The position numbers and the translations under genes were made by a program. From Ophelia neglecta (taxonomy: Eukaryota), in the NCBI GenBank assembly GCA_965285935.1, contig OZ260663.1, positions 55,676,001 to 55,740,000 on the forward strand: a stretch of 64,000 nt of DNA, written 5' to 3'. Shown here one piece after another: positions 1 to 64,000 of this stretch (position 1 is the stretch's first letter; every line of letters begins with the position of its first letter). The notes under the pieces were generated by a model. That model saw nothing but the letters and a program-made list of their open reading frames with translations. It made no database searches and was not told the DNA's origin.

Positions 1-3000
1 AGAAACCATTGAGATTCTTTTTGCCGAGGGATTGATAAAAGTAAATTGCATTTTTATTTTTAATATATACATTATCATTAAATTTAGAGAGCACAATTGA
101 TGACTAGAAGATGAATATGGAACATAATGGACATGTATACAGTAACACTTAGGTTAACCCTAACTCCCTTGGGTCCAGTCAAAGTTTTCAATTACCAGAG
201 GTATTCACTTAACCAAGGTGGAATGAAATGTTAACATCTATTTGCCTTCAGTCTCAGGGAGAGTCACTCCTATGCCCAGTTGACTAGCCAATGATTCATA
301 GTTTTTGTATAAACAGTGATGAGAGCCAGTAGTGCCCCTCCTCTTCAAGGACACCGTGCCAAACAGTCTGTCACATTAGCAAATCCACTTGCTCTTGTTT
401 TTCAGTGGTTAATCCTGCTACTAATTAAAATGGCTGAGAGAGAGTGATAATTGTTGAGAACCAATCACATAATTCTCTAGGGTGGCTCTAAGCCTAAAAT
501 CATAGCTGCCAAATTGTCTCCTCTATAGGAGAGTACCTTCTCTTAGTGGCTACTCACTGCAACTAGGATATCACTGCCTGATTAAAACTCTCCAAAATGT
601 GATACAACTGGTAAAAAATACAAGTAAATGGGGTTTAGGAGAACATCATTTATGATTTTTCCATGGACCTTGGCCTTCGTTAACACAGGTTCATTTATAC
701 AGCATTTTACATTTACAATTTGGGTGGCAAATTTTTTTGGTAATCACTTAACAGAGGTGTTTGCTTAACCAAGGAGTAACTAACATTAAATAGATAGGTC
801 AAAATTTGAGACTTGAAAAAAAAGTTCATTTAGCAGAGGAGTTCGTTTAGGGAGGTCTTACTGTATTAAATTACATGATTTATACAATGTATATCTTTAA
901 AAATAAAGGGGTAAATGGTAGTTATTCTTGTAATAAAACTTAAGCTGTGACTGGGCTATTGATGCTACAAGCTCTCCTTTTTCAGGCCCTGTTTGCCACA
1001 GAAACCTTTGCTATGGGTCTCAACATGCCTGCCAGAACAGTACTCTTTACAAGCTGTAGAAAGTTTGATGGTCATGACTTCAGATGGGTGAGTCACCTAT
1101 GGTGAAACATAAAAAAAAACATCACTGCAAAACTGTGCATACACAATAGGACAATGAAAGTTTGTTAAAACATTGGATGTAATTTGGTATTCAACATGAT
1201 ATGCCTTTAATATTTAACTGTAGAAATGTATTGATTGTCAGCTGAGACTCGTCTGTGACTATTTAGTGGTCCCGGGAAGGACCATATTAGTTTGAATCCT
1301 TTTCAGTTGTTAGCAGTCTTGATCCCAGTCATTTAACCAGTCTGTCTTGTACTGTCTCAGCTCAATAGCATGGTGACAGGCATACTCTTAGAACATGTTA
1401 CACATGCCCACCGTGATGGCTAGTCGATGAATGTATCTAAAGGAGCAATGGTTCACCTTTTAGGCTTTTTCTCAAGACCACTAAATACTCACAGACGAGT
1501 CTCCTCTTACAATTAACCTCACAACTAAATCAGAGAATTTTTTTCTATTCAATCCACAATGATTAAAAGGGTCCAGCACAACCTTCTGTGTGGAGGTAAA
1601 AATGTGGCTGTTTAGTTTGTGGATAAGGCACTTCCCATATCCTGCATCCTGCTTTCATATAACCCTAAAATATGATTAGTTATTTATGATTAATTATGAA
1701 AAAAAGATAGCAATAAAATTTATAGTAAGAGTCTATAAATAATTAAAAGAAAACACTACTTATGAACCCAATACACATATCCTTATTGAAAGAAAACTGC
1801 ATGTCTTAAATCACATCAAGACAAATTAATTTAATTTGAAGAATTTGCTTGTTGTAGATTTCCTCTGGAGAGTACATTCAGATGAGTGGGCGAGCAGGAA
1901 GAAGAGGCCTGGATGACAAAGGTATTGTCATCCTCATGGTGGATGAAAAAATGAGTCCAGGAGTCGGAAAACTTATTCTTAAGGTAAACCAAAGATGGGC
2001 TATACATTTAGGGTTACTATTATGTCATTTCTCATACATAATACTGTGAACAATTCTAATGTGGCTGTTTCCTCAAAAGAAGTCTCTAACAAGTCTGTAT
2101 TTTAGAATAGTAATATTTATGTTAACTACCGGGTAGTCTTTTTTTATCTGTATTTGCCTGAGCAATGTTTGTTTTAATACTACTAGGGTCAGCCGGATGC
2201 CCTGAACAGTGCGTTCCACCTGACCTACAACATGGTCCTTAACCTCCTGAGGGTGGAGGAGATCAACCCGGAGTACATGCTGGAGAGATCCTTCTATCAG
2301 TTCCAAAACTACGCAGCAATTCCAGATTTGTTAGAAAGTAGGTCTGGGCATGTATAAGACTGATTGTTGTATTTTCTTAGCTAGTTGAGCTCTCAATGTG
2401 TGACCAAATTTTCTGGTGTATTGTGCATAGCTGAATGTAGTTGTGAGTAGTAAATTGATCATCAGTGATCACTGCTATATATGACATGAGACAGGTTTTA
2501 TATCATGTATGCTGAGGGATTTCATCAAAGTCCCATATCCAACCTAAAGCTGAGCAATTAATTTCCTCTCTGTGTGAAGAGAATTTCAATCTCATTTGTG
2601 CATTTGATCTGTATGTTGTGTTTTTATTGTGTGACAGTTACCAGTTGCTTGTAGTAAATAAAGCATTTACATCTTGTTCATTTGTATGCAGATTTGAAGA
2701 AGTTGGAGCAAAAGTACAACAAAGTTGTAATACCCAATGAAGAGCAGGTAGCCTCTTACTATAAGATTAGACAGCAGCTGGATCATCTGGCGACAGAGTT
2801 ACAGAGCTTTATACAGAAGCCTCAGTATATTCTCCCCTATCTACAACCAGGAAGGGTCATAGGCGTAAAAAACAATGGGCTTGACTTTGGTCTGGGCGTG
2901 GTGGTCAACTTCCAGAAGAAAGGAACAGACGCTGTGAGTAGGACTTTGGTTAGATTTTTATCAGACCTTCCAATCATAATATCACATAGACGGCTTGATC

Positions 3001-6000
3001 TGGTTTTAATGACATTTTGTTTCACATTAATTATAATCCCGTGGCCACTTAATAAATCACCATATGTTGTTTGAAGGCCTTAATATATAAAATTGCTGTT
3101 GATTCCAATGGTTGCAGTTGTAATAAATCTAACAATGTCTGTACACAGAGTGCAGTGGATTCCTCGGAGCCAGCTTATGTTGTAGAAGCCCTGCTGCACT
3201 TGTCACAGGAAACAGCCAGAAAGCACAAAGTGGCTGCCGTCAAACCATGTCCTCCTGGAGAGAAAGGAGAAATGCAGGTCTGTAAGAAACAGCCTCATTG
3301 CTGATATGTTGTTCTCACATAACTTGATAAGTAATTTATATGGTTATGAAGTATGATTTGACCTTTATGCATATATTGTAAACTCTTTATATTAAATTTT
3401 GCTGCATTTTTTTTCACATTGTTTAGGTGTGAAGTGATGGACATGTCTCTGTATGCTAAATTTTAATCCTGCTTTTGCCAAGAAAAATTTCTTTTTTTAG
3501 CACATAGGTGAAATTTCTCTGATGATCTGTAACTGTGTTTAATGGCAATACATAAGTTTTCAGCTGACAGTACAAAAAGTTTTCTTATCTTTAGACCTTT
3601 CCCATTAACATGATGCCTATTTGATGTCATTTTGTCATGTTGCTTTCATCATGTACAGGTGGTGCCTGTCATGCTGCACCTGGTAACCGCAGTGACTGCC
3701 ATCCGTCTGTACATCCCCTCTGATCTCCGACCTCTGGACAACAGGATGAGTGTACTCAAGTCTGTCCAGGTTTGTGGCTTATATGGTATAAGTTAGGCTG
3801 TCTGCTTTGGAAAAGAGTTGGGCTATTGTTAATAAATGTTAGCTCCAGTTCTATAAAGTGGTGCCTAGCTATAACCTTAAAATATATTGTAAGGGCCGTG
3901 CTAGGAGTCTGTAATGTAAAAGTGCACCACTCCACAGGACTAAATGCAGTTCTCTACACTAACACTTCATCTAGCATATATTTCATTGTTCACATTGCCT
4001 TTGCCATTTTAGAATAAGTTTATAAACTAGGGAGTTCATCTGATTATGTATTAGCTTTAATAGTACAATTTATTGACTTTTGATAAGTTCAACATGCTAT
4101 GCAAGCATGGATGGGCTAAAATATGTGTCATTACATTGAAAATTTAACCTCTTAACTTACAATATTGAAATATAATTAAGAAATATCACCACATGTATTG
4201 TTGTAATCTCCTACAGGAGGTACAAAAGAGGTTCCCCGACTCGCTGCCCTTTTTAGATCCAATAGAAGACATGGGCATTAAAGATAAAGGCCTGAAAGAA
4301 GTTATAAGGGTAAGTCTGACTTATGGCTCTGACGGTGGTACAGTTGTGACTGTAAATACCAGGACCAACTGTAAAAATGGGTGAGAAATTCTCAGTAATT
4401 AAGACTCATCAGATTTCCTTTCATTTCAATTCAGTGCCCTTGAGCCCTTGAGCATTGAGCCCACTGTCACAAGTAGGCACTGTGGCGATATGACCGATAA
4501 GCGTTGAAAGCCAAGTAAAACCCCAAACAACAACAACCCTGTAAAGGGAAATGATGTTGCCTTTAGCAAATCTTAATCACTGAGCATATTAATATCTTTT
4601 AATAAATATTTTTTCTGGACCCACAGGACTTCCAGACACATTTGGTTATTTGGCGCCTGCATAGTCTGAAACCATGTATAGTGTGTGTGTTAAATGTTAT
4701 ATGAGCCATACAGTACATAATAGATGTACATAGACTGTTAATGGAATAGAAATGAATACCAATATATTTTTCACAGAAAACTGAAGCGTTTGAGCACAGA
4801 ATGTATTCACATCCTTTACACAAGGACCCCAAACTGGACGAGTATTACAACCAATATGCAGCAAAGGCAAAAGTAAGAGAAATCCTAGTTTAGTTATCAT
4901 TTAGATTCTAATTTTGTCCAGTTTCTTGAAAAAACATTCCTTTGACCTAAGCTCAGCTCTCTTTTAGCATGCAGTTGCATTAAAGCTAGTATATTATGTT
5001 AACAGAATGTACAGATGCACTGTTTTGGTCAATTTAGATAGCCAATGATATTAAAGCAATGAAGCTAGAATTGAAAAAGAAGAGATCACTTCTACAAATG
5101 GATGAGCTCAAATGTAGAAAGCGAGTTCTAAGAAGATTAGGCTACTGTACTTCACAAGATGTCATCGAAATAAAGGGGAGGGTAGCATGTGAAATTGACA
5201 GGTCAGTCTCAGAGTGGATTTGGAAGAATTGCAACACTGTTCCACATTCATGGAATGAAATGTTTGCACTTGTATGTTTACTATATATTATCTTACAGCA
5301 TATAAATTTGTGGTTCATAATGACCCCTAGGCATAATAAACAATTTGTAAACATTTTTTCTTTGTAAAAAATAGCCTACAGTGTCCTAGTCACCATAACT
5401 GTTTTCCTTTGGATACAATTCAAGTAGTAGTGAATTATCAATTCCTTTTCAGTGCTGATGAACTTCTACTCACGGAACTTCTATTCAATGGTGTGTTCAA
5501 TGACCTGACCCCGCAGCAGGCGACAGCCTTACTTAGTGTTTTTGTATTCCAAGAGAAGAGCTCTGAAATGCCAAAGTTATCAGAGGCTTTGTCTGGCCCT
5601 CTGAGACTAACACAGGTGATTTTAAACAAATGTCTGCCATATCTGTGTGTTCAATATCTGATTCTTCTATGGAAAAAAGTCTAGAAAGTTCCCTAGCAGT
5701 AGTTCAAGGTCAAAAGTATAGTCACTTCTCCATAAATGTTTTGCATGCTGTGTTACCCTTGTATTAAATTTTTTTTTTCAGGACACTGCTCGAAGAATAG
5801 CCAAAGTAAGCATTGAGGCCAAGTTAGACCTGAACGAGGAGGCCTACCTAGACCGTCTCAAGCCACACATGATGGATGTAGTGTACGCTTGGTGTAATGG
5901 ATCTCTCTTTTCTCAAATCTGCAGAATGACCGATGTCTTTGAAGGTATGCATGTAATCACCAGGCAATCACCAGATTTTTATAGTGAATAAGAGTGCATT

Positions 6001-6630
6001 TTTTAAATGTGGACCTACATCTGTGTTTTGGGGATATTGAAATTGGACAAAAATGGTCATATTTCAGGCTATTATAACCTTTAAACATTTGAGCTGTTCA
6101 ATTAAAAATGCATGGAGGACCATGGGGACCACATTTTGAATGGAGCATGTGCTTATAGCTGTATATATATATACATATATAGTTTCAGTATTAGGCTATT
6201 AGTAAGAGTGATCCATGCATCTGTAACTATGTTTTACATCACTTGACATTGGTCTATTTCCTATAGGGAGCATCATTCGCTGTATGAGAAGACTGGAAGA
6301 GTGTCTGAGGCAGATGTGTCAGGCATCCAAAAATATAGGAAACACAGAGCTGGAGAATAAATTTTCTGAAGGCAAGACTGTTCATCATAGTTATATAACC
6401 TCCCCCCCCCCCCCTTTTCGGAATATTTAAATAAGTAAAGACCTTCGTATGCAACAACAATATCACAGTATTTGAATGGCCACTGGTTGATTTTACTATG
6501 AAATAAATGGGAAGATATTTTGAACATTGCTTAAGGGTCATGCATTTTTCATTCATTTGATTTGGGTTTTCTTTCAGGCACCCGTTTGCTGAAGAGAGAT
6601 ATTGTGTTTGCAGCTAGTCTGTACCTTTAG
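1..6630 (+). CDS. MTREX: Exosome RNA helicase MTR4/SKIV2L2, 3' portion (5' end outside window)
   Basis: Exons: <1-40, 986-1087, 1858-1983, 2187-2337, 2692-2933, 3149-3277, 3659-3769, 4217-4309, 4777-4872, 5038-5201, 5453-5615, 5782-5944, 6267-6371, 6578-6630. Translation gives [36 protein letters not shown] (helicase motif VI), KGRVACEI and C-terminal [12 protein letters not shown]. All phases join; all introns are GT-AG except the last (GC-AG). Confidence 0.97.
140..863. mobile_element. Degenerate Tc1/mariner-pogo-like non-autonomous element in MTREX intron
   Basis: TA|CAGTAACAC...GGTCTTACTG|TA termini, with repeated subterminal motifs (CACTTAACCAAGGTG, CACTTAACAGAGGTG, GCTTAACCAAGGAG). Confidence 0.55.
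1231..1516. mobile_element. Fold-back element / MITE with about 50-bp imperfect inverted repeats
   Basis: GAGACTCGTCTGTGACTATTTAGTGGTC (1244-1271) is the near-perfect reverse complement of GACCACTAAATACTCACAGACGAGTCTC (1476-1503); similarity extends out to TTGA/TTAA ends. Confidence 0.7.
4440..4538 (+). mobile_element. SINE 3' tail fragment (MetaSINE-like)
   Basis: GCGATATGACCGATAAGCGTTGAAAGCCAAGTAAAACCCC followed by an (AAC)n tail; resembles lophotrochozoan SINE tails from memory. Confidence 0.4.
6372..6577 (+). other. GC-AG intron (last intron of MTREX)
   Basis: GAAG|GCAAGA donor and TTTCAG|GC acceptor give [16 protein letters not shown]; no GT donor at this position. Confidence 0.85.
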
Positions 6631-7706
6631 ACTTCCTGGTAGATGTATAGAAACACTAATAACTGTCCTCGGTTATTTGGAATAATATCAAGTGTGAATA
6701 TGATATAGTATACACAAACTTTATCACAATGAAGTTCTTTCTTTTATGAATGTGCTCCAAAATTCCATGATTGTGTTAAAATCAAACTTATCTAAGTTAA
6801 CTGTTTTATTCCAAATTGAAGTAAGCTAATTTAAGAAACAGACAGTGTTTCTTTCTAATTATGATTTGAGGCACAGGACATCCATGGAGTTAATAATGTT
6901 CTGAGACTACACAGTTCAAGGTTCTGTGTGCACCCATCAAATACGGTGTATATTTCATATGCCAGTATTCTGATGATATATTTTATCAATAACTGTAGGA
7001 ATTTTATCAGTTTCTGTAAATTTGAAAATAAAAGACCCATTTTGGGAAATAAATTGAGATCCATCTACAGATCAGGCTCTTCCTTTGTTACCAGTAACTT
7101 GCAGTATTTCAAATCAGCTTTCGATGTAGATAAATGAAAATGTTGTAAATTTGTAGCAGTGACAATTTATTTGCTTTCCTGCATCTTCACGGATCAACTT
7201 AAATTATCTGATTTTGTGTATGTAGGATTTATTTTTCTGCAATAAAGAAGGTGTTTTTATATCAAGCCAAAGTCCAGAGCATTCTTGTTGTTCATTTTAT
7301 CGTTTATGCTAATATATGTTCTGTAAGCTGTATCTTCAAACTTCTTTTCAATGTATCTGTAGGAAATTTTCCATAAAACACTCCTTGGCTTGCGCTCAAA
7401 GATGAAGGCAAAATTGATTTGGAATATTTCTGTGATCACACTATGGCCGCCATTGGTATAATTGTAATAGTACATAATGAAAAATTACAAACAAATGTTG
7501 AGAAATATTAAACACTTTAATATACCCCAAGAAAATCGTATTAAATTATTGCAATTGATAAACTAAATGGAAACATACCAGTATTATATATTAAAGTAGT
7601 AACCAAAGAGCCTATCATTGATTGTTCTGCAGTAGTATATACTCTTAGTTCAGGTACCGGTAGCAAACATAGTGGTGCACTATTTGTATGTTATACATAT
7701 GCCGGA

Positions 7707-10700
7707 ATGTTGAAGGGTAAACTATTTAGTCCTGTGTGTTTAGTAGCACACTCTCGTCCACTTAAAAGAAATGCAAGCTTGCCTCCGAAAAAGATGACAC
7801 GATCACAATATTGCATGGAATGTGTCAGGTAATAAAAGGTTTAATTGTGATAGGCTTTGAGCGATAATAGCACAGTATCTGGTACACTTGATGTAAATAT
7901 ATACAAGGCCTACATTGCTGCATGACAGTACACCTGCAAAGTGCTGCCTGAGGGATGCACCATTAGATATATTGAAGAATTGGTTTCTTTAGACATGCCT
8001 ACTTATTCTCTACTTGAACTTGAGAAAAACTGTTATCTTCAAATATTAGAACCAATTTATATGTAAATATGCCTGCCAAGACCCTTGCATTCTAGGAAAC
8101 TCCTGTATTTTACATTGTTCCCTCACTCCCCTGCAGCATCGTATAAATACCCTGAATTTTGGGCAATTTCCTATTATTTTTCGATTTGGAGGCTTTTTTT
8201 TTTACTAATCTAAGGGTTGAAAAGCTCTAGTTGTGGCATTGCAGGGGGAGTTACGAAAGAAAAGTTTGCCTGGGAGCACCTGGCCAAAATCTAGGGGTCC
8301 CCCAGCGTATGCAGGGGACATTGTATGCCTGCTATCTTTATGTCCAATATACATGTCGATATTGCTGTCAGAGCAGACTCCAGCTTCTAGGCTACAAGCT
8401 CTCAAGGCAAACCGTCCATGTTGACATTCCAAATACCTGTCAGTTGAAACCATAACATATAAAATACTTTTATCATTTTCTCATGCGTTGGGGTAATGGT
8501 ACAATATGGCATTAAGTATGCATTATTTTGTTTCTCAGAAAATCTGATTATGAAGGTTATCTGGCTGCTCTTTTGCTTCCAACCGATGTTAGGACAAGTG
8601 CATTTGCCATAAAAGCATTCAATGTGGAGGTATCGCAGGTGAGATATTTGGTAGCTTTGTTTTGGAACTGATTCTTGAGAGTTTTAGGTGGTCAGTGTTT
8701 GCAAATTCAAGCAAACCATAAAGTTAAATGTAACCAGCATTTCACCTATGAATTGTACATCTAATCTTTATTTGAGCTTAAAATTTGCTTAAACTATCAT
8801 CTCTTTTTCCAGATTCAAGATACAGTGTCGGAAAAACAAATTGGTTTAATGCGTGTTCAATATTGGAGAGAAGCAATTGATCAGATATACAAGGTTTTTA
8901 ATTTCTACAGACAGACAATTTCCATTTTACTTGATCTGGACGATTAATATATATATTACTTATCAATGAAAATCGATGTAAACAGATTTTAAAAGACAGT
9001 GTGCAAGCCTTAATGTAAATATGAGTTATATATACAACCTATTGGTATTTCCAGGGAAACCCTCCAAAAAGTCCAACTGCCTTAGAACTAGAGAAGGTGT
9101 GTGTCTTATTGAGCATCTAAGTCATGACAGTTTAGAATTTATATGTCTTTGACCCATTGACATTTTGTCAGCAATTTTGATTTGCCAAAATTAGTGTGAA
9201 TCTGAAACATGAAGAATAATGTGTCTTTATACTGTAAGTTCAATTTACACTGATATTTATTGAAGCATCAATATCCACCATCATTAAAGCTGTTTTATTT
9301 ACAGTAAAACACTCTATATACTGTCCATCTTACTGTCTTTTTTTGACAAACTTAGGCTGTGAGACACCATAAATTGTCCAAAAGATGGTTGCAAAGACTA
9401 CTGGACTCAAGGGTAAATATGGTTATTGGCACTTGCAAATTCATGTTTTTGCATGCTCGCACATTTGAAAAGTTTAGGTTATAGTATTATTGGCAAACAA
9501 TTACAAAGAACAGGCAAGAAAACTATTGCCACACTTCCCATCATTTCTTTAATAAAAAAAACATATGCATGTTTTGTAGGAAGAGCAAATGCACAAAAGC
9601 ACAACAGCAAACCTTCAGGAAGTAGAGGATTATTCTGAAAATGCTGTATCATCTGTAAATTATCTGATACTGGAAATGCTAGGTTTGTGAACAAGATGCT
9701 TATATATTTTTGGGTAATTCACAACCAGATTGACAGTTGTCACACCTTTCATATGTTTAAATTGAGTAGAATTAACAATTACTTGCACTTTATTTGATCT
9801 GTTGGACTTGGGTCTTTTAATTAAATTGCACATTGTACTTTGAATTGACAGGAGTAAAAAATATACAAGTTGACCATGCAGCAAGCCACTTGGGTAAGGC
9901 TCAGGGCTTAACCACTTTAATCAGGGCAGTACCTCATAATGCTCAAAGACATAGGGTCCACTTGCCTGTTGATCTCATGATTAAGGTACTGTAGATGTGA
10001 TATTAACATAGCTATACCACAATTTATACTAAAATAAAGCACTTTTCATAGGACTTAAACACATTTGATCTTAAACATGGTAACCCGGATCACCGACAGG
10101 TCTCCACATTAAAAAAGGGACTTAATTAAAGTTTTTTTGCTTACCATTATGCAAATTGAAATACATTGAAACACCCTGAAACAAAATATATCAAGGCATG
10201 ACCCGTTTATAATGGGACACAGGTCACTGCGTTTTGGGTCATGTAAAGTACTACACTACCATTTTGCTATTGTAAATTGTAATTTGATTATTAATACCAT
10301 TATTATTGTATTGTGACCAAACATGAAATTCACCCATAAATATTATTCTGTCCTTTTGAAATATTATACACCAAAGGATGATGAGTATGTGAATGTACAT
10401 GCTGTCATCAATTCAGATAGAAACGCCTTTAACTGTATCCATTTAATTCTAGCACAATGTGTCTCAGGAAGATGTAATTAGAGGATGTAAGGAGCAAAAG
10501 ATGAAAGATCTGATATTTGACATAGCAACTCAGGCAAACTACCACTTGGACATGGTGAGTAACATTTAACATAAACCCTTGGAGCTTTTTCAATTAGAAT
10601 ATAGAGGGCAGTTTTTCAAACTGTCTTTTACACACTCAGAATATCTTCCAGTTTTAGTCCACATATTTATGAAAGTATGCAGCCCACATCTTTATGAAAA

Positions 10701-11987
10701 AATGCAGACCTGTAACAGACCTATTCCAGGCAAACCATTCCTGTGCTTATAACAGTGATGGTGAAGTATTTGAAGTTACTTGTCTTACCGTCAGCTCCAT
10801 TGATAGTAATTATGCTATGCATTGACTAAGGGCCATTATTATTAAAAAAATGTTAATAAATTAGGTTATATATAGCATCATTATACTCTTCATTCAGAGC
10901 TACCATGAAAAAATTGTGTCAGCCTCATGACTCTTAAATTATTTTTTCACATGTATATTAAATTGACATGAAATAAATACATATAGTCACTTGAATTTTG
11001 ATTTCTAATTGAATCCTTTCAGGCTCGCTCTTTCAAGAAAGATGTGCCCAGAGAGGCACTTCCAATGTTCTTTGTGTCTGTGAGTAGTCTTCTATATTTC
11101 CCACCTTCTTTTTGGAAAATTCAGTTAAATATTGGGAGGGAGGTCAGTTAATCAATGTTCACCACATCAATGCCACCAAGTTCAAACAACTCCCAATCCC
11201 AGTCTTAGGCAATGTCCACAATGTTCTTTGAAGATACAATTGCATTTTTACTTATCTTGGGATTTTAAACATATGGGTCCTGCTAGTTTGGCTGTTGGCT
11301 GGTGTAAACAGACAGAAATATGTTGCTGCAATAAAATGTAGAAAAAGATTGTCTAAGCTTTTTGTAGAAGCCAATCAGTTGTAAGTATCATATTCCTTTA
11401 ACTTCAAAGTGATGTATCTACATCATCCTTGAACCACTTCATTCTTGATACATTTGTACCATATAAAAATTGCCCTTTACTTGGCATAGAATACAGTGGC
11501 CATCAACCCTTTCCTCTCAAGGGAAATTGATATTTCCCATTGGATTTGATTATTTGTATCTATATGTGCACTTCATATCAAATTTTACTGTGAAGAATAT
11601 GTCTGACTTCTTTTTAAATGAATGCCATAGAGAAAGTCTGCATAATGTTCTGACCACTGATTGTCTCTAGACAAGTGATTAGCTGATTATTTCATTCAAT
11701 TTCATTTGAGGTAATATGTATAGCTCCTTTCCTTTTTTTTTATTGAAAAGCACACCTTGACCTAATAGGAAAGGAGTGCCCTTTTAATGTCAATAATCAA
11801 GACTTACAGACACTAAAATCTTATCGCGAGGTTCACATATAGTTTTCTTTACTTGCAGGTACCAGTTCACTCCTTTCTCCGGGCCATTCAGTATGCAGAT
11901 TTTGACATCTACAACAGTCAGCTATTTCAGCGGAATAATTGGCTACCTTTGTTGATGCTCAAGCAGAAATGGATGAAAACTTACTAG
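7707..11987 (+). CDS. NDUFAF6: Complex I assembly factor NDUFAF6 (squalene/phytoene synthase-like fold)
   Basis: Exons 7707-7828, 8539-8638, 8813-8893, 9055-9096, 9356-9412, 9580-9682, 9852-9985, 10453-10554, 11023-11079, 11859-11987. Motifs [41 protein letters not shown]-terminal WMKTY*. The basic N-terminus lacks acidic residues, like a mitochondrial presequence. Missed by the ORF track because the exons are short. Confidence 0.95.
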
Positions 11988-13191
11988 GATATTACTAGAC
12001 ATTGCTAAGTTATTTCTGTACAAGATGTGTATGTATATATGTATATGTGCCAAATAAACAAAAATCACCTTAATATATAATGTAATCCCTGGTATTCTTT
12101 TTGCTCTCCCCTCCCCCCCCCCCCCCTTTCCCTTCATACACACACAAGACATTCGGGTTAGATAGGGTCTACATAATAACATTTGTCCACCAAGTGTTCT
12201 GCTGTAGACAGGGACACCTAAGCATTCGTTATAAGTACATAAATAAATTTGAAAAATAAACATTTCAAATTAACAAATCACAAAACGTTGTATTGTTTTA
12301 TTATTCGCCCAGTCATTTTGTATATTGACCTGTTGCTGTGAAATCCTTAGATTTCCCTGGCCAAAATGTTTGTGGTTTGGGAAGCCCTTATTATTTCACT
12401 GCTTTTTAAGGTACATATATATGATAGGTTCATGCTGCTCCCCTAATTTTCATGCCTTTTAACATTTGTGGTACTCTTGAAAATTATTTGAATTTAATTA
12501 CCCAAAAAATAGAAGTCCTACAGTAAGCCAAATATAGGGCCAGGATATTCTGTGGTTGGCACCATGATCCACTAATAATGACAGTAATTAGTGAAGGAAT
12601 GTCAAGTTGGCAGAGGTGGATGATGGAGGGAACTGATTTTTTTAGATTGGTGTGAAGTAAGTTTTTTTCTATAGAATTGCATGACCCCTGCCTATAGTAA
12701 TTTATAGGAATAACATCCTGACTAGTCAGCCGTATACTCAGGCAATTCAGAATGAAGGGATAGTGAAAATGTCTTTGACTAGTGGATTTCTGCAAGAAAT
12801 TTGTTTGACCATATTTATTTGAAAAATGAAACAATGCCATCTGAATGTCCTTTACACTCCCACTGCATTTTGAACACTAGCTGCTGATATGAAGATAGAG
12901 CATTTGCCAAGTTTTAAATAGGGTGAACATCTCTTTTCATACAAAAAGTGGAAAGTTTTAACATGGTCTGAAAACTCGTATTAGCCTTGCATCTATAATA
13001 CTATTGTGCCATAGAACTTCAAATTATCACATGATGCTTGGGCCAAAGTTATGCACCCATTTTTTTTTTGGGGGGGGGGGGGCAAGTGCCTCCTCTTCCC
13101 CTAATCCATTTGTGAAAACACTTTTCATCTGAATCTTAAAGCAGCACAGGCTTGTACTTATGTTGTATAACATGCCACATTTGATATAAAG

Positions 13192-13555
13192 CCCGGGGGG
13201 GGTACTCCCATTATCCGGCATACTGGGTATGTGCGGCCGAGAAGGGTCGTTTTTCCTCAAAACTTCCCTAAACCAAGGGTACCTTTTTGTTGATTTCTTC
13301 CCTAATAAAGGGTATGGTTTCTAGAAAAAAATTCATCCTGTCGGGCATGATTCTGAATTGCCTAGGGCAGTGAATAACCTGTATTCCATTCCACGAGGTT
13401 ACATGTATGTCATAACAAAGTGCCAAGTTTGAAGTCAAAATGTCCCTAAATCAAGGGTAGGTTTGAAGTCATAATGTCCCTAATTCAAGGGTAGGGTTTG
13501 CCAGGTACCAGCCGCACACCCCCACCCAAAAATAATGGGAGTACCCCCCCCCGGG
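13192..13555. mobile_element. MITE with 8-bp target-site duplication
   Basis: TIRs CCCGGGGGGGGTACTCCCATTAT / ATAATGGGAGTACCCCCCCCCGGG; flanking direct repeat ATATAAAG at 13184-13191 and 13556-13563; internal ~34-bp tandem duplication near 13427-13495. Confidence 0.9.
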
Positions 13556-13795
13556 ATATAAAGAAACAATCATGGATCCATGATTCAAAGAGATACAACG
13601 AACATAGATTTGTATTAGGCCTAGCTTCAATGGAAAACGGTTATTCGGCAGTGATAGTTGATTGGCAACTTGCTAGTCCGTCTGCCTAGGCTAATGGACA
13701 TAGATTTGGATAAAACCCAAAAATGTATTCATTCTGCGCAAATCCTACATCGGTGCACTTACCCTCAGCTCCCAGCTGATCAAAACAAATGCATG

Positions 13796-13950
13796 TGACG
13801 GTGTTTATTTACAGCATCCTGGTTCTTCACATCAGTAACCAATCAGCGGATCGCTGAAAACATATTGACGAATCAGCAGCCTGTATCAGGCGAACTCCGC
13901 GAAGCCATATTATATAGAGCAGACTCACATGGCGCATCAGAAGATCAACA
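13796..13950 (+). promoter_or_regulatory. Putative core promoter of the FBXO25/32 gene (canonical exon 1)
   Basis: Forkhead-type TTATTTAC 13805-13812, AACCAATCAGC near 13838, TATATAGA near 13910, local CpG enrichment, 60-215 bp before ATG 14011. Confidence 0.45.
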
Positions 13951-14010
13951 AAGAATACCAACCCAGACAACTATATTGCTTGTATTCATTTAGCGCTTAA
14001 TACAATTGAA

Positions 14011-17000
14011 ATGCCGTTTCTGGGACAAGACTGGAGGTCCCCCGGAGAGCAATGGGTGAGAACCACCGAGGGCTGGGAACGTCTGAAACTATGGAGGTTT
14101 AAATTATTGGAAAGTCTCAACGCTAACGTAATAGCTAGGTGAGTAAAACGTATAATTTATGTTTGTAGAATCAACATGGCGCAGCTTGCGTAGTTCGTAA
14201 ATAAATGGATATTTGACAGAACCTGAATGCCTGAATGTATGCCATGTCTAAATCTTAGGACGAATGCAATCTTGCAAAGAGTTCTTTTAATTGTTACGAA
14301 TTAACCACGCGCACTTGAATCTATCCTAGATAGCGCGTGGAATTGACCCACACTAAGTAGAGATCTAAATGCGTGCAATGTGAGGGATTTTCTAGTTATT
14401 ATCAGAGTGGTAAACAAACCCACGTGGAAAAATTAACTGTCAAAATCTTTTTGCCATGTCTTTGACATAAGAAGCTCCCATAAGCAGATTTTAAGTTATT
14501 CAGTTTTTAAATGTAAAATGATTATCTGTAACGATTGTCTGTGAAACTAGCATTATGCATACCCAAACATTTGGTAGAGTAGACGATATAAATAGCTCAT
14601 AGATACTCGTGACATTACTGCCAACCCAGCAACCCGGATAAATAATCAATGAGCAATAATGTTCCAGCAACTATGGCTTTCGATTGAAGTATCCATTGGC
14701 AAGTCATATTGAAATATTTTCACAGGATTTTGGAACCAGTGATTTAGCCAGATATTGATTATATTTTTACTGTAATTGTTTCTACAGTGGAAGTGATTTC
14801 TAGCACAATTAGTCTAGCATGCTAATTTATATCTAGTCAGTTACACATATAATACACACTTTTAGTGTAAATGCAAGTATAGTTCATTATGAATAACAGC
14901 TAGATGTAGATTGTCATACATCAAACAAATTCAGGAAAAAAAATGATCTCATTTAATATTAATATTAATATTAATATTATTAATTAAGTATTAGAACACA
15001 CATCGTCTTTATATCATTGTATTTATTACAAAATAAAAATAAATTTACATAAATATTAGCATATACATGCATTGATAATGCAAGTAATGAATGTAGTCAG
15101 AAGATAAAATCTAGAAATTATATTTAAATAGATAGGACCATTTTTAATATCAAACATACAAGCAAGTCAGTGAAAGCAAAAATTTAATCAATACTGCCAG
15201 TATAAAGGCTACAAACGCTGGATCTGTCAATTAGCAACATGGTTCATTCATATAAATTTCATATATTTAATTCATATAAGACATACAGTGTAACCTTTAT
15301 AATAAGGTCAGTCAAAGAACAGGAAAAAACTTTAGGTGACCTTAGTAGGCAGGTCAGTTAACACAGGCTTAAATGGATATCAGGGTATTATTCAGTGACC
15401 TTAGTGGGCACTGGGCAGGTGACCTTATTATAAAGGTGACCACAAACACAGGTTTCACTGAACAGTGAAACCTGGCTTAAAAACCACCTCTATTTTCAGA
15501 CCACCTCAGTGTCAATTCAGGCCACTAATTAATATGAAGCCCCTAATGTAAACTCCAAAGTAAAATAACCCATGTAAAGAGACCACCTCTATTATCAGAC
15601 TAGTATTATCTATTACCTTGGGTGGTCTTAATTCACAGGTTTCACTGTATACCTTTTGTCTCATTGTGTCTAAAGCTATGCAAGTGTTGTCTGCCATATT
15701 CAATGGATGGAAAGGGGTTATGCTTTGTAAATAATGAAAAGGTCATTACACAGCGCAGTTCAAAGGAAAACAATTACCAATTGGAATACATGACATTACA
15801 TCTCATCAGGATATTAAACACTAATTGCAAATTTACCAGAAATAATTATGGCTGATCACAATTCATAAGAATTACCCATGCACCTCTGCACAAAGAACTA
15901 GATTTGGTATTGGACTATTGGGAATGTTATGAATTTATGATACATATTCAGTCCACTCTGAAGCAGGCTTCATCTCCTTAAGCACATGGCAGCAGGTTAA
16001 CCTGGAACAATTTAAATAGAGGGGTTATTGCAAATATATAATAAAAAAAAACATAATAAAGAATGCCATAAGTTGAGCATGATTGGCCGAGTACTTTTCC
16101 AGATTTTTGTTTATAGGTTAACATTTACAATACAGAATCTTCAGTATTTTCTGCTCAAATATATTAATAGATAAGAGTTCAGACTCTGCAACCTGCTTTC
16201 ATTTCAGTGATCTTCAAGTTGTCAGTGTTGCCAGTATATCTAATTTTATTTGCCAGAACATTATTGTATCCCACCACATGGCACTCATCACTTACTAACA
16301 CATATGTATGATCATATATCTTTCCAATGAGGTAAATTTATTTTGTTGACAAAAGTAGTGTTGCTTTGTGCTGTTGCCATTTTATGACAATCAGGATGCA
16401 CTCTGCATGATATAACTGAGAACACAAAGAAATCACACCAACTACACTACCAAATTTATTGAATTGAAAGGATGCCAGTTTGCTATGAGTCAGTGAGCGT
16501 ATATATCATGCAAGAGATGTTCCCAGAGCAGCAGTCCCTGGTGCTTGTCTGGAGGACCTCTACGTGCTAAGTCACTGGGGAAAACAAAGACCTTCTGATT
16601 TCAAGGGCCAATATTCTCCAAGCATGAGGTTTTCCAAGTTTTATCTCAATCGCATAGGTGGCCAGATAACTCTTTGTGTTTTATAACATAACCTAGGTGT
16701 TCTTTTTATTACTGTTTGAGGACAAAGACCCAACACTGTAATGTAAAGTAGGGTTAACAGCTAGAAGAGATACACTGAAGATTTTTACAATGACTTATTA
16801 AATTTCATTGACTTATTGAAGGTTGTAATATGGCAATGTTGCCTGATCTTGCTTCCTATAACCATGCATTAAATGTATTTGCCATTTCATTCATTAATTC
16901 AAATTTCATGCAGTGTTACAAGTAGCAAAATAGCTATTAACATGATCAGGATTACACCAATCAGAAATACAAGAGTACATATATTAATTTTACAATAGAG

Positions 17001-20000
17001 TTTACCCTGCCTGAAATATATTGTTAGATGAAGAAAATGTATATAATTTAGTTTTTTCCATAGTCAACTTAGTAAGTTATTAGTATGTCCTATAAATAAT
17101 ACAGCTATATACACATTTCAGTTCCTGTTCTAAATATACAAAACTTGTGGTAAATAGAGGGGACATGTGACATTTCATATTTCTAGACCAAAATAATGTA
17201 TCATACATATTAATTCCCATAATTATTTTTTATATTCTTTTTGTTTCTATCGGTGCAAATGGTTTAGATCAGCAATGATGCATTATCAATGCATAAAAGC
17301 TGCTCTTGGCAACTTGCAAGGTTGATATGCCAGGTATAACCTGATTGATGAACCTAGGAAGCTGAGTCACATCCTAACTGTACTTGACAAAGAAAGGTTT
17401 GAAGGTGCAGATAAATCTGATTAACCAGAGCCACCTTTGCTTTGATAGAAAACAGACAAGAATTTGAAGAAGCTATGTTAACTTATGATTAATATATAAT
17501 GCCAGCTAGGGATCCCTGGCTTTCAGACTGAGACCCGGGCTTTGCTACATAAAACAAACATACAATGAACTTCTCACTTGGAAAACATAAGTTAAGACTT
17601 GAAAAGGCAAACATAAATATAAACAAAATGTTAAACTCTACTATCCACCAGTTACTAAGTTCATGTAGGTTGTGTTAGAGTGTTACTGTCCTGTGGATCC
17701 CACTTTGTGTAGTACGTATAATCTTTGGTCACATGCCAATTCTTGGGTTTCCCTGGAAGTTCTAGGCAGATATCACCAGTTTATCCCAGTTCAAGGAAGT
17801 CCAGAGACATGCACAAGGCCAATGAAACTGCGTAGAATCTCTGGCTGCAGACCTAGTGATGTCAATTGGGATAACACGGTATCATATGACACAAAGGAAA
17901 TACTAGGCTAGCTCTCACATAGAGGGGCAATATATACTAGGTATATACTTGGTAATATACTAGGTATATACTTCAGTCATGATAGTTCCATTGAGCAAAA
18001 CTTTTATATTATGTTAGTCTCATGGCAGAACTAATGGCAGCATCATACCAGGATCTAGCTGGCTGAAATCTTAATGTTTTACTTCCATGCTAAGTTTCCT
18101 GGTTAAAAAGTCCCATGCTTGTGCATTTCAGCAAACCTAAGATTAAAACTACATTTCATAGTGTTTGAAGTCTTCAAGATGCACTGAACACATGTTCAAA
18201 GTTGAAATGTAGGCCAATCTTTGGGGCAAGTGTATTACACAGAGGCTGAAGTTTACAAAAACACTGCCAGTAGGCCTAATATAAGGGTGTCTGTACTTAC
18301 GTAAACTACACATAACATACAATACCTACCTATAAAATGTGATTTGATTATTTCTGAAGCAGAAAGCTAATAATGACAGGGGATTGTGTCAAAAGGCAAG
18401 GAATGCTGTAAACCTATGTATAGTTGAATCCATTAGTGATTGCTCATTTTAATACTGAGATACATTGGTGGACGTCACTTACTTACTTACTTGCCGCAAT
18501 AGCCTTAAAGTGGCACATACATTTTATCGCCATTTAATTTTGTGATGGCTCCTTGGATAAGTCCCAAAACAAAAGGCTTGCCAATATTTTTTTTAACGGT
18601 ATGACACTGTCAATAACTTGTCCCAGTGAAAAGCTGTGACTCTACAGGTGACATAATAGTAATTATGTGAGCGCCCTGTTATTCTAGGAGTTGTTTAAAA
18701 ATGTGGGTAAAAAGGATTATGGACTTATTTGATTGTTAATTTGTGTTTCAGCTGTGCCATGTTATACTGTCTGTATCACACTGACTTGGGCCATTTTGTT
18801 AGCAAATTTTGTGTAACATAAAACAGCTTAATACATGTATATGGTCATAGTAACTCGTGCTTATGCCAGTAGTTCATGATCAATGGCTAAATTTGGAAAA
18901 ATAATTAAGCAAAAATTCCCTGTTTTGCAGGTTACACACTGTTTGCTAATAACCGAATGTATCAAATCTAACAAACAGTTCTTGGAGCAGTTGGCAATGG
19001 CTTTCATCTCTATTAAAGTCATTTATATCTGTCTGAGACAGTAGAGCTTGGCAATAGCCAGTCGTCCATAAATCACTTAAAACAGTCTGTATTGTTCTCT
19101 AGAGTCATTAAGTCATTGTGCAAGTTACATTTGGTAGTCACGTTTCTTTGGCTCAAAATTGATCTTTGAACTTAAAGACTATTTTCCCAGTGATTCTCCA
19201 AAGTTAAGTATAATATATACTACTAGTCATCATAGTCAGATAGATAGTCTCCATATATGGAGGTGTGCACATACTATGTACATGAACTTGTGACATGGCA
19301 GGTAAAATTAACCTGCAGGTGGCCGAGTGACTCATTCTACGGTACATTGGTTTAAGAGAACGTCCAACCAAATCGAAGACAACATTAAATCACTTGACCA
19401 TATATAGTGGCATTTCAAAATAACACTAAAATTATTCCATCTCATCCAATCAAATGTTATAAATAGTCATTTCTTCCTAGAGAGACACATTCAAATCAAA
19501 ATCTGAGCAAACGCACACAAGTGTAGCATGATAATTCTGCCCATACGTATATAGCATTTCTCTGAGGAATTCACCAAAATGGCAGAATCTTCTATGTCAG
19601 TTGTTATTTCAAATAGGCCGGCATGGAAAAAAACACCTGAAGGATGGATCAAAGAAAAAGACCACTGTCCATCCACTTGTCCACCACCTGGACCTTCATG
19701 TGAAGGTTCTACTTCCTGTATTGAAGCGTCCTAAGCAGGACCAAGTGTATCAAAGCCAACACAAGACAGTTATGCAATGAATAGTGACTGTGTAAGCCTA
19801 CATATAAATAATAGAAAAGATTTAGAAATCAGTGGAGATCAGCTCAAAACAGAGATTGAACCAATGGCTAACATTAATGTTTGTGAGATAAAGAAGAAAA
19901 TTCTACAGAAATTTAGTGCAATGTCAAGAAGAGAACCCTCATCTCAACCAGCCAGGAAAAAGATGAAAGTGGAAGAAACTGACAAAAGAGCCATCAGTGA

Positions 20001-23000
20001 TAAATCAGTCCTGCATCTTATAGGCTCATTTCAATCGTCTCAAGAATCTACAACCCCTGACACAGCTTTACATGGAAATTTGCAGTTCTTACAAACAGCT
20101 GGCACATGTAATGAATATGTCAAAAGAGGAACTATGTGGATTAAAAAGCGATATTCAAGTAACCATTATGATGAAGAGTTTCAATTTTTATCTGGAGAAG
20201 AAAGGTATGTCTGAATTGCAAGTACTAATTATATGCCTCCAAAGGTGCTTAACAAACAGGAAGACAGCTCTTATATTTTTGTTTCATTTTTTAGCAATTG
20301 GATACAACTGAGAGAAGATGTGATAAAAAGTCAGATATTAAGCTTCATTAATTAATGTAAAAGTATCACATTTAAAGGGAGAGACAGCCTAGAATTATGA
20401 TAACCAGATTTGGTGTATCAGACTGCGAGTACCGGTACACTTCTTGTAGGGTCTTATGTTCATGATGTTTGAGGTGTGATCATAGGTAGGCTACTGTTTG
20501 TGTACTGTTTTCTGTCATAAATTCTGCAGTATTTAGGCACACAGTAGAGGCCCGATTTTCCGATTTTCCGTACGTCTTGGGGGGGGGGGGGGGTGTTACA
20601 GTAAATTTGTTCTGATAGTCTGATGTTTTAATGATTGGTCATGTGGATTTTACACATATTATGTAGATTTGTACTTTTTTTGTAAATAGATTGTTTTTAG
20701 CAATAATACAAACAATACATAGTCATATTACCTGTACTCCCCAGTAATATTCATATAGACGTGTATCAGTCAATATATTTGATTGGCCAGTATTGTGTAC
20801 TTTTGTACTAATATCCTAATCGCTATCTTAGGGCAAATTTTTGTAACGTTGCTATAGTTTAAATTGTTTAATACAAAAGTTTTGCACTAACAAAAAAATT
20901 TTGTTTATAATTTCTGAAATAATCAGCTTGCGCAGCTGCCATAATATAAAGATTGGCTGTGTCCTATGACTTCATTCAAATTGAATGGAAAAAATGTTTA
21001 CACGCAATTAAGTTACAATTGTTTATAATGCTATGCACAAGATATACAGATTTAAAAGGCACTATTTAGTGACTATGAAGTGTCTGCATTATTGCTTTAT
21101 ATATAAGCCCAATACTATAAGATAGCTTAATTAAGCAGTGACTACATTTCAAGTGTATTTGGTTATACATGTAATGTAAATAGAAACACAGACTAGAGGT
21201 TATTCAGATATTTAAATGTGAGTCATAGATATTTTGGGTCTGTTGTCGATGTGGACTAGGGTTTTTTCCATCCACCATGAGGCCACACTTGCATGAACAT
21301 ATTAGGAAAACTTGGCCATCCCATGACTCTGCTCCTAACATAAGGGTTGTATGAACACTTGAACAGCTTGCTTAAATATTTATAAACTATATCAAATAAT
21401 AATGTGAATTATATACAATATAAAAACTACATGTACTTCCCCTTAGATTTATTACAGGGAAATCTACAAGTAAAGGTATCTAGACATTGTCACAATGTAT
21501 CATACAATCACTTACCTGGTGCAAGTTACAGGTGGTATGGTCACATTTCATTGGCACAAAATTGCCCTTTGAACTTAAGACTATTTTCCAAGTGAATGCC
21601 ATATTAACAAAGTGATTAAACTCCTAGGCAACCTGATTCATTTTCACTATCATAGAAGAATAAATTCATACTCCCAGATGCTAAGAATAAACTTTATCCC
21701 TGTTTTGGTTATGATCCATCAGATCTGTACACAGTTAGACAGCATTGAGCTAACTTGTAACCATATAACGCCTGTATGGATTAAGCATGTGACCTCTGTA
21801 CTCTGGTTACCGTAGCATGCTAAGCCTTTGGTTGGTTCATTATGAAAGCCATATATGGCAAGTACATGTACATTTTCCTTATATGGAACTTACAGCCATG
21901 AGCAAATAATCAATATTGATTTGAATATTCACAGGCAGCGCAGTAAGTTTGAGAAGACATCATTTCTGTGGTCAACATTTTGAGCAACGATAACCACTGA
22001 AAATAACTAATAACAGCTAGTACATACTTGGCCAAAGATATTGGGATAACCGAGGAGGGTTGTCAACTTCATATACTGGATTGAATCGTTAACCAAACTG
22101 GCAACAACCACGATGTCAACTTACGACTGGCAAGATACAGGAGATATGTGGATAAAAAGCCAACACGGCTGGGTCAGGAGACAAGATTACAGCTTCCCAG
22201 GAATGGAATCTTTGATTGACACAACTTCTGTCCGTATGGTTGAGCACAGCTTGGACAACAATCCAATGGACAGTAAGACTGACAGTAAGGATGAATTGTG
22301 CGAAAAAGAAGAATCCGTCAATTTGCCTGAAAAGCAATATGTTGATTTATCTCCAAACTATGTATTTAGTAACACTGAACAACCGGTAGGTCACAATTCT
22401 AAATCTGACAATGTGTCATCAGATCATGTTTCAATTGCAAGTGCAAGTATGTTTGATGAAAATAACTTGCTACAATGTGATACAGATGGCAATCTTGACA
22501 TGCCAGTCTGTGAGTCCTCGGAGGCAACAGGAATGATCTCAGCAGCAATGCACGTAGATGATAAGAGCTATGACCTCAACATGCTCAATGACCAAATAGC
22601 AGCCTTTTCTAACTGGGACTGGCATGCATCAGTGGATGATGGGAACACACCTATTAACATCAGTCAAAATGAATGTGTTGCCAATTCAAAGTTGGAATTG
22701 AATTTGGAAATACCAGGGGTAAAAAATGAGGGAAATGAAGAAGCTGTAGGGGCCATTTCACAACTGCATTGTATGGAAATTGAACAAGACGGGGATAAAG
22801 TGCCAAGCAACCAAATAAAGGAGACAAAGACTTGTCAATCATCTCAGGATAGCTACTTGAACTTAAAAACTTCATATGAACATGATAACCCATACGCTCT
22901 GCGTGATCTTCCAATGCTACCAAGTCTAGGCAATGAGTATGTGAAAGAAGGGACCACATGGGTTAAAAAATCTGAAATGTTTAAGCAGAGTTTTGAAGAT

Positions 23001-26000
23001 TTGCCAAAGGAAGAAAGGTTAGGTTATTTGTTAGGACAATGAACCTGGTCATAAACATGTAGTAAAAGAAGGGTACATATATGTTCTTATTTTGATAACA
23101 TTTAATAATTGAGTATGATATCTTTGCAGACTGCTGAAGATTGCCAGCTACGAGGAAATGATGAGACATAAGGAGCTCGGTAAATGTTCCCAACCCCACG
23201 TGATAATCACGAAAGGCATCACCAAAGAGGTACACACCTTTCATCATGGTTTTAGTGTAATCAAATTTAATGTGTTATATATGCTCTTAATTATCAAAGT
23301 TTTATTGTATTGGAGGATAAACTATTCTGCTTGCTTATAAAAATAAGTAACACAAAGATATACATGATGCTTCATACTTATTTTGTAGCAAAAAGTGGTA
23401 ATAAGTACTGCAGAGGCTCTAACTCGCCTGGACTTGACTGGGGCGGCCAAAGATACCAGGAGATTTAATTATGTCTGCAAGGTAAGGCACAGGCATCCAT
23501 CTGCTTTATGGAAGATCATTGGTCTTACTGAGTACTGGTAACTGCATGGGCATAAAATTATATACTAACTGAACAAGCCCACCAGTCTATTATTGTCTGG
23601 TTACTCATCTTTGATATTGTACCATGTAAGAATTAAAAGTCATGACAATACCTACATACAGTCAAAATTCATTACACCTTTTAGTTAGTGCCATTTCAGT
23701 TGAGTTTATTGTAACTTTTTTAAACCTTTTTTTACTTCAGCTCCTGGAACACTTTATCACCAATAAACTGTCAAGCATGAGTGGAACTGCACAGAAAATG
23801 TTGTTCAATGGCCTCAAAGAAGTCTTAAATCAGGGTAAATTGAATTAAGCCTGTATATTATTATACATTGTGCAAAATGATAACTGCTCTTTTCTACATT
23901 AGCATAATATGACATTCATGTAAACTTTACTATGGATTGGGGAAAGTAGGAATCTCACTATGCACAATGAATCAAATGACTTGTATTATTTTTCGTGTGC
24001 CTTTGCAACTTCTTGTACATGCTGTTCTCATTAATCTTGACAGCCTTAAGGTGGGCATCAGACCATATTACCAGTACATACATGTGTCTGTTCAACTTGC
24101 TCAGGTTCAAGATCAGTATTCGTCCCCTATGACTAATTTAAAAAATAATAACCACAGATTTTGTTATAATACACCACAGACCTCATATAATGGGTATCAG
24201 CATGCACTATCACGGGTAGGTGGAAGATAAAAGTCTGAGTGAGCAAAACATCTACTTTAAAAAAGGCTCACACCCTCATCTTTAATTATGTTCAAACACT
24301 CCGAGAATATTTCAAGAAACTGGAATCACATATTAAATTTGTTTCACTTTATTCCCCATGACTAAATATTCTCATCTACACATGTATTGCTATTGACTCC
24401 ACCAAATAGTTCTAGGAACTCTGGCTCATATGTTCAGGTGCCAAGTCAGTCAGTGACAGCTGTTGATACATAGATACATGTACATGTAATGGTGTAATGT
24501 CTGTATGATGGGCTGTGACTAACTCACTTCCTCACTTTACTCACTTAGCCATGTCAGTCGGTATTTTTGTGAGTTTGTGATGCAATGTGGAATGTCCAAA
24601 GTAAAACATATACCGGTACTGGGCAATATTGCACCATTACAAAGAATAATTGCTACAACAGCTTGGACTATTCTGGTTGATGTGAACTGGACAATTTCAT
24701 GAATTCAGGTCCCATCCTGTCAACCCTATTTTTTCCCATACTGTGTCTGTCTTATTATGGTGCAATGCTGGCTCAATTACAGCCAAAATACCTCATGACT
24801 CAAGTCAATGCGTTGCATGTGTCCCAATTATAACCCAGTTTAATTTGCAGTGAACTTTCTTCCCACGTTTTACTACACCTGTAAATTTAATACTGCTTTT
24901 TCTATTATACACAACAGTGATTTCTACCAAAAACAACATCCATATCATGAAGGATCTATTGAAGGAGGCAAGAAATGCTTTGAAGCAGTCCCAATATGAC
25001 CATGTTGGCAGCTCTAGTCTCTGGGCTAGACACCTGGAAACAGTGGACAGGCTGCAGAATACCCTCAACAGTTATGAAATTGAACAGGTACATGAATAAA
25101 TAAATCATTATTCAGAACATATTAAAACTTTCACATATCTTGCAATGAAATCTTAAAAGTAAAAAAGGATTTCAGAGAATATGGCAGCAAAGGTATACCA
25201 AGCATGTGTCACAAGTTTTATTTTGTTTCAGAGAGAGGAAGATGGAAAAGTAAAGATATCAGATCTTCCAGATGAGTGCATTCATCAGATATTGTACCGA
25301 CTGACAGATCATAGGGATCTTGTCAATGCAGGTCTGACAGAGAGCCGAACTTTCGATTTGTCCGAGGCCAACATCTTGTGGCGCCAACTGTGTTTGTTCC
25401 ATTTTACCAACAAACAGTGGTGTGCTGTGTTGAAAAAAGGGGAGAGCATGGAGACATTTGGATGGAAAAATCTATACACCAAACTAGTCAGGTGGGGTCA
25501 GATACATGTATATCAGTGAATGAACAATAAACTACATGGCTTTCTTCCTTTTTAGTCTTTCTTACATGTATGGAGGCCCTTCTAATAGGTACATGTATGG
25601 GTCACATTTTTTGTACCATGGCTTTTATGTTCCTGTTTTGGTATGGTGTCAGAGGCATCTGTAGCACATAACCATCAGCCATCAATGGGGTCCCCCCCCC
25701 CACGACTAAATGGCTTGCTAACAATACAGTTTTTTTAAATGCCTAGAAAAGAATAGAATTTAAACCTTATTTGATTTGATCCAGTTTCCGGGAGCAGTTA
25801 CCAAGACAAGACAACACTCAAGTCAATCACAGGGGCCTCTATACGTGTACATGTTTTATTCTATTGTAACAGCTCTATATTGAGTTACCGGTATGTCCAT
25901 CTTATTACTATTTAGGAGGTATGGACAGCGTGATGTCTACAGTGAAATGCTACACCTCTGCAGGCATTGCAATGCACTTTTCTGGAATGTAAGTACATTT

Positions 26001-26469
26001 ACTATTATTAACTCATTCAATACTACAGCCCCCTACCCAGGGCAGATACCCCTTTAGTTGCAGATATTCAAAGTTGAAGGGGTTAATGTGTGCGAGTCTG
26101 TCAATTCAACATCCCTTTCAACAGTCTTCAGCTTAACATGATCACAGGGTTATAGTTGCTTACTGTATACCATACTAAAGCAATATCTTTTGAGATTACT
26201 TACACTATTGGCATGGCATCTTCAGCTGCCTTAAGATATATTTAGTCCTAAAATTAAGCATATGTGCTCAAAGGTGAATTTTTAATTTAGAAGCCTTTTG
26301 CTGGGTTTCTTATACTTATATACTTACAAATAATAATATGCAAAATATATGTAGTGGTATTTAATCTTTTCCTATTCAGCTACATGGGCATCCTTGTCTT
26401 GTCCCTGACATGAAGCCAGAGTCAATCCCAATCAGTCCAGAAATGTGTGTTGTCCTGTTCACAGCCTGA
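14011..26469 (+). CDS. FBXO32: F-box only protein of the FBXO25/FBXO32 (atrogin-1/MAFbx) family, canonical isoform
   Basis: Exons 14011-14138 ([24 protein letters not shown]), 23130-23229, 23389-23481 ([19 protein letters not shown]), 23741-23834 (SGTAQK), 24918-25087, 25232-25491 (F-box [16 protein letters not shown]...[10 protein letters not shown]), 25916-25988 ([10 protein letters not shown]), 26380-26469 (GHPC). Probably the single pro-orthologue of vertebrate FBXO25 and FBXO32. Confidence 0.95.
15286..15647. mobile_element. Two adjacent Tc1/mariner-like MITEs (15286-15460 and 15463-15647)
   Basis: TA|CAGTGTAACCT...AGGTTTCACTG AA CAGTGAAACCTG...CAGGTTTCACTG|TA. Confidence 0.7.
19251..19260. 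promoter_or_regulatory. CArG box (SRF site) upstream of alternative exon A
   Basis: CCATATATGG = CC(A/T)6GG. Nearby: CCAAT 19446-19450 and MEF2/TATA-like TTATAAATAG 19457-19466. Confidence 0.5.
19579..20204 (+). CDS. Alternative first coding exon A of FBXO25/32, with one in-frame TAA at 19732-19734
   Basis: MAESS...[11 protein letters not shown]...EAS*AGP...MNSD...[13 protein letters not shown]...SGEE-AG|GTATGT; 208 codons + 2 nt, phase 2 like exon 1, joins exon 2 at 23130 in frame. Confidence 0.7.
21849..21886. promoter_or_regulatory. Paired CArG boxes upstream of alternative exon B
   Basis: CCATATATGG 21849-21858 and CCTTATATGG 21877-21886. Confidence 0.55.
22113..23017 (+). CDS. Alternative first coding exon B of FBXO25/32
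   Basis: Open for 301 codons + 2 nt: [23 protein letters not shown]...[18 protein letters not shown]...PKEE-AG|GTTAGG; phase-2 donor, 112-nt intron to exon 2. Confidence 0.85.
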
Positions 26470-29400
26470 GGACACTCTCCATCTCCTCGTGGCATTTCTT
26501 AACAGCCATGACACTTTAAACAGGACTGCCCATTTAGATAAGGACAATTCAATATGATTTAAAGTGACTGGAGCACCCAGTGACATGGGAGACACTAAAT
26601 GGGATGTGCAGGATTTTCCAGACCAGCTGTATCTAAACCTCTGACTGTATATATGACTGGTCTTTAAGAAGCTTCTGTCTATTTACTACTTAATTATATT
26701 GAAAAGCAGAGACTGGGAAAATATATGAAATGGCTAGTTGCATGTACAACTAGCCCTAGAATGTTCAGCTGGTGTGTTTTACCATAACCAGGATGATATG
26801 GCATGCCTAAATATATATAAACAACTGAAACTACGAATATGGAAGACTACACAGACAGAATACATAAATCTGTTGTAACAGGAGGATGCCATTAGAAGTT
26901 CTGTGAACTTACAGCAGGAAAGAGATCACATCAGCTTGATGTCTCAAAACAGTAGACTTGAAAACAATTCAAGTATGGTAAAGTCAAACATATTGGTGAT
27001 ATAAAGAAGTATGATTTTATGTTGTGACAATTATTATAGATATAATATATATATATATATATATACATACATCCTTGTATTTATTTCTACACATATTTAT
27101 AGTATAATCAGATATTTATCTCAGAAATATATATTTAAATGACATATGGGCAAGAAAACATTGGGGTTCTATGGTTTTTATATTCAAGAAATTACTTTTA
27201 TATGTGTATTTACAAGTGAAGTAATTGATAATTTATTTTAAAACTTTAGTTCAAGTACATATAAGTATCAAAAAGAGACTGGAAAAGTGGCATTTTTTAC
27301 TAGACAAAATGTCACCATTCCATTCTGGATCCCAATATTTTGATTCTGTTTCGGTTATTGCCTGACATTTAATCACTCTTCGATCATAACTGAATGTTCA
27401 GTGGTAGTTGCAGGTTAACTTATTTTTGTTGCAAAAAGTGGGATTTTCCAAATGACCCAATGACTGTAAAACTGCCCATATGCTGGATTACAATGTAACC
27501 AATACTTAATGTTTGGTGTTTCTAGGTATCCATTCCCCTTCTCACTTTATATCTGCCACCAGTTAGAAGCTTCCAAATTTCCAAGCTTATAATATGAGTC
27601 CCCTACATAATTGTGACTTATACTTTTGGGTATATTTGCTGTGATGTGCATATATAGAAATGGTGTGAAATTTTTTTATTACAAGTAAACTGTGAGAAGA
27701 TACATGTACACTTACCGGTAAATATTATGTACATTAAACTAAGTAAGTATTTAAGAGAACCATTATAAGCTTTAGCAAAATACTTCCATGTACTTTATAA
27801 GAATGGCAATTTATGTGTAGAAAACTAGTTGGCTATCCTATTACTAAAACTAATATTTTTTACAAAGTATCATTTTTTACAAAAACTGTTAACAGATTGA
27901 GATAAGTACACAGTATTGACCTTTATCACTGGTGATATATTTATTTATCAATACCTGTGCAATCAAGTGAAAGTAAACTTTGGTAATATCCTTTAAATAG
28001 TGCCATGCAGGATGTGTGGTGGTTGTCAAATGCTATGTTGTGTGTTGCTAAAAAGATATGTATGATTTATGAGGAGAGAAAAAAGTGAGGCAAGAAGCCC
28101 ACTCTCGCCACTCCCAACTCTCCTCAGGTGCACAATTTACAATTTTTATGCTTTTATCACATTTTCTTCCCAGTGAAATAAGTGAAACAGTGAGTATCTT
28201 TGATGCAGATTATTGTTTTTAGGTGTTATTTAAACATACCAGGTTACAGATCCTAGCTGAACAGTCCAGAAATTTTGTTGTGTGTGTTTAAATAGAAAGA
28301 GATGGTAATGGAGTTATATTTGGTACAGATATATAATGTATACTGTATATTGAGAAAAAATGACTGAGTTGTATATATAAAGGTTTTCAATTCACTCAAG
28401 TGAATGTATTAATTAATAATTCTATGTGATAGATTATTGACAATACAAAAGTATTTTGCTTATTGATAAAAGTGCTTTTAATTTGTTCTTACCTTGTATT
28501 AGCCATCTCAGATTATCAGCTACCTCCCATTTTAGAGAGCACACACAAAATTATTCCAAATATCACTAATAGAATTCCTAGGTAGGATTCTGTAAACAGA
28601 AAATTCAAGTTATTAATTAAATAATTAAAAGGCAATGTAACAATTTCCCCCCACCTAGCAGGTTCCTCAGCTTGCCATTTTGATCAAATGTGGGCTCCTT
28701 TATTAAAATTTGTAAGTTAATTAAGAGGCCGGCAGTATATATATATAATGCCTACCAATATATCTTCTGAATCAACACAACAGCCAATTTGGTGTTCTAC
28801 CTAAAACGACATGCATTTAGTGGGAAAGTTGTTGTTTTTGCCAATTCTCAAACGATTGTCAGGGCAAACAAGTCTACATATCTTTAGACTCGAAAATATT
28901 CAACCAACATGAATCATTTTGCTTTAGACCATAAGTGTCAATAATTAACCATATGAACCACATATAAACATGTATATATATATTCTGTAATTAAGCTGTG
29001 TAGTTTCCTAAATTACCATCTAGACCAGAATGACACATTTTAATAAGGGTGATTCATGTGCCTGGAAATTGTTGGTATATTCTTTGTTTGCAAGTCCAAA
29101 AGGATTTCCATGGCAATCAATTCACAAGTAGGATAACAAATCTTGTGATCCCCAATGCTCCAAATTTATTTGATCAAATTGGCCCAATCATATGGCATGT
29201 GGCCTAGGCCTTTAACCTTCATCAGGTGGCACAAAAGTTACATGGAAGTATGGCATCACAACATGAAAATGCTGTGAATGTTATTGTGCTTACAACTACT
29301 GTGGGTAGGGAGCTAGGCCATAAGAAAATCCCTCATAAACATGCCTATTTGTATATGTATAATGGCATATGTTCTTACATTGTCCTGCTAAACTTTCAAA

Positions 29401-30342
29401 TAATTGTAGCTTCTCAATTCTTTGAAAGTCAAACACACACATTTTTTGGTCTGTGTCATTTGGCAGAGTATGCATCTAAACATCTTGTTATACCAATGTA
29501 AGTACTGTAGTTGGAAGATGTATTTTTTTCACATAACTGTACCTTTATTTCCAAACTGCTCGCCCAGCAACTTTCCTGAGAGACCAGTCATTATAAACGT
29601 CAAGGAGTTGGTTATAGGCACTGCCAGGGAAAGGTCTGGATACAAAACAATATATATGCTGGTATTACTCTTAAATATCACTTGGATTTTTTTTTCTTCA
29701 CATAATAAATGAGTTATTAGAACTGTAACATTATTTTTAAAAGCAAACCCATAAGATTGACACACTCACACACATACACATACAATGTATAATCAAAATG
29801 CTGACAGAAAAAATATCTGAAACAGTCATACCTGCAGATGCCAGAGTCAGATAAAATACCACAGACCCACTCTGATTCAATAAGAAAGGCACTAAATACT
29901 GAAAAAAAAAAGAAAATCATCCAGCTGCCCCATTGACAAACAAATCTATGATTCTGTAGATATGTTCATGACCCAGTGAATGTTCAGCTATTAATGTTTA
30001 TAACAGTTACATCACTTATATTACCCAGTATGTATATATGTAAATAAAATACGCAACTATTAAAAATCTTCAACAAATGAAATTATCTGCTATAATAGTG
30101 TAAGTCATTTATTTTATTCATACCTTCCAGTTAAAGAGAAGAAACTTTAACTCTGCAAAGAACTGTGAGATCCTGTTTTTCTTTTGAATATTCTCTATGC
30201 CTTGGCCACCTTTCTTGATGAATGGGTTTGTTCCACCCCATAATGCTGCCACCAATAGCAGCCCAACAATATCACCTTTTAATATAAGCATACAATATAG
30301 TCAAGAATATAAATAGGGGAGATACTTGGCTAAAAGATCAGC

Positions 30343-30490
30343 CATACTACCAGTTACACTGGACCTGTCATACATGCTACCAGTTACATAGGACCTGTCA
30401 TATATATACTACCAGGACATGTCATACATACTACTGATTACACTGGACATGTCATACATACAATCAATTACACTAGACATGTCATACATA
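30343..30490. repeat. Minisatellite, about 5 copies of a 30-bp unit
   Basis: Unit CATACTACCAGTTACACTGGACCTGTCATA with divergent copies and no spacers. Confidence 0.85.
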
Positions 30491-31218
30491 TTGTCAAATA
30501 TTCTTAGTTAAATTAATAATCTTCTATAAACTCTGCTATATTATAACCATGTTGCTCTTTGAGTAGAAAAGCCATTGTCCCGTATTGAGATTGGGCATGG
30601 CTTATCCATGGAAATCCATAAAGTTTCAAAAATAGAAAATCTGTATAGCTGTAGGTCTATAGCCAGCGCCGGTGGCGGTGTAGGACATGGCCCAACATAT
30701 ATCCCCCCACTTATTTTTCAAAACAAAGGGTGAGGGGCAATAATATAACATTTCCTTACTCAGAATGACAGGCTTTCAAAATGTGTGTCAGCATAAGCCT
30801 CTGCATTGCTGACATCCCCCTCCTGCCGACAACCCCCCCCCCCCCCCAATCTGATGGTGTTACTATTTGTAGTTCTTCACCGATTTTGACATAAATTGAC
30901 TAACACATATCAATGCATATCAGTTTATGGATTCTTGTTTACAATAGAGTAGTATGAGTAGGCCTTCACTGCACTGGCAGCTAAAATTACCAGATTATAA
31001 GCCGCAAGCCGCCAAGTGTTCTTGTCATGTTATGCAAGGGAAACTGCTAACAAATGCATTGAAGCTAAATGTCTTTTGCACAAATTTTGAATACTGACAC
31101 AACCCATCCACTTAAATGTCTCAGCAGTGTACTTATCTACGCTAGTAGTTAATTAATGCCCTGTTGCACTGTATTGCATTTCATTCTATACTACTACTAT
31201 GTATCTATGTAATGTCTT

Positions 31219-31237
31219 TGGCCTCTAGGGGGCACTA
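31219..31237 (+). promoter_or_regulatory. Candidate CTCF site
   Basis: TGGCCTCTAGGGGGCACTA versus consensus TGGCCACCAGGGGGCGCTA (3 mismatches in 19). Confidence 0.5.
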
Positions 31238-31484
31238 ACGACAATAAACTTAATGGGCTGGAACCGGACAAATGGGGAAGCAACAGCTCAAATATTTACT
31301 CTGACATTTTACAGTCTTACCGAGAGCTGCCATTATAAATGGTTGAACAATTTTCCAACTGCCACCTTCGCCGTTTAGCAATCTATAAACAGTTTTATGG
31401 ACAACTATTTCAAACAACAGAAACAGCAAAAGTGGTACCCTGACGAGGGAGACTCACGCCAGGTGGCCCTTCAACATGAAAACA

Positions 31485-31516
31485 GCGCCTGCGCGTAATT
31501 GAGAGTATCCTTTTCC
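31485..31516 (+). promoter_or_regulatory. EIF3I core promoter: NRF1-like site and TCT/5'TOP initiator
   Basis: GCGCCTGCGC at 31485-31494; TCCTTTTCC at 31508-31516 fits YYC(+1)TTTYY, about 70 nt before the ATG. Confidence 0.5.
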
Positions 31517-31580
31517 GCTATCGAAGCCACACGAGGGGATTTACGTATTTAGGCAAATTGCCTCATTTTAACGCATAAAT

Positions 31581-34500
31581 ATGGTAGGTTATGTGGATTT
31601 TTCGTTGTAAAACCAATAAACGCAGAATGGAACAAACATTGCTTCAAGGCAGATTCCCTCTTTCAACAATACCCTTATCATTTCGTGTCCATATTTTGCC
31701 GGTTCCGTCGTCCACAGTGCATAAATATACACGTCAGGTATACTGGTCCTTGTTTGTGAGCCCAGGTGGTGTGTGTGTGGGGGGGGGGGGGGGTGGTGGG
31801 TGGGTGGGGGGGGTGGTGGTGGTGGAGTGACAACTAGCCCCCCCCCTCCTCCTTAAGGACTCAGAAACGAGTGCCTGTTGACTTATAGACTTGTAGAATG
31901 ATCATGCACTAGCTGTTTAGACATAGAAGGTTTTGTTTGACATTTCACTCTGTAGGTCTACTTGTTAGGCCTATTGATATGCATAATAAAAAACATAGTA
32001 TACTGCCAAATCCTAGTTATCGCACACTGTAAACCGCCACTAAAATTCGAGCTGGTTGGTGTATGACCAGCTGATGACAGCTCTCTCAAATGCAAGTTGT
32101 TGACAGCACTGCTGTCATGTCTGTGTTGTCAGCTCAAGTTTATGACAGATATATATATATACATTAGCCAGGGATAATTCTGCTACGCGGCATTGCGGCA
32201 TTGCCACATTCATTCTAAAAATCCCCCATTCCCCAGCCCATGGGTGTGGGAAAAATGTGCATCGCCTTCTGACGGTAAGACCATGTTAAACGACTGGGCG
32301 AAGTAGCACTCGGGCCTCAAATGTGTCCCGTAGTCCTGAAATGTGTCGATACCAATACCCGAGAATACCCGCCACTGTAAACATGTACACGGCGTGCACA
32401 GAAGAGGATTTCCGGGTTTTTCCCAAGCCGGGTTTTGTTAGCGATCTCTAATGGGACACTACTTCCTTAGTACTACCGCTGCCACCGCTGTTCTCACTTT
32501 GCATATCTGATGTCAGCATTTCTTAAAGTGTGCCACCAAAAATGTGTGATCTTTCAACATTTTATTTATTCCAACAATTTTATTAACAAACGGCATATTG
32601 TAGACCATTAGAAGTTTTATGATTGAAAATGTATCCCCCATTGCCTTGAAAAATGCCCCATTGAAAAAAAAAAGTCAGCATATCTATTAACATAAGACTT
32701 GTGACTTCTAGCTAATGGCATATTCATTCTCATTTACAAGTTGGGTCCTTTGAATCAATTTAACCACCAGGGTTTGTTGTGCTAGCTATCACCTGTCTGT
32801 GAAACCAATGTGTGGTTTGAACACTATGTCTACTAAATAGTTAGACCAATCTACTAAAGTTTATCAATTTATGCATTGGGACTTAGGTCTACTAAAAGTC
32901 AATTAATAAAATGCCCAACTGTTCTCAACCAAAAAGTTAGTTTCAAAGGCTGTATCACATATAAAACTTGATTGTCAGACCTCCCACTTAATGACCAATG
33001 ACTATATTGATGTGTTCCATTTATTAAATGTTTAGCAATATTACTGCTTATAATTTCCTTGGATGACACAAGCCTGTGATTTGACTTAGAAATAGAAAGG
33101 CAGCCATTCCATTTATTACGAAATGTATGTAGAAAGGCAGCCATTCCATGTATTGCGAAATATATTTATTTCCTCAAATGGCATTCTGCCAATAACACCA
33201 AAGCATGCATGCACCATGGACCTGTTCAGATGTATTAAGAAATACCCTGAACAACATTACACAATACCAGCCTTATACATGAATATATGGGAGGAAGATT
33301 GGTTAAGCCATCACATTAATCATGACTTGCTTACCTCAAACAGTGACCACTTGTGTGAACACCTATTTTCCTAGCCACTATAACTATTTTAGTGTGTGGA
33401 AAGCTGCATTGGGATATGTGGTATGATTTGAAATCATCTGTAACAACATTATTATGATAATTTTCTCTCATATTATATCATTTGTTTAGTAATTAACCTT
33501 TGTCTGTTTTGTTCATTTTCAGAAGCCATTAATGTTGCACGGACATGAGCGTTCCATAACGCAGATCAAGTACAATAGGGAAGGGGACTTGCTTTTCTCT
33601 TGTGCAAAAGACAGCCAACCAAATGTGTGGTTCTCACTGAATGGAGAGAGACTGGGCTCTTTTAGAGGACATGGAGGTGCCTGCTGGTGCATTGATGTAG
33701 ATTGTATCCTTTCGGTCAAATATGAGATATTACTCCCAACCACTGTTATAGAAGATAGGATAGCATAAGCTTTATGTTAAAATGTACAATGTGTTCAGTA
33801 TCCAATGATGAATTGTTTTGTTATGCTCATTTTCTTAACTAAAACTCAGGGCAAACATCCAAGGTGATGACTGGCTCAGCTGATAACACTAGTAGAATAT
33901 GGGACTGCCAAACAGGTATAAAAAGGTTTACATGGTGTCATGCCAACTTTCCCAATCAATATTTTATAATAATTTGTTTTAGGAAAGCATGTCAAAATTT
34001 TTCCATTCTCTTTTAGCAGGGTGGGGGCGTATCAGTCTCAGCCCCCCCCCCCCCCCCCTTTCCCCATCTGAACCCTTTCTTGTTTAAATTTAGAATAATA
34101 ATAATGATTTCAGTCGCCCCTCCCCACCCCCTGCCCCCCAATTAAAAAAGATCATAGTTTTGCAAGTTTTATGTGGTAAAGTTGGTTTAGTTTCTTGGAA
34201 ATAATTCAAAAGGCTATTAAACTTACACTAAGATTACTAATAATCATTTTTTGGGTCTCTTTCAATAAAGGGGTACAGCTATATGAGCTTCCCACCAAAT
34301 CTGCGGTCAGGACATGTGGCTTTTCCTTCTGCGGCAACTTAGCTATGCTCAGCACAGACAAAACAATGGGACAAAACTGTGACCTCAATGTGTTTGACTT
34401 GAGGGATTCTTCACAAATGAGTAAGTAAACAAAATAACTGAATGACGAGAACTTCTGTCAATTAGTTGGACATATTTCCAGAGAGCAATTTAGTCTCCAG

Positions 34501-37136
34501 CTCTTTTTTATGAGGTCTGTAGATCTAAATTGATACTTCAGTGAAGCAAATGACGACAGGTCGTAAACTAATTTTAGCCAATGGGCTTGAGAGTTCTTGT
34601 TAAACTCAGGGAAAATATTCTGTGTATATCTCAAAACGCACTGTACTGTAATGTGTCCAGTAGATGAGGTTTTATTGTGTGTATGTATGGATTAGTTTAA
34701 CCTTCTGCTTTCCAATACAAATTAGATGATTGGAAAGAATTATTTGAATCCATAAGGTTGATTCTTTATCATGCCTTTCCTGGTTGAGTGTTAACTGAGA
34801 CAGATTATTCTTTTGTAACAGGGGATAATGAGCCCATGCTGTCCTTACCTGTGCCTAAGCACAAAGTAACGGCTGCTGTTTGGGGTCCACTTGATCAGAC
34901 CATTATATCAGGCCATGAAAATGGAGACATTAATTTGTGGGACATGAAGGTAAGCTTGATTGTGCTTGTTAATTATTATATTCGGCACATAACACTAAAT
35001 TATTTTAAGTATGAGTATTTAAATACAGATGCTTGGATTGCAAGGTTGAATAAATGATTAAGTTGCAACAAAATAAAATAATTGTTTATATTTTTCATTT
35101 TCAGAGCACAGATCTTTTAAATCGGTCCTTGGATCATGCCAAACAGATAAATGACCTACAGCTGTCTAAAGATGGCACAATGCTGATTTCAGCGTCCAAG
35201 GATAACACCGCCAAGCTGTTTGACTCGGGGTCTCTGGATCTCCAGAAGACATACAAGACAGAAAGACCTGTCAACTCAGCTGCCATGTCTCCTTTGATGC
35301 CTCATGTGAGTTTCATCTTCATTACATCTACTTAAAACAGTGGTGCTGATCAAAATTAGGAAGATTACATAGATTCAGGCAAATATAGTCTGCTTCTGGT
35401 ACAGAATCCCACTTGAGATCAAGCAATATAGCAAGGTCAATGATTTAAAAGAAAACCTGTCTTTTAAGGACGGTGTAAATGTTGAGCACATTTTCCCTAT
35501 CCATAAGCATCTTTAAACATATGAGTACAGGGATTTTTTTACCTGTGGGTCCCGCGTCTTTGGCACATGTAAAACGCCAAAAGACGCATTGTGTTATCCG
35601 CAGTGCGTCCCTTAGGAAGCACTGTCTTATTTTCATGAGCGCGCTTGCCGACTATGTTCAACGTAACCATCCTAAATTTAGTGCACAGTTTGCTATTATG
35701 ACTGAAGTAGCGCTCCACACTGCAGACTTGAAATCGTGTCAAGGCCGCATTCAGCCACTGTCACCGCCAGGCGGCAGCTCATTTCAACAGGGCCGCCTGG
35801 GAGACACATGTAATGAGGTCGACTAGTGAGCGAAAATTGGGAAGCGTTCAGTTGCCGAGACACGGATTACGGCTTTATACTCCTGATAGTGAACTTGCCC
35901 CGATGCCTCCAAATAAAAGTCTAATGCTCCTAAAGGGCCAGATACTAATAACTTTAGGCTTCAGTCAATCCAATGAGGTGTGGTACAAACATTTTTTTCA
36001 ACAGGGTATTTAGTAATAAAGGTGTTATTTTACGATATTGTTGCTTTTTATTTTGATGCACTAATAATTGTCCGGGACTCATTGCAAGTCCCCCAGGACT
36101 CTTTGATTCAAATTCAGTGAGTCCCAGGGACTCATTGTACCTGAATTGTAAAAAACTCTCTGTGAGTAAATGAGTACGGAGTTTTATTTGTTTGACATGT
36201 GGGGACATCACCACAGCTTTTTAATGCATCAATGTAAGAAAATGAAATACACTGAGAAAATATTTATGAGAAGTAATTTTCGTGTAGGTTTTAGGTATAC
36301 TTGGAATTTTATTGAAGTAACTCTTGATTCAATATACCTAAGGTGTTTGGTTTAGCTATTAAGGCTTAAGTAATATTGAACTAACTAATATTGGTATGCC
36401 TACTTTTAGTAGTTTAAGTTATGATTAGCAGGAAATAATCCTGTAACAGTGACATTGTTCACAAGGTTTTAAATTCTTGTTTTTTTTTTGCAATAAATCA
36501 CTTGTAAAGACTATGTAATTAGCTTATAAATGCTATCTCTACCAAACATCACAGGTGGTAATGGGAGGTGGACAGGATGCCATGGATGTGACCACCACCT
36601 CCACCAGGATAGGCAAGTTTGATGCCAGATTCTACCACCTGGTCTTCGAGGAGGAGTTTGGCCGTGTGAAAGGACACTTTGGACCCATCAACAGTGTGGC
36701 ATTCCACCCAGATGGAAAATCGTTAGTATAGTTTGTTTAATAAGATATGTGACAGGATGTAAATTTATTTTTAATTTGTACTAAATACAACGTATCGTGG
36801 GATGAGGGAAATACTGTTCCAGTTTAACTTCATATGCTATAGCTGATAGAACAGTATTGTACTGCTCTCTATGTATCCTAGTACCATTATACCTATGTCT
36901 TCTGGTTATATTATTTTTTGGGCTTATATTGGAACAGCATTGGTGTCTTTTTTCTTGTTTTGAAATATTTTCAATGTACATATCATTATTATATATAGTA
37001 GTATTTCTAAGCTAAGATTTGGCTTTAGATTCAGTTTACTGCGTGTGATTTCAGATATTCCAGTGGAGGAGAGGACGGCTATGTGAGAGTTCACCAATTT
37101 GACCCACAGTACTTTGATTTTGACTTTGAGTATTAG
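31581..37136 (+). CDS. EIF3I: Eukaryotic translation initiation factor 3 subunit I (WD40)
   Basis: Exons 31581-31583 (ATG|GTAGGT), 33523-33703, 33850-33915, 34271-34420, 34822-34949, 35105-35305, 36555-36721, 37055-37136. [31 protein letters not shown]...[38 protein letters not shown]. The ATG-only first exon is the least certain part. Confidence 0.97.
33704..33849 (+). other. U12-type (minor spliceosome) GT-AG intron
   Basis: Donor GTATCCTTTC; branch point TTCTTAAC 33832-33839 close to the CAG acceptor; no polypyrimidine tract; splicing restores T|GG (Trp). Confidence 0.93.
35528..36162. mobile_element. Non-autonomous DNA transposon in EIF3I intron
   Basis: Imperfect TIR CAGGGATTTTTTTAC / GTAAAAAACTCTCTG; flanked by TGAGTA at 35522-35527 and 36163-36168; GGGACTC subterminal repeats; CpG-rich interior. 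Confidence 0.7.
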
Positions 37137-37916
37137 GCGCTTGATGCACTGTGATTATATCTACATGGTGAGGAGATAGTGGTTCATCCCCCAATCAGAC
37201 TATTTACTGTACTCGTGTGGCTTCACATCTCAACGGAAAGTGGAAAATGAAGAACATTAATAAAGTTAATATCAGTGTGACCTGCAGGTTGTTTCTGTCA
37301 GGACTAACTTGGAATATAAACTCCTGCATGCACCTTCAGAGGACTCTTTATAGCAATCAAGATCATAATTTCTTTTGGCAAATAAAAATGCCTTAACAAT
37401 GAAATGAATGCTCTTTTTTGTCTTCATTTATTTACATTTTGGTACATCATATTTTCTCATGTCATAATACATGCCTGAACCTTTCCACACTATACTATAC
37501 TTTACATACTCTACACAAATTACCAAACTAACACATACTTTATTATTTACTCTTGTAACATTTAAAACAAACCAGGAATACTAAACTTGAAAACAACTAT
37601 TCAGTTTTTTTTAACTAAATAAGAGAAGAGAGGTGCACTTAAAAATAATGAGAAAGCTTGCATGCAATAGATGGAGGTAGTCTATTTTCTACCGGTGGGA
37701 GGATTGCCTGCAAGCCAAAGGAAAACGTTCAGTATTTAAACTATCATTAAAGCGATGCAAAGGAAATGGAAAAAGTAGAAACTTGTGTTTTGAAAACTTA
37801 TACTAGATTCCATGTGGAAGATTTCCATTATGATATCTAAAAGCGAGGAAGTAGCAAGATTAAAGGGTACTTAATTAAAATACATATACATATATCTAGA
37901 ACATCTTATAAGAAAT

Positions 37917-40900
37917 TTATGAGGCAGAATTTTTAGTTTTTCTGCCACTTTTTGAAGAAGAACCTCTGGATTTACTTGGCTTCTCTCGTGAGTCTAGACT
38001 CGGTTTGGACTGAGGTCGTTTCGTAGCAATAGGAGTCTTCGTTTTGTAACGGGGTGGTGGACCTAAAATATATAAGTTTAAAATCTTGAAACATGCACTT
38101 CTCCTTTTAGGCCATAAAGTATTAACCTATATCTATTTTAAAAGGCCTGAAAATGTTTGGAATGCCTGAATTATGAAACTAGTCTTAATATAAGAGCTGT
38201 GTCTATAGAATGCCAAACTGGTTGATAAACTGAAAGTGACATTATATGTACCAATTAAATTCGATGTACTTTCAGAAAATTGATCATATTAACCAGATTT
38301 TCCAACAGAAAAAGTAACAGTATAAATAAGGTTTGGAATGTCATTAACCTTTTAAAACCCGGAATTCTATTATAACTAAGGATTCCCTACATTTAGTCCT
38401 ATCAAGCCATAAAGGGGTTAAAACTTGACCACATGACATGATATTTTACTCTACATGCTTTCTGGAGGAAAGAGCACATACCATGTTGCTAAATTGTATT
38501 TAGATCAGAGCATTCACATTCTAAGCTGGATAATATTGGGGGGGGGGGGGGGGGAGTAATTTTAATACATTTGCAAGAATAACATGGGCTGTGCACAGCT
38601 ATATTTTGTCAGGTGACAATAAACCAATATTGATGGAGGATAACTTTGATAATTATGAATCATTATACTTTACTCGTTGATATCTTCCCTTGGAATTTAA
38701 TTCATCATGTTCGCTAGGAAGTCTTGGTATTAAAAAACTAGTTGTGGAAGGCTTGAAAAACCTTGAAAACCAACCTTCAGGAACAAGCTTTTTAATTTAC
38801 TGAGATTTGAAGCCTGAGGCTTTTGTGACTTTACATGTTTGCTTCAGGATCAAGGACTTTCATTTATTGAGACCTGGGAATGTGATCCATAACATTTGTC
38901 CAAAGTTTGTTTGAATTGGTTCCAAGTTCTATCTGGAACCACTTAATGGAGTTTGGTTGCTCCAAGTTTTAAGCAATGGTTCACTGCTTACATGTATACA
39001 TTGCATGCACTACATGTGTTTATCAATTCCAAATGTGGTGTCACTGCAATCTTGTTAAAAACAGTGAGCCAATATGACCATTACCGGGTATCTTATATAA
39101 AATTATGCCAGATGTTTTATTAAAAATACCTGTTCCTTTCTTATTAAGACATGCAATTTCCACATCAACCACTTCAAAACAGGACAAGTAGTATTGACCA
39201 TTGTGAGACATGCAATACAACCTCTGTTATCCTGTCTTACTTTGTCTACCAAAATGTGCCATAGGAGGTTGTTCTCCAGCGGTCTCCTCTTTGTTGTGGG
39301 CCTGTGACTGTGCATGCGTTTTATCCTCTTGTCGAGGAGTGTTAAGCACAGCTGCCATTGGTCCTGGTGCTAAGCACCAAGAAAATAATAAAAATTTAAG
39401 CAGCAAATTTTGTGCTAATGGAAAAAAATATCAAGATATTCAAAAATAAACACATACTTATGTATACTCATACATACTCACTAATATACTAACTATTGTA
39501 CATTTATGTATTGCACATTTACCAAGAAAATTATCTAATTTTTTTTTTAATAAATTTTTATTTTAATAGGTTTGTGTTAAGACATGGAAGTCTTTTGCAA
39601 GAAAAATGTTTCCTATTTTATTGAATGTAACTACTGGTATGAACATTTTAAAGAAAACATATGATGTCCTTATCAAATCCATGCTTTTTCCAATGTGATA
39701 TTTCATTACCCTAAATACACTATGTATACTATACTAACATAATTTGATACTAAATTTAAAATACAGATTGATGTTTGTGGACACAAATTCCTAGCTTCCC
39801 ACCTATGATTTATGACACATAGTGATCCTATCATCAAGTCTACCAAAGCCTTACCTAGGTAAATGACCCAGAGCTTCTCGTCTAAAACGCTGCCCAATGC
39901 TTTCTGAGATCGTTCACATTTTAATATATTTATTCACATTTTAATATTTTTTTTCTCAGTATTAAACACAAGGAAAGCATGTTTCAGTTATTTATTATAT
40001 ATGAAATTATGTGATACCTCTAATAAATAAATAACTATATAAATTTTAATATATTTGATACTCTCCTTTCTTTAATGAAGAGCCTGTTGTAAATAACTAT
40101 TATCAGTAATCTTTTATACATATATACATACCTAAAACTTGAGGGCGAGGTAACGCCGATTTCTCCACCATAAACTCCAGGTCATCTATTGTCTCTTCAA
40201 TGTTGACTTTTATTTGGTGGGATGCTGCTGTGATATGTGCACTGGCAACTTCATGAATTATTGCTAGAAGTTTCTTCATAGAAGAATGAAAAAAGTTGAA
40301 TGAATTTACCAATACATTGGGTGCAAATTACAGCCCTTTTATTAATTATTTCTTTCATAAGCTTCTTTGTATGTTTTGGGATAGTATTCGTTATGGTGAA
40401 CTCTAAGGTGAGAATTAATAAAAACTAGCTTGACTTATATATTAACTTCTAATTAGTACTACAACTACTGGTAAGCAGTATCCTGTTGGTGTATTTTAGT
40501 ATGAGTACTATAGTTAATTCTCACTTCTCTGTCTAATGGATGTTCAATGTTAGATATTCCTTCATAGGAATTGTTGATGATACATTCTGAGTTCTGTGCA
40601 ACTTCCCGTTTCTCTTTGATTCTTTCATCCTTTCTTTGACCTTCCTCCTCTTCAATTTCCAGCAATTTCTTTTCATATTCATATACAGCAACTTCTTTTG
40701 CATCTGCAAATGGCACTGGTGACCCTGGCGTTTCAACTACTAATTCAACTTCCTGTCTACATTGTTCTTGTTTAATTGAGAAAACATATTGAAATAAGTT
40801 AAAATGTTTCATGAAACTATTGAAGAAAAACTCTGTGTATATTTTGAGATTCCTTGCACTGACTTTGCCAACTAAAACATCTGAATGGGCTGTATATATC

Positions 40901-42193
40901 CTAACTGTCTCCATTAGCGTCTTTCCTATATAAAAAAAAACAAATTGAAACAAAAATTTACATCATATAATAAATAATGCAATATTTTATAGATTTTATA
41001 TTAAAAACTTAAAAATTTACAATCATAAAATGGCTTAATTTGTTTTTTATTTTGATAGCCATATTTGATATAAACCAAGAAATGGAACTAACCAATGCAT
41101 TCCTCTTGTACTACCTTTGCCAAATCGAAGAGGTGGCAAATGTGAGTCCAGGGGAATCCCTTTTCTACTGTGAACATCAAACTGTCATAGAGATAATCAA
41201 GTAAAATAGATGTTTGAATTTCATCTTCTTCATCGAATGGATCCCATCCAAGGTATCCGGTCAACAGAAGACGCCCATCTGCCCTCTGAAAAGTTATAAA
41301 CAATCAACTTTAACAACTAGCATTGGAATCATGGCAATGTTTTATTTTCATCATTTTGAATTTTAATTTTACAGACTGACTTTTGAGTAATAATAAAATT
41401 TAATTTCCTTGGGATCATAAATTTTTCTAGTCCCTGATGTCTTAGAACTACGTTATGGCAAATACATCTTCTGTATCACGGACATTAATTTATCAACTTT
41501 GGCTCTTTTTTGTCAGTCTCCATTGACTTTGGAAGTAGTAATATTGCTCTGCGATGCTTGATAACCATAAAGAGTATGGCACTAATGAAGCAATTTGGCA
41601 GAAAGTTAACTCTTTCACCGCCATTGTCACATTTGTGTGACCAAAATTCAGAATGCCATAGTCGCATATGTGCAAATATTGCACTTTTTATAGCATATAT
41701 TACTTTGTTTCAATCACAAAGAATCAGAATCCCATAACATTCCCTTTTTATATTAGACAGTTAATTGACATTCCAGAAATTAAAATGCTGATTTTAACTG
41801 GTAACCAGTGCTGAGCCTGTGGTGTTTTCACCTAGTGAAGTAGTCACAAATCAGTGATGGTAACTGATTGATCCAATACCCGTCTGGTGGAGGATTAAGG
41901 TGCAGTGCCCCCCCCCCCCCCCTCCCCCTTGTATATCGAATAGGCATGCATATATATAGGCCTGATAGGCTCATGCTCATTCGTTCATGGGCTACATGAT
42001 ACATGCATTTATTTACCCATTGATTGTGTCAAATTAATCAATAAAAGAGGTGTCTTATTTTTATCCGTGTGCACTATCATACAAAATAGAATCGAAGTAC
42101 CCCAGAAAACGAGATTGTCGAAATCGTGACAAATAAATAGATTACCTTTATTGCTGAAATTTCTTTCGCTTGGTCGATTGTTATGGTCGCCAT
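37917..42193 (-). CDS. C8orf74: C8orf74-like protein (related to CFAP119/CLAMP-domain flagellar proteins)
   Basis: Exons (minus) 42193-42146 (MATITIDQAKEISAIK), 41285-41093 (SILLDYLYDSLMFTVEKGFPW), 40925-40525 (FFFNSFMKHFNLFQYVF), 40273-40132, possible cassette 39369-39250, 38062-37917 (basic tail). Matches recalled human C8orf74 segments SILLDTLYESIIFAVGKGFPW and FIRHYKLYQYV. Confidence 0.85.
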
Positions 42194-42198
42194 CTTTT

Positions 42199-42390
42199 GT
42201 TGCCAATGGATATCCTGGCGAAATCTCGTTTGGTATATTACAGTGTTCTGTAATAAACTGGGAGTTTCTTACCGATTCATCAAAAGAGATATGTTACTAA
42301 TGAGTCAAATAGTACAACGACTCAATATCCTTCGAACTGAATACACCGCTTAAGGACAATAACTCGCTATTAAACTTTAGTCACGTGACT
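42199..42390. promoter_or_regulatory. C8orf74-like promoter with X-box-like site and palindromic E-box
   Basis: GTTGCCAATGGATAT 42199-42213 (RFX X-box-like), AGTCACGTGACT 42379-42390, local CpG enrichment. Confidence 0.4.
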
Positions 42391-45300
42391 TTGTATCCTA
42401 AACAAAGTTTGGCACGAGATTTGGATATGTTGACAGCAGAAACTTGGAAGGCGCCGATAGATGTAAAGTATTATGTGAGGTTTGTAAGTCTTTCATGACC
42501 TTTTTTCTTACCTGGCAACCTACCTTTTACCAATACAGAAATATTGACTGCTGTTTATGACAAATATGTTGTTAATTTGTGTTGTCTTGAACACTATATT
42601 TAGCATCAGCAACCATTTCCAGACACCTTGCCTCGCACTTGCTGCTGCAGTCTACATGTACATAAGCCTAATGCATCCCCCATCACCTGATCACCCTCAG
42701 CACTTTCTAGGTGGTCAGCGGGTTGGGGGGGGGGGGGGGGGGTAGAGGTAGAGGATAATACAAACTTTCATTATTTAAGAGTATCACGCATAAATAATCC
42801 ATCGATAGTCATGTCATAAATCAGACATTTGTTGTGTACACCTATCAAATATTAAGTTTATATATATTCCTTTAATTATTAATTTCCTGGGAAGGGGGGG
42901 GGGGGGGCAGACTGGAGAAAGGGGGCATACATTTTTGCCACCTCTTTAAGGGGATCAATAACATTTCAACATACCCCTAAGAGGGATCACTAAAAGTTTT
43001 GATGAAAATTTTTTGGTATTTATTGCTTTGTGCCATATTTTTCCAAATATGCTAGATTGGACCTGTTTAATATATTTTTCTTCATTATTGATAATATATA
43101 ACAAATGTGGGACTCAATCCCAGGGGGGGGGGGCACAATGGCCTTAAAATGGGTACATGTGTGCCCCATCAACATCAAGATAAAGGGGCAAACTCTACAT
43201 TGATCCCCAAATTTAATGGGTCGAAACTGTTCATTATAAGTTATGATACGGTCAAAATTCTACATTGAGACTATTTTTCCAAAAAAAGGGAGGTAAAAAC
43301 ATGCCATCATTTGACAAAAAGGGAGTCAATACCAAGGCAGATAATGATGTACTTACTTAGGTATCCAAAAATTAGCATTGGGTATGATATCAGTTGCTTT
43401 TTTACCCTGGATCATTGCTTGTGGTCAATCGATCATTGGAAGATTGTAATATGGCATTCAAAGTAGCTTTAAATACAATTTTGGTAAATTTTGCAAAAAA
43501 AGACACCTTTTGATTATTCTTATAAAACGTGACCACTTATGAATGTGTGGGTAAACTGTGACAAAGTACCTGTTATGTTAAATGCTCCTGCTGAACTACC
43601 CTCATTGACCCTCCAAGAACAATTATAACCGTTTTAATATTGTTAATAAACTACCTTTGAAATCATTATTTGATTTTTTTCCATTCTAGTAAGGTTGCTT
43701 TTTGTGTGCCAGTTAAGGAGTTTAATGAAGTCCCAATATTCTCAACTTGAACGTTGCTAGTATATTACATTACCAATACTGGCCAAGATTTCTAAATGAG
43801 ACCACTGTTCTTGTACATGTACATGCACATTTTGTTTTTATCCATACTACTGTAGCTATGTTAGGAATATATCTCACATTAATGTTCTGTGTAATTTAAG
43901 CCCTCTACACTATCAGAATGTACATTAAATCATTGAACACTCTTGTTTTCATGTTGACAGGCTTACTAAATTAATGTCATCATATGCTTCAGTTGTGTTG
44001 TGCCCATGGATGTTTGTAAACACATTAGCCTGGTGAACAGCTCTTGTGATAACAACTGGTACAGGTATCGCCTGACTTCTGACTCTCTGTGGCCTCAGTG
44101 GTAAATGTGATTGATGGTAGCCACTTAAAAAGATCTCTCCTCTATGACTGATACATTGATTTGATAAGACCTGCAGTCTGTATACGTATTAAAAAATACA
44201 TGTACTGTATTGGCTCTTAACATTGAACTTACATGAGGATCTTGCTCATGGCCCTATTAGCATCACAACATTTATTACCCCGTAACGGTGGTCTATAATA
44301 AATACTGGGTGTTTATAAAGGATAGTCCGATCGTTCATGATCAATACTCTTTATATATGCCCGGTAACAGTATAAAGTGACTTATAAAAACTACTAGCCA
44401 TATGTATGCTCCCTTAAATCATGCGTAAATCTGTCCATTTTATATTTTATATCTGAAACCCTCCAATTTTGGGGAGTGCCTCACCACAGTAGGAAAGTAT
44501 ACATGGTAATTTTCAATTACCAAAAACATTAAGATCTATGTATCTAGATAATGTATATTTGTATAGTTTAAGTCTGAAATGCCACAGTTATGCTGGCCCA
44601 ATGACCAAAAGTGGTTGGAACTCTCAGAAAAGAGCCCCCAGGGCGTTTACAAATGTTGAACCAGTGGTGATTCAGCTGTAATTCAGTAGTGAATTTCAGT
44701 GGTAGGCCTAATAAGTGGTGAACCACTGGCGATTCATTGATAATTAGCTGCCCCTGAAGATTTAGCTCCTGTCAATTAAGTTAGCACTGACCTCAGTCAC
44801 TGCTGAGAAAATAGCACAGGATGCTTTTTCACCTTTTTATGCTGCTGCATTGCTGCTATTATGATTAGCATTGGGGCAGCGGTATGAGAGCAGCAGAGCC
44901 ACTTGTACACTGCTAATGCTGCTATTTCACTGCTGAAATTCATTAGTAAAATGTTAGCATATAATAATGTTTGACTCTGAGGCTGGACGCAGATCAATAT
45001 TAGATCAGATATATATAAAGTCCTGCCTGTGTTGGGACAGATTCAGGGACCTGGACATTCCAAAACAAGGAAAGCAAGATAACACTTTTTACACTTGATT
45101 CTGAAGTTGGCCAAATTTCAAGTGTACATGTGCATGTACTAGGGCTGTCATCAATAATGCTGGTATATCTTGATATATAGATGATATATATATCATTGAT
45201 GCATCAATGCTGGTGTGATAGCAATGTGTAACTTCAGATATCGATATATTTTAAACCGCACAGTTTTGTATTAATCTTCAATGAAACATTGATGTCAAAC

Positions 45301-48300
45301 ACCAATTTAATTACATTTTATATGCCTTGGATCATTTTGCACTTTATCCTTATATATTCTTTGCTACTTTTACCATTGACTTAATACAATATGTACATCT
45401 GCTTGTGCTGCTAATAATTGTACAACTGTCAATCACCAGTGAAACCTGGAAATGATGATCTATTTGTCTCTGAATCTCCCACCAAATTGTGATTTTTGCA
45501 ACATTTGATTAGATTCTGTTGATAGACAACTGTCAGCAGTTCTATTTACATTCAGATTCATTGACAGATTAATGCCAATAAAGGTGATAATACAGTCCAA
45601 CCATAATATTTTATAGGCTTGTTCAAATTTGTGTCTGGTGCTGAATTAATGTTTGTTGGTATAACTGTATAATACCAATAAATAACTACTGTACATGTAC
45701 ATATAGTAAAAACTGGTTTAGTTCAAGGAGTATTGCCATGATTGAAAGGCCTGGGGGGTTTATTTTTGCAGTGTGGTATGTGTATTAAAGGAAACCCATA
45801 CCTGTATCTAACCAAAATAATAATTAATGTGCTTTGGAGTTATGAAAATATGGTCTTTTCAACATAACGGAACCCACAATATTTGTAAAGAGTAATTTAT
45901 GCTGTTATCATATATGTGTTCCACTCTTTGACTTGTTAATACAAGTTCAGTTTGTTTACTAAACAGAGTTGACTCCAATCCTGTGTTATGTATGATTAAA
46001 CCCAAATGATTAGGATCAACTGTTATTGAAACTTTAATTCCTAATTTGCATAAAAATCATTTCATTAACCTACTACTTTAATCATATGTAATAACTTTAT
46101 GCAATGTTTATTCAGTAACTACAGAGCTGTACTCATTAACTGCATGCATTAAATAGTATTAATATATATATGATCAAATTATCAACTTGATCAAATTAGT
46201 TTTATTGAAGTTCATCGTTCATAGACATGTACAGCCACACCCTTTTCACAAATGATTTACTGTAGGCACAGCTCTCAAATTCATTGATCTTTCTTAATGT
46301 TTCCCCTATGAATTTTTGTTCATGAATTAATTCAGTTGATGGAACAATGATACCAATATAAGTTTATATAGCCTGTTTGAAGCAAGGGTGGGCGTAATAG
46401 CCTGAACAATGGGCTACACAACACATATCAATGGCTAAAATAATCATTATTTTACTTTTGAGTAGTTATGCTCTTTGTTAAATTGTATAATCTGATGGTT
46501 GCCAAGTGATTTTAGCCATAATAATTATGTGGTCACTCTCTTTCAATTCAGACTCTGTTTAAGCTTCCATTAGCTGCATATGAATGGAGAGTATGGCGCT
46601 GATGCTTTTGCATGATGTGTAGTGGGTAATCATTGTCAGTGATTCTAAGTCACCTTTAGTTTTTATATATTGCTCCTAATGGAGCTGGTAAACAGTCCAT
46701 TATTGGCACTTTGCAGTGATCATAAGTCAATTAGTACACTGGCGTTTAGGGTTGAGCATTACTGAGCCATGTTTTTCTGTAATGCTCCCCAAAGCGGCTG
46801 CTTCAGGTCGCTGTCACCTGTGCTGGGGGCTTAGTCGTAACTTAACACCTAAGTTTCCATTTAGCCACTTCCTTATGACTGGCTGTATAACCTCTCCCTC
46901 AGCTGTTTATTTATCATTACTGCCAAATTATCACATTTATCTGTTAATCAGACTAAAACAAGATTTCTTTGGCCTCAGGACAGTAATTGGTTTGGGACTG
47001 CAGGCATATGTAGCAGATACATCAATACATTATTGATTTCAGATCGTCATGCCCTTGTCATGAATACCTAGCGCACAGGTTGCTATGCATTATTTGATTT
47101 TTCTTGTCTGTGCTCAGTGATACATTTCCTGGACTAATTTTTGATGAAAACATTTAATATTTGACATCAAATTGATTTTCTTGATGTTGAACATAGCTCA
47201 AATTTGTGATTGACATCTAGATGCGCACGTGAACACTATATATTTTTTTCTTTGTGGCCATTAACTTTTATATTTCAAATAAAAAGGCACACAGATATAT
47301 GTGTTTTATAATATGGGTTTTAATTAATGCATCCATTCCTGAATACAAGTTAATTCATATTTAACATATAAATGTCCATATACAGGAAACATATGATCTG
47401 GAAAATAATATAGTATACTGTGGTAGTAGTGGTCTCTGATATGATTGAATTTATTTGCTGTGTTGTGTACTAAATTGAATTATGTATTTGCCAGTTGTTA
47501 GCCAGATATACATCCTCATCACTTAATAATGAGGTCAAACACATCAGAAGATAGGTAAACAAGGTGATGTTAAAAATGGCACATTATTGAGAGTAAATCA
47601 CTTATGTTGTCATCACCATGGCTGCCAAAATAACATGTATTGTAACCCTTTGCACAGGGAACTTGTTACAATATTAGCTCAACACAGGCCTGTAGGCACA
47701 GCATGTTACTGACCATGTTTAACATGTTTTGTTACTAGTTAAAAATTATGTATCCCTCTTATTATTTTTTATACATTTTTGGATTTAAGCCCTTAAGGAA
47801 CTAGCCCTATTCAGGGCACAGAAATTATTAAATTTAACATTTTGTGGCTGTGTCAAATCCCATAAAAGGAGTATGCATAAACATGCACCTGAGTACAATA
47901 CATGTATGTGAGTCACAAGGAAAAGTGCTGATACTTTCCCAATTCCTCAGTGAGATGAGATTAGGTAAATATAATCATTCCAAAGGCTGAGAAAAAAAAT
48001 CCTCTTAAACCACTGTGGTGCTCAAATACATATGTTAAGACATTTACATTTGGGGTTAAATATAACTATATCTGATATCATAATGTCCGTTATTCTCTTC
48101 TTAGCCTTAGTGATGTCAATTTCTTGGCCAAGATTGTTTTCCATTTAATATTCTTATCATGTGCAAGTATTTCACTGCAGACATATTTTAACTAGGATAA
48201 TCCTTATTGCACCAATTAAGCCTTTGAAAAGTGGCTCATAGCACATAGCTAGTAGACGCCATGTCAAAAAATCAAAAGCTTTACTTGTGGCATCGTGTAT

Positions 48301-48941
48301 TGTTGCTACAGGTCTCTTTAACTTATGAATGATCTATTGAAAGTTGTGAGGTAGAGTTATATATCAGTGACTCCGATAGATGAGACATGTTGCGTTTCAT
48401 GGAACAATGAAACAGTGATCAATGCTTGTAAGACTGCTAACGCCACATGCCATACTGGCTTTATTTATGTCTAGCCCGCCCCGGCAACGCTCACTGTGTA
48501 AACAGCACTTGTTCTTGAGTTCTGGGTACTATAATAAATAACTGACAGTTCAATAAATTCACAATCTAAACGAACATGAATATGATTACAGCATTTTTTG
48601 ATAGCCCGATTATCAAAAAGTCCAGTAACTATAATGCTGGTTACATTTGTTATATTAATCATATTGGTATAAGACACATAAGCTACATGTTTATGTTAAA
48701 CAGTGATGAAACAGCAATATTCTGGTATAGTGAAAAAATACATGAATAGATATAAAATATACATTTGGAAGGGATGAAATGGGTAACTCTCTTACTCTAG
48801 GAATGTTTGAATGGAGTGCATAATTGCAACTATGTGCAGTTTAAAAATATAAATTTTCTTTACATATTTATACTGTTTCATAATATGGATAAATATTCCT
48901 GTATGTACAGTACAAGCAAGGCCAATATGATATAAGATATA

Positions 48942-49163
48942 CCATAAATGATGTAATAGAAGACGCACTTTTTGCATTTTTCAGATTTGTAAAATTGGAA
49001 GTTTTTCTGTAAAAGTTTGGAGTGCGTCTTCTATTAGAATACCAAATTACATGTATTTGACTTGGGATGGGAAGATTCCATTCTAAGAATTTTGGCTGGA
49101 ATTTTCCCAGATGTTAGGGTGCGTCTCCTATTAGAGTAGTGTCTTCTATTAGATCATTTACGG
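48942..49163. mobile_element. pogo/Tc2-like MITE
   Basis: TA|CCATAAATGATGTAATAGAAGACGCACT ... AGTGTCTTCTATTAGATCATTTACGG|TA, with internal repeats of GTGCGTCTYCTATTAGA. Confidence 0.8.
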
Positions 49164-51131
49164 TACATTCATTTATTTATTTACCTCTATGAAATTAATG
49201 CATTTAATTGTTAACATTTTCAACTATAACGATATATTTCAAATATGTATTATATTCTGTGTCTTCTAGATGCAAATCAAAATGATAAATTTGTTTTTCC
49301 AGTGATGAAATGGAGATTGAAATGGTCAACCAAGGGCCAATTATTATTAACTTTCTGAAGATTAAAGGAGGCAATTAAAGGTAAAATTAATCATGTCATA
49401 TCTTTTTAATATCTGTTAATAATGCATGTCATTTCCCTGGTCATGTAATTTCTTGTTTATTTTAAATCCATAAGGTATCAATTTCAGGCCACACATGCAT
49501 TATATCAGTACATAGCTAACATGCAGATTTTTTCTGCATTTTAACTGCTTTTTTAAAGCAATGGATCATGAATTATTTGTTAACTCATACATCTTAACAA
49601 CAGCCTGTCACCTTGTTGTTTGCATGTAGCACTCATGAAGTGTTGACCTCAAACATATTGGCTATTTGTTGATATATGTTCAAGAAGAAATCACAAATTT
49701 GTAGACAGGATTATTATCAAATGGACATCATGGCAAATATTTAATGTTAGTGTTAGCACGAACCAGCTCGCAAAGCATGAAATCTACACAATTTCAAATT
49801 CCTTTTTTGCTTTATGGCTATATTTTAGATAGTTTTTTTCTTCATATTTCTGGATAAAAGTCTTTGCCAAAAGCTTGGCTTTGGTCTTAGTGAAGAAAAT
49901 GTAGCGTCTTTAGTTGCCGAACCTTTTATGAACACAATCTATAGTAAGTTTCCCTATAAGCTAGAATATCCTTTAATAGGATTAAGCTACATGGTGTGAG
50001 GGAGGATTCTCAGACGGATGCTTATACATGTATTACCATGGCAATGGGTCTCACCATGTTCCATTATATTTGGATAAAGATTGTATTTTATATGTACCAT
50101 GTGTACAATGTAAGTATTTGGACTGAAAATAGGCTCAGCATTTCTGTGTGGAAAAGAGGTTGCTCTACACTTGTTATTCTGAGCATTTGCCTGGAGACAA
50201 TTACCAAAATCAACATTTGCCAACATATTTACCTGAAATTTCTATCCTGTTAGCTAACATGTATTAACACCTTGTGCAAGGTGTGGTTAGGGATGCATTT
50301 AAGCCACATTTATTTTATGGCATCCCAGACTGATAAGAGATGGTTTCTATGTTGAAGTTAGCTTTTACCTAATTAAATAGTTACAACGACACAGGTTGGT
50401 CATATAAGATTTTGCTCGTTCTGCTAATCTCAGTCTATTGCCTCTCTGGTCTTAAAAGTAAAAGAAGGATGCTATACTGTCAGGACATTCTTGCAGAAAT
50501 CATTTCTAAATTCACAAAGAGCCGATTTATCTAGTTTTTCCAACATTTTGAGTGATATCTAAAAAACTGTTCTACCAATTGGAGTGCAGGACAGTTCCTT
50601 CTGGAGGCTGTTATTTCTCAACGATTTGGATAATCACATAGGCTTCTCTGAAGCTCTTTAAGGCAGTAAGTATTCTTATGGTTAGAATTTAATAATCCTT
50701 AAGTGGACTTCTTATAGAGGATGTAGAAGGTCCTTCAGCTTCTTCCCTGTGGAGTCCTTTCCTCAAAGTTGTTCAATGTTATTGACTGATTTGTGTGGCA
50801 GTACTTGGCCCACATAGACTGCTGATGAGCATGCCGGCAGATTCTTGGTCAGTACTTTTACCAATCGTAACAAGCTGCAACATCTCAGCATCACACCAAT
50901 ATATCAAATTGATACCATATAACTAGGCCTATTTAAATTGTGATATTGCCACAGGTATTACATATGTCCTGTTACTACAGGATTATGAATTTTTCAAAAT
51001 TCTGAATGGCAAAAACTACTAAATTTAATGTTAAAAGCTGGGTTTTTTATCCTCTGTTGATGAAACAGTATACATGTATCAATATCCAGTGAATGTCAAT
51101 GTGCTAGGACATAAATTTGGGGTAAATTTAT

Positions 51132-51964
51132 CAGGCCTGGGGCAATTACTTGTCTAAAGTAATTAATTACCATTACAATTACTTCAAAAATTCATAATTA
51201 CCATTACAATTACCATTTCTTTCTTTTCTGGAAGTAATAATTACAATTACAATTACTTTTGAAAGTAATTAATTACAATTACTAATTACTTTGATTTTTT
51301 TACCTAAGTATAGGAAAGATATATATACTAAAAACATCAGGTTAATTATTAAATCTGGTGATCTGCTCTATGATGTGCTTTACTTGGAAGCATGCATAAT
51401 ATTGCTATTGGTATGCTATTATATGCTACATTCATCATTAGAGTCATAATTGAACTCTGTGATTTGCTACTGAGTGAGTCATATATGTGCTAATGTTAAT
51501 CAATTTACTCTATGATCTGCTAAGGGTTTAGTTCATTATGATTGAAATGGAATGCAATTGAGCCAACTGATAATTTTGTTAAATTGACCTATACACATGG
51601 TGTTAATTGCCTTTAAATGATCACACAACAGGCTGTGTTAGTCATAACCTCTAAGACAATAGAAGTCAATTAAATAAACACAACCCAGACAGTTGGGTGT
51701 CAAAGGCTGGGGCCAGCTAGAGTATGGGAAACCAACATTAAGCAATATGACCTCACACTACCTGGTTTAACAAAGCATGATGGCCAAACTACACATGTAA
51801 TTCAAAAGTAATTGAAGTAATTAATTATTTTCGGTGTGCTTAATCATTACCATTACCATTACTTTCCATTTTAAAACCAGAAGTAATGATTACTTTGAAT
51901 TACTGTAAAAAATGTAATTAATTACAATTAATTACCATTACTAATGGTAATGGCCCCAGGCCTG
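51132..51964. mobile_element. hAT-type non-autonomous element
   Basis: TIR CAGGCCTGGGGC / GCCCCAGGCCTG, perfect 8-bp TSD AAATTTAT (51124-51131, 51965-51972), ATTAC/GTAAT subterminal arrays at both ends. Confidence 0.92.
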
Positions 51965-53954
51965 AAATTTATAGTGAATACCTGAAATAATATATGCTGT
52001 ATTTATATATATATCCATATGTATAATAAAGTGCAAAATGGTTTCATAACTAAACAGGATTTAGGAAGACATTATTTATTGCTGAAATAACTTTTGATTC
52101 AATTAAAATTAGCACTGTGCTGATAATTCAAGCTGACACAGCCATCCGCCTCTAGACAATAACTTTGTTGATTTCCTGACAGATCTACGGCAAATTTCCT
52201 TGGTTGGCGGTTGATATAACTGGGTATAGATTGTTTGTATTGTCATGGCAACAAGTGCCTCGTTTGCATGACATTGCTATCAGAAGAGATGGCTAAATAG
52301 GTTCACTTGGCACAACTTGGTCTATTTGACTTTGACCTGTAGATATTTGGCTCTTTGGGGAGTATTGTGTTGGAAGATTCAATATCATTGTATAATGATG
52401 GTATTTGGGATGAATTCTGGCTAACCGACCTTGATTGGAAGTGACACAGTATATTTTGATTGATCTTTATTCTTTATCGGAAACATTGTTGAGTCAGAAC
52501 ATGGGTAATGTGCAACAGATTATGTTTAAGAATATGTTTTATATTTTGTTGAACTTTGAACATTGTTTTTGTAAAAGTGTCATGTTTGTTTATCAACAAG
52601 TATTGGGTTTCAGTTTAAAAAGCACATAATTTTAACAGGAATAGATATTTATTTCAAATCTTACTTGTGGTTCTGACGTTGAATTTGCACATAATTAATA
52701 ATGGATCATCAGCTACTATCAACACAGAGCACCAGGTACTCCGAAAAAAAAGAATATCTATACAAACAACAGAAAGTAAATTCTAAGCTAGAAAACGAGT
52801 GAGTGAATTGACTATATACAAATGTACGTGGAGATTACTTGAAATGAGGATAGTTTTCCATATTGAGCCACAGTAAATCATGAATGTTGCAAAATTAAAA
52901 AGCCACAATTAAATGTCAGCTGTTTCTTGATAATTTGATGTTTAACAGTATTATCAATTATCCCCTATTAAAGAAATGAGTGTGTGACCAGGGTGTGAAG
53001 GTAGACGAGTGCACTTGCATAGACTGAAATGCCAGAAGGAATTGGCTGGCTAGCTAAACTGCTGACCTACCTGTGGCTCACCTTGAATTCGACTGTGAAT
53101 GTCTTGTTTAAAACAAGACATCACAAAAAGACTCCTTTCGAAAAGGCTTATTATCAAACAAACTGTACTTTGTGTGACAGGTTTGGCTGAGGTTAGTATT
53201 TATAGGGTCTACATGATATCACCCTAATTGTGAATTTTTATGAGAATTTGACCTTGAGAGTCTCCTTGAGGATCAGTCAGACATGAGCCCAGTTGGTCAT
53301 TCTGTTGGTTATTCTGAGAAAATCTCAGTAATTGAATCAGATGTTACATGTACATGCACATGTGGGTAGTTAAATTGTTTTTTTTTAAATGTTTGGTTAA
53401 AATATAACATGAAAAATGAAGCTACATGTATATGTTTATTTGCTGGCTCTCTTTAATTAGAAAAGAAGTATATAATTTGTTAGAAAAGGAAAGAGTCAGC
53501 TGGGTATCTTTTGGGTGTTTTGAATTTGTACTTGATCCACATTAACAAGTTCAAAAAGTCTTTCAAGCTTATTATTGTAGTCTTCATTCTAAGAGATGAA
53601 GCTTTAAGGGTCGTAATTGATTTAAAACATGACATTAAATACAATTCATTATATAAAAAAAAAAGAATATTAAGGGTAGGTGCCAGTAATTAATTGCAAA
53701 TCAGCTTAGCTCTGCCTTATTTAAAATGAATTTAAATGCAGAAATGGCAGATTCTGTTGCAATAAGTAGTGTCACACATGCCTTATAAATTGGTGAATAC
53801 CATCTGTCCAATTGAATGATCCGTTTATACATGTTTGCATGGTGTTGTTTGATTAAGTAAAATACTTTCAATCTGTTGTAGAAAGTATAAAGAAAATAAT
53901 GCTCTGCTAATTTTATTTTCAGAATTAAACCACCTAAATACATTACAACCGAAC

Positions 53955-56900
53955 ATGGACCAGTCTGATGCCTCATCAATGGAGGGTGCAACACCAGGGC
54001 ATGCCAAGGCCAGCTCCTTCCCTGGTACTGGACAGCGCAGTTATAATGCTCTGTATGAAAGACCTGGAACCAAAGTCTGCTACTTCTACAAAGATGGGGA
54101 CGTGACATTTCCTGGTATCAAGTTGGCGGTGAACCCTCGACATTACCATGATGTGGACATCCTTAAATCTGAACTGACTAAAAAAGTGCAGGGTCTGCCA
54201 TTTGGCTGCCGAGCCATATACACCCCTGCTGGGCGCCACAGGGTCGACTCAATGGATAAGCTAGAGAATGATGGCAAGTATGTGTGTTCCACTCAGCGTC
54301 TTCGTGCTAAGGGAGTTGACGTCATGCGTGCCCAGCATGCCAACAAGGCCTGGCGCTCTGGAAGTCGTGCCCCTAGCGGTCGTAGGGCCTACAGCCTCAG
54401 CCTACGGGAGTCGCAAGTGGAAACCATTCATCAGACACCCAAACGAAATGCATGGGGGCCTAACTCAGATTCTAGTGAGAAAAAACCTTTATACAACGCA
54501 AGGGCACCCAAAAAGATTACTGTGTATAAAAATGGTGACACATCACAACGCCACGTTCTGCTGCTGAACAGGAAGACAGCTCAAACATTTGAGATGGTCC
54601 TTGATGATCTCAGCGGGATGTTCCAGATGCCTGTCAGACGGATGTACACAATGGAAGGAAAACCAGTAAGTCTAGCACATTCTCTATGAAATCTTGTTAT
54701 TGAAGATTAGTTGCAGTTATAGAGCTGTTGCAGAAAAGTTAGTTGCAGTATTTTTTTATGAAAATGGCTACTTGGACCTAAGCATCAAAGATGAGTGTAC
54801 ATTTAAATTTGTGTACTATTTATTATACTTGAAAGCAAGTGTTATCTATGTGTAGATGAATTTTCATAATTACCCAGTTTGGGAAACAGTAGTCATTGAT
54901 TAATTTTCTTCTTATAAGGTAAGAGGGTTGTCGGGGGTATTCAATGGCCCAGATACCTACATTGTTACGGGTGGAGACCGTTTCAAGCCTTTGACCGCCT
55001 CTTCAGAACCGCCTCCCACCAAGAGGAAATTCCAGCAGAATGATAGCGTACATGCCAGGCTTAGACAAAAAAGAGAGAAACTTTCCAAGACGAGTGAGTT
55101 GGTTTATTTTAAGTCCTAGCTGATGTGTCTTCAATGTGTCTTCTCTGTTTGCTTTCCCTGTTGTGTTTAAAAATGTATAAAATTATACATGTAGATACAA
55201 GCCCATATTAGCAAAATATTGAAAATAACAATATACCAGGGTATAATTTTCCTTTTATTGTTACTATAAACCTAAATTTCTCTGGCTATGCTACCAGACA
55301 CTGCATGACATTTCAGAGCAAGTGTTCCTGCTCACTCCGCACCCACCTCCTAAAAGACAGTTCCCTCGCGGAGCGCCCCCTGCCACCAAATACAAAGTCA
55401 GGCAAAGATCAGGTAGAGAGATGTGTGCCACTCACTTCCTGTCTATACTAATATAAACTAAACAAGAAACCCCGACGACATTGATCGTGTTGATTACAAT
55501 GTACTTTATCAATCCAGCTGATCCTGCCTAGTTCACTTGTTTGGATAATGTAACAAAGCCCACTAATGTCACTGGTTTTTGCTTGCTGCTCTGAAATAAC
55601 TGCTTACAAATTAGAAAAATATTGTGATTATATGGATGTGAAAAATATAAGGCCATATGGAAGAACATTATGGCTTAAAAGCCTTATGACTATCATTATA
55701 AACATACATGTATGCAATTGAGAGAAATTATTACTTCCTGGAAATACTTTTGAGCTGAATGGAGAGTTTAATTTTGTTGAGTTATTATGTTATAACATTT
55801 GAAAGGAATGAAGGCTTGAAAATAGATAGCTACACACAACCTCAAGCCATGGTTTTTCTTTTCTTTAGCCACATTTAAAAATTGCATATGTTTATACAAG
55901 TACACAACAAACCACAGGTAAAAAATTCTGTTTGGCCATGGTCTACTGCACCTTGTGTGTCCATCTAAACATGACTCATGTGAAGGACTTTAACTAGGAT
56001 TTGTAGGAGATATTAAAGCTTTATTTTTTCTCCATTTTTTCCTATTTACCTTTTTGTTCTAGAAATAATTTTTCATAGCAACAAGTGTTCATGATATTAT
56101 TGGAATGGAAATAAAAGGTCAAAGAATATCAAAATTGATTACAAGAATTAGCAAACAAATATATTCTTCTTTAATATTATCAAGCCTAGAAATGTGTGAC
56201 CACATGTGAAATGCAAACAAAATTTAATTGGTGTGGTAGGCTTCCAGAAACTATGTTAAATTATATGAGTTTCAAGTTGGATCAATGTTTCAAGGCCATT
56301 TGCACATGTATTATTAAATGTGTTAGTTAAGGTGACTCAATGGCAGGGCAGTTCAAATATTCATGTACTTGTACATGTATGTAATGTATAGTTGATGATT
56401 TTGTTGCCACTTTTAAAGCCCAGCAAACTCCTGCTCCATTTTTATCGGAATTCTGATCTGAATTAACCTTTCCTATATCTGTAATTACCTGAAGTTTCTG
56501 AAGCCACAAAGGAATTTATTTATGACCATGAAACATACATGCATGTCCATATTGGCTTCTGATTGATAGATAAGCCAATAAGCCAATACATGTGGCTGAA
56601 ATTTTTTATAGTTATCTGCTTTGCAGCAAAATCACCATTTTGTCTAGTTATTGATCCCACTTTCCTCACTTGCTTGATCTCCTCAATCTGAGCTGCAATC
56701 TGAGCTGTCTCACTCAGCCCAGCACAAAGGCTAATCAATGTAAACTTAGTTGGTTTACACTGATTCAATGATGCATTTAATTTTTCATCCGTGCATGCTA
56801 AAACTCAATTACCGGTACTCTCCTGACTTCTTCACATTCATCTTGATTCATTTCTCGGATATTCTAGCACTTGTAGTTTTATTCTCATCGATTAACATTG

Positions 56901-59900
56901 TCTGCCAAATTGTAGAAGCTTGATGAGTTTTTATTGCTGAGCAGTCTAGAGCATGTAATTGAAATAATCAATCTATCTTAAACGACATTTAAATTTGTAG
57001 TACTACAACAAACTAATCTCAAAAAATTCAGCAAATGTGTTTAAGTCAGACTACACATACATGAAGGATTCACAAAGCTGTTACTGGCACCCTGCAACAG
57101 ATATAATCATGTAACGAGTTATTTGCCAGTGTTTTTCCCTGCTTTGTTATGGAGAAATGTTAATGTATAACTGGGGTATTTTAAACCTAATTTACGGTAG
57201 GAACAGACATTGAATTGGGTGGCAGTGTGATGGCTCGCATGATCTTTTAAGTCGTTTTAATTGTTGAGGGAGAAAGAATGAAACATGTTGCTGTACATGT
57301 AATTTTTTGTCCATTGTTACAGACATCATGTTAGTTCAATCTGTCACCTCTGATATGAAATTAAGATATCCTTTTTGAGTATTTTATCTGAACCTTTGTC
57401 ATTACAGGAGGCAAGTGGACAGTATGGGTGACCACAAATGAGCTACCTTCAGGGGGAACTCAAGCCCAGGTGACAATCACTGTTTATGGGCACAAGGGAA
57501 ACACGGGACCCCTGCCACTCGGCTTCGCAGACGGCGAAACCTTCCAGACTGGAAACATTGACGAGTTTGAGGTACTGACTCCTGCTAAAATTGTCAACCT
57601 TCCAAATTGTTAGCTTGTCTTCATTAATATTTTAGTTTTCTCCTCACCCTTTCCACCTGTAGTCTATTCTTGAATAGAGTGCTTATAGCTCTAACAGTTT
57701 AATAATATATATGTATGTAGTTCTAAATCCAAGTTCATTGATTGATTTAGTCTCAGTGCAAAGGACTTTTTTATATTGAGCATTAAACTTTGTTTCTTTT
57801 CCAGTGCAGTAATTAATTACTTTATATTTATTCCTTTTAATCTCTTGTCATGATTGTTGATTTCTACACTACCCCATTTATAGAATTAATAGAGAATACA
57901 ATCTACATGATGAAGCTTTTTTTCTGATATTTAGCTCTTTATAAAAAAAAGTATGTATCTTGTATTTCCTGACAGGGAGGCAATATAATAATGGCCACAA
58001 GCCAGGTACATGTTTTTCCACAAAACCAGACTAATTGAATTGATATTTTAATCACAGTCTATCAACTTATTAATGTCATTGAGTTTTTACCAAGCTAACA
58101 CTAGGGTTACGTCTTTGCTCTATTTTGTTTGCCTCCATATGAATGAAAAATTCACTAGACTTTTTTTTACATTCTAAAAGAGCTTGTTGCATAATGTTAA
58201 TTGTTGTGTTACATTATGTATTTTCTTGGAATACAAGTAAATTAAATGTCATTTATACTTTTCAAATGGCACTTTGGAAGTATCCACTTCTCTGCATGTT
58301 GGGTCACAATGTAAAAAAGTGGTCAAATGAAGCATTTCACTTTGTACCACAATTAACACCAATTTAACACTGATTTGAAATCTTTGAATCCCAGTAAATT
58401 ATGATTTGACCCGAATTGACCTAGTCAAAGTAGCAGCAGTGATCTACCATGTCAGGGCAGGGTGTTGATAGACAGTATGCAGCTACTTTGATAAGTGGAC
58501 AATTCAGCCCAGGATTTTTTGTTAGTTTAAAAGATCATGGCATGCAGTGCCGCATTAACAACATATAAATTGGTGATTGGGTATCCACAGCATTTGTCAC
58601 GGAAAATAAAATAACACTGCACAAAGAATGTTCCTACCAAGTTTACTAGTTGATATTTTGGGATTATATATATAATATGGAATGTGATATATTTCTATTT
58701 TGGGACAGTAGAATTAGACTAACATTATTATTACATTGATTAAACATAAATTATTGCTTCTACTTTTAGCACTATAGTCACCATTTATACCTGGAAACTC
58801 ATTGGTTCTTTGTTTGTGTCAACATTTAGAAAGTTAAGATGGGTTAAACTGAGTTCTAATTACCATATCATATGTGTATCACAATGTTATTTTCTATTAC
58901 ACCAATCAGATTAATGTGGGAAACATTGGTGAGATATTCAAGATCCGCGTAGCCCATGACAACACGGGCGAGTTCCCAGGATGGTTCTGTGATGAGGTAA
59001 TTATTTGTTTTATTAGATCAGTATTTATTATTCATTTTGATCATATCACCAGTCATGAACAGGAGCAAAAAAATGAGTTCACTATAAAATGCCCCTTCAC
59101 TATGTTTGGTAAAAGGTTTATGGAAATAAGGTGCCACAAAAATTTCATAGAGCATTAGCATCTGTTGGCACCTGGGATTTATCACCAAAATTAACATGGT
59201 GGGAAAATATTGCTTCCAGAGAAAAGTTTGATATCATTGGACATTTCATGGTTTAGAATATTTGTTTGTGGTATTGCTAGGTGAGAATGAAAGACAAGGA
59301 CACAGAGGAGGAGCTGCTGTTTAGATGTGGACGCTGGCTGTCCAGAGACGAGGATGATCACGAGATCTGCAGGGAGCTGCCCGTCATGAGACCAAACGAA
59401 CAAGTCCTACCAGGTACAGTAGATACATTGAAACAATTAAGAGTATAACTGGGTGAGGGATCAGTAAGTTTTTCAAAATAGTACATTTTTTGGGTGGATG
59501 CACATCATGTCTATCTACTGGGGTATACACTGTATTATATACATGTATATGGGTCCTCAGCCCAAGCGACTCTTGTTTTAGGTGAAGTCAATGGCATTTA
59601 AAAGGTCATTACCACATGTATGAAATAAATACTGATATTCAAATAAATTGGCTCATGTGTGACAATACATATTATGGTATGCTCCTTCCTTGTCCAGTAT
59701 TGAAGTATGAAGTGACAGTGCACACTGGTGATCTGTGGAACGCTGGCACAGAGGCCAATGTCTACATGACAGTGTATGGAGAGAAGGGAGACACAGGGGT
59801 CAGGCAACTCTACAAGTCTAACTCCCCCCAAAAATTCCTCATGGGACAAGTTAGTGAAATCAGTCTTTGCCAAATATCTCGCACATGACCATACTGTTAG

Positions 59901-62900
59901 GCTATATTAACTTTTGTTGATCAGACAGTGCATGGAGATCAGTTGCCTTAGACTGTTTAATTGCCACAGAATAAGAATGTTTTGTAATTCTTAAAAAGAA
60001 GTGAAATATTCATATGTTGAGTGCTGAAACCTCTTTAGACTAGTCTTAAAACATTGTTTATTGAAGTCTTGTAAAGAGTCTTGCTATGACAAATAAAATT
60101 GATAGACTTCCAGTCTATGCCTGAAACAGAAGTGTAGGAATCCGCAGTTGCTTTGCATCTTTAAGTTTTTTGATGTCTATATTCTTGGATACCATGATAT
60201 TTTGAAGGTTGATGTGTTTACCGTGGAAGCCGTCCAGCTTGGTAATTTGAAGAGAGTTATTGTGGGACATGATGGTACTGGAGCTGGATTTGGCTGGTTC
60301 CTGGAAAAAGTTGTCATCAAAGAATCTCCAAAGGCCCGCTTTGAACAAGTCTTTGACTGTCGCAGGTTAGTGGATTATAATAGACCATGTTTGTAAACAA
60401 AATAATAGGCCGCCAGCAATGCAAAATTCTGAGACTGAATTTGTTGCATTCTGCTAGGAAGAGCTTATTGTACATTTGATTGAGGATTTCAAATGTAGAC
60501 TAATATTCAATTAATGATGAAGGTGCTTATCTTCTAAATGTTTAAACACCCTACAGATGGCTTGATGAAGGCGAAGATGATGGAAAGATAGTACGAGAGT
60601 TAAAACCACTGGATGAGTACAATGCGGATCAGATTGAAAAGCAGATGGTAATTATTAGTTTTCTGGCCTAAAAAGTATAAATTAAAACCATGTTAAACTA
60701 TTTCAAAAAAAATGCTAGTCTAATTGTCAAAGAAAAAAGAAATCCATGCTATCAAATAAGTTTATTTTCTTAAAGTATGGAGATATCCCATCTTTCAGTT
60801 TGAGTATGAGAAGTGGAAGATGTCCACAGGTAATCTGGTCATGCTCTTTCCCAAGAGCACTCAGAAAGCCTTGAGGATAAACCGAGATGCCTCAGTGGAT
60901 GCTTCTGGTGAATACAATGATCCAACAGGTATGAAATAAACACTGGAATCTTGTTATTCTCATTTAAAATAATCATCCAACTACCGTAATAAATAATGCC
61001 TCTAATAATTGGCCCCCTGTATTAATTCATACACTTCAGCTTTGTAAAATAAAATTTTGATTAATTTTTTTCCTTGCAATAATAAGCCCACCTACATGAT
61101 AAGCTATTGTAGAGAAAATCTAGTGATCCAAATAATTATTTTTATTCTGCCTGTAATGATTCATACAGTTATAAATTTGATTAATTGTAGGTGGGCAAAT
61201 TATTAGATTATTATGTTAGTATTGCTCCTTTCAGATAAGGGTCTTACCATTCCCATAGACAGCTTTGTTGTGTAACATTAATGCATCCTAAGTAAAATCA
61301 TTCTCAAATAGATATTTTTGTATTAATTGCAGGTGTTTTTAAATGTTTTGTGAAGAAAGGCCTGGTACGAGTCTTTCAGAGTAGTTCCACTCCTAAATTC
61401 CATCTGGCTATTGATAATGCCAAAGTCATGGGACAGGTATGTTTATTTCAAAGTGCCTGGAAAATACATCCTGCAGTAGACCTGATGAAATCTTTAAAAA
61501 TGGCAGAGTTAGCAGAAAATGTAAATTTGTGAAGGATAAAGTATAGATGCCTTTTTCATTTCATACAGATGTGGCTTTTACTTTCTTTACTGTTGTATCT
61601 ATTTGAGACAAAAATTAAAGTGTTTTTATGCATGGATACAGGGACGTGGTGGATCCTACTGTGAGTTTAAAGTTCGAGTTCAAGAGGACCGTAGCATCAT
61701 GTTTGAGTCCACAAAATACCCCCTTCAGCATCTGACAATACTGGCCAGCGGCAAGCCGGGAGACCCCCGAGGACCCGCCGACTTGACCAAACAGTTCTTC
61801 CTCTACTGCAAGGTATGCTTTATCAATAAAGTACGCTTACAGAGCTTGCCTAGATTGTCATATTGGATAAATTTCCTTTTTAAGCTTAAATATCTGTAAT
61901 AGGAATGTATTTTTCTAGATATAGGATTTTGAATTCATCATGTTGAAAGTACCATTTACTTATCCAGGGAGTTTTCAGAGACAAAGGTGTCCTGGTGTTT
62001 AATACCACCACCACACAGACCTTGAACATTGACCATGACAACACATTGTATGCCACTGGCAAGCGTAACAAGCTTTCTCACTTCCGCACCCACAAAGTTG
62101 AAGAGGGAGGCACTCGTATGTTTGAGAGTGTGGTGTTCCCAAATCAGTTCATCAGAATTAAAGATGGACAACTTGACTGCTTGGTAAGTTACAGATATCA
62201 TGATTGACCGTTGGGTAAGTCTTTGTCAAAAGGGGTAAGATAGAGTGCCAGTTTTTTGGTCAGGCCTGGGCTGTGGAGAGGAGGGATGATGGTTCATGTA
62301 TGGACAATTCTTGCCCAGAAACACCATTTGCCCAGAAACACCATTTGCAATTAAAGCTACATGACTGTCATATTAAGCATTCAGATTTTGTGCTGTGTAG
62401 GATAATTATTTACTTAACTCTGTATTTCAAACACAACAATATAAGCAACCTTTATCTTTCAGGGCACAGGGGACAAGTCATGTGAGTTCAAGGTTCACAA
62501 GTTTAGGGAGTTGAACTATGTGTCTCTGGAGTCAATGGCCAGTCGTGGCATCTTTGTGGGGATGACGCCAGAAGGAAAAGTCCGCCCCACAGTGGACACT
62601 GGAGCCAAGAATGTCAGGCTCTATGCTGAGGTGGTCTCATGTAAGCGGTGAATTTCAATGTGACCTTGAACTACATACTTTTATGATAGCATTGCACTAA
62701 TTGGCAATTGGCATTTAAAGTGATTTTTTTTTTGTATAGAATATTTAAAGGCTATATTTTTTCAGTTGGAATTGCTAAGAAAGTGGAAAAAGTCCCTGTG
62801 GCTGAGCCAGTCCAACAGGAGCCGACTCCACCGTTTGAATCCAAGCCCAAGAAACATCGCAAACGTACCAGCCCACCTCCAGAAAGGTCGCCCAGTCCAA

Positions 62901-63749
62901 AAAGGAGGTCCCCAAGCCCAGAACATGAACAGGCAGTGAAACCTGAGAGTCCTAAGGAAAAGTTCGATGGTAGTATATCATATTTTTTAGTCATGTTGAA
63001 TATCTTTAATCTTTAATCTTTCTATGTATAAAAATTTAGTTATTGTAAAATCAGTACAGTTAAGGCTTAAGTAAAATAAGACAAGCTGTTGAAAATGTAT
63101 TTCTCCTGTTTAATGTTTAATGTTTGACCACTTTTAATAGCTAGCTATAAAAACAAATATTACCCACCAGTATTGTATGCAATTATTTATCAAAAAAATA
63201 AAGTATATTTGATTAATCAATATTTTCAGAGGGAGATTGGAAGGTATGGGTGGCATCCACTGAGAGTGCTGACAATGCTCAGATTGTAATGGTAATCTAT
63301 GGTGACAAGGGTAACTCAGGTCCTATCATCCTGGGATCCACCGAGGAAAATGGACTCTTCCATGCCAACAATGTGGATGAGTTCAAAGTAAATCTGGCCA
63401 AATGTGGCAAACTGTATAAAATCAGGGTGGAGCTTGATCCCCTGAATAACAAGCAAGAGCCTATTTGGAAAATCAAAGAGGTAATTTGATATAATTATCA
63501 ATCTATAAAACATGTTTATGATTGTGTCTTCTCCAGCCATTTACCACCCACATCGTATTTCATCTTTATGGGTCTGAAGATTGTCCAGCGCTTTTTTAAC
63601 CCCCTTTCATCTGTAGGTTAAAATGCAAGACATGAACTCTAAAGAAATGTTAAAGTTCAAATACAACCGTTGGCTTTCCCGTAAACACGACGATGGAGAG
63701 ATCATGAGAGAGTTGCCGGCAATAAGGCCTCAACAACAGGTCCTCCCAG
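53955..63749 (+). CDS. RP1/RP1L1-like doublecortin + PLAT (LOXHD1-like) + beta-trefoil protein, 3' end outside window
   Basis: Exons 53955-54665, 54919-55093, (55317-55412), 57408-57571, 58910-58996, 59281-59413, 59698-59849, 60208-60365, 60557-60647, 60799-60928, 61333-61436, 61642-61812, 61968-62183, 62463-62640, 62766-62969, 63230-63480, 63617-63749; all phases join. DCX1 (FYKDGDVTFPG...LPFGCRAIYTPAGRHRV), DCX2 (ITVYKNGD...LLNRKTAQTFE), PLAT repeats (YEVTVHTGDLWNAGTEANVYMTVYGEKGDTG; RWLDEGEDDGKIVREL). Confidence 0.9.
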
Positions 63750-64000
63750 GTAGGTCACTTTGAAAATCTCCTAAAAGAATTGCATCCAAGATTATATAGT
63801 GGTGGATTCCAAGAACACCTCCCTCCATCTTGAACCCATTTAACCAGTTTTGTAAATGCCATAAAATGTTCAAAGCATCACTCTCTTGACACTGGCCAAT
63901 AACCATTTATTGTACTATTGGTGTAAGATCAGTTCTTTACAGAGAAACTTCCACTTATATGATATGAACAATGATATTGAAATTTGTTATTTTTTGCTAT

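Follow-up and report, generated by a model that had tools for sequence, protein, structure and literature searches.

The window that we analysed is a stretch of 64,000 nt from Ophelia neglecta (GCA_965285935.1, OZ260663.1, positions 55,676,001-55,740,000 of the forward strand). It contains a single-copy F-box gene of the FBXO25/32 (atrogin) type, with eight exons on the + strand. Canonical exon 1 (14011-14138) consists of 42 codons plus 2 bases, carries the N-terminal signature of the family, and ends at an AG|GTGAGT donor in phase 2. Exon 2 (23130-23229) is the first constant exon. Its acceptor is ttgcag|, and it is entered in phase 2 and left in phase 0. Splice sites and phases were also read for constant exons 3 to 8 (23389-26469 as a whole): exon 3 at 23389-23481, exon 4 at 23741-23834, exon 5 at 24918-25087, exon 6, which encodes the F-box, at 25232-25491, exon 7 at 25916-25988, and exon 8, the last, at about 26380-26469. 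The canonical protein comes to about 335 residues. A preliminary description of this DNA had given the same limits for exon 1, the same start for exon 2, and the same phase-2 AG|GT donor, and direct reading bears it out.

Homology searches were run exon by exon. Exon 6, in the C-terminal half of the protein, matched PF12937 (F-box-like) at 25232-25489, with 31.2 bits against a cut-off of 24.3. It also aligned over all 86 residues with P0006, which JGI names F-box protein 25/32 (E 3e-35, 53% identity). In the ESM Atlas this exon found only generic F-box clusters, and a search of its own genome returned no paralogues of it. The N-terminal signature begins at Met1 (MPFLGQDW...) at 14011. It is also present in the orthologous exon 1 of two distant relatives (loci L006 and L009), where exon 1 is 71% identical to the one described here. 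Both relatives have the same split Arg codon at the exon 1 donor, keep the C-terminal residues of exon 2, and have all of constant exons 3 to 8 in the same order. We take the Trp signature of exon 1 to be that of the vertebrate FBXO25/FBXO32 family; the FBXO25/FBXO32 signature was printed nowhere in the literature that we searched.

Two long reading frames in intron 1

Intron 1 spans 9 kb, and inside it are two long reading frames on the + strand, which we call A and B. Both are candidate alternative first exons. A (19579-20204) has 208 codons plus 2 bases and ends at an AG|GTATGT donor. B (22113-23017) has 301 codons plus 2 bases and ends at AG|GTTAGG, a weak donor. The donors of A, B, and exon 1 are all AG|GT in phase 2 and join exon 2 in frame, and those of A and B have the identical context GAAGAAAG|GT. 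The start codons of A and B are in good context, and each is preceded by an in-frame stop (19552 for A and 22047 for B), as the preliminary description had noted. It had also stated that neither frame has a usable phase-2 acceptor that would make it a cassette. This agrees with the upstream stops and with the phase-2 AG sites ahead of the B start codon, which, judged by eye, lie only in purine-rich contexts.

The long frame described for B is fully present. No stop interrupts its 301 codons, and no other open frame in the window is as long. The open stretch of B, 330 codons, compares with 98 +/- 17 when the intron is shuffled by dinucleotides (300 shuffles; maximum, 158; z about 13.8), and no tandem repeats were found that might have caused it. 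For A, only part of the description stands. The phase-2 donor is there, but in the assembly codon 52 (19732-19734) reads TAA in frame; the frame is open again from 19735 onwards, where the first ATG comes at 19777. However, position 19732 is A and not T (AAA, Lys) in contigs from two of the three DNA runs, which come from the same sample. Therefore, this position is polymorphic: the TAA belongs to one allele, and the alternative allele keeps the 208-codon frame whole (219 codons open). A nonsense allele is thus segregating in A. We rejected a 60-nt mini-intron (19706-19765) as a way round the TAA; it is conceivable, but it has weak signals and, given the AAA allele, is not needed.

Residues 1-41 of B are colinear with the whole of exon 1. 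Next comes a linker, at about residues 42-262, that is acidic and probably disordered; a second exon-1-like module begins at about residue 268. A has a W..GW motif at its N terminus and a second exon-1-like module near its donor. There are five copies of the module in three units (exon 1, A, and B), and the Trp motifs lie where they had first been described. A motif pattern, formulated post hoc after the five occurrences were noticed, was found five times in the six-frame window, all within exon 1, A, and B, versus 0.01 in shuffles. When AlphaFold2 was run on ORF B alone, the mean pLDDT was 32, so the model is unusable. It draws both motif ends as a hairpin plus a short helix, which at this pLDDT is only a hint.

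Several comparisons support the assignment of A and B as paralogues of exon 1. Exon 1 matches B in pairwise BLASTP (E 4e-8), and the N terminus of B is the top non-self match to exon 1 across the whole 762-Mb genome. With a profile built solely from canonical exon 1 of three species, ORF B was the best non-self frame out of 2948 open frames (E 0.0014); the N-terminal motif of A alone was not significant in this search (E 3.9). The C-terminal modules of A and B match each other (E 8e-6), and their DNA can still be aligned (20110-20147 versus 22932-22969). The preliminary description had proposed comparing substitution rates on the motif blocks. For the second block, A versus B gives pS 0.80 and pN 0.14, which indicates that synonymous sites are saturated and that the residues of the second module have been kept. 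Another contig (C2) has a weak match to exon 1, which is interrupted by a stop and seems to be due to chance.

An origin of A and B as transposon frames, a possibility raised at the outset, is contradicted by three results: ORF B occurs only once in the 762-Mb genome, there is no Pfam match for A or B (or for exon 1), and relatives of ORF B were found neither among 1.84 billion representatives (phmmer) nor in metagenome contigs (contig scan). The preliminary description had also raised conservation in related genomes, and here the outcome was negative. Frames like A or B are absent from both loci fetched, those of the distant relatives L006/L007 and L009, and in L009 they are also absent from 6.2 kb upstream of exon 1. 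These loci are compact: they have a single exon 1, and exon 3 lies about 0.9 kb from it. Absence from two relatives suggests that the system is lineage-specific. Two further loci (L004 and L005) belong to a distant atrogin-like gene and were uninformative about A and B.

Upstream elements and promoter-like motifs

A conserved non-coding element is present upstream of both candidate exons, at 19118-19229 for A and at 21519-21630 for B. The two copies are identical at 86% of positions in a 78-nt core (78% when 116 nt are compared) and differ by indels of 1 and 2 nt. They are the only copies in the whole genome. Each contains an E-box (CANNTG). Considered as an RNA, the element gave no genuine match to Rfam, and its fold was neither stable nor covarying.

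One CArG box (CC-W6-GG) precedes the A start codon by 328 nt (19251-19260), and two precede the B start codon, by 264 nt (21849-21858) and 236 nt (21877-21886). Thus, three of the seven CArG boxes in the window lie 236-328 nt upstream of the A and B start codons, although these, like the other promoter motifs given here, are short and were found post hoc. After its CArG boxes, B has a leader of 215 nt that is free of ATG (P about 0.005 at the ATG density of the intron). A has a candidate promoter at 19446-19465 (+ strand), with CCAAT at 19446 and TATAAATA at 19458, 121-133 nt upstream of its start codon. The promoter-like stretch of exon 1 (13839-13918, + strand) has CCAAT at 13839 and TATATA at 13911, 100 nt before the ATG. 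The CCAAT/TATA-type sequences before exon 1 and A may have a promoter role.

Competing explanations for A and B

Our preferred reading, to which we give a probability of roughly 55%, is that A and B are lineage-specific alternative first exons, each of which would be spliced to exon 2. The existence of the structure claimed in the preliminary description is partly confirmed, and the structure appears to be largely real. Three other explanations have to be weighed against this reading.

A and B might be decaying, unused duplicates of exon 1, perhaps functional until recently, with their frames and donors as leftovers. The nonsense allele in A and the lack of A and B in relatives are both consistent with decay, and so is some of the variation within B, which was read from contigs of three DNA runs of one sample. 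These were the only runs that a search found for this stretch; no RNA run was among them. Among the sampled haplotypes, the B linker has 15 SNPs (12 non-synonymous, 3 synonymous, and no stops). Its pN/pS is about 1, the neutral expectation, and its SNP density is high, 2.5% versus 0.3% in the neighbouring intron. In addition, a low-depth contig from run X3 departs from ORF B at 22435, and this break may be a structural variant inside the frame. However, with synonymous sites between A and B already saturated, neutral decay should have left many stops and frameshifts in 300 codons, yet B has neither and A has one stop, which is polymorphic. In favour of alternative first exons, the sole indel in B among these haplotypes is of 6 nt and in frame; there are four intronic indels, of 8, 4, 2, and 1 nt. 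Decay is also opposed by the ATG-free leader that B has kept and by the non-coding element conserved between the A and B units. We consider it unlikely.

We also see little probability in a second explanation, that A and B are ATG-bearing exons served by a shared upstream promoter; they would either follow a non-coding exon as mutually exclusive second exons or act in part as cassettes. Both element copies end in a pyrimidine run followed by AG (about 19188 and 21590), and this might serve as a regulated acceptor whose intronic flank is conserved. A pyrimidine-rich ...tttag also stands 24 nt ahead of the exon 1 ATG. By direct reading, B has an internal AAG acceptor near 22918 that would be phase-compatible with exon 1, but no matching internal phase-2 acceptor was found in A by the same reading. 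Furthermore, exon 1 spliced to the acceptors of the elements would meet stops, and it is the CArG boxes, not the element, at which the ATG-free leader of B stops. The CCAAT/TATA pairs that precede exon 1, at a normal distance, and A also argue against a shared promoter.

Nested, unspliced genes, which would encode F-box-less Trp-module proteins of 211 (A) and 309 (B) residues that could compete for the partner of the ligase, are very unlikely: both frames do possess start codons and promoter-like flanks of their own and do meet a stop soon after the donor (within 3 codons in A and 8 in B), but this explanation does not account for the identical donor context of A and B or for the phase that they share with exon 1, and no AATAAA is present between the B stop and exon 2, so the transcript would run into exon 2 anyway.

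Proposed isoforms and their meaning

Exon 1 has undergone tandem duplication within the present 9-kb intron 1. The A and B units each run, in order, through a shared element with CArG boxes, a leader with the start codon, an exon-1-like Trp module, a long hydrophilic linker that is probably disordered, a second exon-1-like module, and a phase-2 donor. As alternative first exons, A and B would be transcribed from their own promoters and spliced to exon 2, giving long isoforms of about 500 (A) and 595 (B) residues beside the canonical form. In each long form the N-terminal module would stay beside the core and a second copy would be carried on a tether; this tether is acidic in B, whereas in A it is neutral to basic.

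The preliminary description had proposed swappable N termini. The relationship of A and B to exon 1 upholds part of that proposal, but a module is kept beside the donor and the second copy is added far N-terminal to it. The isoforms would then differ by an N-terminal extension and not by replacement of the motif. Such an extension could affect partner choice or regulation of the SCF ligase; that it retargets the ligase would be conjecture. A fuller model, which we put forward only tentatively, is that SRF-type CArG promoters drive two-module isoforms on a fast-evolving disordered tether. The gene would then produce both a monovalent and a bivalent (or self-inhibited) ligase, with a natural knockout allele in one of its units.

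Several isoforms have been stated for FBXO25 (PMC7948486), and FBXO32 has been divided into a leucine zipper, an LCD, an NLS, an F-box, and a PDZ motif (PMC9641816). A full-text literature search found no FBXO25 or FBXO32 isoforms with extra first exons of the kind proposed here. A single first exon of this type is present in the vertebrate FBXO25/FBXO32 genes and in both invertebrate relatives, whereas this locus has three units and five modules. UGT1A and the clustered protocadherins are genes with variable first exons and constant downstream exons. As in those genes, the 5' exons here are tandem paralogues that have their own start codon and 5' splice site, have no 3' splice site, may each have a promoter of their own, and all face one first constant exon. 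In contrast to those genes, there are three units only, two of them candidate exons, and the variable part is a short repeated module with a disordered linker instead of a folded recognition domain.

The extreme N terminus is the most recognizable part of atrogin-type F-box proteins, and it has no role in the domain scheme described for FBXO32 (PMC9641816). The gene has multiplied exactly that module, which suggests that the module is an independent binding unit. Purifying selection keeps it as its tether drifts, and its copies would lie behind separate, possibly muscle-type, promoters. Should A and B prove to be unused, the locus would be a clean case of exon duplication and exonization within an intron. 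If they are alternative first exons, as we prefer, the gene would supply naturally occurring long, short, and knockout forms for probing the partner of the module.

The canonical F-box gene

The window (55676001-55740000 of its contig) belongs to a 762-Mb animal genome and carries, on the + strand, an F-box gene that is single copy in that genome. Exon 1 (14011-14138) ends in the phase-2 donor AG|GTGAGT and is followed on the same strand by exon 2 (23130-23229), exon 3 (23389-23481), exon 4 (23741-23834), exon 5 (24918-25087), exon 6 (25232-25491), exon 7 (25916-25988), and the last exon (~26380-26469), for a product of ~335 residues. Exon 6 carries the F-box: F-box-like PF12937 scored above threshold there, and over its whole length the exon has 53% identity to a protein named F-box protein 25/32 by JGI. 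Exon 1 begins with the N-terminal signature of vertebrate FBXO25/32. In two relatives, exon 1 of the orthologous gene opens with this signature as well.

A CCAAT motif (at -172) and TATATA (at -100) precede exon 1. Just upstream of this presumed promoter, 24-nt inverted repeats (13192-13214 and 13532-13555) flank ~360 nt that include a 35-nt tandem duplication, and 13192-13555 looks like a small transposon. The next gene downstream is a row of exon-sized open frames (33493-36728, +), which presumably encode a WD40-repeat protein similar to eIF3 subunit I. The stretch at 53853-64000 (+) comprises a 278-codon open frame and, after it, numerous exon-sized frames that extend beyond the window end. 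We take the 278-codon frame to encode doublecortin domains and the later frames to encode PLAT/LH2 repeats.

Two long frames in intron 1 built from exon 1-like modules

The preliminary description had placed two long reading frames, candidate alternative first exons, within intron 1. ORF B (22113-23017) was confirmed, with 301 codons and an upstream in-frame stop at 22047. Its phase-2 donor, AG|GTTAGG, allows an in-frame join to exon 2 via an AGA codon, as with exon 1. ORF A (19579-20204) is not a single frame in the assembly, where codon 52 is TAA (19732-19734), but it is a full frame in the other allele. Past the TAA it reopens at 19735, has its first ATG at 19777, and ends in AG|GTATGT at 20204, also in phase 2. 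Only three runs cover the region, all DNA-like and from one sample with several haplotypes, and we compared their contigs with the assembly. Position 19732 is A in two of the three, giving AAA (Lys). Therefore, the TAA is a segregating allele. The A and B donors share an identical eight-base context, with stops within 3 and 8 codons downstream.

The open frame of ORF B spans 330 codons, compared with 98 ± 17 (maximum 158) in shuffled introns, and is the longest of the entire window on both strands. Chance is excluded as the source of the frames. No tandem repeats were found within ORF B. It is single copy in the genome and so does not belong to a repeat family. No Pfam family was found for it, nor any relative among 1.84 billion representative proteins or in metagenome contigs.

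Residues 1-41 of B align colinearly with the complete 43 residues of exon 1, through the final Arg (BLASTP E 4e-8, and alignment), and in a genome-wide search with exon 1 the B N-terminus came first after exon 1 itself. With a profile of canonical exon 1 only, from three species, ORF B was the top nonself match among 2948 window frames (E 0.0014), and the profile also touched a weaker second copy adjoining the B donor. The C-terminal 42 residues of A match those of B (E 8e-6), and 38 nt of these modules can still be aligned as DNA. The A N-terminus has a W..GW stretch corresponding to the motif's second half, although alone it is not significant (E 3.9). These matches at both ends indicate that A and B each consist of module, linker, module, and donor. 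The gene has five module copies, by a pattern defined after they were noticed; a possible sixth, decayed copy at ~22617-22655 is weak. The anatomy, paralogy, phases, and alleles of the A/B locus are established.

Possible constraint, polymorphism, and relatives

The 13-codon module common to A and B, a small block picked because it is alignable, has a saturated pS of 0.80 and a pN of 0.14, so its residues have been kept. Because A and B have diverged so far, stops would be expected throughout neutral sequence, but the 301 codons of B are free of them and A contains a single stop, still polymorphic. The B linker (codons 41-236) has 15 SNPs, 12 nonsynonymous and 3 synonymous, with no stop. This mix is neutral, at eight times the density of the neighboring intron, and it speaks against a present-day function. 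There are no SNPs in the two module ends of B. The sole B indel is 6 nt and in frame, and those of the intron are 8, 4, 2, and 1 nt, which is weak evidence. In one run (X3), a 53-nt contig of depth 4 (local depth ~11) departs from ORF B after 22435 with 23 letters absent from the window, and this may be a heterozygous insertion allele. At 20552-20610, where an 8-nt tandem repeat and 15 consecutive G lie, the contigs of each of the three runs break or branch; this is probably an intronic repeat boundary.

Upstream of A and B is a noncoding element (copies at 19118-19229 and 21519-21630) with 86% identity over 78 nt, small indels between the copies, and no others in the genome. It neither matched Rfam nor gave a stable fold. 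CArG boxes occur seven times in the window, which is the chance expectation, and three of them are 236-328 nt 5' of the A and B start codons. Upstream of A are CCAAT at -133 and TATAAATA at -121. The B start codon follows 215 ATG-free nt, compared with an intron mean of one ATG per 41 nt. The sole ATG in the presumed A leader (19528) is polymorphic, being GTG (A>G) in two of the three runs. These motif and promoter patterns were recognized post hoc. Together, the element, CArG boxes, CCAAT/TATA-type motifs, and ATG-free leader may be signs of separate promoters.

A profile of the F-box exon matched short ORF products on eukaryotic contigs of metagenome assemblies, and two of these loci were informative. 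Both (L006/L007 and L009) have an F-box gene with the exon order of the window, complete in L006/L007 and ending with the contig after exon 7 in L009. They are distant from the window gene (59-65% identity in the F-box exon). Exon 1 in both has 71% identity to that of the window, and its Arg codon is likewise split in phase 2. Exons 1 and 3 lie only ~0.9 kb apart, and neither locus contains the element, a long frame, or a second motif; the 6.2 kb upstream of L009 exon 1 lacks them as well. A, B, and the surrounding 9-kb intron thus arose within the window's lineage.

In another relative (L012:881-1334), the F-box exon has its 5' end tandemly triplicated, with copies at 881-940, at 1013-1057 (containing a stop), and, as part of the full exon, at 1077-1334, so exon-level duplication is seen elsewhere in this gene family too. 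A more distant atrogin-like gene (L005:1305-1475 and L004, from a JGI metagenome) has an intron that splits the F-box exon and a divergent N-terminal exon in which only the motif's W..GW half is retained.

Proposed products of the locus

A domain scheme of FBXO32 gives its N-terminus no role (PMC9641816). Full-text searches turned up no account of first exons of the A and B kind. From its sequence, the locus is most likely one in which three promoters would give three first exons, each spliced to exon 2. The proposal that these swap the N-terminus did not hold: A and B both read module-linker-module, so the forms would differ by having one module or two and the motif is not replaced. The tether between modules differs in pI (4.2 in B, 7.9 in A), and AlphaFold2, applied to ORF B, gave it no confident structure. 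The long forms would retain an exon 1-like module beside the core and would have a further module at their extreme N-terminus, connected through this hydrophilic tether.
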